Assembly (NCBI GenBank): GCA_026770705.1
Contig: JANJGN010000036.1
Location: 1,178,001 to 1,242,000, forward strand
DNA length: 64,000 nt
From: Isurus oxyrinchus
Taxonomy: Eukaryota
Reading direction: 5' to 3'
In this document: positions 1 to 64,000 of the stretch, piece after piece
Layout: each line of letters starts with the position of its first letter
Position numbering within the stretch: position 1 is the first letter of the stretch
Made by a program: the position numbers and the translations under genes
Notes under the pieces: generated by a model
What the model was told of the DNA's origin: nothing
The model's database searches: none
What the model saw: the letters and a program-made list of their open reading frames with translations, nothing else

Positions 1-329
1 CCTGCTCCTATATCTTGTGTTCATGTGTCTGTCTAAGCATATTGATATGGTTGGATGCCACCGGATAATTTGTCAGTGTGTAATATTGGAAAATATGATT
101 ACATTCCCAGTGTACCACTTTCTCTCACCATGCCTGTGTAAAATTATCTATTCATATCTCTGCCTGCTTAACATTCACGATATTTCTTGATGTCTTAGTT
201 AAACAGTGAGGTATAAGATATCTTCACTATCTGCGTGACTATCTGTTGATCTGTTTATCCATCTCTCTTGCTCTGTATCAATCAATCCATTCCTGTCCTC
301 GTGCAGTTTAAGATAGCTGATATATTTGC

Positions 330-1745
330 CTGTCTGACAGTCTCTCTCTCTCTGCCTCTTTCCCCAACTCCACATCTCTGTATTTACCGGTTCCTCTCGC
401 TGTTTATCTATTGACTTTGTGTCTGTCTCACGCTGTCTTTATCCTTTCTTACATGTATAGATATATCTTTCTAAAAGACTCTATCTCTGTTTATTTGCCT
501 ATTTCTATCCCCGTTAAATGGTATGATCTAAGCGATCTGTGGCATTCATCTATCTTCCTGTCTCTTGATCTGTCACCATCTTTCCCTTTCTCTATTTTTC
601 TCTCCCTGTCTTTATCGTGCTCTTGCTCTATCCTTTTCTATCCAGTTAAACAGTTTGTCATAGTTATATGGACTTCCTATTACACTCTCTTCATCACCCA
701 ATCTCTCTCTGTCCAACTAGCTCTCGATCCAACTCTCAATCCATCTCTCCATCCATCTCATACTCCAATTCTCCCACTCTCCTAAACTTCCGCTCTCGCT
801 CCCCATCTCTACCCAACTTTCCTTCTCCCCCTCTCCACAGCTCTGTTCTGCCCTCTCTCTCTTATCTCCCATTTCTTCCTCACTCCCCAAATCTATCCAA
901 TTCTCACTCCTCCCTCTCTCCCTCTCCCCCTCTCTCCCCAAACCTCCCTCTCTCGAACTCTCCCTCTCTCCCCTACCCCCATCTCTTCCGCTCTTTATCT
1001 ATCTGCCTATCTCTCGCTCTCTCAATCCCTCTCTCCATATCTCTCCCTCTCCTCCTCTATCCCCAACTCTCCCTCTCTCCACCATCCCTCCCTCTCTCCA
1101 CTATCTCCCCATTTACCCCTGCTCTCCCTCACATCTCCCTCTCTCTGCATTTCTCTTCGCTCCCTCTCTATGCCCCTCTCTCCTTTGCTTCCCCTCCTTC
1201 CACCTCGCAATTCTCTCCTGCTCTTCAAATTTTTCTCTCCGTATTTCTATCCTAGTTAAGCAGTTTTCTCTAAGTGACCTGATCCCTCGATCACTCTCTG
1301 TCCATCTGTCGGTGGCTTAATATTTCTTTGCTATTAAAACAGTGCTTTGTCTACCATTCCCTGTCATTCTCCTTCTATCTCTCTTCCGTTATCTCTTTGT
1401 TTGTACCATTTAAATATTGTTCAAGAAGATTGCTGCACTCCCTCTGTTGCTTCCTCTCTCTCTTTCAGTCCCTATAAACAAGGCTCTGTCTACCTCCCTT
1501 TCACACTTTCCCTCAGTGTCCTATTCAAACAGCCTTTTTAAAGATCTCAGCTCCATCGCTCTTGTTATTATTCTCCCTCTCTCTCACTCCATATTATATA
1601 TATATATTTTTTTTTTTTGTCCTGGTTAAACATTCATTTATAAGATCTCTGCTCTCTCTTCCATCCATCTCGCCATTTCTCTCTCTATCTCTTCCCCCTC
1701 TTTCTATCTCTTTCTGCTTCTGTCATGTTTCAACAATCTTCTAAA
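330..1745. repeat. CT-rich low-complexity polypyrimidine tract in the C1-TM intron of type I gene copy 1
   Basis: Long degenerate (CT)/(CCT) tract; paralogous tract at 35660-36850; explains the spurious Ser/Leu/Pro ORFs. Confidence 0.9.
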
Positions 1746-1893
1746 AGATCTGTGCTCTATTTCCGGATAATGAAATATGCAAAAATCTATTTCCGTCTCC
1801 ATTTGAAATCACATGTTCAGATTTCACACTTTCCCCCCAATTATTTAATTAATTTCATAAGCTTTCTTTGAAATGATAGTTTTTTTTTTGCAG

Positions 1894-2013
1894 ATTCTCC
1901 GCTCTTAGCCACCTGCTGTTTCCTGCTTCTTGGAGGTTTGGCAGCAGCTGCGCTTCTACTTCTGGGGATGATCCTTGTTGCCAGGAAAAGGAGCTGCAGG
2001 AACAAGCAGACAG
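1894..2013 (+). CDS. Type I V-C1 receptor copy 1: connecting peptide/transmembrane exon
   Basis: tttttgcag acceptor, G|gtagcg donor, 120 nt, phase 1-1; (D)SPLLATCCFLLLGGLAAAALLLLGMILVARKRSCRNKQT; same-length paralog at 37020-37139. Confidence 0.85.
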
Positions 2014-2149
2014 GTAGCGATTGTTGGGAGGTGCTGTAACTCCGCGGCGCTGTCAATCTATCCATTTATCTGTGCGTTGTTGACACCTTCAGCCAGTTCA
2101 GTGTCAAATGTAGCCACTAACACACAGTTCAAATATTATTTTCTTACAG

Positions 2150-2208
2150 GCAGCATGAATATAGATGAGGAAATGCAAGGTTCCAGTGAACAAGGAGAGA
2201 ATAAAAAG
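2150..2208 (+). CDS. Type I copy 1: cytoplasmic exon 1
   Basis: ttcttacag acceptor, AAG|gtaaag donor, 59 nt, phase 1-0; GSMNIDEEMQGSSEQGENKK; 59-nt paralogs at 37272 and 47676. Confidence 0.8.
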
Positions 2209-2827
2209 GTAAAGGAATGGAACTGTTGTTGCCACTGCGCGTGGATACATTTCACTGAATTGTAATCAAAGATTTAAATTTCATAGTTACTCCGATGAAT
2301 CTAGAAAGTGTTGCATCGTGGGCAGTACAGGATGGCAGAAACTAGTCTTCAAGCCCTCTCATGGGGAGGATGAATGGGTGATCTACTCGAGGGGATTCAA
2401 AATCATTAAAAGGTACAATCACGTGTATGGACAGAAAACATTTGCTCTAGTGTTGAGCGTGGGGAGGGGTCGGGGGTGTGCCTGGCGTGTAGAACAGGAG
2501 GGCAGAACTTTAGCATAACGCTAGGGCATTCAGGGTTGATGTCAGAAAGCACTAAGTCACACAAAGGCGCATGGAAATCTAGAGCTCTCTCCCCTCAAAA
2601 GCTCATGAGGCTGCGGGATCAACTGGAAATGTCAAAACGGAGATTGGTAGATTTTTGTTGGGTACGGGGATCAAGGACTATGGAACAAAATTGGGCAGAT
2701 GGAAATTATGATACAGATACGCCATGATCTAACTGAATATACTGCAGGGTCCAAATGTCCTCCTCTTATTCCTATGACGATGGTGTTTGTTATATTAATA
2801 GGTTCGGTTTTTATTGTTTCTCCACAG

Positions 2828-2872
2828 ACACTTTATGCCCGCTTGGCCTTTAAGCAGGATCCCACACTCTGA
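2828..2872 (+). CDS. Type I copy 1: terminal coding exon with ITSM/ITIM-like motif
   Basis: tttctccacag acceptor, phase 0; TLYARLAFKQDPTL*; stop position conserved in paralogs at 37968-38012 and 48118-48162. Confidence 0.85.
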   Translation, partial: TLYARLAFKQDPTL

Positions 2873-3714
2873 TTGACGAGTAAAGAGAAATAGAGCTCAC
2901 AGTCTTCTTCCCAAACATGGGGTGTTGCAGAAAGTTTCCTCTGTTGGGCGGGAAAGACCAAAAGTCCAACCAGTGCAAACTCAGGCGCATTCTCAGTGCA
3001 ATTCTGTGATGTTGCCCAAAGCATGAACTGAATAATCTTTTAATGCACGGTATTTCAAAGATGAATTATCGCCTGCAGTTCCACTCCAGCCATCCAGGTT
3101 TCTGTTATCTAGTTTATTATGGCATTCTGCATCTTTATTCAATATGTCAGCAAGAAATTATTCAAGCAGGTTTTATAATGTGTCTGTGCTTGAGTTACCG
3201 ACATATTAAAAAAGATTTGAAAACCAAAGACAGCTCTGTGCTATCATTTTATTGTTCATTCAGAGCAGATGAGCCCAGGATATCCCTGAGGCCAATTTAC
3301 AAAGTCATGTTTAGAGCGAATGTAAGCAGGATAGAAGCCGGATCAAGGACCAGCATTTACTGGATGGGGATGTAGGCTGCATTGATATGGAAGCTGCAGT
3401 GTTAGTGGACCCCAAGCCCTCACTGGTTGTGTCCTGGGAGGGAACAATATTACATTTACTCTTGAAAGAATATTATTGACAATCCATCCGCTCTTTTGTT
3501 CATAAAATTTAATGCATTTCAAAGACCAAAATCTCTGGTTCAAGGCACTGAAAGCACAGGAGGAGGAAATTTGAACATCAGTCAAATGCTTTAGTAAATT
3601 TGATGTTTCACAGAGATGATGTAATCTATTTCGATGACAACTTTCATTTCATCAATATTAAAAAGCTGGTTTGGAAACCGTTGGTAATCTGATTATCGGA
3701 TATTTATGTTGATG

Positions 3715-3720
3715 AATAAA
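3715..3720 (+). promoter_or_regulatory. Candidate polyadenylation signal of type I copy 1
   Basis: AATAAA ~840 nt after the stop; ATTAAA at the homologous position 40491-40496. Confidence 0.3.
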
Positions 3721-3889
3721 CTCTGGTCTGCAGAGGGTCTTGTGAATCCTGTTTGTAGCAGATATGAACATTCCTAAATTAACAGTAATTTATTTATTGT
3801 AAAGGTTCATTCTGCACAGATATTTCGAGAATTTGTCGAGACACTTATTACAAGATGCAAATTGGAAAGGCCATTCTGCTAAAGCAGTA

Positions 3890-4755
3890 TGGAACCAAGG
3901 TGGGTAGATAGAAGTTATGATACAGAATCGTCATGATCTAAATGAAAAGATTGGAGGTGCTGAATGGTCTCTTCCAATCCCTTTGATGATGGTGTTTGTT
4001 ATATTAATCGATTCGGTTTTTATCGTTTCTCCACAGACACCCGTTGGCCTTTAAGGATATTGCTGACACTGAGGTGATTCGGAGGAGGTTCTTTAGATTG
4101 ATTCCACAGTTGGGGGGCTTGTCTTCTGAGGAGAGATTGAGCAGCTTAGGCCGATACTCGCTAGAGTTTAGAAGGGAGATAGAATATTGAATTGAGGTAT
4201 ACATGATGCTTTGGGGACAGACAAAGTAGACGTCGAGCGGATGTTTCCCCTTCCCCCTATGAAAGGCCATAGTTTTAGGCTAAGGGGTGGTAGATTTAAA
4301 TCAGCGATGAGGAGGAATTACTTTTCATAAATGGTCGTGAATCTGTGGAATTGACTCCCTCAAAGTGCATTGGATGCCAGGATGCTGAATAAATGTAAGG
4401 AGGAGATAGGCAGATTTTTAATTAATAATGGGTTGAAAGATTATGGGGAGAGGGTGGGAAATTGGAATTGGGGATGAAATTAGATCAGCCATGATCACAA
4501 TGAATGGCGGGACAAGCAGAATCGAGGGGCTGAATTGTCCACTCCTGATCCTAGTTCTTATGTTCTTAGGAGGATAGCACAATCTGCTGTAGAGAAAAGT
4601 GGGAGAAAGAACACAATCTGCTTCACGAACATAACGTGTTGGAGAAAGTTTCCTCTGTTGAGCGGGAAATTCCAAAAACACAACTGGTGAAAATTCAGTC
4701 ACATTCTTGGGGCGATTTTGTGATGTCAACCAAAACATGAATTGAATAATCTCTT
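3890..4755 (+). pseudogene. Local duplicate of the type I terminal exon/3'UTR, tyrosine codon deleted and split by a LINE
   Basis: 3890-4058 and 4571-4755 are homologous to ~2680-3040; acceptor ctccacag ends at 4036, followed by ACAC-CCGTTGGCCTTTAAG lacking TTTATG. Confidence 0.75.
4060..4570 (+). mobile_element. CR1-like LINE 3' end (5'-truncated)
   Basis: C-terminal ORF2 remnant (YSLEFRR..., R.VNLWN.LP) and typical 3' tail; probable AGGATA target-site duplication. Confidence 0.8.
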
Positions 4756-4999
4756 AGATAAAAGCAAAATACTCTGCATGCTGGAAATCTGCAATGAAAA
4801 CTAAAATAGCTGGAAAAAATAAACACGTCTGACAGCATCTGCAGAAAGGAAGACAGTTAAAGTTTCGAGTCCATATGAACGTTCATCAGAACATTTTAAC
4901 ATTTTAGCATTGTAGTCATTGCGTAAATTGGTACAATTTAAGTTTGTTATGGACAAAGAAATAGCCCAGATTCAATAGACAAGTGAATTACCTCTTAAC

Positions 5000-5725
5000 T
5001 TGGTTAGTGCAGTAAGGAGAGATGATATCCTGGATGGAGCATCGAATGAAGATTTGTGGGTAGAGCGTACGGGTCAAAACGGGGCTGAAACATTGTTAGG
5101 TCTTTATTATGGACCCCCAGATAACGGGAAATTGAGAAGGAAATATGTGCACAATTTGTGGAGGAGTGTAAAAACAATAACAATATGTTAAATATATTAC
5201 ATTAGGTGCCTTCAACTTGCCTAACACTATTTGGGATAGACATATGGCTTGGATGGAGCAGAGTTGCTGAAATATGTACAGGAGGACTTTTTAGGTCAAT
5301 GTGTGCAGTGTCCAACAAGGGACGGGGGAATGCTGGACCTAATTCTGGGGAACGAAGCCGTACAGGTGGCTGACGTGATGGTGAGGGTGCATTGTAGCAT
5401 TTTAGTGATAGCGATCACAATATGGTAAAATTTAATCGTGTTGTGGACAAAAATGTAGACAAGTGGTGGAAAAAATGTTTTCGATTGGGGGAGAGCAGAA
5501 TTTAGTAAAATAAGGCAGGATTTGGCAAAGGTAGACTGGTCACAGCTACTTGTGGGAAATCTATAGGGAAGCAGTGGGGGGCATTCAAAAAGGAAATGGG
5601 GATTAGACAGGCTCAACATGTTCCCATTAGAGTGATAGGAAGGAGTAACAAGCCCAGAGAGCCATGGATGACCAGAGATATTCAGGATACGATTAGAAGT
5701 AAACGGGAGGCTTTTGACAGGTTCA
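5000..5725 (+). mobile_element. CR1-like LINE ORF2 fragment (endonuclease/linker region)
   Basis: Degenerate LLG.YY.PP, FN.P.. and LDLILGN motifs. Confidence 0.75.
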
Positions 5726-6179
5726 AGTGAAGCAAATCTCCTTCTAAACCTCAACTCCTCAGGTACAAAAAAGGGCAGCTGCCATTGAGGGAGAAACACC
5801 CACGCTGCTGCCACCGGAGAAGGTGTTTGATGAACTCAATGACCTAATGCACATTCAGATTTGAGTATTTTTAAAGTGAATCTTCAATCAGCTCCGAGAC
5901 TAGTTGACGGAAAATAGTTCAGGAGACCTTCAAATTCAGAATTAAATTGTTTCAACTCGAAAGAGAGTAGGGAACCTTTAATTATGGATTATTGGATTTG
6001 AGCCGATTATCAGACTCTGACACTGTTCATTGCTATAATTACGTGTTGGTAAATGAACCAGATATAACACTGCATCAATTATTTCTCCAAAATATTTCCT
6101 TAAAGTGTATTCGTGGATCAGTCTGCGATTGAAACTGATTTACCGATATTCCACCCATGATGGATCCGTAGATAATGCA

Positions 6180-8120
6180 GGAAATTGTTGGTCCCTGTTT
6201 CGAGGTTATCACTTTCATGAAAGATTGAACAGGCCGAGGCTCATTTCTCCAGAAAAGTGGAGGCTGATGGGGTGACCACATAGAAGTCTTCAAAATTAAG
6301 GTACTATTCGATAGGTTAGATATAAAGAGACGTTTCCACTTGTGAGAGCGAGGCCTGAACAAAGGGGCCATTGTTATAAGACAGTCACTAAAAAATCCAA
6401 TGGGTATTCAGGAGAAACCTCTTTACCCAGAGAGTGGGGAGAATGTGGGACTCGCTCCCACAGGGAGTGGTCGAGGTGAATCACAGAGATGCACTCAAAT
6501 GGAAAGCTGGATCAACACCGGAGAGAGAAAGGAATAGAAGGATGTGCTGATGGGATGAGATGAAGGTAGGGTGAGAGAAAATTAGTATCAGTAAGAAGGT
6601 TGTATTGGAGAAATTAATGGGGCTGAAATTTGTCAAGTTCCCGGACCTGATATGCTGCATCTCAGACTGTTGGAAGAGTTTGCTGTAGAGATAGTGGATG
6701 CTTTGGTGATCATTTTCCTAAATTCTATAGATTCTGGAATGTTTCTTGAAATTTGGAAGGTAGAAACTGTCATCCTTATTTAAGAAGTGACGGAGAGAGA
6801 GGAAACAATAAACCACAGACCTGTTAGCGTTAAATCAGCAGTAAGGAAAGTGTGATAATCTGTTGTAAAGAATGTCACAAATGGATATTTGGATAATCAT
6901 GATCTGATTGGGCATAGTCAACATGGACATGCGAATGGGAAATCATGGTTGATTAACTTGTTGGAGTTTTTAAAGCATGTTCAAGCAAAATTATTAAAGG
7001 AGAGTCGATGGATGTAGTATACTTGGATTTTCAGAAATGTTTTGATAAAGTCTCCTACAGGTGGATGATTAGAAAAATAAAATCAGTTGGACAGGAGGCA
7101 ATGTACTGGAATGAGTTCAGGATTGGGCAACAGGCAAAAAACAGAGGGTACGAATAAACAGATCATTCTTGCATTTGCAGTCTGTGACTAGTGGGTTACT
7201 ATAGGGATCAGTGCTTGGGGCCCAGCTGTTCAAAATAGATATCAATGATTTGGATGTGAAGATCAAATGTAATATTCCCAAGCTCGCAGAAAATGAGAGG
7301 GAGGGAATGTGTGCCTTGAGGAAAATGTCAAGCGGCTGCAGGAGGATTTGGACAGTTGAAATAAAATGTGGGAAAATGTGAGGTTATTCATTTTGGTGTA
7401 ATGAACAGATGTGCAGAGTATTCCCGAAATGGTTAGGGATTAGAACGTGTAGATGGACAATGGGACATATGTGTCATTGTCCATAAGTCACTGAAGGCTA
7501 GCATGCAGATGCAGCAAGCTATTAGGAAGGCTGAGGGAATGTTAGCCTTTATCCCAAGTGGATTTGAGTACAGGGGTAGTGAAGTCTTGCTTCAATGTTA
7601 TAGAAGCTTGTTAGGCTGCACCTGGAGTACTGTGTGCAGTTTTGGTCCCCTTACGTTAGTAAGGAAATTCTTGCCATACAAGGAGTGCAACAGTGTCACC
7701 AGGCCTGTTCTAGGGAAGGCGGGACAGTGTTATGAAAAGTAATGTAATCTCTAGAGTTCTGAACAATGAAAGATGATTTCAGTGAAACCTAAAAAAAACA
7801 CTCAAAAAGAATATACAGGGTAAACTCAGTTAAAATTTTCCCCTGGTTGGGAGTCGAGAACCGGCGAACACAAGTTCAAAATAAAGGAGAAGCCCCTTAG
7901 GACCGAGGTGACGAGAAATTTCTTCACTCAGAAGGTTGTGAATCATTGGAATTCTTTACCCCAAACGACCCTGGAAGTCAATCATTGAATATGTTTAAGG
8001 GGAAGATTGATAGCTTTCTGATTAATAATTGACAAAATGGTTATGGGGATAGTATGGGTAAAAGACATTGAAGGCATCGTATCAACGGGCTGAGTGGCCT
8101 TTTCATGGTCCTATGTTCCT
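6180..8120 (+). mobile_element. CR1-like LINE fragments (3' end 6180-6570; reverse-transcriptase region 6580-8120)
   Basis: Degenerate RPVSL.S, L.NLLEF, DVVYLDF.K.FDKV, GSVLG.., LEYCVQFWSP motifs with frameshifts. Confidence 0.85.
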
Positions 8121-8399
8121 CTGGGAGGAAAATCGTGTGGAGATGAAAGAACGGCATAGAGCAGATGGTCCATGCTCCGCTGAACCAAAGGAATAATTCT
8201 GACTGAACGAGACAGGCGAGAAGAGAAATTCTTAGTGAAACAGTTACTAAACTATTAGCGTTAGATTCTAGGTTTCTTCAGTCTAATGTGTTGCTGTTGA
8301 AACCAGAATAAATTAACCTGTTCACAATGAATTGAACATGACACTCGGAATTAGGAGCCTTTTGCCCCCCTTCAATCGAATGTCATAAACAGAAATGTT

Positions 8400-9065
8400 G
8401 TCCAATTCAGCACCATTGCCTTTGTCCTCAGTTTGACCCAGTCTGGGCTGTGCACCGCCTGTGACGCGCCGTGTGTGGTCTCCTAACCTGTAAACAGGAA
8501 ACCCTCTGCTTACATTTACAACGCGCTGCTTTTTCCAGTGAGTGCATATGTGTGTGTGGGCTTGGGGCGGCGGAGGTGCCCATGTTTATCTCGCGAACAA
8601 CATCATTAAAGGCATGATGTGTGTCTCAAACCCGTTCATTTTCTGGGTGTTGCTCTGCGCAGTTACCGCTGTCACACTTTTGTAACCGCTTCTTCAAAGG
8701 AAGTGATTTCTCTCTCCTTATCATAACAGAACGCATGGTGTTGATTTTGTAGCTCAGTTATTGTATCTCAGGCTGATTTCCAGGCCCCGGCGGATCAGTG
8801 TCTCGCTCGGAAGTAGCGACAATGTGCACTGCAACACGGCTTAGTTGGTGGTGCTGGGGAGGGAGAGGGTCGGGGGCGCTGCAGGGTAGGGGGAAGGGCG
8901 TTGGCGGTGCTGGGGAGGGGGCGGGTGGGTCGTTTGCGGTCTCCTGGTATAAACCGGACGCTTCTGCAACTGGTTTACGTCGTGACATAATATAACCATC
9001 CAACAAGGGTATTTTCGGGAGAAGTTAGCGGCGCATGAAGACGCTATTCTCTGATCATATGAGCA
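8400..9065 (+). pseudogene. Type I-like relic: promoter/first exon and 5' half of V exon
   Basis: First-exon donor TTCCA|gtgagt at 8537; acceptor gctcag|TTATTGTATCTCAG at 8758 matches gene A V start (gctcag|TTATTATGTCTCAA); GSSDNVHC and AVSWYKP remnants with frameshifts; rest of V and C1 missing. Confidence 0.7.
8590..8710 (+). mobile_element. Degenerate Deu-domain SINE remnant (paralog at ~44690-44830)
   Basis: Resembles the reverse complement of the better-preserved copy at 59565-59995. Confidence 0.5.
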
Positions 9066-10454
9066 TGTATAATTTCTGAGCCCTTACTCCGTCCTCATGT
9101 ATCTCATCATTTCAGTGATTAGCTTCTGAATTTTTAAGTCTATCAGTCTCTTTGGCGTTAAAGCGGATGGAGGGAGATATGCTGTTTTGACATGTCAATG
9201 ATGAAATCAAAACCCAATTTTCTGTTTACCAATTTCTCTCCCGATTCCTCGAAGTCTTCAGCTGTGCTCCATTTAGCTTCCAGCACAGAAACAGTGCATT
9301 CGGCCTTTTAGTTCGGCGCTGTTACTGCTGCTCCACACGAACATCCTTCCACCCCCTCTTCATTTAACCCCATCATATATTATTTTCGTCCATTCTCACT
9401 CATGTGTTGATACAGCGTCACCCATAAATCCATCTCTGCAAGTGACCTCAACCACTTCGTGTCGAAGCGTGTGCAACATTCTCTGTGCTCTCAGGTTAAA
9501 TAGATTTCTCCTGATTTCCCACTTGCATTTATCAGTGACTACCTGATATTGATGGCTTCGAGCTCTGGGCTCCCCCACGAGGGAAAACACCTTGTCTACG
9601 CCTGCCCGGAAAATCCTTTCATAATCTTAAAGATCTCAGGTCCCTCCTCAGTCTTCTCTGTTCTTGAGAAAAGAAGAAAGCCCGTTCAAATTTTCCTGAC
9701 CGTTATAGACTCTCAGGTTTGGAATCGTTACAATGAACTTTTATTTCACTTTTCCTGTTTCTCCATATTCTTTTTGATAATATAGAAACCAGAATTATTC
9801 ACAGGACCCTACGTGTGGTCAGGCTAAGCTCAAATATCCGTTTGATAAATCCTTTCATCTTTACATGCTTATTTCCGTAGACCTGTCCACACTTTGGGCC
9901 TATGATTTTTGTGACCTTATTAACATCTGTTACCAATTTCAATGATTTTTCTATCGGCGCCTCAGAACACTCAGCTCCTCCATACAACTTAAACTCTTAT
10001 TTTCTAGTGATTATGCAGCCGTCAACCGAGACCTAAGCCTAACCCAAACACCAATATTACTCCTTCCTGACAAAATGGTCGATATATAACTTTTCATCCA
10101 AGTCACAGAAAGATATCCGCTGGGTAACTATAAGCTAGTTAGTCTTTCATGCGTTGCGGGCAACGGGTAGCATCAATAAGTGGAATTGGTGAGCAATTCA
10201 TAATATGTGGGTTCGTTACGGTCAGACAGTTCTGATTTGTAAACGTTTGTGAAAGTGTCGTCATGCTGAACTTATTTAAAAGAGTTATATTTTTCAAGAT
10301 TTGTCCGAATGGAAAGTTAAAATGAAGGCAGTAGATAGAACGTGTATGGATGTCTAGCAGGCCGTCATGTGCCTCTCAAGATGTTTGATTGAACCAGCAT
10401 GACCAGTGTGAAGGAGGTGTGGGAAGATGGATATAAAATAGATACAGACATGGA

Positions 10455-10680
10455 TAAATCTATCTATCTATCTCTCTATTTATCTCTCTATCTATCTCTC
10501 TATGCCCCTGCATGTCTGTCTATCTGTCCATCCATCTATATATCCATCCAACTATCTCTCCATCTAGCTGTCAATCTACCTGTCCATCCATCTGTCTATC
10601 GATCTATCCATGTATCTATCTATCTAGCTGTCTTTCTATCTATCTATCCTTCTATCTATCTATCTAACTATCCATCTTTT
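10455..10680. repeat. (TATC/CATC)n microsatellite
   Basis: Direct inspection. Confidence 0.9.
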
Positions 10681-11349
10681 TTTTTTTGACTGAAGCATCC
10701 TAACACTGTAAAATAAGCAATGTAAAACCCAACAGAAGTTTGGTAACAAAATGGAAAATGAGCGTGTAGAGGAGAAATTACCCCAGGGCTGAAGGAGGTA
10801 TATTTGTAATGCGACCAGTTTTTGTGTTTGCTAATGCCCATCTCATGGAAATTTCTACTTCCATTCGCCATATGGTTTTCATTCTGCTTGCATCCCATTC
10901 CGCCACACGATCAGAGGGAACTGCCAAACGGGTTGTTCACTGTTTCCTCTCCAGTGTTTTAATAGGATTTGTAACAATGGAACTATCAACTGTCGGCAAT
11001 GTTAGGTATCCCCCGCCAGTCCCCGACATTTACAGTGCCTGTGTATGGTGTGTTCGCATGTGCTCCATCCACTTCCTCAGGGGAGGCTCATGAACCTTTT
11101 CGGGCGTATCATGTCCTTGCCCCCCCCCCCCCCCCACTGTTGATTCTTAATGTCCAGATACCACCATGTCAGAGAACATAATAAAGAGAGTGACGAACTT
11201 CATACCAACCAGAAATTCTATTGACCCCAGGTTTTCCCCATATTCACAAATTGCATGTTCAACCATGGGGCTGAGTCAATATTTACTCGAAATGAACGCC
11301 AGCGAAAGCGAAACTGTTTATTTTAATATGTCACCCCCGACTGGTTTCG

Positions 11350-11990
11350 GCCAGCCTTTCCACTCCCATAACGGGTGAAGATCTGTCGTTGTCCTGCTCA
11401 TCCCTGAAACCAGCGTCCTGCCTTTCCTCTGAATCCATCCACCTGACTACTGACTGTGGCCTCCAAAATATTGGCTGCTCTTGTCCCCAAATGCCACAAC
11501 CCTAATCCAGACTTCACAATCTCAATGCTTAATTTCAACAGCGCTTTTCCGACAAAGATACTCACTTTCTTCTTTCTCAAACACCATTTATCCCGAATAA
11601 TATCACCCAAGTCATTAACAGAACAAAGATTAAATCCTTTTGCCTTCTTGACAAGTTCCAGTGTTTCCCAGTATCCCAATGAATCGATTCGAAAAGGCTT
11701 TCCGGTCCCTACCATTCAATTTGTGCGTGAACAGCTGACCATACCAATCTAATAGGGTGCATTCTCCATTCCTCCCTCAGGCCACATGTTATAACATTTC
11801 TGCTTATTCCTCGCTGCATCCGCTGCACAAGCGTCACAAATCCTGCAAGGAATCATGCACAAACCATCTGGCGAACACTTGTCCTCCCTCAGCTCCCTAC
11901 TCAAAATGCCGGCAATTTCCGTGTCAATGTCCTTGCCTCTCTTCAGGAGCCCGCCGTGCAGGCATTGTTTACCATTTCCCTTCACATAGT
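11350..11990 (+). mobile_element. Old L2-like LINE fragment
   Basis: Degenerate sequence resembling the L2 ORF2 C-terminus (LKMNASESE, H....L.SL...P remnants). Confidence 0.4.
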
Positions 11991-13609
11991 CACGTCTGAA
12001 GTATGGGGTTTTTCACGGTCATTCTCCGAGAGTTTGCATAAGACACCCCTGTTCGCTGGGTGTTGTAGTGTAGGTGGATTAACTGATCTATTAAGGTTAC
12101 AGTAAGACAATCAGCATTATTTAAACTAAGGAGCAACTCGCCCCAATAAATAATGATCTCCAGCTCTTCGAAGTGGGGTAATATTTTCAGCTGTTGTATT
12201 AGACTGAAAGATTGCATCAGTTCGAGCAGCTGTTTGTGTATGAAGGACAGTATAATTTTGTGTGATTTCATTATCTTGAGGAGTTGTATCAGTTTGATAG
12301 CTAATTCAGTTTAACCCTGTAGTCCACAAACACGACTTTCACAATCCAACATTTGGAATTGACTTACTGAGTGGCTGCAGTGAAAGAGGGCAGCCACATC
12401 CCAGTGTACCTGACAATCAGAGTTGACAGTGCCAACGTGTGTTAGAAATTAGATTATTAAATAACGACAACAGAGCTAAGGGCATCACTGAGGCAGAATG
12501 AAATGTAGAAGTTGGCCTGATGCTGTTGGAATGAATGCACCGTTTCTTTGTGTCAATGGTATCTATTTAGTTTAGTTCATTAGTAAGATCGGAATTTGCA
12601 CGTTTTGGAATCTTTCCAAAGCAGACACTGTACAACATATATTCTGTCAAATCAATGACATACGTTGATGACATAATAAGTTTGTAGAAATAATAAAAAA
12701 CACAAACTATGTGAAAAATGATGTAAAACCAGTATCCTCGTGGAGATACCGAAGGGGATAAATTAAAGGCTTTGGGAATGTGTTGCTCTAGTGGTTAATT
12801 CAGGGACATTGCCTGCATCTCGAAGCAACTGATTATTTCACACAAAAGATCATGAACACATTTTACAATTTCAGGAAGTATATAACATGGTTCTTGCCGT
12901 CATTGTTGTTCCTGGTAACTTACTGAAACCATTGACGTTGTGCAGTGTTTCTAGCTTTAGTTTGTGTCTAATAATGGTACATGGTCTTTTAGTTGTGACA
13001 GTTTTGCAGATACCCGTCCAGTAATATCATTTCATTAATTCATAAATGCTGGATTATTTTTGTCCCTTAATTCTATTGCATCACTTGAAAATGAGCCTTT
13101 GTTTGTAGCTCCCAGGTTCTCCGAATTGTCGACTTAATTGCTTCTTTTCTGAATTGTATCCTGTTGGATCAGACCTCAGTGCAGACATGGTCCTGAGGGA
13201 AACTCTGCGTGTGAGTTTCAGTCAGTGCGATATCAGACTGCGGAAGGCCCACTAAATACAATGAAGTAAATGGTCCCAGTGACCACGTCAAGGTGAGTAC
13301 TTGTCGCTGTAGAACTGCACTTAGCATCATATAATCATGGAAAGTTTACGACACAGAAAGAGGCCGCATGGCCCATCTTGCCTGCCCAAGCAGAAAAACG
13401 AGCCACCCTGGAAGCCACCTCAGGCTGGGGATTAACCGGATGGACTGACCTGAATGCACTGGACACGTATCACTGGGGGCATCTATCAGTGTAGAGCTAT
13501 GCAAAGCAAACTGCGTGGAACATCTAAAACCAATTTATCATGCATCATTGGAAGTCGAAGCCTGTGATAAACTGTTTGGAATGTGCGTCTCCAGCTGGAG
13601 TAGAATATC

Positions 13610-13830
13610 TGATGCATTATGGAGAGTAGAAACTCAGGAAGTGCTGGAACTACTCAACAGGTCTAGGAGCATTAGTAGAGAGAGAGAAACTGAGTAAAGG
13701 TTTCGAGTCAAATATTCGGTTCAAAAACTCAATTCTGCTTCTCTCTCCACCATTAATGCAAGATCTGTTGAGTATTCCCTCCTTTTTGTATTTTGTTTCA
13801 GATACCAACATCGACAGTCGTTCCTTGTAG
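13610..13830. repeat. Palindromic short interspersed element (related copies ~4760-4895, 20240-20410, 26505-26580, 57810-57970)
   Basis: Imperfect inverted repeat gctggaactactcaacaggtct ... agatctgttgagtattcc. Confidence 0.65.
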
Positions 13831-15879
13831 AGCTCAGTGTGGTTCCCTAATCAGAACCGAACACCTGACTCCAGTGACCATCTGTTACTGGGCGTGTTTC
13901 TGACTAGATTTATGGTTAGGATGTGTCTTGCAACTGAGCAGAAAACCTGATCCGAGCTAACATGTGTTAGTGGAAGTATTTATGATTGTGAAATTGTACT
14001 GAGGGTGGGTCGCTAACTGTAATGGATGAACCTGGCCCCTGTGATGATGTGGCACTGCGAATAACTGTCATTCTAGCATTGAACTGAGTCCGGGTCTCAA
14101 CTGATGTGAAACAAGTCAGTTACACGTGAAATCATTGTTTCAGGCGACTGAACTGGATGTACTTTTCCATTTTGTAATCAATGGGAAAAGGGAAGCTTTT
14201 CGCTGCGGTTTGATGTTTGACAATAAGTTTATAAATTGTAATATATTGATGATGTTTTGTCCCCTATTCAAATGTAATTTTAACTATTGTCTAACGAGTA
14301 AGCAGCAGAAAAGCAGTTACTCTATATAACCACTCTTCAAAATTATATATTGTTCGTATAAGCATAGTAATTCTAAAGACTGAAGTTGCTTTAGTGCTTA
14401 TTCGTCACGCTGCTAGCCCTGGCACAGTGCAGAAAAGTGAAAGGATTTACGGTCACGAGCTCTTAAGTATCTTATCTTGCTAGCACAGTGTCTAATCTGG
14501 GAAATGTTTCTTAATTATTTAAGGTCGGTTACTGAATAAGTTTTCCTGAACTCGTTCGTGTGTATGATTAAGAGTCTCGACGCATGTAACCTGCACGTGA
14601 ATCGATTGTAATCAGGGAGATGTGTTCCTGCGAGGAGACACTCTCGAAATGAGGAACATATATTTCATGTTTTCACAATACAGGAAATAGCGACAGGACA
14701 GTAGAAATAACGTTAGTAAGCCGTTAATAATGTAAGGAATAGTGCGCTGCATCCATAAATATCGCTTTTCAATATTATGAAATAACTGAAAGCATCCTAT
14801 GGTGGAGAGATTTAGCCTCCCGACAATCTCGGTCAATTAGTTTCCCTGGAGTTCACTCTTGTATTCAATGGAGACTGTTCTACAGTAATTAACTCCACAT
14901 TACATCCCCCTCCCAAAGGGAAGTATCATTCTCATGTTTCCACCTCTCAATCTCTTTGATGTTTTAAATTTCTCAATTTGCTTATTCCTCAACTGCCTGT
15001 GTTCTAGAGATCGGAGTCACAGCCAGTTACGCTTACTGACAGTTATGATCTCTCAGATATTACGTTATTCTTGTAAATAACACTTGAGCGTCTGGAAAGT
15101 TTGAATCTCTACTTCGTAAAATGACGAACAAAAATCTGGAGGGAACACTGAATGCAGTATAGTCAAGGTTCAATAAATGATTTAACATAATCCTTCCGAT
15201 TTTATTCTCCTTCCACTATAAATGAGCCCCAGTGTTTAGATTGCACCTTCATGGTTTTGATTGCTCTCATTTCTGGCTTGAATCACTTGTGACTCTCTTC
15301 CCCCAAACCCTTTTCCCTACTGTTTTCTTTATGAATTATTTGCCTCATTTTACCATAATTATCCTGTACTTTTTATCATTCGTTCGTTCATTTCTAACGT
15401 GAGAGGTAGTTGCTCCCTTTCAGATTTCCCTCCCTTTTCTGCATCTGAATCCTCAACAATTGTTTATTATTCCCCCATTGCCTCACAATGCTCCTCGCCT
15501 TAGAGTGTGAAGTTGCTGTCTGGATGCCCATTAATATTTCTACCCATGCCAGCCCGCCCTCTCCGCTCCAATGGCAAGAAACGTGACCTGCTGTTTCAGC
15601 CTTTGCCCAACCATTTTCCCTCGGTCATCTCGCACGCTTCCCATTTCGAGGGTTCCATTTGGAATGCATTAGTTTGTTTTCGGTTAGCTGCAGCTCTCAT
15701 TGGAAATCCTTTCCTCAGTATTGGCTGTGCATTGCTCATGTTTCCTGCATCAACTTTTCTTTTCCAGGACGTTCATGATCGTATGGGTCTCGTTCCCTTC
15801 TTTCACCCCGGCTTGCTTTCACATCGTTCGTTTCTGAATCTTCCTTTCCTTCCTCAACTTTTCCATCTCTATTTAAGCG

Positions 15880-16200
15880 GATAGACTTTCCACCAATATC
15901 AGACATCGAGCTCAACAGCTATCTTGACCATGCACCCTGAAATCCAGCTTCTTGTAAGGGCTCTGTTACTCAAGTTTCTCGGGCTCATTTCTCCTGTAGC
16001 TGTTATGACACTTGACACATCGGTGTTTCCCAAGTGAAGTACTTTCCTCCTCAGCAGACGTTTGCCACTTCACTGCAGTGAGCTGGCCCAACCGTGTTCA
16101 TTTTATTTCCAGCATTGCTGCCCTCACTACCTGCTCTCCCAGCCGCAGTCTGTAGAGGGAGCCTTTGTCCATAGAGAATTTTATTCCCTCTGTCTTGTGT
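15880..16200 (+). mobile_element. Penelope-like element fragment
   Basis: Degenerate SYLD...ASCK....QFL.L...CS-like motif typical of Penelope ORFs. Confidence 0.55.
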
Positions 16201-17329
16201 TCAAGAACTCTCTCGCTGTCAATCGATCTTCTTAAAGATCTTTCTACACAGTCAAATGAATCATTCCTCTGAAAGTGAGAGAGAAAATAAATTGTTTAGA
16301 AAATATCAAAAGATTCAGAACAAAAGTAGGCACAGCAAGAGCCAAAGCTCCATTTCTCACTTCCATAGGTAACCTCTCTGCACCTGCCAATTGTTAGCAA
16401 ATTTCATTTCCCAATCTACATGAGTGCTCAGCTAAACCTAATCTGGCCTCAAGTAAACTTTGTTCAATTCCGAAATATTGTTGCCCATCCCTCAACGGGA
16501 ATTTATCTCAAAGGCTTCCAATATCATTCAAACTCAATTGATTCGCTAAATATTTCTTAACCTTCCCTCAATGTGTGTTCACCGTAAACTTTCCTGTTAG
16601 CATGAAAACGCATGTAAATCCCTAGATATCCTTATGCTTCCACTTCTCTGTACCTGCACTGGGCATTAAAGACTTTGAGATACTTGCATTCTTCTCATTC
16701 TCTCCCCTTGCACCTCCCTTACCTTAATTGTTCCAACGTTGCCTCCCGTGCCTGTAGCTGCTTTGAGTCTAAGCTCTAGAACTAGTTTCCCAAACATTTC
16801 CACCTCGGGAAATATCTTTCCTGTTTTAAAGTGTTCCTTTAAATTGTGGCTTTTATCAATTTCCTGTCATCTGACCTCATATCTCCTTGTGTAGTTCAAT
16901 GTTAGTCCGTTCACCAAAAATCTGTGATAAATATTGTTTTTGCTCCGCGCCTAGGAATATAGGGGCAGGAACAGGCCATTCAGCCCTTCGAGCATGCTCC
17001 TCCATTCAATACGATCATGGCTCATCGAACACTTCAATGCCGTTTATCCACACTATCGCCATAACTCGTTACATTATTGTTAGTCATAAATCTATCAATC
17101 TGATGGTATTTTGCTGCTTTAAATACACTTTACAAATGTGAACTGTTGTTACCCTGACCCAACAAACTCTCAAAGAATGGGTCCACTGAATGCATACAGA
17201 TTGAACTGAATCTATGCTGACCAATTGTCATCATGGCGGGAACGGAATTATTTATTTAAAAACTAAAGATCCCTTTGCTCTTCCCAATCGAATGCTGCGG
17301 GGATAGTGTACGGCTTAGATGCAGAGAAG

Positions 17330-18230
17330 CACATCCTGCATTATAACCAATAAAACACTGCTAAGAAATGTAAAGATGTGTAGTGATTTATGCTCTGTAT
17401 GCAGTGTCACATGAAGCTCTCCCACAGCACTTACCACATGCGTTAACTGCAGAGTTTAGTACCTTGCACACGATCACCTCAAAGCATCTCAATTAGATAC
17501 AGCACTGTTAAAACACAGAGAGTCTGCTCTACGCTCTCTAATCAAACACTAAATATTAAAATGTACAATGCAGGTTAGATGCATATTAATCATTCTTCGA
17601 CAGTCCAAGACCATAAAAGTTAGCATAAATACGGATTAAAATGCCCCATAAAATTTCATAACAACCATGCTCCAAGCAAGGGTACACATCCGATGAAAGC
17701 TCCATTTTCACTGTTCCATCAAGTTCTGCATGAACAGGTGAAGCACAGTTTAAATACAGAGTAAATCTCCCTCTACACACTGCTCCACAAAACACTCCTA
17801 AAGAAAGTTTGACCGTGTTTAGATAGAGTGTAAAGCTGCCTCTACACTGCTCCAGAAAGCAAGCCATGGAAATTACAGCAAGGTATAGACACAACTCCGA
17901 CACAGAGTTACAGCCGTCCCTTGAAATACTGACAGGAATGGTAAAGAACTGGATCGGTACTGAGTAATGCTCCTTCAGTAGTCGATGAGCATTTTAAGGG
18001 CAAGCAAAGCATGGCATGGATACTGTGTAAACATCACATTTAAATGTCACAGCATCAAATCAAGGACAGGTGTAGATTGGATATATCCCGATTACAATTG
18101 CTTCAGTCCTGCCTCATTACATTCAGCGCATGTAAAGCAGCATACCCATAGAATAATATTGCTTCCTTTACGCTATCTCCACAACATCTTAGGGCAGGTA
18201 CAGTACCGGGCAGGCACAGAATAATGAAAT
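17330..18230. repeat. Degenerate ~65-bp tandem satellite
   Basis: Recurring unit approximating agagtaaagctccctctacactg...aaacactc...ggttagatac. Confidence 0.75.
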
Positions 18231-20469
18231 AGTGGAAAGTAATGCTGGATTTAGTTATGCGTCATCTGTTTTAATTTGGATCGAATTGGAATTGGGGAAC
18301 AGCCTCGGAAAATAAAACAGTGTTGAAAAGTAAATTAACCCCATTACAACCGCCATTTACAACCAGAAGTGGAGAGTAAGGGAATTTTTCTTTTATGGAA
18401 ATGCTGCCTGAAAGGGCGGTGGAAGGAGATTCAATAGGAGCTTTCAAAATGGAAATTTGATAAATATCGAAAGGTAACAGTTACAGGGCTATGGGGAAAG
18501 AGTAAGAGGGGAGTGGGACAAATTGGATCTATCTTTGAAGGAGCTAGCACAGGCACTGTGGGCCGAATGACTCATTTATTCGTCATTTCTGGTTTTATTC
18601 ATTTTGTCACCGCTGTCTAGCCTCTGGCTGTTGGCAGAGAGACAGAGATAATTCCACCCCCACCCATCCCTTCACACCCCACTTCGCAAGTCAACTCTGT
18701 AGTGAGTACTTTCCCCCCACCCCCCCCCCCCCACCCCCCCTTCCGCCCACCACACCCCATCACTGGGGAATATCAAGCAGAGTAATCCTCCATCAAACTA
18801 TTTCTAATATGGTAACCCGATGTCGCTAAGTGAATTTCTGGGTGTTCTGGAATGTCCTCTATTTGTTCAGTGAGTTCTTCAATACTCGCTCTTGCTCCTG
18901 ACTCAAATATCATCGCCACAATATTCGAAAATGGGTCGAAAATAATTCTGAGCAGTAATAGGAAACTTAACGTCTCCCATCGGATAACACAGCGTGGGGG
19001 AGGTGGGGTGGTCTATTCAGCCTAATGCGCTTGTGCTGGTGCATCGAAAGTGTAATCCAATTCATCCCACTGCCTCCTGCTCTTTCCATTATAGCCCTAT
19101 ATACTATCACTTTCAAGTATTTAACCAATGTTCCATCTTGAATGTTCCTGTTGAATTTGCTTCCACCGCCCTTTCAAGCACCACCTTCCAGATCACACAA
19201 CCCATTGTGCACAAAAATCAATTCTCCTCGTCTCCCCGCCTCTGGTTCTGTTCCCTATTGTCTTGAATCTGTGTCTATCAGGTTACCGAACATCCTGTCC
19301 AATGGAAAGAGTTGCTGCTTCGCAGCTAACCCTGTGACCCCTTTGCCAGGCAGTCGATGTCTACTGGACTCACACCTACCTCCACCACTTGACCTTCGCT
19401 GTGACCTGAGGGAGAGCTCCACCTGTCATTTTAAACTGCACCTTCCCCTAGGCTGGATAATGCACAGAGGGACAAGGTCTTTGGTGAGGAGGTCGGGGTT
19501 TGGGGGGAGGGGTTGGGTTGTTGGGAGTTGGTGGGGTTGACTGTGCAGGAACTCAGTCTGTTGATTTTGTTCCCGTTGCCTGTTGGAACGCCTGTACAAT
19601 GAGACGTGCAGTTCACCTCTCAATTCAACTCCCCTCAAGAGCAATTGGTCTCAAGAACAAGACGAGGACCTTCAGCCAGTCCAAGCTGTTCCCCCAATCA
19701 ATGAGATCGTGGCTCACCTGTATCTTAAATCCATCTACCGGCTTTGCTTCCGTAATCCTTAATCCCCATAGATGGGAAAAATCTATCAATCCTAGTTTTA
19801 ACATTTCGAATTGACCCCCAGCCTAGGCAGCTCTTTCGGTGAAGATTGGCCTTTCCCTGCACAGCTTTGTGTGAGGAAGTGCATCCTGATACCACACCTG
19901 GCTCCAATTCTAAACCTAACACAGGGCCCTGTGGGGTTCAGCCATTGAGTGAATTCACTAAATTAATTTAAACACCTCAATTGACTAACCTCTTAATCTC
20001 CTATATAACAGGAATACTAATTCATTCGAAGGAAGCAGTCCTCATAATTCAACCGTTTAATCTTCGGTAACTTTTTTGTGAAACTGCACGGAAAATATCT
20101 AGACTTGGTGAGAATCTCGCCCCAGCTCCGCAGAACTACCCCTTTAACATTCAAACTGACTCCTTTTTCCATAAACAAACAGGATTTTAGTTTCAAGTAT
20201 AAATTAAAAAAACCCTGCAATGTTTAATATTTAAAATGTAAACAGAAACTGCTGGAAATGCTTGGTGTGCGGATCTTTATTTATTCCTGGGGCAGGCAGG
20301 TAAAGTTCATGTTCAGGAGTCTCATCTGCCTCTGAAGTGGCCATCAACTAGTCTTCCAGCCATATAGATGCTGACGGATCTGCCCTCTCTTTCCAGAATT
20401 TCCTGTTTTTGTGAATTTTACCCGAAATAATTTTTCTCCAGTTCATAGAGATATTTTAAATAGGTTAAA

Positions 20470-21180
20470 GGAATAGAGGGACCTGGGGGATTATGAGCAC
20501 TAATCTTTGACAGTGACCAGAGAGGTCGAGAAAACTGTTTGAAAAAGGGATATAAGGCTCTCGGTTTTAATAATGAGGCAGAGAGTACAGAAACACGGAT
20601 GCATAGTTCAACATTTACAAACGGCTGACTCTGCCTCAGCTGGATTATTGAGTCCAAATGGGCCCTGCACATTCGGTTGCATGTCCAGGGCCTTCAAGAG
20701 GGTGCGCAGGGACACTTACCCAGAATGGGTCAAGGGATGAGAGGTTCTGGTTCATGTGGAGAGACTGGAGAATCTGGGATTGTTCTCCTTAGAGCGGAGA
20801 AGGTTAAGGGAGAGATTTAATCGACGGCTTCAAAATCAGCAAGGGGGTTTGGATCGAGTAAATAAGGAGAAACTGTTTCCACTGTGCAGGAGGGTCGGTA
20901 ACCAGAGGGGACACAGATTGAAGAGAATCTAGAAAAGAGCCAGAGGGGGAGATTTGGAGAAAGTTTTTTTTTAACACAACGACTTGTTGTGACCTGGAAG
21001 GCGCTGCCTGTAAGGGTGGTGGAAACAGATTCAAAAGGAAATTTCAAAAAGGGGAATTGGATAAGTAATTGAAGGGGAGACATTTCACTGCTCTGGGGGA
21101 TGGGTGAGTGTGGTACTAATTGTGTAGATAATTCATATGGCCTCTTTCTATGTTCGATCAGTCTATGATTCTATGATTTC
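20470..21180 (+). mobile_element. CR1-like LINE 3' fragment
   Basis: LEKLGLFSLE.RRLRGDL-like motif and (ctatgatt)n tail. Confidence 0.75.
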
Positions 21181-21574
21181 TATAGAATATTTAATTTCAT
21201 TGGGAATTCCCAAAATGTTTGAAACTCATTTTGGAATGCAACAATTTGAATAATGTAGGCAAATTAATTGAAAGATTAGCTGGGGAATTATGGAAATAAA
21301 AAATAATTGAAACTCATCAATTAGTCAGTAATTTATTTTAACGTGGATGTGGTTTGTGAGGGACTTTTCGCATACAATCTGATTACAGGTCAGAGTGTCC
21401 TATATATTCATGAATCCACCCCCCCCCCCAACCCCCCACAGCCCCCTCTCTCCTTCTTTCCCTCACACACACACACAAAAACACATACAGACTCGTCAAT
21501 GTGTTTCATATTTTAATGAGTTTTCTCTCCCCCTTCCACCCCTCCCCACACACACACACATACACACACAGTAA

Positions 21575-21894
21575 GTGAGGATCGAAGTTCTCTGTCAAGC
21601 TCCCTCCCACCTCGGAAGGAATGGACTCAGGATTGGCCACTGTGTCCTGCCTGGTGAGTGGCCTTATGCCAGGTTTCGTGCGGGCCCTCTGGAGTGTTAA
21701 GGGTAAACATGGAGAGAGCAGAGTGAGGACGAGTCCTGCTTCCTGGACAGCGATCAAACTTACAGCCTGAACAGTTACCTGGGAGTGCTGACCACTACCT
21801 GGAAGGAAGGCTCCAATTATTCCTGCGGTGTCAGCCACAGTCCCTGCACTCACCCCTTATCAAAACGATCAGCCCAAGTGGTTGCTCGCTCTGA
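21575..21894 (+). pseudogene. Immunoglobulin light-chain constant exon relic, most like cartilaginous-fish type I / sigma-cart
   Basis: Across frameshifts reads SEDR/KFSVKLPPTSEGMDSGLATVSCLVSGLMPGFVRALWSVKGKHGESRVRTSPA/LDSDQTYSLNSYLGVLTTTWKEGSNYSCGVSHS/SPLIKTISPSGCSL*; both C1 Cys, Trp, YSC.V.H and C-terminal interchain Cys present. Confidence 0.85.
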
Positions 21895-22661
21895 GAGACT
21901 GGTAGTCTGCCTTACAGTTTGATTACTTGAAGATATTTCATGCAGAGGCACAGTTTATTCAACGCGTGAAAAATACGCAGTTTTTGCAATGTTATCGCTG
22001 TAACAATGTCAGATTTTGGCGAGGAACACGAATGTCAAATGAAAGCAGAAGCGAACGAAATTATTTTCTGACCTTGTGCCTCGGAATTTCCCGTGGAATT
22101 GTTCCCAGTATCCTATGTGCCAAGTTCCGCTATGTGCACAATCCCCTCCTTTCAGACACTGACCATGATGTGTTTGTGAACTTGTATCACACAGCTTGTA
22201 ATAAACACCAAGTGCTGTTATGAAACTAAATTGGCCGATCATTATTCAGCACTGAAAGGAATGTGGGGAGGATTGACGGTGAATAATTTACAGTTCAAAT
22301 AACAAAACATAGAATTACGTAAAATGACAGAACAAAAACAGAATTGCGTACAGTAACAGCACAGTAACATGCACCTATACTATTCTCATCAACAACTTCC
22401 TGCGGGAACGAGTTCCAAATTCTGCACGCTCTCTGAGTAAAGGAGCTTCTGCTGAATTGCCAGTTAGATTCTTTCTGTAACTATCTTAACATATGACCAA
22501 TAATTTCCAAATCCTGCATAAGTAAAGCCTTATTAAACTATTTCTTAATTTTAAAGCCCTCAGTCAGGTCACCCTTCAATCATCTATTAATTTTAGAGGA
22601 AAGAGCTACAGCCTGTTCACTCTTTCCTGGTAGATATAAGCTCAGTTCTGGGTGACGGACA

Positions 22662-22704
22662 ATGAGCTTCCTTGGTGCCTGTGCATTGTCCCCTCTCTTC
22701 CAGG
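22662..22704 (+). pseudogene. Type I relic E: isolated leader exon
   Basis: MSFLGACALSPLFQ-G, near-identical to the gene A leader; donor mutated to ag; followed by intron-1 homology, then 3'-flank homology. Confidence 0.8.
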
Positions 22705-24269
22705 AGGAGATATCCTGACAGGTTCTGATGAAGTGGAGGAGAGTTTGGTGAGCTCAACCACTGGCAGGAGGGTAGGTAATCAGAGGGATACAGACTGGTG
22801 ATAATCAGCAAAAAAAACAAAAGGAGAGATGAGGATTTATTTTTAAAACAGCGAATTATTGTGACCTGGAAGGCGCTGCCTGAAAGGGCACTGGATGTAG
22901 ATTCAATAGGGACGTTCAATATAGGAATTGGGTAAATTGTTGAAGTGGAAAAATACAAGGATTTTGGAGAAAGATTAGGACGGAGATTGAGGACTAATTG
23001 GTTAGAACATTCAAAGAGCCAGCAGAGCCGAATGGACTCCTCCTCTTAACGGTGCAATTTCAATTCAGCCTCTGCACGTTTCAATTTCCTTCTATTGGTG
23101 TCTTTAATTGCATTCTGCCCCTTTATACAGTATAGGAGCAAGGTGTAATTCAAATAATCTTTGCAAGGTATCTGTGTCCGAGTTACCAATATATTGAAGC
23201 ACATTTGAAAACCAATGATAACTTTGTAACTCAATTTTGTTTGATGGTTTATACCAGAGGGTACTCAATGTGTCTCTTAAGCTAACTTACAAATGCATTT
23301 CCAGAGTGAATGTGTGCAGGTTAGAAATGGAGTTAAGGGCCGAGAGGACCGGTCAGTCCCTAGCTGGAGATTTTGGCTGCATCAATATAAAAGCTGCAGT
23401 GCAATTGGATCCAGCGCCTTCACTGGTTGTGTCTTGGAGCTGAACATTTAGACATACTCTTGAAAGAAATTTAGTTGCAATGCACTTGCCCTTTGGATAT
23501 CACAGTTCAATGGATTTTACAAACTAGAACCATAGATTCATAGACACTTATAGAATATAAGGAGGGCATTCGGCCCGTCACGCCTGTACTGACTTTTCGA
23601 ATGCACACTTTAGTCCCACTCCCTAGCAATCAGCGCAAGACTCTCAGAATTAGTCCAGTAAATGTTCATATCGAAGCTGCTTACAGCAATATGCATCAGC
23701 TGTGACTGAAAGCGGTTTGCTGACTGTATTAAAAATTTACAAGCGTGAACACTATTTCCTTCTCACATGAGAAGAACAGTCAAACCTGCGACTAAAATTT
23801 AGACGGTGTTTCGCTGAGTTAAGTGAAATATTTCCAACGCATCTTTAATTGCACAAACATTTAAAAACTGGTCTGGAAACCGTTGGTGTGCTGTTCTCTG
23901 GACAATTGTGTTAGTTATAAAAATCTGATCGAATGGAGAACTTCTTGTTCCTAATGGATATAAATATTCCCAAATTAACATGTGCTCTTTCTCCTGTTAA
24001 GCTACATTCTGCACCGATATTGTAAAGAGTATTTGGAGGCACTTGTTTCAAGATGTAGATAGAAAAGTTATTTCTGCTAAACACAACTCATCCATCCGGG
24101 AATTTCCTGTCCCTCTCAACCATCAGGACAACAGTTCTTTCATAAACAATTGCATGTGGGTTCCCAGACCCAATCCCTTCGAACCCAATTCTCTCTACCC
24201 AGAGAACCATTCAGAATGCTGGTCGTTCTGTGTCTGATAGGCCTGTTGACATCAGTCCTCAACCTAAGA

Positions 24270-24750
24270 CTTCTCAATCCCACTGGAAACAGGACATTGG
24301 AGCAGAATGAGGCCATTCAGCCGCCCTAGCCTGTTTTGCAATTCAGGTGTGTCATGTGCGCATCGGTACCTGAACTCCACTTAACTGTTTTTATTCCAGA
24401 TTCCTTAATCCCCTCACCCAAATAAAATGAATCGACCACAGCCTTAATTGCTCTTTTTGGAAGACAGTTGAAGATTTCCACGCAGATTTGTGTGAACAAG
24501 TGCTTCCTGACATCAGCCCTGAAGTGCCTCGCTTTAATTTGGAGGTTGATCCCCTTTGTTCTGGATGCCCCCACTGCCCCCCAACAGAGGTAATAGTTTC
24601 CCTCTATCCACCCTATCGAATCTTTTCATAATCTTAAACTTCCGGGTTCAATCACCCCTGAATCTCGTAAACTGGAAGAATGGAAGCTTCGCCTATCCAG
24701 CCTGTCCTCGTAATCTAACTCTGTGAACCCAGGTATCGTCTTTGTGAATG
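24270..24750 (-). mobile_element. CR1-like LINE 3' fragment
   Basis: Reverse-strand SRT.G..L.I....FR.DVRK..FTQ motif. Confidence 0.7.
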
Positions 24751-25049
24751 GAAGTTTGTGCTATGTGAACCTGTAACGCAATCTGAATGCACGTTCATAA
24801 GAGCGCGAGAGTTCATTTAACTATACAGGAGAGTTCTTGGGCACATTCTCTTTGATGGATCTTGAAATAATTTTTGCCTGGAACTGCCTTTGTTGCTCCC
24901 AAATCTGATTCTGTTGTATTTGTTGATTGGAGTAACCAGAATGGGAATATTTATGCTGGTGTGACTCTGATCGGTAACTCAGTCTAACCAAGTGGGTTGC
25001 AATCCTTTATCTCTCTAACTGATTATATGGTAAATAGTTGCTTGGCATT

Positions 25050-26090
25050 ACAGAACTCGAGTATTGCTGACAAAAAGATACTTTTGAAAGGACGCTTGTC
25101 ATTTTGAACTCATCCATGAAATTGGCAAGAAAATACCAATGTCAGTGGAAACTATCTATTTAAGGTGTACGAGAAAAAAAAAACACTGATTGGTTTGCAG
25201 TTGGACTCTGTTTGGTACAGGTGTTGTAATGGAGAATACACTAGTTGAGGGTGACCGGCAGCTAAGTGCCAAGCAGAGTATGTCATAAATATCAGCAACA
25301 GGTTAATCTAGCTGCTTCACGAAGCTGCTATGCAGTAGCAACACAAGTTGTATTCGCCATTAACAGGATGTTGCGTCAAACCCAACAGCGTTCTGCCTAT
25401 CAGACAAAAGACTGAGTGTTCTATGAATTCCAGTGTCAATGTGATGCTAGGCATGTCCGCCATATGTCCCAAAGCCGTGCCGATTGTATCCAGTAGCCTG
25501 TTCCTTCCACTGTTCACAGTGGCAAGGTACGGACCATACCCAATCTGCCGATTCTTGAAAAATTCAAAACACGGTGTTGAAAATTAAAACTTATCCTGTG
25601 ATCGGACAACCGATGCTGAAGAATCCTCAGGGTGATACAAATTATGCTGACAACCATTTTAAGGTTGTCAATTGGGCTCAGAGTGGGGCGCATTTACGTG
25701 CACTTGCATCTAAATATATTTGCACACAGGGCCTTATTCATTGCAGGTAGAAGTAATATGTGCACACGTTGTGTCTGTTTCAGCTAAACAAAGTAAATGT
25801 TAGCCATTCACTGGTTTATTCCTCAGGACAATGTCTTAACCAATCAGAATCAAACGGCCCGGTAAAAATTTCAAAAAGTTCTTGGCAGTTAACTGTCTGT
25901 CACCATCAAACGTTGCATTCTCCAAGGCAAAGCCTCCACAAAACAGACGCCACTTGCCAATAAATCAACACCTACTTCTCAGGTGGTGTAATTGTTTTCT
26001 CCCTAACATTAGTATTCTCATGCGAATTGTCCTTATGAGTACAAGGTGAAAAGCTTCAGTAAATAAGTCCGTTTTTCGGGAATATGCAGA
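25050..26090 (+). mobile_element. Penelope-like element: GIY-YIG remnant flanked by inverted terminal repeats
   Basis: VVFAINRML...VFYEFQCQCDARHV..SQ..ADCI at ~25347-25490; 25060-25273 is an imperfect inverted copy of 25880-26090. Confidence 0.75.
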
Positions 26091-27249
26091 TATCTTGTTG
26101 CAAAGATGTGCAAACGTGGAATTAGGAAATGCAAATATCTAGGTGGAAAATATCTAAATTCTGTTTGGATTACATCCCAACTTCCTAATATTTTAAAGAT
26201 GCAATGATACCTGGCTTATCATGGCAATAAAGTAAAATCAATTTGTTCACATCAGACCCAGATATGAGGCGAGAGAATCCTTCCGTCATGGACAGATTTG
26301 CTCTAAAGTCATCTCTTCAGCCAAAACACACTGCACTCACCCTATGGTTCTGACATGTTGGTTTCAATTTTAACACAAACTACGACACACTGCATAAAAA
26401 CAAAATGGAAAAATCAGGAGTTTCCTGCATCACTGCCCATGTTCCTCTCTTGCTGTGCTCTAATTTTGCAAATGATTGCAGATTTAAATAGAATTTAAAG
26501 AAAAGCTGGAAATCTGAACTAGAAACCGCTGGGAATCCTGAGTGGGGACTGAAGGAGATATTCAACCTGGAATATTAACGTATTATTTAAATTATCAGAG
26601 TGGGAAAGGGCCGAGGGACATGTTCTTATTCCAGTTAGAGTGCTCAGTGAAATTTGAAACAAAGTCAATTGCCCTAGATTGTGACCGGCTGTTCACCACG
26701 TGAAAAATCCAGCATGGGATGCGTTGCACCTTATCCCAAAAATGAACTTTCTGTATATTATTCCAACAGCTCTATAATCTCACGTCTTTTGCACCCTGAT
26801 GTGTTGTTTCGCCTCTGTGACGGTGGTCACATGTGCATTAAAGGCTTAGCTATGAATCGAAACTTTGGAGCAGTCTGGATAAGTGATAATCAATCACAGA
26901 CACTGAATGACAACTACGCTAATATTCCCTAATTCGCTGAAGTTTCCCAAACATTGCATTAGTTCCCCAACATGACAATGGATGGACAATGAACACGAAA
27001 CAATCACCTCCGCCTCCCCTTCCCCCACAGTGGCGATGCCTCACACAATATTGCCAATGTTAGAATCATCTGGTGGTTCTAGCACAGAAGCAGTCAATTC
27101 AGCATTTTGTGTCTGGGTTGGGCCTCTGAAAGAGGAACACATATAGTTCACCTTCTACGCAACCACCACCCCACCCCCCTTTTTTTCCCGTGGCCCTACA
27201 AAAGATTTGCCTTTCTAACTTCTAACAATGATCAAATTTCCTCATTCCA

Positions 27250-27990
27250 GACCCTTCCACCAATGGCAACAGTTTCCCTATCCACTGTTTCCAGACCGTT
27301 CTTGATTTTGAATAACTCTATTAAATCTCCTGTCAACCTTCGCTTCTCCGAGGAATACAGCATCAGTTTCTCCAGGCTAATTTGTTTTTAACTGAAGTTC
27401 CTCATCATTGGATCCTTCTCAACAATCTTGTCCGCACCCTCTCTCTAGCTTTCACATCCTTCCCAAAGTGTGGTGGCCAGAAGGGTACACAATGCACCAG
27501 CTGAGGCCGAACTGAATCTTTATATGGAGGTTTATTTGAATTTTGTGCCTTTGTACTCTATCTCCATTTTATAACATGCCTGAAATACCTACGCTTTACT
27601 AACTACACTGTGAACCTATTCTGTTACCTTAAATGATTTGAACACATATACAACCTGCTGACTCTGTTCCTGAAACTCTTTTACAATTGTATGCTTTGTT
27701 TTATATTGTCTCTCCTCGTTCTTCAAAACAAAATGTATAATTTCACACTTCTGAGCATTAAATCTAACTTGCCAGGTGACAGCCCATTCCATCAACCTGT
27801 CTGTGTCCCCAGGAAGTCTATCGCTCTCCTCCTCTGGGTCATAAAACATTCAAGTTTTGTGTAAACAGCTAATGTTGAAATTGCAGTTGTGACACCAATG
27901 CCAAGGCTATTAATATCCAACAGGATAAATCCGAGTCCTAAAGTCCAAGCCCTGAGGAACTCCAGCCTATACTTTTTCTCCAGTCTCAAT
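27250..27990 (-). mobile_element. CR1-like LINE RT fragment
   Basis: EWA.TWQ.RFNA.KCE.IHF motif on the minus strand. Confidence 0.8.
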
Positions 27991-29984
27991 AGCTAGCCTC
28001 TTATATTGGACCAACAGGCCGGAGATTGATTTCAGAATATCTCGATGGAAATGCACTTATTATTCTCTTGAATTTCCCTAATGTAACGTTTAATGTGCAA
28101 AACATATTTAGTGCAACTGACCCATTTTCATTCATTCCACGACTCTCTTTGCTCACTCTCTCTCTCGCTTTCTCAATCTACCCAGAATTCGAACAAAAAT
28201 ATCAAGCTCGTGTTGGTTTTTATAAATCCTGGCTCAGGCGCCAAAATAGCTGATAAGAAAATTGCCCTGGGGCTTTAGAAGCAATCTTGATAGATCATGG
28301 ATTTTCTCAGCTTATATCATTGGAATCAGTGTTGGGGTTGAATTCGATTGTGGACAGTCGCAGATGTACAGAGGGTGTTCGGGATAAAGTTTTCCTCTGG
28401 CGCAGTTGCTCACTTTTCATTGTGGGATCTCTTGCCTTGTTCATTTGAAAGGAGAGTCAGTAATTAGCTACTCAAAACTGCAGAAGGGAATCACATCGGA
28501 CAACCAATTATGAAAATGTGCCTGATAAATATTGATCCTCTCCTGATCTGCCGCTTTTATGGGTCCAAGTGAAAATGAAGATCAAGTGTAGAAGTAGGAT
28601 CGCAGCCACCATTCTGACAACGTTCAGGGTCGGAATGCACTATTCCTAAAGAGACAAAACTATTAGAAACTGCTGATCGATCAAATCAGTATTTCCCGGA
28701 ATAGTATCATGAGAAACGTGACCCAGTTAAAAGCTAGTGTCTCAAACAGCCAGTGCGATTGATAGCGGCGAGTGGACGCACAGAATGAAATATATGAAGC
28801 AATGTTTTCGAACTGAGATGAACTGGCGGACAACACTGTCAAGATAGTTCCAAAATTATAATGTATCAGTATGAAAACATTTTACCGATGTCTACATGGA
28901 AACTGAACTGTAGATTAATAGACTGAACCAATCGACCAGGCGGCAGTTCGGTCCATAGTGTGTGTGGCAGCTGTTGGTGCTAATAAAACTCAACATGTTT
29001 CCCCGTTTGCTCCTCTGCTTCTGGAAGCAGTTTCTCCGTATTTACTCAATCAAAATAATTCATGATTTCGAACTTCAGTGCGAATGTTTCCGTTAACCGG
29101 CTCTGCTCCAAGGACAACAATCCCAGATTCTCCAGCTTCTCCACATTAAGTGACATCCCTTATCCCGGGTCCCATTCTGGTGAATGTCCTCTGCACCCTC
29201 TCTAAGGCCCTGACATCTTTCCTTAATATGGCGTCCAGAATTGGACACAATACTCCAGCTGGTGTCGGACTGGGGATTTATGAAGTGCAATTTTCTCTCC
29301 TATTTGCTTCCACCTTTACTGAAGCCGCGATCTCCCTCTGCTTTTTATCCGCCACCTCAACTTGTCCTGCCACCTTCAGAATTAACATCCATGCGCTATC
29401 TGCCTGATGAGTGTTCAACTCGGTCAATTCCATATTGACCCAATTTCACTGCTGCTTCAGCACACGAAGTTAATGTTAAATCCGACTGCTGATATCACCA
29501 GTCAATATGACTTAAATCGAATTTAACCAGGAAACTGCAGATTAATAAGGGAGATTCCGGGAAATGAGGAAGGTGACGGGGGTAATTGAGCAAGTGCCAC
29601 GTCCCTGCAGACCCATCGCTTTTCCCAACAATCTCACCTCTTCACTGCTTTCTGCTCATGAACCCATTCTGTGTGGAGATAATCTCAAAGCTGTTCCGTA
29701 TCCATTGCCTTAAAGAGTGGAGGAAACAGATTAAATAATAACTTCCCTGAGGGAAACCGGATTATTATATGGATTTTGATGAACGGGAACCTGTTACATG
29801 ATTATTGGGAAAAGGTGGGATTCATTGAATACCCCCTTTCTCTGCTGTATCACTCTATGATATTAAGATGTCAGACAGGAACTTAAGGCGAGCCCGAGAA
29901 CGTGTTTGTAAGACAAAGTCTCCCTCTCGGACAGAGGAAATCTCTAATTCGGTACAAATTATTAAATGTACTTTATACATAAAT

Positions 29985-30200
29985 GGTTTACACACATAAA
30001 CACGTACGTACATAAAAATACATAAAAAATATATATTTTATATAGATAGGCAAATGCACATGCACATATATAAACATGCGCACACACACACACATACACC
30101 GATATACACGCACACCGCTTAACACATTAACACCCACACACACACACTCACACGGGCACCCACACGCACTCTCTCTCTCACACAAACACATGACCACAAA
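29985..30200. repeat. (CA)/(TA)-rich microsatellite
   Basis: Direct inspection. Confidence 0.85.
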
Positions 30201-30845
30201 CTGACAAATATCTTTATATGTGTCCATTGTTATCAGTTGTCCCGTGAACGTGCTTTAATTAGGAGACAGATTCTTAGCATCGAGTGAATTCCTGCACCTG
30301 ATCCTATGAATTAAAAACCTTCACCGAACAGATCACCAACTCATCTGTCCCTGTCTCTGCTACTTTGGCCCTTAGTCCAATATTTGTTTGGAGAGCCCAG
30401 ATGAACGATACAAGTAGGGGGGCCACCGGTTCTCCTGGTTGCAATCAGCACCATGGCGTGACATCTGATGCTGTAGGTTCCGTCCGCCTCCCTCGTACCG
30501 GGATTCTGTAAGTGGAGAGATTATAGTTAGATTGTCACTGGTTATTGAGGGATAGGAAGCACTGCCTTGAAAGACATAGTGAGTAATTTAAGAACAGTGA
30601 CATCATTATCTTTAATTATTCTTAGATTAAGTCTCTCATTTGATTTTCTTCGCCTTATAAGAGGGACAAGTAAATAAACTCATAGGATCAGGTCAAATGC
30701 CTTCACCTGTTCACTGGGTAACATTTTAAACTTAGTTAACAATGATTCTGGCAGATTGCAGTTTACCATTCTGATCCGTCTCTGATTCACCACAAACCCG
30801 CAGCACTTGGAAAACAAGTGTCTAATGCAGAGATCCCTTGGACAG

Positions 30846-31085
30846 CTTGACGCGGTGATTTCACACTGTTTTCTCTCTCACCAGTTTGCTACCTCAGGCG
30901 GAGTGGCCACAGACTGACCTGAGCTCAGTCCCAGTCAGTAACTCCACATTCAGATCCGGTGGAAATATGACAAGCTGTGCTATTGAAAGTATTAAAGCAT
31001 TTTGGGTGAGGTGTCCTGGTGAGTGCCACATGCATTAGACGTACTGTGGTCACCGTCTGTGTGTCACAGTGGTCAAGTGGTAGAA
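30846..31085 (-). promoter_or_regulatory. Conserved type II promoter/5'UTR block (paralog of 57023-57260)
   Basis: 38/39 nt identity at 30897-30935 vs 57074-57112; shared CTGAGCTCAG palindrome, CACATG E-box and TGTGGT RUNX-type site. Confidence 0.55.
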
Positions 31086-33181
31086 TGCCACTCAAGTTGT
31101 CGCTGGAGGGTGCGGGGTTGGTGGAGGTGCTGGGGCCTGGGTCACAGAAAACCAATTGTATGGATGGGTTCTATATATTGCAGTTAAAGATTACTGAATT
31201 CTGGGCATGTGAGAGCCGTTGGCAAGGCAAGCATGTATTAACCATCCCTGGTTGACTCTTGAGGTGGTGGCGGTGAGCCACCATCTTGAACTGTTGCAGT
31301 CCATGTGGTGTAGGTGCACCCACAGTGCTGCTAGTCAGGGGGTTACAGGTTTTTGACCCAGTGACAGTGAAGGAACTGCTGTTCTTATCAAGCCAGGATG
31401 CTGTATGGCTTGGAGGGCAACTTGTGCTTGGTGGTGTTCCCAAGTATTTGCTGTCTTTGTACCTGAAGTTTGTTGGCGTCGCAGCTTTGGAACGTGAACA
31501 CCAAGAATTCAGAGTGTTATATCATTGTACTCAGTATAATCAATTTTGTAAACATTTGTACAAGATTCATGATAAAATCTGGTCAAGACAGAGACTGGAA
31601 TATATTGGGTAAAATATATGTGGACTGGTTTGAATTTTAATTACGAGTATCTCATTCCCTATATCACAAATTACGCGGAGATCTGGACTGGGATTCTAAT
31701 GTAGCAAGCCGGTCATTCACTGCAATTATCAAGAATCTAAATGAGTTCAGTTCCGCTCCTTCCGTGCATTGTCCACCTTTCTGGAACGTCTGATTGAAAA
31801 GGTTTTCGACTGACTTATTCTATAGTATAAAACGCCTTTTGTGATTGACCTGAATTCAGTTTTCTGAGTTCATTGCAGTATTCTATTTACCAATGATTTA
31901 TTGATTGACCCCCTGAAGAGATTTTCAAACAAGCATACATATTGCACTTTGCATTGTGCTCTAAGCGTGTTCATAGTAGTTCAATGGAAAATTAACTGCA
32001 CAGCTAATTTTCCATTGAACTTTGAAATAGCTGTTAAGCTCCTTTGATTTTACAGTTTACAGAGTTACATAGAATTTTTAGCATAGAAACAAGCCATTCG
32101 ACCCGACTGCTCGTGCTTGCATTTTTGTTCTGCACGAGCCTCCTCCCTCCCCTTCTTCATCTCACCATATCCTTGCATTCCATTCTTCCGCATGTGCTTA
32201 TCCAGCTTCCCACTTAAATGCAAATCTGCAAGTGCCTCATCCATTCCCTGTGGGAGTGGGTTCAACATTGTCCCCAACGCCCCAGTAAAGAATATTCTCC
32301 TGAATCCCAGACTGGATTCAACTAATATTAATGGCCCCACATTATAGAGGACCATAGGAATACAGGGCAAGGCCATTGGGCCTTTCGAGCCTGCTACCCT
32401 ATTCAATCAGGTCGTGGCGGATCTGGTAGTGGTCTTGAATCCACTTTCCTGTCGCCGCCCTTAGGCCTTGGCTTCCTTGCCAAACAAATAACTGTGCAAC
32501 ACGGGGCTTTGAATACATTCAAAGACTCAGCCGGCACTACATTCCACAGACCAGCTACCCATTGGGTGAAAAACAGTTCGTCATCTTTTTGTTAAAATGG
32601 AGACCTTTATGTTTGAATTCTATGGGATTCCCGATTGGATTTATTGAAGGCCAATATTGTTGAACACATGCAGAAGTAGAGTCATCTTCCTTCAGCCTGC
32701 CAAAATAAACCACTTCACAATTTTTAAGGCCCCGACTTAGTTACCCTTCAGTCTTCCCCTTTTTTCAGATTAAAGAGCTCCAGCCGGTTCATTCTTTCCA
32801 GATTGTTATAAGCTCTCAGTTCCTATATCATTCTTGTGAAACATTAACCGTACCCTTTCCAGTGGCTCTGTATGCTTTCTAGAATATGCAGAGTTGTGTC
32901 CTGTACTCCAGCTGTGGTCTAACTAATGTGAGAACATACCTGGTGTATTTTGTAAATCAGAGGATAAGTGCGTGACAGCACTTGGACCTGTAATAAACAA
33001 GAAAACCGCAGAGAGCTGCCTACCTCGGCAACATGTTTCAAACCCTATGGTGTATCTGTGCATTAACCCAGAATGCCATTCAGGCTGCATATTTCATACC
33101 TACTTCAGACCGAAAGGAGAGCAGGTTCTCAGTGAGATTCGGATCGGGGGCTCAGGGAATGGCCATCTGAAGTCACGGGCA

Positions 33182-33224
33182 ATGAGCTTCCTTGCTGTGT
33201 GTGCATTGTCCCATCTGTTCCAGG
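33182..33224 (+). CDS. Gene A leader exon
   Basis: MSFLAVCALSHLFQ G|gtgaga, phase 1; splices to give ...FQVIMS-QPVLSQSP; conserved in relic at 22662. Confidence 0.8.
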
Positions 33225-34256
33225 GTGAGATACCTTAACATGTTCACATAGAATGGAGCAGAGTTGGGATGGTGTAAATAAGGAGATATTGTTTCCAATA
33301 GCAGGAGACCCGGCAACCAGAGGGACACAGATTGAAGAGAACTGGCAAAAGGACCAGAGGGGTTGGGAGAATGGGGACGAGAATATCTTTTCTTTACCCA
33401 ATAATTGCTGTGATCTGGAAGGCTCTGCCTGAAAAGGCGATAGAAGCACATTCAAAAGGAAATTTCAAAAGGGAAATTGGATGAGTACTCGATAGGGATA
33501 CATTTGCAGGGATATGCAGATGGAGCGGGGGGTGGTGGGGGTGGGGAGCTGTGGGGGTGGTGGGGGGTGGGGTCAGAATGGGCGATAGCTGGATAGATCT
33601 CTCAAAGTGCCAGCCTTCTGAAGGGCCGAATGGCCGCCACATGTGCTGCACAGATCTATGAGATGCAATTCAGTTATCAGGTTCGATGCAAAAATAGAGC
33701 GAATATAATCAACAACTTGGGAACTGCATCGGTCAGGAACAATAAATGGAATTCGTCGGAAAGATAACGTTCCCTGGTTTAGAAGAGGTGAGTGGCTAGA
33801 TCGACATTATTGTTGATTGAGAAGAGGACAGAGTTTCAATGGATTATTAGAGCGAGTTATGAAATCTGGAACAAAATAAAAAGCCCAAATCTAACAAAGA
33901 AGAACAGGAAACGAAGGGATGATGAGAGAAGAAATATAAGAGTTCGAAAATTTAGGTTTAAAGCAGTTCTTTTAAGTTATTAACTTCACAAAGTTCCCAT
34001 TTGTGTATCCCAGTGTTTGTCCCAGATTTACTGGTGAATGGACTCGGACTGTGCCTTGGAATCAGAGGAATAGAACGGCCCAAACAACCAACTGTGGGGG
34101 ATTTTTTGATATGAACTATATATATTTTTAATGACCGTGCCTCCTCCCTATCGGGGTGTATTCGTCGGACGCTAGCTTCGGGAGGGAGGCTGGCGGGTGC
34201 GGGGTGGCGGATTGCACCGTAATCTGAGGTAATTTGTTTATTTCTGTCTTGCTCAG

Positions 34257-34595
34257 TTATTATGTCTCAACCCGTCTTGTCCCAGTCTCCACCGGTTCAG
34301 ATACTCCCTGCGGGGAGTCGTGCTAAACTGAGCTGCCTCGTGGAGAGCTCAGTGGTTGGCTTCGTCTTCTGGTACAGACAATCGGAGAGAAACAACATGA
34401 AGCTGGTTTACACAGCAAGCAAGTACCTCCCCGCAGTGGGGAGATTTTCCAGCGAGGCTGGTTGAAAAGCCGATAATTGTTCACTGCTCATTGTGGATAC
34501 CCGGAGAGAAGATTCTGGAAAATATTACTGTGCAATCCGAAATTTCACAAATATGGCCAGAATATTTGGAAATGGCTCCCAGTTAGTGATTACAA
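34257..34595 (+). CDS. Gene A germline-joined VJ exon (Ig V-set)
   Basis: QPVLSQSP...AKLSC...VFWYRQ...RFS...*...EDSGKYYCAIRNFTNMARIFGNGSQLVIT; ag/gt boundaries, phase 1-1; one premature TGA. Confidence 0.9.
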
Positions 34596-34697
34596 GTAAA
34601 TTCCATCATTATTCCATCGAATTGGGTATTTCTACAGTAATTAAAAGTATGTGGTTTGAACTCATAATGGTGTTTTTCTTTCATTTGCCAAATGTAG

Positions 34698-35003
34698 AGG
34701 GCTCCCCCACCATATTACTCCTCGCCCCGCCAGAGAATGAGATTCCCTCCATGGAAAGGGTCCCGTTGTTATGTTTGATCAGAGGCTTGTCCCCCGATTC
34801 CTATCCTTTCCGCTGGAATGTTTCTGGACGGGATACCGAGGGACAGACCGATTCTGGGACAATTGAGACTGACGGGACCTACACCATCAGGAGTTACACC
34901 AGCCTCTCGGCGGAATCTTGGAGAATTGGCGTTCTCTGTACTTGCGCCATTCAAATCAACTCCAGTGAAAATCTTCTCAGTGCAAGTGTCTCATCTCAGA
35001 GAG
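34698..35003 (+). CDS. Gene A C1-set Ig exon
   Basis: PTILLLAPP..E...VPLLCLIRG...FRWNVSG...DGTYTIRSY...ESWR.G.LCTCAIQ; tgtag acceptor; G|gcagcg non-canonical donor. Confidence 0.88.
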
Positions 35004-35659
35004 GCAGCGATTAACAGTGACCGTTTAACAATTTATTTACTGCTGATGGCAGGTGTTGCCAATTTTGTAAATTAGAATTGTCCATTTTTCCGTGTGTGTC
35101 CATGTCGCATCATTTTATCATCGATCTATCATATATCTCTCCATCTTTCAGAGTTAAGCTTTCTGAAATTCTAACTCCATTTGTTCTCTCTACCTCAGAG
35201 GTCTATGGACGCTCTGTCACTGAGAAATATTTTTGTGCGCAAAGGAAATAAGGGATGTGGACAGGGCAGGAAAGTGCATTTAATCTGCAAGATTAACAGT
35301 GGTCTTATTGAATGGATCTCTTTGAGGCGCCGAATCATCTCGTGCTCCTATTTCCTGTGTTCTTGTGTCTGTCTAAGCATGGTTCCATGCTAATGGATCA
35401 TTTGTCAGTGTGCAAAACTGAAAAGCGTGATTACATTCCCAGTGTACTACTTTGTCTCACCATTCCTGTTTTCAATTATCTATTCATATCTCTATCTACT
35501 TAACATTCACAATATTCCTGTCTGTCTTAGTTAAGCGGTGAGATATAAAATATCTTCTCTATCTGTGTGTCTATCTGTTTATCTATCTATCCATCTCTCT
35601 TGCTCCCTATCAAACAATCCATTCCTGTCCTAGTACAGTTTAAGATAACTGCGTTATAT

Positions 35660-36850
35660 ATTTTTGTGTCTGACTCTCTGTCTCTCTGCAACCCTCTCAC
35701 TACCTCTCTCCCCCTCTGTCTCTCCAGGTCCCTCTCACTGTTCGCCACATCACTTTCTCTCTCGCTCTCTGTCTTTATCTATTGAAAAATGTATTCATTT
35801 CTCTATCTATCTCACTTTACCTCTGTTTATCATGTCTATTTCTATAGTAGTTAAATGGTGCGTTATAAGAAATCTGGGACATTCATCTATCTTCCCATTT
35901 GCCGATCTCTCTCCATCTCTCACCCTCTTTCTGTCTCTCTCTCTGTCTCTTTCGCTCTCCCTCTATCCCTTCCCATCCAGTTAAAAATGTTCTGTCTATG
36001 TTTTATGCTCTATCTGTCACACATTCTTCTCTCTATCTCTAAATATCCATGACTTCATTCATTTCTCCGACCATCTTTTTGTTCTGCTTCTCCCACCTCT
36101 CCGTATCTCCCTCTCTGCCTTTCCCCATCTCCCATTTCTTCCTTTCTCCCCCACTCTTTCCAACTCTCCCCCTTCCTCTATCCCTCCCTCCCCATCTCTC
36201 CCAGACCCCAATTCCCCCTCCATCGAAGTCTCCCTCTCTCCCCTAGCCAACATCACTTCCTCTTTCTCCCCAACTTTCCCTCTCTCTCTTGCTCCCTCTC
36301 TGCACATCTCTCCCTCTTCTCCTCTCTCCCCAACTCTCCCTCGCTCCCCCATTTTGTCCTTTCTCCCTGTGTCTCCCCAATCTCTCATTCTATCCACATC
36401 TCTCCTCTCTCCGTCTCTACCCCTGTAAGTGATCTGCTCTCTCTATCACTTTCTGCCCATCTCTCCCTGGCTTAACATTTATTTGCTATTAAAACAGTGC
36501 TCTATCTACCTCTCCCTGTTATTCTCCCTCTATCTCTCTTTAGTTATCTCTCTATGCTTGTCCTATTTAAATAGTGTTCCATAAGATCGCTGCTCTCTCT
36601 CTCTCGCTTTCTCTCTCTCTATTTCAGCCTTAATAAACGTGAATTTATCTATTTCTTTGTCACTTGCTCTCAGTATCCGATTCAAATTGCATTTTAAAGA
36701 TCTCTTCTCATTCTCCATTTCTGTCTCTCTCTTTCTATCTACAGATATCTACCCTGTTTAAGTAGAGCTTTATAAGATCTCTGCCCCTTGCGTTAGTCTC
36801 TCTATCTTTGTCTCTATCGCTTGTCTCTTTCAATCTCGTTCTACTTCTGT
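35660..36850. repeat. CT-rich low-complexity tract in the gene A C1-TM intron
   Basis: Paralog of 330-1745. Confidence 0.9.
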
Positions 36851-37019
36851 CCTTTTTCAATATTGTTCTGTAAGGTCTCTGCTCTATTTCCAGATAATGA
36901 AAGATATAAAAATCTATTCACGTCTCCAGGTGAAATCAGGCATCTAATTTGTGATTATTTTCCCTATATGTTTAATTAATTCCACAAACTTTCTTTTAAA
37001 TTAAAGGTTTTTTTTGCAG

Positions 37020-37139
37020 ACTCTCCGTTCTTTACCACCTGCAGCTTCCTGCTTTCCGGGGGCTTGCTGGTGACGGCGCTTCTCCTTATGGGAGTGATCG
37101 TTGTGGCCTGGAGAAGGAGTTGCCGGACGCAGCAGACTG
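37020..37139 (+). CDS. Gene A transmembrane exon
   Basis: DSPFFTTCSFLLSGGLLVTALLLMGVIVVAWRRSCRTQQT; 120 nt, ag/gt, phase 1-1. Confidence 0.85.
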
Positions 37140-37271
37140 GTACCGATTTTTGGGAGATGCTGTAACTTCGCGGCGCTCTCAATACATCCATTTATCAATG
37201 GGTTATTGACACTTTCAACCTGTTCAGAGTGAAATGTTCTCATGCTGAGTTCAAATTTTACATTCGAAAAG

Positions 37272-37330
37272 GAAAAATGAAGAGTAATGAGGAAATGAAA
37301 GATTGCAGAGAACAACGAGAGAATAAAGAG
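37272..37330 (+). CDS. Gene A cytoplasmic exon 1
   Basis: GKMKSNEEMKDCREQRENKE; 59 nt; weak aag acceptor, gtaaaa donor. Confidence 0.7.
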
Positions 37331-37967
37331 GTAAAAGAATTGAATTGTTGCCTTAAGCCTGGATACATTTCACAAAATGTTAGTCCTAGGTTTAAATTTC
37401 ATAGTTATTGTGATCAATCTAGATAACTTTGCGTCATTGGTAGTGCAGGATGGCAGAAAAAAAAAGCTTCAATTCTTCTCGTGGGGACGATTAAGGGGTA
37501 ATTTAATCGAGAGTTTTAAAATGATAAAAGGATACGATCGTGTCTGTAGAAATAAACTCTTTGCCCTGGTGGAGCGGATCTGGTGTTTGTGTGCGGGATG
37601 AGTAGTAGGTGTTGGCGGGATGGAGTCCAGGACAAGGGTGCAGGACTATAAAATTATCGGGATGTCATTCAGGGGTGATGTGAGGGTGCACTTTGTCCCA
37701 CAAAGGTGAGTGGAAATCTGGAGCGCTCTCTCCTCATAAGTTGTTGAGGCTGCGGGATCAATTGGAAATGCCAAATCTTAGATTGATAGAGTTTTGTTGG
37801 GTAAGGGGGTTAATGATTATGGAACCAAGGTGGAAGTTATGGATGGAAGTTATGGTACAGAACCGCCATGTTCTAATTGAATAGAGTGGAGGGGCTGAAT
37901 GGCCTCCTGCTATCCCGATGATGAAGGCGTTCGTTACATTAACAGATTCGTTTTTTTTTCCCCACAG

Positions 37968-38012
37968 ATGCTTTATGCCCGCTTAGCCTTTAATCAGGAT
38001 CCCACACTTTGA
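37968..38012 (+). CDS. Gene A terminal coding exon
   Basis: tttccccacag acceptor; MLYARLAFNQDPTL*. Confidence 0.85.
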   Translation: MLYARLAFNQDPTL

Positions 38013-38636
38013 TTGGAGAGCAAGGAGGGAGAGAGAGCTCACAGTCCTCTTCCCGAACACGACGTGTTGCAGACATTTTCCACCTTGGACGGGAAATTCC
38101 GAAAATCCAACCGATGTAAATTCAGGCGTATTCTCGGCGCAATTTTATGATGTCACCAAAAGCGGCAACAGAATAATCTCATAATGCCGGCTATTCTAAC
38201 CATGAAATATCGCCTGCAGTTCCACTCCAGCCTCTCCAGCTTTCTGTGATTTGGAATTGGCGTTTACTAATGCACTCTGCATCATTATTCAGTATGTCAG
38301 CAAGATATTATTCAAACAGGATTTACAATGTATCTTGCTCGAGTTACCAACATATTAAAACAGATTTGAAAACCAATGTTAGCTGTGTGATAACAGTTTT
38401 TTGGATCATTCAGAGCAGATGCACCCAGGGTATCTCTATGGTCGATGTAGAAATACATTTATGGAGCAAAGTGTAGCAGGATAGAAGCAGGGTTAAGGAC
38501 AACAAGTACTGGATGGGAGTTTAGGCTGCAGCGATAGTGGACACCGAGCCTTCACTGGTTGTGTCCTGGGTTGAACATTGTTGTATGTACACTTGAAATA
38601 GGATTGTTGACAACCCATCCACCCTTTTTTTAATAC

Positions 38637-40067
38637 TGCACTATATAAAAAGGAAAGTAGAGAGAAAACAAGGATTTATAGACCAGTCAGCTTAACGTCG
38701 GTAGTGGGCAAAATTCTAGCGTCCATTATAGAAGCTTTAATAGCTGAGCACGTAGAAAACAGTGTCAGAATCTGACAGAGTCAGCAGGGGTTTATGAAAG
38801 GGAAATCCTGCTTGACAAATCTACTGGAAATTTTCGAGAATGAAACTGGTAGAGTTGATGAGGGGGAGCCAGTGGATGTGGTTCACTTGGAATTCCAGAC
38901 GGCTTTTGACAAAGTCCCACATGAGAGATTAGCTTGTAAAATTAAAGCACATGGGATTGGGGGTCATGTGTTGGGATGCATAGAAAACTGGTTGGCATGC
39001 AGGAAACAAAGAGTAGGTAGGAACGGTTTTTTTCCGAATGGCAGGCAGTGAATAACGGGGTACTGCAGGGACCGCGCTGGGACCCCAGCTGTTCACAACA
39101 CATATTAAGGATTTAAATAAGGGAGCTAAATATGATATTTCCAGATTTACAGATGACACAAAGCTGGCTGGGAGGATGAGCTGTGCGGAGGATACAAATA
39201 TGCTTCAGATTGATTTGGACAAGCTGAGCGAGTGGGCGAATCCATGGCAGATGTAAAGTACTGAGGATAAATGTGAGGTTATCCACATTGGTAGAAAAAA
39301 AACAGGAACCAATGTTATTTCCTGAATGGTTATAAATTGAGAGAAAGGAATGTGCAAGGAGAATTGGGTGTCCTCACACACCAGTCATTGAATGTAAGCA
39401 TGCAGGTGCAGCAGGCAGTAAAGAAGACAAATGGTATGTTTGCCGTCATAGCAAAAGGATTCGAGTGCAGGGGCAGGGACATCTAGCTGCAAGGGCCTTG
39501 GTGAAACCACACTTGGAATATTGTGAGCAGTTTTGGTCTCCTTATCTGAGGAAGGCTTTTCTTGCTATAGATGGAATGCTGCAAAGGTTAACCAGACTGA
39601 TTCCTGGGATGGTGGGACTGACGTATGAGGAGAGATAGGATTATATTTCCTGGAGTTCAGAAGAATGAGGGGGGATCTTATAGAATCCTATAAAATGTTA
39701 ACAGGGCTAGACAGGGTAGATGCAGGAAGGGTGTTCCAGATGGCGGGTGAGTCCAGAATCAGGGGTCATAGGTTGAGGATACGGGCTATACCATATAGGG
39801 TTGAGATGAAGAGAAATTTCTTCAGCCAGAGAGTGGTGAGCCTGTGGAATTCGCTCCCACGCAAAGTAGCTGAGGCCAAAAAATTGTATGTTTTCAAGAA
39901 GGAGTTAGATATAGCTCTTGGGGTTAAAAGGATATCAAAGGATATGGGGAGAAAGCCGGAGAAGGCTATTGAGTTGGATGATCATCCATGATCATAATGA
40001 ATGGCTGAACAGTCTCGAAGGGCTGAGTGGTCTACTCCTGCTCCTTTTTTTTTACTATGTTTCTATG
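38637..40067 (+). mobile_element. CR1-like LINE (5'-truncated RT region) with TAATAC target-site duplication
   Basis: YRPVSLTS, KGKSCLTNLLE, AFDKVPH, F.DDTKL motifs; TAATAC at 38631-38636 and 40068-40073; absent from the paralogous site at ~3500. Confidence 0.92.
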
Positions 40068-42006
40068 TAATACAATTTAGTGCATTTTAGCGACCAAAGT
40101 CACTGGGTCAAAGGCACTTAAAACACAGGAGGAGGCTATTCGGCCCGTCACGCCGGTGCTGGCTTTTTGAATGTGCACTTTAGTACCACACCTGAGCTGT
40201 CTCTTCATGACCCTATGAATTAGTCCCTTGTAACACACCACCCGTTAAATGTTAGTCTCTTTCCTAAATACAGCACATCCCTTTGACTGTGATTGAAAGT
40301 GGCTTGCTGGCGATGTTAATAATTCACAAACATTGGCTGCTCACATTACATTATCGGTCCAACGTGTGAGTTAATATGATGTTTAACTGAGATGATGTAA
40401 TCTATTTCCATGACATTTTTCATCTTAACAGGATTAAAAATTTGCTGTGGATACAGTTGGTGCGCTGATTACTAGATATTTTTGTTGATGATTAAACTCT
40501 GGCCTGCAGAAAATATTGTAACTCCTATTCGTAGCAGATAGGAATATTTCTAAATTAACACAAACGTTGTTTTGTTGTCAAGACTCATTCTGCATAGACA
40601 TTTTCAGAGTATTTCAGGACACTTATTACAAGATGCAAATGGAAAAGTCAACCTGCTAATCACAGTTCATCTGTCCGGCAAGGTTTTGTCATCTTCAACC
40701 TGCAGGAAAATAACTTTTTCCTTAAAAATACCAGGGTTCTTTGCAAGCGTTTCCCTATTCTTCCTACCCAGAGAACCATTCCTGGCGCTGATAACTCTGT
40801 GTCTGATCGGCCTCCAGGCATCAGTCTTCATAATATCTTGACCTATTAAGCCCAGGGACACACTGGAGCCATTCAGTCTCACCGGTTGGACCTGGCATTC
40901 TATCTGTTCATGGCTGAAGTTAGAAAATTGAGGTAGTTTAAGTACGTTATGTGTGTTTTTGTGTTTTTTAAGTATAATGTACATATTTAAGTTTAGTTTA
41001 ATTTATATATTTTTTTGTATTTGTCGATTAATATGTGAATCGTGGGAACTAGTTGCATTTTTGAATAGAATTAGCAGGTCTATGGCACTGTTTTTATACT
41101 TCCGTTTCCAATCTGTTTTATGACACTTCAATATAAGGTAAAACAATTGCAAGAGTAGAACAAACGGTGCAGCTGCCTAGCAATAGGCGTCCAGTAAGGG
41201 AGGCTATCGCACACATGCACACCGACACACACACACACACATAAACACACACACTCGCAGAAAGACTCAGAGAACGAGAGCGAGAGAGAAAGCAGAAGTT
41301 TGATTTCACTTGAAAGCAGCTGCCAGAGAGAGGTTAGAGAGCCGAGCTTCAGATAGCTTGGCCCAAACTGAAGTTGCAGCCACAAATCCGGATAAGCAAT
41401 CTATGAGAAGGGGCTGCAGAGAGCAGATTTCCCAGAAGAACCGAAAGCTCCCAGACTCAAGGGCTGAGACAGAAATGTTACAAAGTCCAAAGAAGGCGTT
41501 TTAGTCAAATGAAGGACAGGAACCTAGAGTCGAATTGATTGTATATGTGGATATGCTCATTTTAACGTGCAAATCTATCAGGACAGTCACAGCAAGGAAG
41601 CTTTGTTCACGTTGCATCTAAACCTCAGCTCTTCACGTGCAAAAACGGGCAGTTGCCAGTGAGGGAGAAACAGCATCAGACGCCAAGTCTGCTGGCCCCG
41701 AAGAAGGTGGTTAATGAACTGAATCATACAATTCGCATCCAAGTTTGAGCAGTTTTGAAAGGAAATAGTTAATGAGTCCTTCGGAGACAGAATTAAAAAA
41801 GGTTTGAATTTATAATTACAGGTTCAAATACATTAATGACGGAGTGGGTGGGCGTTTAGTTCATTAGTACATTATGAGACAGTTCACTGGTATAAGCAAT
41901 TCTTCAAAATAAATCGGACAGAAGGCCTTATAAATGTGTTGCTAAAGTATTGCCTTAAATTTTAGTCATGGGCTATTTGGCGAGAGAATCTGATTGCCGA
42001 TATTCC

Positions 42007-43293
42007 AAATTCTAAGATCAGTGGTGGCGAAACAAATAGAAACGACCCCGGGGGAAAGAATTAATCTACGCTTGGAGAGGCAGGGATTAATCAAGGACAG
42101 TCAGCATGGATTTAAGGGGAGGCCACTTCTGACCAATTTGATTGATTGTACAAAGAAATCACCAGGCTTGTAGATGAGGGCAATGCATTTGACATAGTCT
42201 ATTTGGACTTAAGGAAGGCTTTCAATAACGTGCTACATGGGAGACTGATAACGAAGTGAAAACCCCATGGTATTCAAGGCAATTTGGCAAACCGGATCCA
42301 GAATCGGCTGAGTGGCAGGAAGCAGAGGGTGATGGTCAAAGGATGTTTTAGTGACTGGTGCCTGTGTCCAGTGGGTTTCCACAGGGATTGGTCTTGTGTC
42401 CTTTGCTCTTTGTGGTACATGTAAATGATTTAGAATTGAATGTAGGAAGGCTGTTCAGTAAGTTTGCGGATGACACAAAAATTGGTGGGACGATAAATAG
42501 TGAGGAGGATCGGCTTTGATTACAAGAGGATATAGACAGATCGGCTGATGAGTGGCAAATAGAATTTAAGTCGGATAAGTGTGAGGTAATGCACTAGGGC
42601 AGGGCAAAAAAGGCACAGGAATACACGATAAATGGTAGAACCCTGGGAAATACCGAGGATCAGAGGGACCTTGGTGTGCTTGTCCGCCGGGCCCTTAATG
42701 TAGTGGTACAGGTAGTTAAGTGTTAAGAAGTCATATGAGACACTTGACTTTATTAGCCGAGGCATAAAATATAAGGTCAGGGAGGTTATGCTGGAGCTGT
42801 ATAAAACTTTGGCTGAGGCCACAGCTAGAGTATTGCACGCAGTCCTGGAATCCGCATTATAGGAAGGATGTGATTGCACTGGAGAGAGTGGAGAGGAAAT
42901 GTACCAGTCTGCAGAGTTTTAATGATGAGAGGAGATTGGATAGGCAGAGTTTATTTTCCTTGGAGCAGAGGAGATTGAGGGGGACATGGTTGAACTGTAT
43001 GAAATTATGAGGGCCATAGATACGGTAGACAGGAAGCAACTATACCCCTTGGTGAAGAGATCAATAACCAGGGGGATAGATTTAAGGTGAGAGGCAGGAT
43101 CTTTAGGGGGTATGTGAGGAAGAACCTTTTCACCCAGAGGGTGCATGTCAGATGCCATGGCATACAAGGCTATCGGCCTATTGTAGTAAAATAGGATTAC
43201 AATAGTTTGGCACTTGTTTGACTGGCGCAGACTCTATGGGCCGAAGGACCTTTCTCTGTGCTACCTACCCTTATGAATCTATGACTCTCTGAG
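42007..43293 (+). mobile_element. CR1-like LINE RT region inserted after the segmental duplication
   Basis: SQHGF, SKFADDTKIG motifs; interrupts gatattcca|cccatgatg, which is intact at ~6145. Confidence 0.88.
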
Positions 43294-44039
43294 TCCACCC
43301 ATGATGAATACCTGGATGATTCATGGTATCACAAACTGCAGGTTAATGGGCAGCAGGTTGAATTGTTTGCGTCGGGTCAAGAAATTGTTGGCCCTGGTTT
43401 TGAGGTTATACCAACCAGGAAAGACTAAATAGGCTGGGGCTCATTCCCCCAGAAAAGTAGAGGCTGAAGGGGTGACCTGATACATGTTTTAAGTTATGAA
43501 CATATTCGATATGGTAGAACTAAAGAAGGTGTTCCTACTTGTGGCAGATAGATCAGAACTAGAAGCCATCAGTATAAGATAGTCATCAATAAATCCAATC
43601 AGGAATTCAGGATGAACATCGTTACTTATCTGATGCGAAGAATGTGGAATTCTCTCCCACAGGCTGTGGTCGGGGTGAATCGCAGCAATGCATTTAAGGG
43701 GTAATCAGGATAAACACACGAATTGTAAGGGATAGCGGATATGTTGATGCAGTGGAATGACAAGGAACGGGAGGAAGTTCCAGTGGAAGAGATACACCGG
43801 CACAGAGCAGATGGCCCATGCTCCGCTTATCCACAGTGGAATTTCTGACACAAAGAGGGGGGCGGGAAGGCAGGTTCTGGGTGAAGCAATTATTAAAATT
43901 TTAGCGTTATATTATAGTTTTCTTTTTTTTTTTGAAACCAGAAATAACATAATGTTGCATCGGTGAATTAAGCAGAACACTCGGAATAAGGGACATTTCC
44001 ACACTGCCCACGCAAACGTCACAAGCAGTCGTTTTGTTG

Positions 44040-47000
44040 AATTCAGTACCATTGCCTTTTGTCTCTAGCTTGAACCAGCCTGGACACTGTACCGCCTGTG
44101 ACGCGTGTTTACCACGATCTGTAGCGTGTTGCCCTTTGCGAGCAGGGCCGTGTGTGTCTCCTAAACTGTAAACAGGAAACCCTGAGCAAAAATTTAAAGA
44201 GCGCTGATTTTTCCAGTGAGCTATTTTTAAACGTTGCACCCAATTAAAGCAGCATGTGCATTTGCATCACATCTTCCGAGCCCGGGTCCGAGACAGAGAA
44301 ATCCGAGCGAAGAGGCTGCGCAAATCTCAAAGGAACCAGCTCGGGATCGGAGACCATTTGCTTCTTAATGTCCTGTGCATCGGTTTCCAGGTTTGAGCCT
44401 TCTTCACTCCTCATTCAGGAAGGTTTAAGACATCTGAGATAGTCAGCCTAGTAGACAATTATCCCCATGGCTATACTCTATAATATTATCTTCATGTTGT
44501 TGGACTGAGTTGTGTCCACCTGCTCAAAACTGATCATATCACCATTCTGCAATCTAACTCAAAACATGTTCAAACGACATCCTTTCCCTGCCTCTTGCGG
44601 TTGCAAAGACTCCCAGGGCCACTATTAGCAGAGAAACGGAGTGGTGGGGAAGGGGCGGCGCAGTTCCCACCTGTGCCCCTGGGGCCATTTTTTATCCCCG
44701 AAACAGAATCATTAAAAGCACGTCCTGGATCATAGTCACTTTGTTACTTGTGCGTCTTGTTACGCTCCGTTAAGGCTGCCGCATTTCCTACGTAACATCA
44801 GAGACTGCATTTAAAAAAATGGCCTTCATTTTCTCTGATGCGCCTCTTCTTCCCTATTGCCCATGTTATTGTTTCAAATTTACCCCTCAGCGTTTGAGTC
44901 CATTAACATGTATTAACCAGTGGGTGGTCTATTTACATTTTACTGTAGTAGCTGATTCGCCTGAGCGAACATTTTCTTCCTCCCTGCCATAGCAGAATCC
45001 ATAGTATTAATTATGTACCGCAGTTATGTATGTATCTCTCAGGCATGTATTACTGTGCAGCTAAAAAGCTCTGTAGCGTGTCTTTACGTTTGAAAATGGT
45101 TTAAAATTGTTTGTCACTGGTATAAATGATGATGTTTTTACAATTGCATTATCAATAACCAGGAAGTTATGACCAATAGCCATCGAATCTCAAAGCGCGA
45201 TCCCATCACGTTGTCCAATAATCGACCTTTGAACTCCGCCTTCTGCTGAATTCTCTCGATGAGAGTGGACCTTTAGGTATGCTTGGGGAAGTGTGTGGAC
45301 CGAGATTCCTTTGCTGCCCACTGGAAAGTTTCGGATGGGGTGCCCAGGGACAGAGTGATTCCATGATAATCGAGCCGGACAGGACCTACCCCATCAGGAG
45401 TTACATAATCCTCTGGGTGGAAACTTGGAGCAGTGTCTCCAAACAACGCAAGTGAAAATCTTCCAAGTGTAATTACCTTATCTCAGAGAGGAAACTGTTA
45501 ACAGTTTGCTCGTGCATTTAATGTGCGGCCTATTATTTTGTCATATCTCTTTGCACATCTGAGCTTCCCCCTTCAATGTGTTCACGTATCATTTTCAGAG
45601 CCCTTATCCCGCTCTCATGTATCTCAGAATTTCAGAGTTTATCTTTCAGAATTCTTAGTCCATCTGTCTAGTAAGGATAAAATCCCAATTTTCTGTTTAC
45701 CACTTTCCCTCTCACTTGCTATACGACATTATGTGAATCCCATAGGGCGGAGCTTCCAGCACTGAGACAGTGCACTCTCCTATTTGGCTCGCGGCTGTTG
45801 TTTCTGCTTCAGAAGAACCTCCTCCCACTACTCTTCACCTCAGCTCATCACCACGTCCTTCTGCTGCTTCCTCCCTCATGTGCTTATACAGCGTCAACCA
45901 TTAATCGATATCTGCAATTCACCTCAACCGCTGCGTGTGGGAAACTGCTACACATTGTCCCTGCTTCCTGATTAAAGAGTTTCCCCCTGAACTCTCGACT
46001 GGATTTATTAGTGAATGTGTGACATTGATGGTTTCTAGTTCTGGTCTCCTCAAAAAGTGCCAATACCTTTTCTACTCCTGCACAAAAGTCCCTTTTATAA
46101 TCTTAAAGATATTGATTAGGTTACCCGACAGAGTCCTCTTTTCTCGAAAAAAAGATACAGCCTGTTCAAACTTTCCTGATTGGCATAACCTCTCATTTCT
46201 GGTAACATTCCAGTAAACCTTATCTTTTTCGCTCCGTTCCTTGTGCCTGCATATTCTTTTTATGATATGCAGCCCAGGATAACTCGCAGGACTCCATGTA
46301 CAGTCTAGCTAATTTCTGATATACTTTAATGTTGCCTCTCTTCTTTTCTTTGCTGGCCCTGGCTTTTATCACCTTATTAACCTCTGTTATTTTTTTCAAT
46401 GATTTTTGTCTTGTGCCTCTGAACTCTCTGCTCTTCTGTCCGATTTCAACGGTTATGTTCCATTGATTGTGTAGCCCAAACGCTGTCATATGTCTAACCC
46501 GGGCCAAAACTATTCTTCTTCCTAGATAAACGGTCTCTATATAACGTTTCATCCAAGACAAAGGAAAGGAATCCACTGGATGACTATAAGCTGGTTAGTC
46601 TTTCATGCATGGCGGACAAACGCTGAGAAGTTAATTGCTATACATGAAATTGGTGAGTATTTCATAATAGTTGGGTTCGTTAAGGGCACCCAGCACCGAC
46701 CTGTGAATGTGTAGTCATGCTTAACACATTTAATAGGGATTGGCCTTTCAAGAATTATCCGAGTGGATAGTTAAATAGAATGCAGTTCATGGGGTTCCAC
46801 GAGGTCTTCATGTGTTTGTGCTTTATAAATTTATCTATGTATCCCTGACTCGCACCGGGTCTTCTNNNNNNNNNNNNNNNNNNNNNNNNNNNNNNNNNNN
46901 NNNNNNNNNNNNNNNNNNNNNNNNNNNNNNNNNNNNNNNNNNNNNNNNNNNNNNNNNNNNNNNNNNNNNNNNNNNNNNNNNNNNNNNNNNNNNNNNNNNN

Positions 47001-48162
47001 NNNNNNNNNNNNNNNNNNNNNNNNNNNNNNNNNNNNNNNNNNNNNNNNNNNNNNNNNNNNNNNNNNNNNNNNNNNNNNNNNNNNNNNNNNNNNNNNNNNN
47101 NNNNNNNNNNNNNNNNACATATCTGTCCATCTATTCTATCCATCCGTCTTCCTCTATCATTCTCTCACACGCTGCCTTTGTGACTGTCTTCCTCTATCTA
47201 GCCATCCATATAGCTTCAAATTTCCAAATTGGCTTCACTTGCCTAATAAATGTCGATTTAAAAAAAAATGTGCTTGATGAAGTTAGTGACAGTGACAAGA
47301 CTGACATTGTTTACCCTTCCCGAGCCACCATGCGTAGTTTGTGCTGGAAGTCGTTGAATGTAATGCAAGAGACAAACGGCACGAATTTCAGTATTTTTCT
47401 GAAATACAATGAGATTCTTCAATTCTTGCTCCCTACCACTTGCAGTTCCAATTTTCAGAGATTTCGTCCGAGGCAGGATTTCTCCTTCAGGGGATGGTTC
47501 TTGTGCCCGGGAGAAGGGGTTGCAGGAACCGGCAGTCAGGGAGAGATTATCAGGAGAAGCTGTAACTCCGCTGCGCTCCCAATGCATCCATTAATCAGTG
47601 GGTTTGTGGCAGTTTCAGCTGTTTGCATGTGAATTGATGTCATTTCAGCTAAGTTTAAATTTCACTTTCTAACAGGCAACATGAACAGTGATGCTGAAAT
47701 GACACATTCCAGAGCAACGACACAAGAAAATGCGGTTACTATGGATGGAATTGTTTCCTAACATGTGCAGATACTTTTCACTGAATTTTAATCTAAGTTT
47801 TAAAGTCCATTGTTAATGACATATGCGTCTAAGCGATTTTGCATCGTACATATTGCAAGATAACACGGTTTACACGTGATACAACATTGTGAAAATAGAT
47901 GAAAAATATAGATAGGTGTTCAATTAAATATGTCAAAATTGAGATTGATAAGCTTTCGCTGGGTAAAGGGGATTAAATGTTGGGGAACGTAGGAGAGGAG
48001 ATGGGGTTAAGATACAAATCAGAAAAGACGTTATTGTAAGACAGAACATGCTCGACGGGCTGAATGGACTCCTGATGATGGGAAGCTCACTATTACTATT
48101 TGCGTTTCCTCTTACAGACTGTTTTTGCTCGGCTGGCGTTTAATGCGAATCCCACAGTCTGA
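44040..48162 (+). pseudogene. Type I-like relic D
   Basis: Promoter/first exon to 44215; V relic 44866-45119 (SGMYYCAA.../FENGLKLFVT G|gt); C1 relic ~45200-45490 (HWKVS, EPDRTYPIRSY, ETWS); frameshifted TM ~47420-47539 with dead donor; exon 47676-47734; terminal exon 48118-48162 TVFARLAFNANPTV*. Confidence 0.85.
46866..47116. other. Assembly gap
   Basis: Run of N. Confidence 1.
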
Positions 48163-49369
48163 CTGCAAACGAGATTGAGAGCTCAAGTTCTGCTTCCGGG
48201 CTATGAAGTGTAGTGGAAAAATTCCTCTCTTGTGAGCTTATGGAGCAACGCCTAGAGGTGTGACCCTTTCCAAGAGACAGCCATGGCAAATTATGTTCAT
48301 GGCTGAATTATTATTTATTAATAAAAATGAGCAATGGAGCATGCCGACAAGTCAGCTACTCCTGAGTCCTCAATTCTGAAAGAACAGGTCCTTTTTCAAG
48401 CCCAAATTGACTCTCTGGAGTTTTAGCTTTGGGCTCAGTATCAATATGTTTCTACTGTCTTGTGGCAGTGTTTTTATGTTCATTCTGCATCTTTGTGTAG
48501 CGCTTGAGCAGGAAAGAGCGCATCAGTGTCCAAGTTAGCAATCATTAAACACGTTTTGAAATGCAAACACTGTTTGGGACTTCAGGCTGTTTGGCCCCTC
48601 AGTGCAGTTGTGCTCAGTGATTCTGCAATAGCAGGGTACAGGATATCTTTATAGGACATATGTTTGCAGGTTAAACGTGGAAGCAATTCAACAAGAATGA
48701 TACAAGAGCTAAGAGGTGATGATGCCGGGGAAGATTGAACATTCGGGGCCTCTTTTCTCCCCAAAAAAGAAGGCTAAGGGGTGACCTGATGAAGATATTT
48801 CAAATTATGAAACGATTTGATACGTGGAGGCAGAGAGAGAATGCTACCATTTGCAGGCAGAGCTACAGCAAAGGCCATGAACATGAGATATTTGCTAATA
48901 ATTCCATTGGGGAATTCAGGAATAATTGCTTTCCCAGGAGAAAGGAGAGAATACAGAACTCACCACCACAGTGTGCGGTCGAGGGAATATCAGAGATGCA
49001 ATTAACGGGGAAGCTGGACAACTTCGTCATGAATAAAGACATAGGAGGACATGTTGATGGGGTGAGGGTGTTGGAGGAGGGTCGTCTGAAGCACAAACAC
49101 CAGCAGAGTGCAGAGCGGCTGAATAGCTTGTTCCTGCTCCTGACATTATTTTGAATTTTGTAAAGCAGAACACATGAGCAGTGACTGAAAGCTCTTTGTT
49201 TGGAAAACTTTGCATCATTAACACAATTCCTTCTTCACACTAAAATAAATAACTAAATGTGAAATTGGGATTCAGCGGACCGAGGTGATCTGATATTTTT
49301 GCGTTACCCCTTCAAGATTATAAATATTAAAAATTAAGGTTTGAAACCACTGCTTTTAAAGATACATGT

Positions 49370-50545
49370 TACATGGAATCACAGAATCACACAGTGCAGA
49401 AAAGGCCCTTTGGCCCAAGGAGTCTGCACTGAACCGTGAGAAACACCTGACCTACCTATGTAATCCCATTTTCCAGCACTTGGCCCATAGTCTTGAATGT
49501 TATGACTTGCCAAGCGCTCATCCGTGTACTTCTTAAATGATGTGAGGCAACCAACCTCTACTGCCATCCCAGGAAACGCATTCCAGACCGTCAGCACCCT
49601 CTTGTTAAAAACGTTTTACCTCACATGCCCCTTAAACTGCTTGCCGCTCACCTCGAAGTTATGTCCCCTCGTGACTGACCCGTCCAATAAGGGGAAAAAG
49701 TGCTCCCTATCCACGCTGTCCATGCTCCTCAGAAATTTGTTCACCTCGATCAGGCCGCCCCTCAGTCTTCTGAGCTCCAACGAAAACAACTCAAGTCTAA
49801 CTAACCTCTCATCATAACTTAAATGTTTCATCCCGGACAACATCCTGGTGAATCTCTGCTGCAACCCCTCCAGTGCAATCACATCCTTCCTATAATGTGG
49901 CGACCAGAAATGCACACAGTACTCCAGCTGTGGCCTGACCAAGGTTCTGTACAACTTCAACATGATCTCCCGACTTTTGTAATCTATGCCTCGATTGATA
50001 AAGGCAAGTGTCCCATGTGCATTTTTAACCAACCTATTAACATGCTCCTCCGCCTTCAGATATCTATGGACACACATGCCAAGGTCCCTTTATTCCTCAA
50101 GACTTATCAGTGTCATGCAGTTCATTGAATGCTTGCATGTCAAATTACTCCTTCCATAGGGTTAAATTCCATCTATCACTAATCTGTCCATTTGACCATC
50201 TCGTCTATATCTTCCTGTAGCCCCAGACACTCAACCTCACTGTTAGCCACCCGGCCAATCTTTGTACCATTCGCAAACTGACGAATCATACTCCCCATAT
50301 TATTACCTATGTCGTTCATATAAATGACGAACAATAGGGAACCCTTCACAGATCCTTGTGGTACGTGACTGGATGCTGGATTCCAGTCACAAAAACATCC
50401 TTCTCTCATCATCCTCTGTCTCCCATAATTAAGCCAATTTTTAATTCACCTAATGAAATTACCGTGTACCCCATGGGATTTGCATTCTTTATAATGATCT
50501 TATGTGGGCCTTGTCAAAGGCTCTGCTGAAATCCATATAAACTAC
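49370..50545 (-). mobile_element. CR1-like LINE RT 3' region
   Basis: ORFs 49616-50077 (LVRPQLEYCVHFWSPHY, LFSLELRRLRG) and 50179-50412 (VPQGSV, YMND, FA.GTKIG). Confidence 0.92.
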
Positions 50546-51565
50546 ATGAACTGCTCTACACTTACGACTTCAACTAATGTTATTCACTGATCAAGTGAAA
50601 TCCCACAGCCGTATTTTTCTTACTGATCAGATTTTTTTTTTCAATTTTGAAAACGAGGGAAAATCTTTATGATTATTGTATCAAGAAAAAGAAAATCTTA
50701 CCACACAAAATAAAAAATATACAGCTAAAGCAGTCTTACAAGGTATTCCTCCAAAGAAGAAACATTTTCAGAGTTCACGAGTAAACGATTTGGCAATAGC
50801 TCTTTTATGGAGTTTTTACTGAAAAAATCCAGCAATCCTACCCAAGGAAAAAATTGCTGCTGCTTTAGTAAAATATACGACACTCCCTCCCACTCTCTTC
50901 CAGTCTGCTCTGGAAATCTGAAGGGAGTTCGGATACAGACTTCCTCCTGAAAGCAAAGACTTTTCCCGTTTGATATCAGATGGCAGCTTCAAATTGTATT
51001 TTTTTTTCAGCACAAAGATGGTCTCAGGACATCTCCTCCATAGAGCCACCTCAACTCAACTACGCATTTCCGTTGCATATCTTCCCCTGCTCCCTTTCAC
51101 TCTGGCCTCCATTGAACTAAGCACCTCTTTGAACTAATTTTTTCCAACACGTGAAAATCCTCCATGTCTTCCTATTGCCTCAACTTTCGGCCAATTATTA
51201 ATAAATAACCTCCCCTTGTTTAATTATGAAATATTTGGAAGTGGTAAAAGTTCTTAAAGTTCACTTGAAATTTAGCAGCTTAAAAGACAAGTTCTTACCT
51301 ATCAGCTAATGCAATTTAAAAAGCCCATCACATTTTCTTATACTTGTAACATCACCATAACCTCTCGTTAAAATGATTGCATCCAGCAGAGTTATCTTTC
51401 TTCTCAGTTCTCACAGACAAGCTGTCTTTACTAACTTCCCCGGTTTAATTACCAATGAACACACAAACACAACCTTCTTTATAGAATACCACGATGTTCC
51501 CAAAATATATAAAAGCAGCATCCACCTTCACATACAAAACTCCACCCATTCATCTTGTTTCCCTT

Positions 51566-51810
51566 TCACTCACTACACCTACACTGCAAAAGGTATGGGA
51601 TACCAACGTCAGCAGCGTTCTGAGGGAGAAAGATCCATATTTTCACTCCATGTTCCACAGTAACTCTTGCACCAAAACATACTACACTCAAGGTAAATCT
51701 CTGACATGTAGATTCAAATGTGAACACAAATGAAAATACGCTGTGTAAAAGTGAAATAGAATCATCACAAGTTTCCTGAATCACTGCCCGTTTCCCTCTT
51801 CTGCTTTGTT
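51566..51810 (-). CDS. Gene B probable terminal coding exon (frame and stop uncertain)
   Basis: EQSRRGKRAVIQET aligns with EHSKRGTWAVMQET at 26459; an additional exon could be hidden in the 53341-53499 gap. Confidence 0.5.
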
Positions 51811-53340
51811 CTGATTCAGTAAATGATAGAACACAACACAACAGAAAGACACCCACCAGTAACAGCATCTCAATCCAGGACTGATATAGTCAACTCAGGA
51901 GAAATTGCAGCTTTACCAAGGTGACATTTAATTATAATTTAATTATTAATTAATACAAACATCTGGTGCATCGTTATAATCGAAGAATAATTTATTATAT
52001 TTACATACTGACATTTGCCAAGAAATGAACACCCTGTCAGCAAATGGAGTTGCTGAATCAACACTAACTGTCCAGATAAACTAAGGAAAGTTCTGAGTAT
52101 TCGTTCAATGTTTCCTTCAAACTTGAGTTACATGATAACGGTGGGATATCCTTAACAATACTCAAAACAACTTCTACATTTAGCAAATTCAGCCAGCCTT
52201 TGTAGCTCTGAGCAGTAAATGGGGGAAGATAACTGTCTCTTTGTCTCCCGGTTTATATCCACTAGGCTGTGGGTTATTTGGCAAATCCTGTCACTTCCAT
52301 AATGCATCAGAGAGAAACAGACGGGATTCTCATCTGCGACCCCCTTTCTTTTTTGACCTTTTCTCCAATGCAGCCAAGTCCAGTGAGGCGTAGAGAGGTC
52401 CGCCTTGAGTCTGGGAGATATTTTAAACGTCAACAACGAAAAGTATTTTAAAGATAGGTAAGATTGCCCACTCCCACAACTGCATTTCATAGAATCATTG
52501 GATGATACAGCGCAGAAAGAAGTAATTCCACCGATTGTGTAAGTGCTAGCCCTATGAACGAGCTGTGCAATTAGTCCCATTGTACCCTTCTCTGTCCCCA
52601 TATCGCTGCCATTATTTTCACCTTCTACTATTTTTGTATTTCCTTCTTGAAAGTTACTACTGAATCGGTTCCTATTGCTTTCTCAATTTGAGGAAAGTTT
52701 TGCTGCATTTTAAACTACAAGAAACATCTGAATTGATGTTTTCTAACATCGCTGCAGAATTCGCAAAGAAACTGGAAATAATCAAAGTTTAATCAGAAAA
52801 CTGGGTGATGAGTCTATTGATTTGATTGAATTCCTTGATTGTTAATTGGCCAACCCGATTATTGTGTTTCGTCATGTGTCATCTACACAATTTTGTAGAG
52901 TCCACTAAACAGATCACATTTAGAAGAATGACACAAACACAATCAAAAGCTTTGTGTTTTTGTCGCGCCTGTCGCGAACAGAAGAAGCCCCAGAACATTC
53001 AGATCCACTTATTTGAAGTATAGTCTCTGTTCTTGATGCAATGAGGCACTGAATTTACGCATAGTAAGTACCGAAAAACAGCAATGAACTAATGACCTAG
53101 ATAAGTTAATTTTAAAGTGCGGGTTGAGAGATAAATTATGAAACGGGAAACCAGAGAGAACACCCCAGCCACCGCACCCACCATCCCCCAACGCCCCACC
53201 ACCATTCGTCTTGCAATAATGGCAGTACCATCTATCATGCCGACCAGAGAGGTCTAACAGGTCCTCGGTTTAACGATTCATTTGAATTAGACACCTCAGG
53301 GAATGAAGCACACGCTCCGGACGTTCAGTCTAGACCTTCT

Positions 53341-53499
53341 NNNNNNNNNNNNNNNNNNNNNNNNNNNNNNNNNNNNNNNNNNNNNNNNNNNNNNNNNNNN
53401 NNNNNNNNNNNNNNNNNNNNNNNNNNNNNNNNNNNNNNNNNNNNNNNNNNNNNNNNNNNNNNNNNNNNNNNNNNNNNNNNNNNNNNNNNNNNNNNNNNN
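53341..53499. other. Assembly gap
   Basis: Run of N. Confidence 1.
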
Positions 53500-54412
53500 T
53501 TGCAGTGAACTTACAGCAGAAGCAGTTTTAGCCTACGTTTGGCCTGACCTTCATTCTAATTCCATTTGCTAATGTGTTTACTAAATTGGTTGGGTCGGAG
53601 AAGGGGCAAAGTTGTTAAAAGAGGGAAGGGGATTAGACTCACTGTAGAGATTAAAGAAAATAGCACAAATCTAAAATATGAACTGCTGGAAATACGCCAT
53701 TAAATTTGATGGAGACATTCCACCTGGAAAATGGCCCTATCCTTTCTGTTGTCAGATGGGGAAAGGGATTGGGGAATATTTTCTGATTCCAGTTCGAGGG
53801 ATGAGTGGGATTATATACAAATTCAGATGCTCTAGACTATGACCTGCCCTGTGAGAAATGCGTGAAATATTTAGCATGGGAAGCCTTGCACCGTATCCCA
53901 AAAAAATTTGTATGTTATTGCAACAATTTCAAAGCAACTTACTTGTATTGCATCCTGATACGGCCAAGATCCATCTTTTTGATGGTGGTCATCTGTGTTA
54001 TTAATGGTTGAGATAGGAATTGAAATGTTATCCCAGACTGGCTCATTCATAACTATTACAGATATGTCATTCGCCAAAGATATGCCGAAGCACCAATGGC
54101 TCCAGTAATTCTCTTTGTGACCAGGCCCCGAGTCCGTAGAATGTGCCCCAACACGCGAAAGTTCCCTCAAAATTTCAGTGGTGTGAACATCGCCAATCGA
54201 TGGACAAGCACGCTCCACCCACATTGCCTGGCATATATTGTCTTTCTGTCATATTACTGCAACTATTAACAACCAGGAATTGGCATTTTATATGGAAACC
54301 AGAGACAGCAGAGTGGTTGAGAATATAATTGATGGCGGGAAATGCTCTTATGTATCTTTCCAATTCCAAGGACTTGACATTTAATCCGTGCCAAAATCTC
54401 GATGCAACTTAC

Positions 54413-54465
54413 CCGTTTGTCGCTCATTGTGACCTCCTCTTTGCCTTCTCTCCCTCAAGCTGAAC
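54413..54465 (-). CDS. Gene B cytoplasmic exon 2
   Basis: FSLRERRQRGGHNERQT; catccag/gtaagt; phase 2-1; homolog at ~28122-28190. Confidence 0.7.
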
Positions 54466-54696
54466 CTGGATGTGAACAGAATTATCAAACACGTGTTATA
54501 TTTTATGAATACTGGCGCAGGTGCCAGAAATAGGCGAGAAGAGAATGTCAAGTGGCCTTAGAATCAATCTTAAATGCTCACGGAAAATGGCAGCATATAT
54601 CATTGTTATCAGTGTTGGGATTGAACTGGGCTAGGTCCAGTGATAGATATAGAGCGTGGGTTCAGGGTGAACTTTTGAAATGGTTCAGTTACTCAC

Positions 54697-54727
54697 GTTT
54701 CATTGTGGGATCTTTTGCAAGGCTCTC
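54697..54727 (-). CDS. Gene B cytoplasmic exon 1
   Basis: GEPCKRSHNET; tttcag/gtgagt; 31 nt, same length in relic C. Confidence 0.75.
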
Positions 54728-54822
54728 CTGAAAGCAGAAAGTAAATTATCAATTTAAAACTGGAAGGGCATCATTTGAGGCAATCAATTATTAAAATATC
54801 ACTGAAGAATATTAATCCTCAC

Positions 54823-54924
54823 CTGATCTGCCACTTTTACGAATCCAAATTGAAATGAGGACCAGGAGCAGAACCAGTATCACCAGGACAGTTATGATAA
54901 CAGGAAGGACCAGCATGCAAAATC
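54823..54924 (-). CDS. Gene B transmembrane exon
   Basis: GFCMLVLPVIITVLVILVLLLVLISIWIRKSGRS; tctgtag acceptor, G|gtgagg donor, 102 nt. Confidence 0.88.
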
Positions 54925-54999
54925 CTACAGATACAAAATACTTAGAAACTGCTACTCGATGAAATCAACATTTTCTGGTACCCTCTGATGGGAAGCAGT

Positions 55000-55460
55000 C
55001 CATGTGTATCATCGTGCCAGTAGATGCTCTTTGAGAGCGGAACCGAATTAGTGATATTCTCCCTGCCCTTTCTCCCATACGCCTGAAAGTGTCTTTCCAT
55101 TAGTTATTTATCCAATTCCCCTTTTAAAAATTCCTTTTCAATCTGCTTCCAACGCCCTCTCAGGGGGCGCTCTCCAGGCACCATTCAGTGAGTTAAAAGA
55201 GAATTCCCCCCATCTCCCCTGCTAGTTCCTTTGCGATTATCTTCAATCTGTGTCCCTTTGGTTACTGACCCTCCTGCCAGTGGAAACCGTTTCTCCATGT
55301 TTATCCTGTCGAAAAATCTCATGATTTTGAATACCTCGCTTAAGTCTCCCCCTCATCCCTTTCTGCTCTATTGAGAACATTACCAGATTCTACAGTCTCT
55401 CCACAATTACTGAAGTCCCTCATCCCTGGTCCTATTCTGGTGAATCTTCTGTACCCTCCC
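55000..55460 (-). mobile_element. CR1-like LINE 3' fragment in a gene B intron
   Basis: RRFTR..PGMRDFS motif on the minus strand. Confidence 0.7.
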
Positions 55461-55938
55461 CAAAGCATTCTTCCCTGTTTTCCGCTTATAAATTGCATGC
55501 AGTGTGAACTGACCCCAATTTCATCCCAACATCCACTGCCTAAACAGTCCGGCAGAAGTAGATTCAGCATTAACTTTTGGAGGAGAAATCAGATTCTAAC
55601 TTGAAGAGCAAAATGTGGAAGTGTTGTGTAGAAAGGGTGGATCCAATGGGATAACGCTTAAAAAGAGATAGCACTGGCACGATGGGCCGAAGTCGCTCTT
55701 TCCTCATCTATTGTTCTAGGATTGGACGATGTGACCGAGAAATATAAGGCAAGTCGGGAAATTGTTTACAAGGGAAAGTCTACACATGGGGCTAAGGTAA
55801 CACTAACTTATTTTTATCATACTTAGAATATATATATTTATAGCTTGCTTTATAGTTGCAGCTCCCAACAATAAATCAATTTCTCCAATTGACTCTAAAG
55901 TCGCAAAAAAGCCTGCATTGAACACATCGCCTGCTCAC

Positions 55939-56268
55939 CTCCCTCTGACTCTGCTGCTTTCGAGAACGGAAAACTCTTTTTCCAATATTTGCATGGAGAC
56001 CCCAGTTGAACAATACAGGTACAGAGACCGCCACTTCTCCAGGTTTCCCTCGACACCATGACGTGACTTCTGATACTGTAGGTCCCATCCGCCTCCATTG
56101 TACCAGGATCGCTCGGCCCCTCAGTGACCACGCCAGAAATATTCCAGATAATAACAATCTGGTTGGAAGCAACTCCACTGACCAAACACAATAAGGGGAT
56201 CGTTTCCCTCAAATGCAGCTCACCCGGCGGAACAAAGACCAGCACAGCCGTCTTGTTGGTGGAACTGT
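55939..56268 (-). CDS. Gene B C1-set Ig exon
   Basis: AVLVFVPPGE...IPLLCLVSG...IWNISG...DGTYSIRSH...ETWRSGGLCTCIVQ; open 330 nt, ag/gt, phase 1-1. Confidence 0.9.
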
Positions 56269-56357
56269 CTGGACAGAGATTGGGAGACATTTACGATTCG
56301 TTTGCTCCAAATGATAATAATGCGCATGATCTCAATTAATTTCTCTTGCTCTGTTAC

Positions 56358-56678
56358 CTCCAACCAGTAGTGTTGGTCCATTTTGGAGCGGCGCATTGCT
56401 ATCCCTATGAGCACTGTATTAGGAACCCGATTCATTCACCTGGAGATTGCGAATTTCCAGAATCAATTGAAGTTTGTTGTGGCCTTCTTTGGAAATAAAC
56501 TTACAATTGGCCCCCTGACAGGACTGGGTGTCGATTAGTATCGGGGCTTCATCCACACGTTGTTTGTACCAGAAATAACTAGAGACCAATTCCACTCCGT
56601 AAAAGTAGCGAGAGGTTAATTCCACCGTCTTTCCGACTTCAGCTGTCATTATGAAGGGGATCGGAGAGAGCTCGTATT
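56358..56678 (-). CDS. Gene B V-set exon (disabled)
   Basis: TAEVGKTVELT(S)RY...YFWYKQ...APILI...LILEIRNLQVNESGS*YSAHRDSNAPLQNGPTLLVG; ttacag acceptor, G|gtaac donor. Confidence 0.85.
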
Positions 56679-56967
56679 CTGTAACAAGATTGATTATTGT
56701 TACATCACTATCGCTTATTGGGAGATTGTAAGCAGCCGCTATGAAGAACTTCGCCTGTAATATTAAAGTAGTCACATCATTGCCTTTAATTATTGGTGTT
56801 TAGATTAATTCTGCAATTTGAATCCTTCGCTTTCTCGGAGGGAAGACTAAATAAAATCACAGGATCAGGTAAAATCGCTGTACCTAGCCACTAGGTCGTA
56901 TTTTCAGCTTAGTAAACATTGATTTTGGCTGATTCTGCTTTAACATTCTCACGCTCCTCTTACTCAC

Positions 56968-57022
56968 CATAAAGCTGCAGCATTTGGAAAATGAATATCA
57001 GAGATAAATATCCCTTCGACAT
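56968..57022 (-). CDS. Gene B leader exon
   Basis: MSKGYLSLIFIFQMLQLY G|gtgagt, 55 nt, phase 1; same-length relic at 30845-30791. Confidence 0.8.
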
Positions 57023-57260
57023 CTTGATGCGCTGAATTCTCCGTGTTTTCACACTCAGACGATTGTTTGTGCAGGCGGAGTGGCCTCAGACTGACCTGAG
57101 CTCAGTCCCAGTGAGTTGCTCCCCTTTTAGATGCGGTGGAAACTATGACGAGTTATGCTATGGAAAGTATGACACCATTTTGGGTGCGGTGTCGTGGTGA
57201 ATGTCACATGCGTTTGACTTACTGTGGTCTCCGCCTGTGCGCCACAGTTGCCAAGTGGCA
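57023..57260 (-). promoter_or_regulatory. Conserved type II promoter/5'UTR block
   Basis: Paralog of 30846-31085; palindrome 57096-57105, TGTGGT 57223-57228. Confidence 0.55.
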
Positions 57261-58799
57261 GCATGTCTGTTAAGAACTTTACTGCGTTTTTGTTTAGAGT
57301 GGGTGACAGGATATTACTTGTATAGATGTACGTTCAATATTGCAGTTAAGGATTAATTGGATTTAACCACACCCTCCATTGTTATTGAGAAGGTGGCGGT
57401 GACCCAGTTTTAAAATCCTTCATCAAATCGCTTCTCAGTCTTGTCTTTAGAGAAAAGAAACCTAGCCTAATCAGTTATTCCTGTTAGCTATAACTTTTCA
57501 GCTCTGGTAGTAGCCTTGTAAATCTGTCTTCCACCGCCTGCGGTGCATCAATATTGCTTTTGTAAAACTGAGTCCAGGAATGTGCACATTTTATCCAAGT
57601 GTGGCCTGAATAAGTTTCTATAGACGAACTTGTCTTCTTTGCTTTTCACTTATGTTCCTCTGTCTATAAGCCCCGTACTGATTTGCATTTTTCCTGTTAA
57701 GATCACAGGCAGTTGTGTCAAAGAAAACTTCCAATATAATGACTCACAGGGCGAATGAACCATTTGTTTCTTCCGCGTCAGAAACAGGCCAGAACCTAAG
57801 AGCCAAATTCTGCGGATGCTGGAAATCTGAAATAAAAGCAGAAAATGCTGACAAATTTCAGCAGGAAACTCTGAAGAAGAGCCTTAAGGACCCCAAACGT
57901 CAAATCTTTTTCTGTCCCAGACTTGCGGAGTTTTACAACATTTTCTATTATTATTTCAGAACCTGCGGCATCTGTAAGGAATATTTCTCCCGGTTAACAG
58001 AGAGCATTATGAATCTATCATGACTATGTACATTTGCACACCATGTGCTACTACCGCTCTAATTGAAAACTCATTGTAACCAACAAAAGAAACATTCGTT
58101 ACGGCTTAGGAGGTAATGTCTTCGTCAGATTCTTTACCCAAGAATGGATATTGTTCTATTGAAAACGCTGCCAATAAGAAGGCAGGAGAGAATGTATAAC
58201 TCAAATGGATTCTAGCAGGTTTCCAAAGAGATCCACTGATGTCGAAGGCACTAACTTTACTTTCAGTGTGAGGCATCGGAAACTCTCAACCAACAACCAA
58301 ACTATCTTAATTTGGACTGGTTAAGAGAGTAAAAGTTACTTTTGGTGGAGACAGAAACAATTCCCTCACGCGGGTTGAGTGTGTTTGCGTGTGTGTTGGG
58401 TTTGAGGGGGTGGGGTGGGGGTGGAGGTTGGGGTCCTGACCAAGGGGTCATTGCCTTGAAATTATAACCAGGCTGCCCATGGGTGATGCCGGAAACAATT
58501 CGTCCCCCCAAGAAATGGCTGAAATGGTTTAGTTGTTGTGCGTTACTGAAAACATGTTGACCGTAAGGGCTCAGGCACGTGATGACCTCTGCAATTATTG
58601 GGTAATAGATGATTAACACAGATTGTGTTAAAAAATCTCACTTTCCACAGGCCCCTTCACCTTGAGCTCTGTCCCTCTAAAGTATACTATCGTAATCACT
58701 CTATCTCTCTCTCTCTCTGTCACACGCTCGGAGGCAGGCATTCATCATTCGGAGTCTCACTCATTTGCACAGGCACGTTCTCATCTATGAGTGAATTAC

Positions 58800-59015
58800 T
58801 AACTCATGCAGTGATACGGGGCATAGTGACCCTCTCTAAACGCTTCAAGAATTAGGGTATCTGCTTCACCATGTTAGGTTGTTGCACAAGCACATGCATT
58901 TATGCACTGACCCAGAACCGGTTCGGAAAGGAGAGAAAGGAGGGAAAGCAATCAGTGAAAAACCTGAAGAGCTTCTTTTCCTTATTATGCCGATTTCATT
59001 TAAATAAAATGAACT
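58800..59015 (+). pseudogene. Type I relic F: degenerate 5' region/leader, head-to-head with gene B
   Basis: tgcatttatgcactgacccagaa...gaaaggagag matches 33050-33121; AAGAGCTTCTT at 58967 matches the leader start ATGAGCTTCCT. Confidence 0.55.
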
Positions 59016-59564
59016 GAGAAGACATCACGACAGGATGGCGATCACGTGCACCGAGAGAGATGGGCGGGGGGTGGGGAGGGTTGGGGGTGGGGCCAGAGTT
59101 CGACAAAGAGCAGGGACTGCTCACGGGAGCAGGCAAGAGGTGACCCCGGGAGGACTGGAGAGGGAGGAGGCCTTAAAGAGAGTTAGAGCGGCCGCCTGTG
59201 GACAGGACGCGAAACTGCAACAGCCACCGTCTCCGTGACAGGGTCCGTGCTGAAGAATTTTAAACTCTCATGGAATTACTATTCTCCTGTTGAAATAATG
59301 GGCACCCCTTTGGAGGCCTGCTAGCATTTCCGGACTCCTTCAAATGCTGGAAAATCCCATCTTTCTTCATTATTAATCTTCCTCGTTATGTGGCCTCACA
59401 CGTTTGTGTTTATGCAAGTTCCATCGTCCCCCACCCACCCCTGCTCTCCCCGCCCCCAGCTCTCCATACAATCATTCGCTGAGACATAAATTTGCACATT
59501 TCAATCTAGCCACTCTGTGCCCCTCCCGTTTTTTTTAGCATGCAAACGCTTTGCTTTTAAAAAT

Positions 59565-59995
59565 AAAGACAGACTTGTATTTTTGTACGACATTCCACGC
59601 ACTCACGTCACCCCATGGCGATTTTAGGTCAATTAAGGAATTTTTTGAAAGGCCGTCTCCGTTGAAATGTAGGAGCCGCAGCAGCTAATTCGCGCACAGT
59701 AAGCTCCAACAACCAGCAATGAGATAATGAACAGATTTGATTGAGAGGTAAACATTGGCCCCGGAGCACAGTGGTGGACGTCATCCCCGGATACTCTTCT
59801 TCCAATGGAGGCTGTGGGATCTTTTTAATTCACCTGAGATGGCTGACTGGCCCTCGATTTAACATCTCGTCCGAGAGACAGCACCTCAGACAATGCTGGT
59901 CTCTCTCAGAACTGACAATGGGGGATCAGCCTCTGGACAGGGACATGAACCTCCAAGTTTCTGATGCAGTGGTGAGGGAGCTATGCTCTGAGCCA
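59565..59995 (-). mobile_element. Deu-domain SINE (SacSINE1/AmnSINE1-like)
   Basis: Reverse complement contains ttatctcattgctggttgttggagcttactgtgcgcgaattagctgctgcggctcctacatt and gagatgttaaatcgagggcc core motifs. Confidence 0.7.
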
Positions 59996-62900
59996 TAAGT
60001 CACATCTGGTCTGGGATATGTGGGTCAGGCTTTATCAGTTTAAATTGGTGATAACCCTGAACACTTGGATGCCCCTAAAGTCAATTTCCAGGAGTGATGT
60101 TGAGTTTCATTGATAGGGAATTATGGGAAAGAACTAATCAATTTCCTGCTCTTTGTTGAAGGTGAAAAAGAATGAAAATTGAGAGAGTGTATAAGAGTGG
60201 AATGCGTCATTCATGCCAGATACAACATATCTTCTAAAGTTAAAACGTCTTAATTTCAAAATATTTATTCATAGGATATGGGCTTCGCTGACAAGGCAAG
60301 CATTTGTTTCCCATTCCTAGTTCTACTTTAGAAGCCGCCTTCTTGAACCATGACAGTCCCTGTGGCGAAGTTGCTCCACAAATCCATTAGATCAAGAATT
60401 CCAGGATTTTTACCGATAGACAAAGGAGGGAATATGTGTAGTTGTTGTGCAACTTACAGATCGTGGTGCCCCCTGCTGCCCGTGTCATTTGAGGTGGTAG
60501 AGGTTGGAGGTTTGGAGTTTGCTGTCAAAGGGGTCTTGGCGAGTCGCTCATCTCGTGGATGCTACACACAGCAGTCACTGTGCGTTGTTACTGGAGAAGG
60601 TGAATATTTGAGGTTTTGGATGTGATGTCGCTCAAGCAGACTCGCCCAAGGACAGCCTGGGTGCCAAACCCATATCTTCGAGAAAGATTGAAATGAGCAA
60701 CATTGACATAACTGACCATCAGAAAACACACATTTTCCCATCAGAAAACACACACTTCCTGTCTGATGGGCGACAAATTAAATTGAGCTCATTTTGCACT
60801 CTCTGAATGTTCAAATGATCATCCACTTTACTCCTGCAGAGAGCTGATTGAAACACCTGAATGGCTGGATAACTAACCTCCCCTTAACTGGGTACCATAT
60901 GAAGTAGGGAAAAAAGAAGATTTAATCTCCCGTCTGGACTGAGTTAAGTGACCTCAGTGGAAGTCAGAAAATCGAACCAGTTTGTTAGGGGGTTGAAGTA
61001 CCTCAGAGAGCCACATAATATTTTGAAAGGCATTGCACAACTTTGTACTTTATGGCAAAGCGGAAAAGCCATTTTATGTACCTTAGAATTTTTTCTTAAT
61101 AAAGTTGGTGTTTTGGAAAACTAAAGTATTACTCAGTCTACTGCCATTTGTCGCCCTATGGAACGGTAGTTGGTGTTTATCTCAATGTGCATCCCATAGG
61201 CCACCGAGCCATGAATCCCAGGAAAGATGTTGACAGAACACCCTGCACCACTTACCACAGTTGCTTCACAAAAGCACATTGCAGCAGTTAATCTACCCTG
61301 TTTTCCACTTTATCAGAGACCGATCCTTATTGTTCATATCTTTGCTTCCCGCATCTTGTGTGAAACTTGTAAAGTGTGTAACTTTTTCTAGCTCTGATCT
61401 CGGCTCACTGACCTGAAGCATTAGTCAGTGACATTCATGGAAAGGCATGGAGTTAGTGAGTTCCCTGTTAGACAAAGTATTTTCTTGTAAATATCAACTG
61501 CAATTATGTATCTGGTGGATAACATAGAGTACTGGAAGACAGTAATTTGGTTTGCTTCTTCTGCAATGGCAGATTTTAAAGGCCGTGCAATGCGCTTTTA
61601 TGAATTTTCATGAATGAAGTATGTTTAGAAAATATAAAGATTTGTCTCAGCCCCTGACAAAGCCTCATGTCCCCCGGCTCCCCAAGTTTGCAAAACGATT
61701 TGAAGTTTTACACCAGGTTTTGCTGATGGGCTTTGAGTTCACGGAAACATTGCCAACTTCTCTATCTCCTCGCTGGAGAAATGTACCAGGTTCTCTCCAA
61801 TTGAAAGGATCGGTTAATGAAAAACTGGCAGTTTGGCCGCAGCCTGGCCGCTGAAGTTTTGAAATTGCAATGCAAATGCGTTGGATTCTTTTGCAAATCC
61901 TGTCTCCTCCACAATTCATCAGAGAGAATCCGTCCAGATTCTCATCTACCAACCGCCTCCGTTTTTAATCTCTTTTCTAACGCAGCAGGGAGGTGGAGAG
62001 AGGTCTTCCCCGAGACTTGGTAATATATTAAAGATTAACATTAAAGATAGGTAAGTCACAGGTCAGATTATCCCTCCAAAATTTATTAAAGTCATTCCAG
62101 CTTTTTTTTTCTCTGTGAGCCCTGTTAAGCAATGCTCACTTCTATCTTCAGGCTGAACTTGTGGCTGCGCTGACGTTGCCACCATTTGACTTTGATTATA
62201 TTTTACTCCTCCCTCTTGGTGAATCCTTGATGATTTCCCTCTGCTTGTGCAGTAGCGTCGATCCGCCAAAAGAGGGTGGGATTGTATCATTTTCACCACA
62301 AGTTCGAAAAACAGGTTTTCGGAGAAGATGAATTGGCCCTTATTAATTAATTCAGTCACCCAGAGACAAAAGATCACACTTTGCAACCATCCTTGCTTCT
62401 TCTGACATCACATTAGATATTTTACTCTCAACGCAAAATAAGTTCCGTAGCTGATATTTCACGCTGTTGTCCCTGGAATTATTTCTCTCTTTAGGTGTTT
62501 ATTTCTGCTTCTTTCGAGGGTTAATGTTGCGAGCAACAGCTGCGCCAATAACACACACACAGCGAGAGAGAGAGAGGTGGTTAGTAAGAGAATTTGAGGG
62601 AATGAATTGCACATTTAGGGCTTTGTTAGCTCAAGGCGCAGCCAACAATGAACACAGAACATTTACAGTGCAGAAGGAGGCCATTCGGGCTCATAGGGTC
62701 TGCACTAGCTCTCTGAAAGAGAATTCTGCCTAGTGCCACTGCCATGCCTTATCCCCTTAGGTCTTGACATTGTCTCCTTTCAGGGGTTGCATAATAAAAA
62801 TGAGGGAACCTAAAGAAGGGAGAATTAGACCAACACTTACACCAGAGGTTTGTGGAACTGGAAGATATTACAGTTTGGGAGAGATAGTTTGGCGAAGCCA

Positions 62901-63039
62901 GTGCAAAATTCTACCATCATTGTGTGTAGGAGTGTTTCCTGTTTTGACTCTTGTAAGAGTTATGGATAACTGTTAGACTTTGGACTGTTCCCCTAGCCCT
63001 AGATTCCCCAAGCAGTAGAAATAGCCCCTCTCAACCTGC

Positions 63040-63930
63040 CCTATCAGTTTTCATTGCTGGACAGTGTTTGAGGAGTCGGGAGCTGAATTCTTCCCTGCAC
63101 TATTCCTAGCTTCTGGCCTGCACTTGTAGCCGCCGTATTTACATAGCTACTCCAGGTCAGTTTCTGCTGAGTGGTAACTCCCAAGATGTTGATAATCAAC
63201 ATTCAGTTACGGTAATGCCATTGAATGTCAAGGAGCAATGGGTAGATTTTCCCTTGTTGGAGGTGGTCATTGACTGGCACTTTGGTGACACGATTGTTAA
63301 ATGCCGCTTGTCAGGTCTAGCCTTGATATTGTCCAGGCCTTGCTGCATTTGGTCGTGGACTGCTTCAGTAACTGAGGAGTCATGAATGCTGCTGAACATT
63401 GTGCAGTCACCAGCGAACACCCCAACTTCTGACCTTATAATGGAATGAAGGTCATTGATGAAGCACCTGTTGATCGTTAGGCCTAGCACGTCCTCCTCAG
63501 GAACTCATGCTATGATGCCCGGGAACTTAGATGACTGATCTCCAACAATCATAACCGTCTTCCTTTTGGATAGGTATGACTGCAAACAGCAGAGTATTTC
63601 CCACGATTACCAATGGCTCCAGTTTTGCAAGGGCTCCTTGATGCCACACTCAGTCAAAGGCTGCCGTGATGTCAAGGCCAGTCATGCTGAAATTACGTCT
63701 GGAGTTCAGCTCTTCTTTGTCCATTTTTGAACCAAAGCTGTAATTAGGTGAAGAGCTGAGTGACCCTGCTGGAACCCAAACTGAGGATCACTGAGCAGGT
63801 TATTCCAAGAAAGTGTCACTTGATAGCACTGTTGATGACCCCTTCTATCTCTTTACTGATGATCGAGAGTAGACTGGCAGGGTGGCAATTGGCCGGGTTG
63901 GATTTGTCCTACTTTTTGTGCACAGGACAT
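63040..63930 (-). mobile_element. CR1/L2-clade LINE RT fragment
   Basis: ALDI.AAFD.VWH, VP..., CFINDL.SIIRSEVG.FA.DCT motifs on the minus strand. Confidence 0.85.
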
Positions 63931-64000
63931 ATGTTGTGGTATCTTTGGCAAACGGACCACAGGAGAGGCTCAAGTACAGGTTACAATAGTTTATTCGAGC

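Follow-up and report, generated by a model that had tools for sequence, protein, structure and literature searches.

An intact germline-joined VJ-C1 gene within a large shark cluster, most likely akin to PRARP/VJC1

PRARP (Fu et al. 2019) and VJC1 (Ohta et al. 2019) reportedly denote non-rearranging genes in which a single-exon VJ is followed by a C1 domain, a transmembrane (TM) segment and one ITIM/ITSM-like motif. They are said to come as a pair of two related genes, to reach the surface of lymphocytes as homo- or heterodimers, and to have kin among bony fish and amphibians as well as in reptiles and in birds, where the C1 domain has become degenerate. Two further groups invite comparison: the NITRs of bony fish, whose second domain is I-type, and the chains of the T-cell receptor (TCR), which carry a charged TM residue. 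One source places PRARP among VJ genes in the MHC (PMC10751288). Another describes UrIg, secreted and with 3 C1 domains, and UrIg2, with 9–11 C1 domains, a homodimer and a non-rearranging VJ-C1 protein; unsplit VJ genes are sought there as relatives of the gene into which the RAG transposon inserted itself, and a term search there gave no hit to PRARP or VJC1 (PMC12227049).

The gene described here lies in Isurus oxyrinchus (genome 4.98 Gb) on contig JANJGN010000036.1, C36 for short, and straddles the upstream edge of the window, by which we mean the whole stretch of 64,000 nucleotides that was analysed (C36:1178001-1242000). The first-pass annotation had described the TM exon and both tail exons, inside the window, as open with canonical splice sites, and so they are, with AG acceptors, GT donors and phases 1-1-0. 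By collinearity with a broken copy at ~33–38 kb, it had also predicted that the C1 exon would end ~340 nt before base 1, that the VJ exon would lie 750–1090 nt and the leader ~2.1 kb before it, and that a divergent type II partner would stand beyond. We took in the 40 kb 5' of base 1 and confirmed the join to the window. The collinearity is upheld by blastn, and in the 10 kb read upstream the VJ and C1 exons are neither absent nor damaged: they are present and open, at 1087–749 and 646–341 bases before base 1, with the leader starting at 2134. The type II partner is there, too, but as a pseudogene rather than a working gene. Spliced from its six exons (Table 1), the focal gene has a 303-aa open frame, phases 1-1-1-1-0, and introns that are all GT/AG. 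It is an intact six-exon gene for a type I membrane protein with germline-joined VJ and C1.

Table 1. Positions of the focal gene's exons and of related genes (C36 or L011 positions, or window positions counted from base 1)
Feature	Position	Strand	Remarks
Leader exon, focal type I gene	C36:1175867-1175909 (L011:7867-7909)	+	starts 2134 bases before base 1
Single VJ exon, focal type I gene	C36:1176914-1177252 (L011:8914-9252)	+	339 nt, open; 1087-749 before base 1
C1 exon, focal type I gene	C36:1177355-1177660 (L011:9355-9660)	+	306 nt, open; 646-341 before base 1
C1-TM intron, part in the window	window 1..1893	+	whole intron 2233 nt; 5' exons upstream of base 1
TM exon, focal gene	window 1894..2013	+	120 nt; stalk with Cys-Cys, uncharged transmembrane segment, basic stop-transfer residues
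Cytoplasmic exon 1, focal gene	window 2150..2208	+	59 nt, open
Last coding exon, focal gene	window 2828..2872	+	ITIM/ITSM-like TLYARL, stop TGA
Type II pseudogene beside focal gene	L011:5304-4218	-	V with two stop codons; C1 frameshifted
Nearest fully intact type II gene	C36:1150783-1146446	-	canonical in all 8 exons; LYASM in the tail
Broken type II gene	window ~52400-57030	-	one of two more in the window
Broken type II gene	window ~30360-30830	-	one of two more in the window
Broken type I paralogue	window 33182..38015	+	template of the first-pass annotation; stop in VJ, GC at C1 donor

V and J of the focal gene form one exon, which ends in FGNG and has both cysteines, the tryptophan and YYC. 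Pfam finds a V-set domain (E 4e-16) and one C1-set domain (PF07654, E 7e-8). Of solved structures, the V exon comes closest mostly to TCR alpha domains, and the C1 exon to Ig constant domains. These likenesses, and the automatic naming of homologues as Ig kappa/lambda-like or TCR-like, are what speaks for a germline-joined Ig light-chain or TCR cluster. That reading is already disfavoured, and we think it highly improbable: light chains have no such TM exon and Tyr-motif tail; TCR chains have the charged TM residue that is missing here; V and J share one exon at the type I loci examined; and V matches off C36 are weak (E 2e-5 or worse, among the matches listed). The order leader, VJ, C1, stalk cysteine, TM is indeed that of TCR alpha and beta chains, but the focal gene lacks RSS and rearrangement, carries no charged residue for CD3 in its TM segment, and has a longer tail with a Tyr motif. 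A rearranging Ig or TCR gene, with split V and J and RSS, was also considered and set aside; besides the single VJ exon, no RSS match with a 12 or 23 spacer occurs in the 6.5 kb scanned, with up to 1+2 mismatches to the consensus tolerated.

Other described families fit in part. As with the NITRs, the focal gene stands in a cluster whose V domains are diversified and carry a J-like motif, and whose tails are of ITIM type; unlike the I-type second domain of NITRs, its own is C1-set. With UrIg and UrIg2, as described in PMC12227049, it shares an elasmobranch setting, a non-rearranging single VJ exon, a split leader and C1-type domains, and it differs in its one C1 domain, its Tyr-motif tail and its many copies. 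Membership among UrIg/UrIg2, with three or more C1 domains, was rejected: the focal gene has one C1 exon, spliced to the TM exon.

The best fit is to PRARP/VJC1. Shared are the single-exon VJ with FGxG and no RSS match, the one C1-set domain, and the TM segment followed by a Tyr-motif tail. Shared, too, is the linked pair of genes, in the shark a head-to-head type I/II cassette (the focal one has a broken partner; in one at ~631 kb both genes are intact), and no C1-set hit is precomputed for the bird relatives, in keeping with avian PRARP. The shark cluster differs in its >100 gene copies and relics, and most of its cassettes lack one partner. Judged by these features, the focal family is most likely the shark branch of PRARP/VJC1. 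The name PRARP appeared on none of 30 looked-up clusters, nor via an ostrich relative. As for a link to the MHC or an MHC paralogon, none of 33 MHC class I matches is on C36 (they lie on C21 and C16), nor is any of nine S100 matches. Among the papers listed by literature searches we found no description of the shark cluster, though absence from print is not thereby established.

Relatives are widespread. Searches with the two C1 exons brought up 15 and 29 proteins of sharks, which automatic naming calls Ig- or TCR-like or leaves uncharacterised. The full-length homologues have the leader-VJ-C1-TM-tail layout in common, with RefSeq models that have the same exon products, and their tails mostly end TLYARL-like in type I and LYASL-like in type II. 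A profile search of a 1.84-billion-sequence library, from which 30 hits and follow-up hits were looked up, found a like layout in rays, sturgeon, paddlefish, gar, bichir, lungfish, coelacanth, newt, turtles, lizards, alligator and birds. One terminal Tyr motif is common to the named shark, ray, bony-fish, lungfish, coelacanth, amphibian, reptile and bird proteins; the bird members have a V-set domain and no precomputed C1-set hit. An unrooted tree built from 40 V+C1 sequences groups the focal gene with shark and ray type I genes (97/98), and a further branch (98/92) separates type II and some bony-vertebrate genes from type I together with reptile, bird, newt and sturgeon 'A' genes. The split between type I and type II thus appears, from these sequences, to be older than the split between sharks and bony vertebrates. 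The tree has no Ig or TCR outgroup, and a single clade of the whole family is therefore not proven; it is in this outgroup-free tree that the bird and reptile relatives fall on the type I side.

In the shark itself, the C1 and V exons have strong matches, among those listed, on C36 alone, between 0.59 and 4.10 Mb. Each cluster search scored 150 candidates, so that counts are lower bounds. We annotated 55 type I loci (52 fetched, the focal gene, the copy in the window and another at 1154 kb). In thirty-one the frame is fully open and the sites are canonical, in 4 the ectodomain and TM survive without the tail, and 20 are broken, one of them scored so solely because its leader was not located. 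To call the focal gene 'the functional copy', as had been done, was right as to the frame, and the frame only; with 31/55 loci open, it is not unique. TLYARL is likewise present, as claimed, yet it is the commonest motif rather than the 'best' one and singles out nothing: it is carried by 21/31 open loci, and is for that reason the usual motif of the family and not a mark of the focal copy. With Thr at -2, it matches the ITIM and ITSM consensuses only in part. Four type I copies (L018, L048, L058 and L065) have ectodomain and TM without a Tyr tail, and two (L066 and L067) have Asn in place of the motif Tyr; it is possible that these are non-signalling or decoy chains.

RNA contigs bear on the splicing of the family. 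Four of five sequencing runs, picked by species label, were matched at 85% likeness, and their status as RNA is a guess. Contigs of the family stop at the leader donor, connect VJ with C1 over a 102-nt GT..AG intron, and have the expected 45 letters from the end of C1 to mid-TM and 175 from C1 to the last exon; the join of the single C1 exon to TM is kept. The exon joins are seen in relatives: near-identity to the focal copy is absent among the RNA pieces listed over its exons (10 differences in 106 letters at the leader, for example), and these pieces look like paralogues. On the strength of such paralogous contigs, the type I family is spliced as modelled. The observation goes beyond chance, since shark RefSeq models share the exon products and exon lengths are preserved in the family's RNA contigs. 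The VJ-C1 intron (L011:9253-9354) is itself in frame and stop-free, likewise in many paralogues (open frames ~260 aa), and one low-depth contig of a paralogue reads through it; if retained, it would put 34 more residues between V and C1.

The type II gene adjoining the focal gene is dead. The two stand head to head, with ATGs ~2.6 kb apart, and beyond the damage listed in Table 1 the type II gene has lost both V cysteines; its frameshifted C1 measures 329 nt. Its TM and first three tail exons were looked for and not found. Where they would be expected (L011 ~1000-3100), there is a stretch that by eye resembles a decayed LINE. Two further type II genes in the window are broken, one with a stop in V and the other with V deleted. 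Of the 31 open type I genes, two have a type II gene with an open ectodomain no more than 5 kb away, and the remaining 29, the focal gene included, do not. Of those two type II partners, one is intact throughout and the other is canonical but for a single acceptor; a cassette with both genes fully intact, head to head, lies at C36 ~625-640 kb. The nearest fully intact type II gene is 25 kb upstream of the focal gene, beside a broken type I neighbour of its own. An idea of reciprocal loss, with one survivor per cassette, was dropped as a rule; whether the type I gene is intact or broken, most type II genes head to head with it are dead.

We think it likely that the focal product is one chain of an inhibitory immune receptor of fixed specificity. 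Its V loops would bind a host or microbial ligand, and its stalk cysteine would form a disulfide link to a type II chain; stalk cysteine and WYxQ-type motif are kept in both chain types, and the cysteine is conserved in shark homologues. Phosphorylated TLYARL would recruit an SH2-domain phosphatase, of the SHP-1/2 or SHIP type, and so inhibit. Each chain has one tyrosine motif, and a heterodimer would supply two. Because the cassette partner is dead, any heterodimer would need the type II chain of another cassette, the nearest fully intact one being 25 kb upstream. Against this reading count the single motif per chain, the partial consensus fit of TLYARL, the Ser that replaces Tyr in the focal copy's WYRQ, and the divergence of the listed RNA pieces from that copy.

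An obligatory, cassette-encoded heterodimer is weakened by the dead partner and by the low count of two in 31. The main rival takes this further: the chain would act alone or as a disulfide-linked homodimer, and the head-to-head type II genes would be dispensable passengers of their cassettes. The 29 type I genes with no open type II ectodomain nearby favour such an arrangement, as does UrIg2, also a non-rearranging VJ-C1 protein and a homodimer (PMC12227049). Partners are available, however. Type II V exon matches number at least 94, at least 40 of them near full length without a stop (most of them judged by the V exon alone, and one known to be broken), and three type II genes have been verified as fully intact; the type I/II split, besides, appears older than the split between sharks and bony vertebrates. 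We give the lone chain or homodimer a real but minor chance, and prefer a type I/II receptor assembled across cassettes.

It might also be that the focal copy is intact merely because it is a young duplicate, silent or drifting toward a pseudogene, or that the repeat to which it belongs is in part an uncollapsed haplotype. Its nearest paralogue lies 141 kb upstream, is intact as well and shares 92.7% protein identity and 94.5% DNA identity over 9327 bases; 24/55 loci are not fully open (one solely through its unlocated leader); and in the focal V core motif, WYRQ, Ser replaces the usual Tyr, a change private to this copy. Against this, the twins have diverged by ~5% with no frame or splice lesion in either, while neighbours in the same block are broken, and their C1 differences are 5 silent and 4 replacement. 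A mere young duplicate is, in our estimation, distinctly unlikely. The block itself is repeated in tandem (C36 ~990-1130 kb against ~1130-1270 kb, offset ~138-141 kb), and the broken type I copy in the window has an intact counterpart at C36:1071370 (L031).

We infer that the family evolves by birth and death, each copy adding one germline specificity. Over 27 distinct V exons, the three CDR-like loops have pooled dN/dS values of 1.02, 1.57 and 1.21; the frameworks have 0.36 (FR1), 1.24 (FR2), 0.82 (FR3) and 0.57 (FR4), and C1 has 0.52 (23 exons). Diversifying selection on the loops is only suggested by these figures, for the pairs are not independent and FR2, too, reaches 1.24. A bolder proposal is that sharks hold a combinatorial, germline-encoded, TCR-shaped inhibitory repertoire, in which ~30 type I and up to ~39 type II chains, their CDR-like loops diversified, mix in trans, in trans because cassette partners are mostly dead. 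We consider this doubtful, though not fanciful. If true, the shark repertoire would serve as an extant model for the two-chain VJ-C1 receptor from before RAG insertion, and the type I/II split would be as old as jawed vertebrates. The focal gene is ordinary within its own cluster, and the weight rests on the family: a large shark expansion of two-chain VJ-C1 genes, auto-named Ig or TCR in the databases, whose pairing, ligand and expression are open to testing. With its own partner dead and an intact type II gene lying 25 kb off, the focal copy makes a handy test case for pairing in trans.

At window ~3890-4060 there is a partial duplicate of the intron end and the last exon, its Tyr motif partly deleted. 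A relic at window 21594-21865 is C1-like but frameshifted and belongs to a more distant kind; no V exon was seen next to it. Outside the count of 55, a second type I subfamily of ~12 more distant loci occupies C36:1.69-3.72 Mb, with 44-49% V identity, a longer VJ-C1 intron and open V exons; proteins of other sharks that resemble it form a clade of their own in the V+C1 tree.

Follow-up and report, generated by a model that had tools for sequence, protein, structure and literature searches.

A sigma-2-like immunoglobulin light-chain constant-exon pseudogene inside a non-rearranging receptor cluster of Isurus oxyrinchus

Described systems and the receptor cluster of the window

The PRARP or VJC1 genes that Fu and Ohta are said to have described in 2019 reportedly combine a joined VJ exon, one C1 domain and a transmembrane (TM) segment, and reportedly occur as paired genes. 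The receptors of the locus analysed here are like them in having a joined VJ, a single C1, a TM segment and pairing. PRARP has been named as a VJ gene of the MHC (PMC10751288), the term does not occur in PMC12227049, and no PRARP sequence was found among the 34 proteins matched by our receptor profile (see below). UrIg2, which in elasmobranchs lies in one complex with IgH, TCR-alpha/delta and some immunoglobulin light-chain (IgL) genes, resembles the receptors here as a VJ-C1 gene that does not rearrange and that is linked to rearranging Ig loci, including some for IgL, whereas it has many C domains and lies beside IgH, TCR-alpha/delta and psmb5, and the receptors here have one C1 followed by TM and a tail (PMC12227049). 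The receptors of Hypanus are found on a 169.7-Mb contig, which, judging from table S1 of PMC12227049, is likely separate from chromosome 26 with its UrIg2 complex. Shark IgL genes are arranged as V-J-C miniclusters (PMC4279169, PMC12227049), and the isotype sigma-2 is also called sigma-cart, type I, NS5 or sigma-prime (PMC5985310 Table 2; PMC4279169). Non-rearranging VJ genes linked to rearranging loci are sought as traces of the gene that was split by the RAG transposon (PMC12227049, PMC10751288), and such a trace locus is provided by the sigma-2 array that adjoins a large non-rearranging V-C1-TM family in several shark orders. In the literature searched, whose coverage did not extend to the two likeliest papers (Fu 2019, Ohta 2019), we found no description of sigma-2 inside this receptor cluster.

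The window, by which we mean the whole 64,000-nucleotide stretch of DNA analysed here, is made up of a tandem array of non-rearranging receptors, now decayed, for which we keep the labels 'type I' and 'type II' of the first-pass annotation. The type I gene (33182-38009, + strand) comprises a leader (33182), a joined VJ exon (34259-34597) with a stop codon at 34463-34465, C1 (34700-35011), TM (37019-37144) and a tail with a Tyr motif (37965-38009). It stands head-to-head with a type II relic (30313-31087, − strand) in which the promoter, a dead leader and a partial C are left and V has been deleted. A type II gene (55943-57022, − strand) has its leader from 57022, a VJ exon with a stop at 56419-56421 and C1 at 55943-56266; the antisense reading of its promoter (+ strand) extends over 57075-57246, with a second copy at 30898-31068. 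A type I leader relic (22662-22703, + strand), which has lost its GT splice donor, begins a unit of which a 3′ remnant survives at 23053-24261 (+ strand). This remnant corresponds to the 3′ portions of other type I units (38215-40830 and 3119-3883 are homologous to it), so that V, C and TM have been lost from the unit. The nearest matches to the receptors were those of Cetorhinus and Mustelus. Almost all genes of the window are broken, as birth-and-death turnover would have it.

A stop in VJ is present even in both of the most complete receptor genes, and no intact receptor was found in the 64 kb. Two homologous and heavily decayed units (43769-46786 and 8123-10332) likely represent a second type I subtype; relics of a V and a C are present near 44973-45083 and at 45277-45505, respectively.

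The light-chain exon that is the subject of this report shares its strand with the type I genes and occupies the position of the spacer of a head-to-head pair, and the leader relic at 22662 starts 768 nt downstream of its stop, in agreement with a spacing previously given as ~770 nt. The suggestion that it sits roughly where a type II partner would be expected did not hold, as the exon is off the type II strand and gene-body position and no type II homology was detected in the 10.5-21.6 kb region.

Structure, decay and isotype of the constant exon

The exon occupies 21572-21894 (+ strand) and is assigned, by its sequence, alignments, trees and Pfam matches, to the constant exons of IgL sigma-2. 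Its first full codon is at 21574 and its TGA at 21892-21894; a likely splice acceptor AG (21570-21571, + strand), preceded by a pyrimidine tract and a CA microsatellite, adjoins it, and its start matches that of the sigma-2 C of P0046. Its residues open with SEDR and close with Cys-Ser-Leu-stop, and the core of a C1-set domain is present (Cys 21648, Trp 21690, Cys 21824). The terminal Cys (21883) is close to the stop (21892), a transmembrane exon is absent, and a sigma-2 3′ untranslated region (21895-22225, + strand) contains AATAAA at 22200, after which no poly(A) tail was found. Counted against intact sigma-2 chains, the exon has three frameshifts (all + strand): the first, at 21586-21599, is net 4 nt short (14 nt versus 18 expected), and the second and third, at 21744-21745 and 21839-21840, are each 1 nt short, with 2 nt in place of a codon. 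It therefore lies in four pieces on the + strand, and the reading frame from the acceptor runs into a stop after 27 codons. Two of the pieces matched consecutive parts of the Pfam C1-set profile (4-49, E 7.6e-4; 53-81, E 3.2e-5), and frameshift-aware alignment of the horn shark sigma-2 C to the window scored 282 at 21888, with ten shuffles scoring at most 52. Being broken by frameshifts, the exon is unable to make protein; it is an ordinary pseudogene of a known isotype and is now without function. The earlier description of a frameshifted IgL C exon ending in Cys-Ser-Leu-stop is borne out, as one C1 exon with three frameshifts, and of the span then given (21575-21894) the end is correct and the start is 1-3 nt off.

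To judge the breaks we used four short-read runs from one sample of the window's own species (organism A) and short-read contigs from a second species (organism B). Organism A contigs span 21580-22335 in two of the four runs and 21597-22335 in a third, with no gaps and 16-17 substitutions relative to the window, and the pieces recovered from the fourth run are identical to the window. The variant form adds a nonsense codon at 21761-21763 and is likely a second allele. The 378 positions from 21565 to 21942 are covered by one organism B contig, which differs at 31 of them and has no gaps, so that all three breaks are common to both species. Other organism B contigs, with a similarity of ~80-85% and a greater depth in some runs, have a net surplus of 1 nt at frameshift 2, as expected of working paralogs. 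Across runs, organism B contigs tile the distance from the exon to the leader relic, no single contig bridging all of it. The three frameshifts are real and shared by the two species, and decay of the relic would predate the split of organisms A and B. That the frameshifts or the placement of the exon are assembly errors, and that a working sigma-2 gene exists here, is exceedingly improbable given gapless contigs across the breaks in both species and the extra nonsense codon in the second organism A form, even though the short-read contigs break off at the microsatellite (21535-21579) and continuity upstream of it consequently rests on the assembly.

The two forms within the organism A sample differ at 16 of 756 sites (~2%, 21580-22335), which is high for alleles, and the second form may be a very recent duplicate rather than an allele.

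A phmmer search of 1.84 billion representatives with the first 52-residue piece of the relic (E up to 0.001) returned 40 matches. The lowest E-values belonged to many-domain proteins, which were 25-37% identical by summed domains, and the best single-stretch matches among the 40 were P0017 of Mustelus (60%) and P0020 of Heterodontus (59%), with further ones in P0024 of Rhincodon (54%) and P0030 of Callorhinchus (53%); after these four cartilaginous-fish IgL chains the next single-stretch Ig match was a teleost chain (42%). The P0020 cluster includes the horn shark protein WKK30312.1, named Igsigma-2 light chain. The whole relic exon, with X at the breaks, was 49-64% identical to these four chains, 28-34% to seven other IgL C and 19-30% to 13 receptor C. 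It fell within the sigma-2 clade in a 25-row tree (support 87/91) and in a 32-row tree (98/95), from which six rows of the former, five receptor C and one teleost, had been omitted. The receptor C formed a separate clade (100/97) with the relic outside it and, together with the low identity to them, this led us to reject the exon as a type I or type II receptor C. No shark sigma, lambda or kappa chain was recognised among the 40 matches (six were looked up by name), in which sigma-2 ranked high, and this counts indirectly in favour of the sigma-2 (sigma-cart) assignment; the assignment is supported within a comparison set lacking shark sigma, lambda and kappa C. The sigma-cart-like identity first proposed is upheld to this extent, the closest single-stretch, single-domain relatives being IgL sigma-2 chains of cartilaginous fish. 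Compared with these genes (for example Heterodontus WKK30312.1), the relic is alike in its C1, its SEDR start, the terminal Cys before the stop, the homologous 3′ UTR and the supported clade, and differs in its three frameshifts, in being without V, RSS or detectable J, and in its location inside a receptor cluster. Searching a word index for the first piece of the exon yielded nothing, none of the 11 candidates being scored, and the protein atlas gave generic V-set and C1-set clusters only.

Sigma-2 and receptor genes in other sharks

The value of the relic lies in its position and conserved neighbourhood, not in the exon itself. Linkage of the two families in other sharks was read from equal contig sizes, from accession order, which we infer follows chromosomal position, and from one automatic gene model, not from coordinates. 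A profile search with the type I family identified 34 proteins among 7997 candidates scored. In Heterodontus, 10 of 10 receptor matches are on a 22,062,530-nt contig, as are all four sigma-2 models with a stated contig size; the receptor XP_067878814 precedes the sigma-2 models XP_067878827-836 and is 13 numbers from XP_067878827. In Mustelus, the four receptor matches and one sigma-2 match (P0017) all lie on a 74,146,782-nt contig, where the receptor XP_078097085 and the sigma-2 model XP_078097086 have consecutive accessions.

The Mustelus model also joins the two families in its own sequence. The N-terminal 60 residues of P0017 align with the type II promoter read in antisense at 57075-57246 (score 93; 0 of 300 shuffles reached it, maximum 57), a further peak falling on the other promoter of this type (30898-31068), and the match made without frameshifts scored 30.8 bits, against a maximum of 29.3 in 150 shuffles. 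In Cetorhinus, the type I receptor model P0060 has a first exon that matches the same promoter DNA (score 107), and three other N-terminal extensions that were tested gave no match to it. Since P0017 starts in type II promoter DNA, the Mustelus sigma-2 V-C is likely downstream of a type II promoter. P0017 (Mustelus asterias XP_078097086.1) is like the relic in having a degenerate-looking sigma-2 C and in lying on the receptor contig beside a type I accession, and unlike it in keeping V and an open C frame and in beginning in type II promoter DNA. Orthology of the relic with P0017 is weakly supported, the pair receiving 96/79 in the 32-row tree and being left unresolved by the 25-row tree.

Two further signs of orthology with the Mustelus copy were considered and rejected, the first of them in part. 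The shared 'SRVRTSP' motif contains one convergent residue, its first Arg, because organism B has Gly at this place (21720 is G in all contigs). The read-through tail of P0017 matches 21886-22104 (0 of 100 shuffles reached its score), and the more divergent organism B contigs, which are likely paralogs and align up to 22225, match this 3′ flank too. As a separate observation, P0017 itself looks degenerate, since it has another residue in place of the core Trp of the late C strand and continues past its stop into the 3′ UTR.

Neither Rhincodon nor Carcharodon can confirm the linkage, since no Rhincodon receptor was among the 34 profile matches and the receptor of Carcharodon belongs to a scaffold of 396,902 nt, whereas 'IgL sigmaprime' of this species is listed on chromosome 27 by psmb5 (PMC12227049 table S1). 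No ray sigma-2 was present among the retrieved proteins. Overall, the shared contigs, taken with the relic itself, suggest that linkage of sigma-2 and receptor genes is likely common to three shark lineages. The proposal that physical interspersion ties this receptor family to an IgL locus is thus supported by the shared contigs of Heterodontus and Mustelus and by P0017, which joins type II promoter DNA to a sigma-2 V-C, and neither of the outcomes that would have spoken against it, best matches outside IgL C or an isolated transposed copy with no IgL linkage in other species, was obtained. The likely joint location of both families in other sharks makes their shared history testable with public assemblies.

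Origin of the relic and relation of the two families

We searched the window for the V, J and recombination signals of a complete light-chain gene. In the upstream stretch (10500-21560), which is without detectable sigma-2 V or type II homology, three V queries scored at best 31-35 over 10.5-21.5 kb, compared with 31-41 for ten shuffles, and the only real matches of sigma-2 V queries in the 64 kb were the receptor V exons. The J queries, which are short, scored at the level of shuffles, and a J-like match at 18912 was rejected as lying within unrelated sequence and having no Pfam support; Pfam searches of ten upstream open reading frames gave no relevant match. No convincing RSS was found in the 64-kb window or near the relic exon, the single weak RSS-like match (39284) having an 11-nt spacer and three mismatches. 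These results match the earlier statement that the exon has no V and no RSS, and with no V above shuffles, no RSS nearby and no open reading frame the exon does not qualify as a functional IgL minicluster. We also observed that 12819-12913 matches part of the Cetorhinus model P0056 that is located between two type I units; some of the DNA between 10.5 and 21.5 kb may accordingly be spacer of the receptor cluster.

The relic is probably all that survives of a sigma-2 V-J-C minicluster that was flanked by a type II and a type I gene and subsequently lost V-J. The shared contigs of horn shark and Mustelus and the start of P0017 are the reason to think that such a minicluster was likely once inside the receptor cluster. 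By this account, an early shark would have had a sigma-2 array next to the receptor cluster, one minicluster would have reached the spacer between the genes of a head-to-head pair by local duplication or insertion, and deletions would then have taken out the type II partner and V-J. The alternative that a C-only copy was brought in by retroposition or transposition in this lineage, without inherited IgL linkage, would suit the lack of V, RSS or recognisable J in the window and the SINE-like repeats on both sides of the relic. However, the copy begins at an exon boundary with AG and has neither a fused J nor a poly(A) tail, which indicates a genomic remnant rather than a retrocopy and led us to reject a processed pseudogene; in addition, two other orders show same-contig linkage, and the Mustelus sigma-2 model still has a V and begins within the DNA of a type II promoter. 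We consider a transposed C-only copy very unlikely.

A further possibility is that the linkage is primordial, the receptor pair and sigma-2 having arisen by tandem duplication from one V-C1 gene so that the relic marks the ancestral site. Besides the linkage in three shark lineages, the C domains offer some points in its favour: the receptor C scored 41 bits against the horn shark sigma-2 C, its top per-domain score among 17 local proteins, and when sigma-2 and receptor C were held as one clade the AU test gave p-AU 0.574, with the tree 0.65 log units above the free tree. However, the receptor C scored 40 bits against a teleost IgL C and 25-39 bits against other sigma-2 C, four alternative placements were equally unrejected (p-AU 0.28-0.36; 0 of 5 AU tests significant), and the 107-column C-domain tree, which rejects none of the five placements, lacks the power to decide between them; in the 32-row tree sigma-2 C and receptor C are each a supported clade. 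The V domains point elsewhere, the receptor V scoring 17-29 bits against nine sigma-2 V and 50-57 bits against single TCR-alpha chains in the PDB. In addition, sigma-2 genes lie beside IgH in gar (PMC5985310) and 'sigmaprime' beside psmb5 in white shark (PMC12227049 table S1), and the receptor locus may for this reason not be the home of sigma-2. On balance a primordial linkage of this kind appears unlikely. We do not follow the first-pass annotation in taking the linkage to bear on the origin of the receptor family, given that V favours TCR-alpha and the C trees reject no placement; the adjacency records a shared chromosomal position and does not demonstrate that the receptors descend from a light chain. 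A broader proposal, doubtful but conceivable, is that sharks have a second antigen-receptor complex apart from IgH and TCR-alpha-delta, in which a rearranging sigma-2 array and a non-rearranging, TCR-alpha-like V-C1-TM receptor pair sharing a C-domain ancestor have been interleaved since early jawed vertebrates, with the relic as a fossil of the site.

Finally, the automatic models show two peculiarities at their starts. P0060 and P0017 both begin on the antisense strand of the type II promoter and are spliced from there onto a V further downstream; this hints at a bidirectional promoter for the head-to-head pair. P0061 (Mustelus XP_078097085.1) replaces the normal leader with intron DNA (window 33980-34057), a start that echoes the dead leader downstream of the relic and may be a coincidence.
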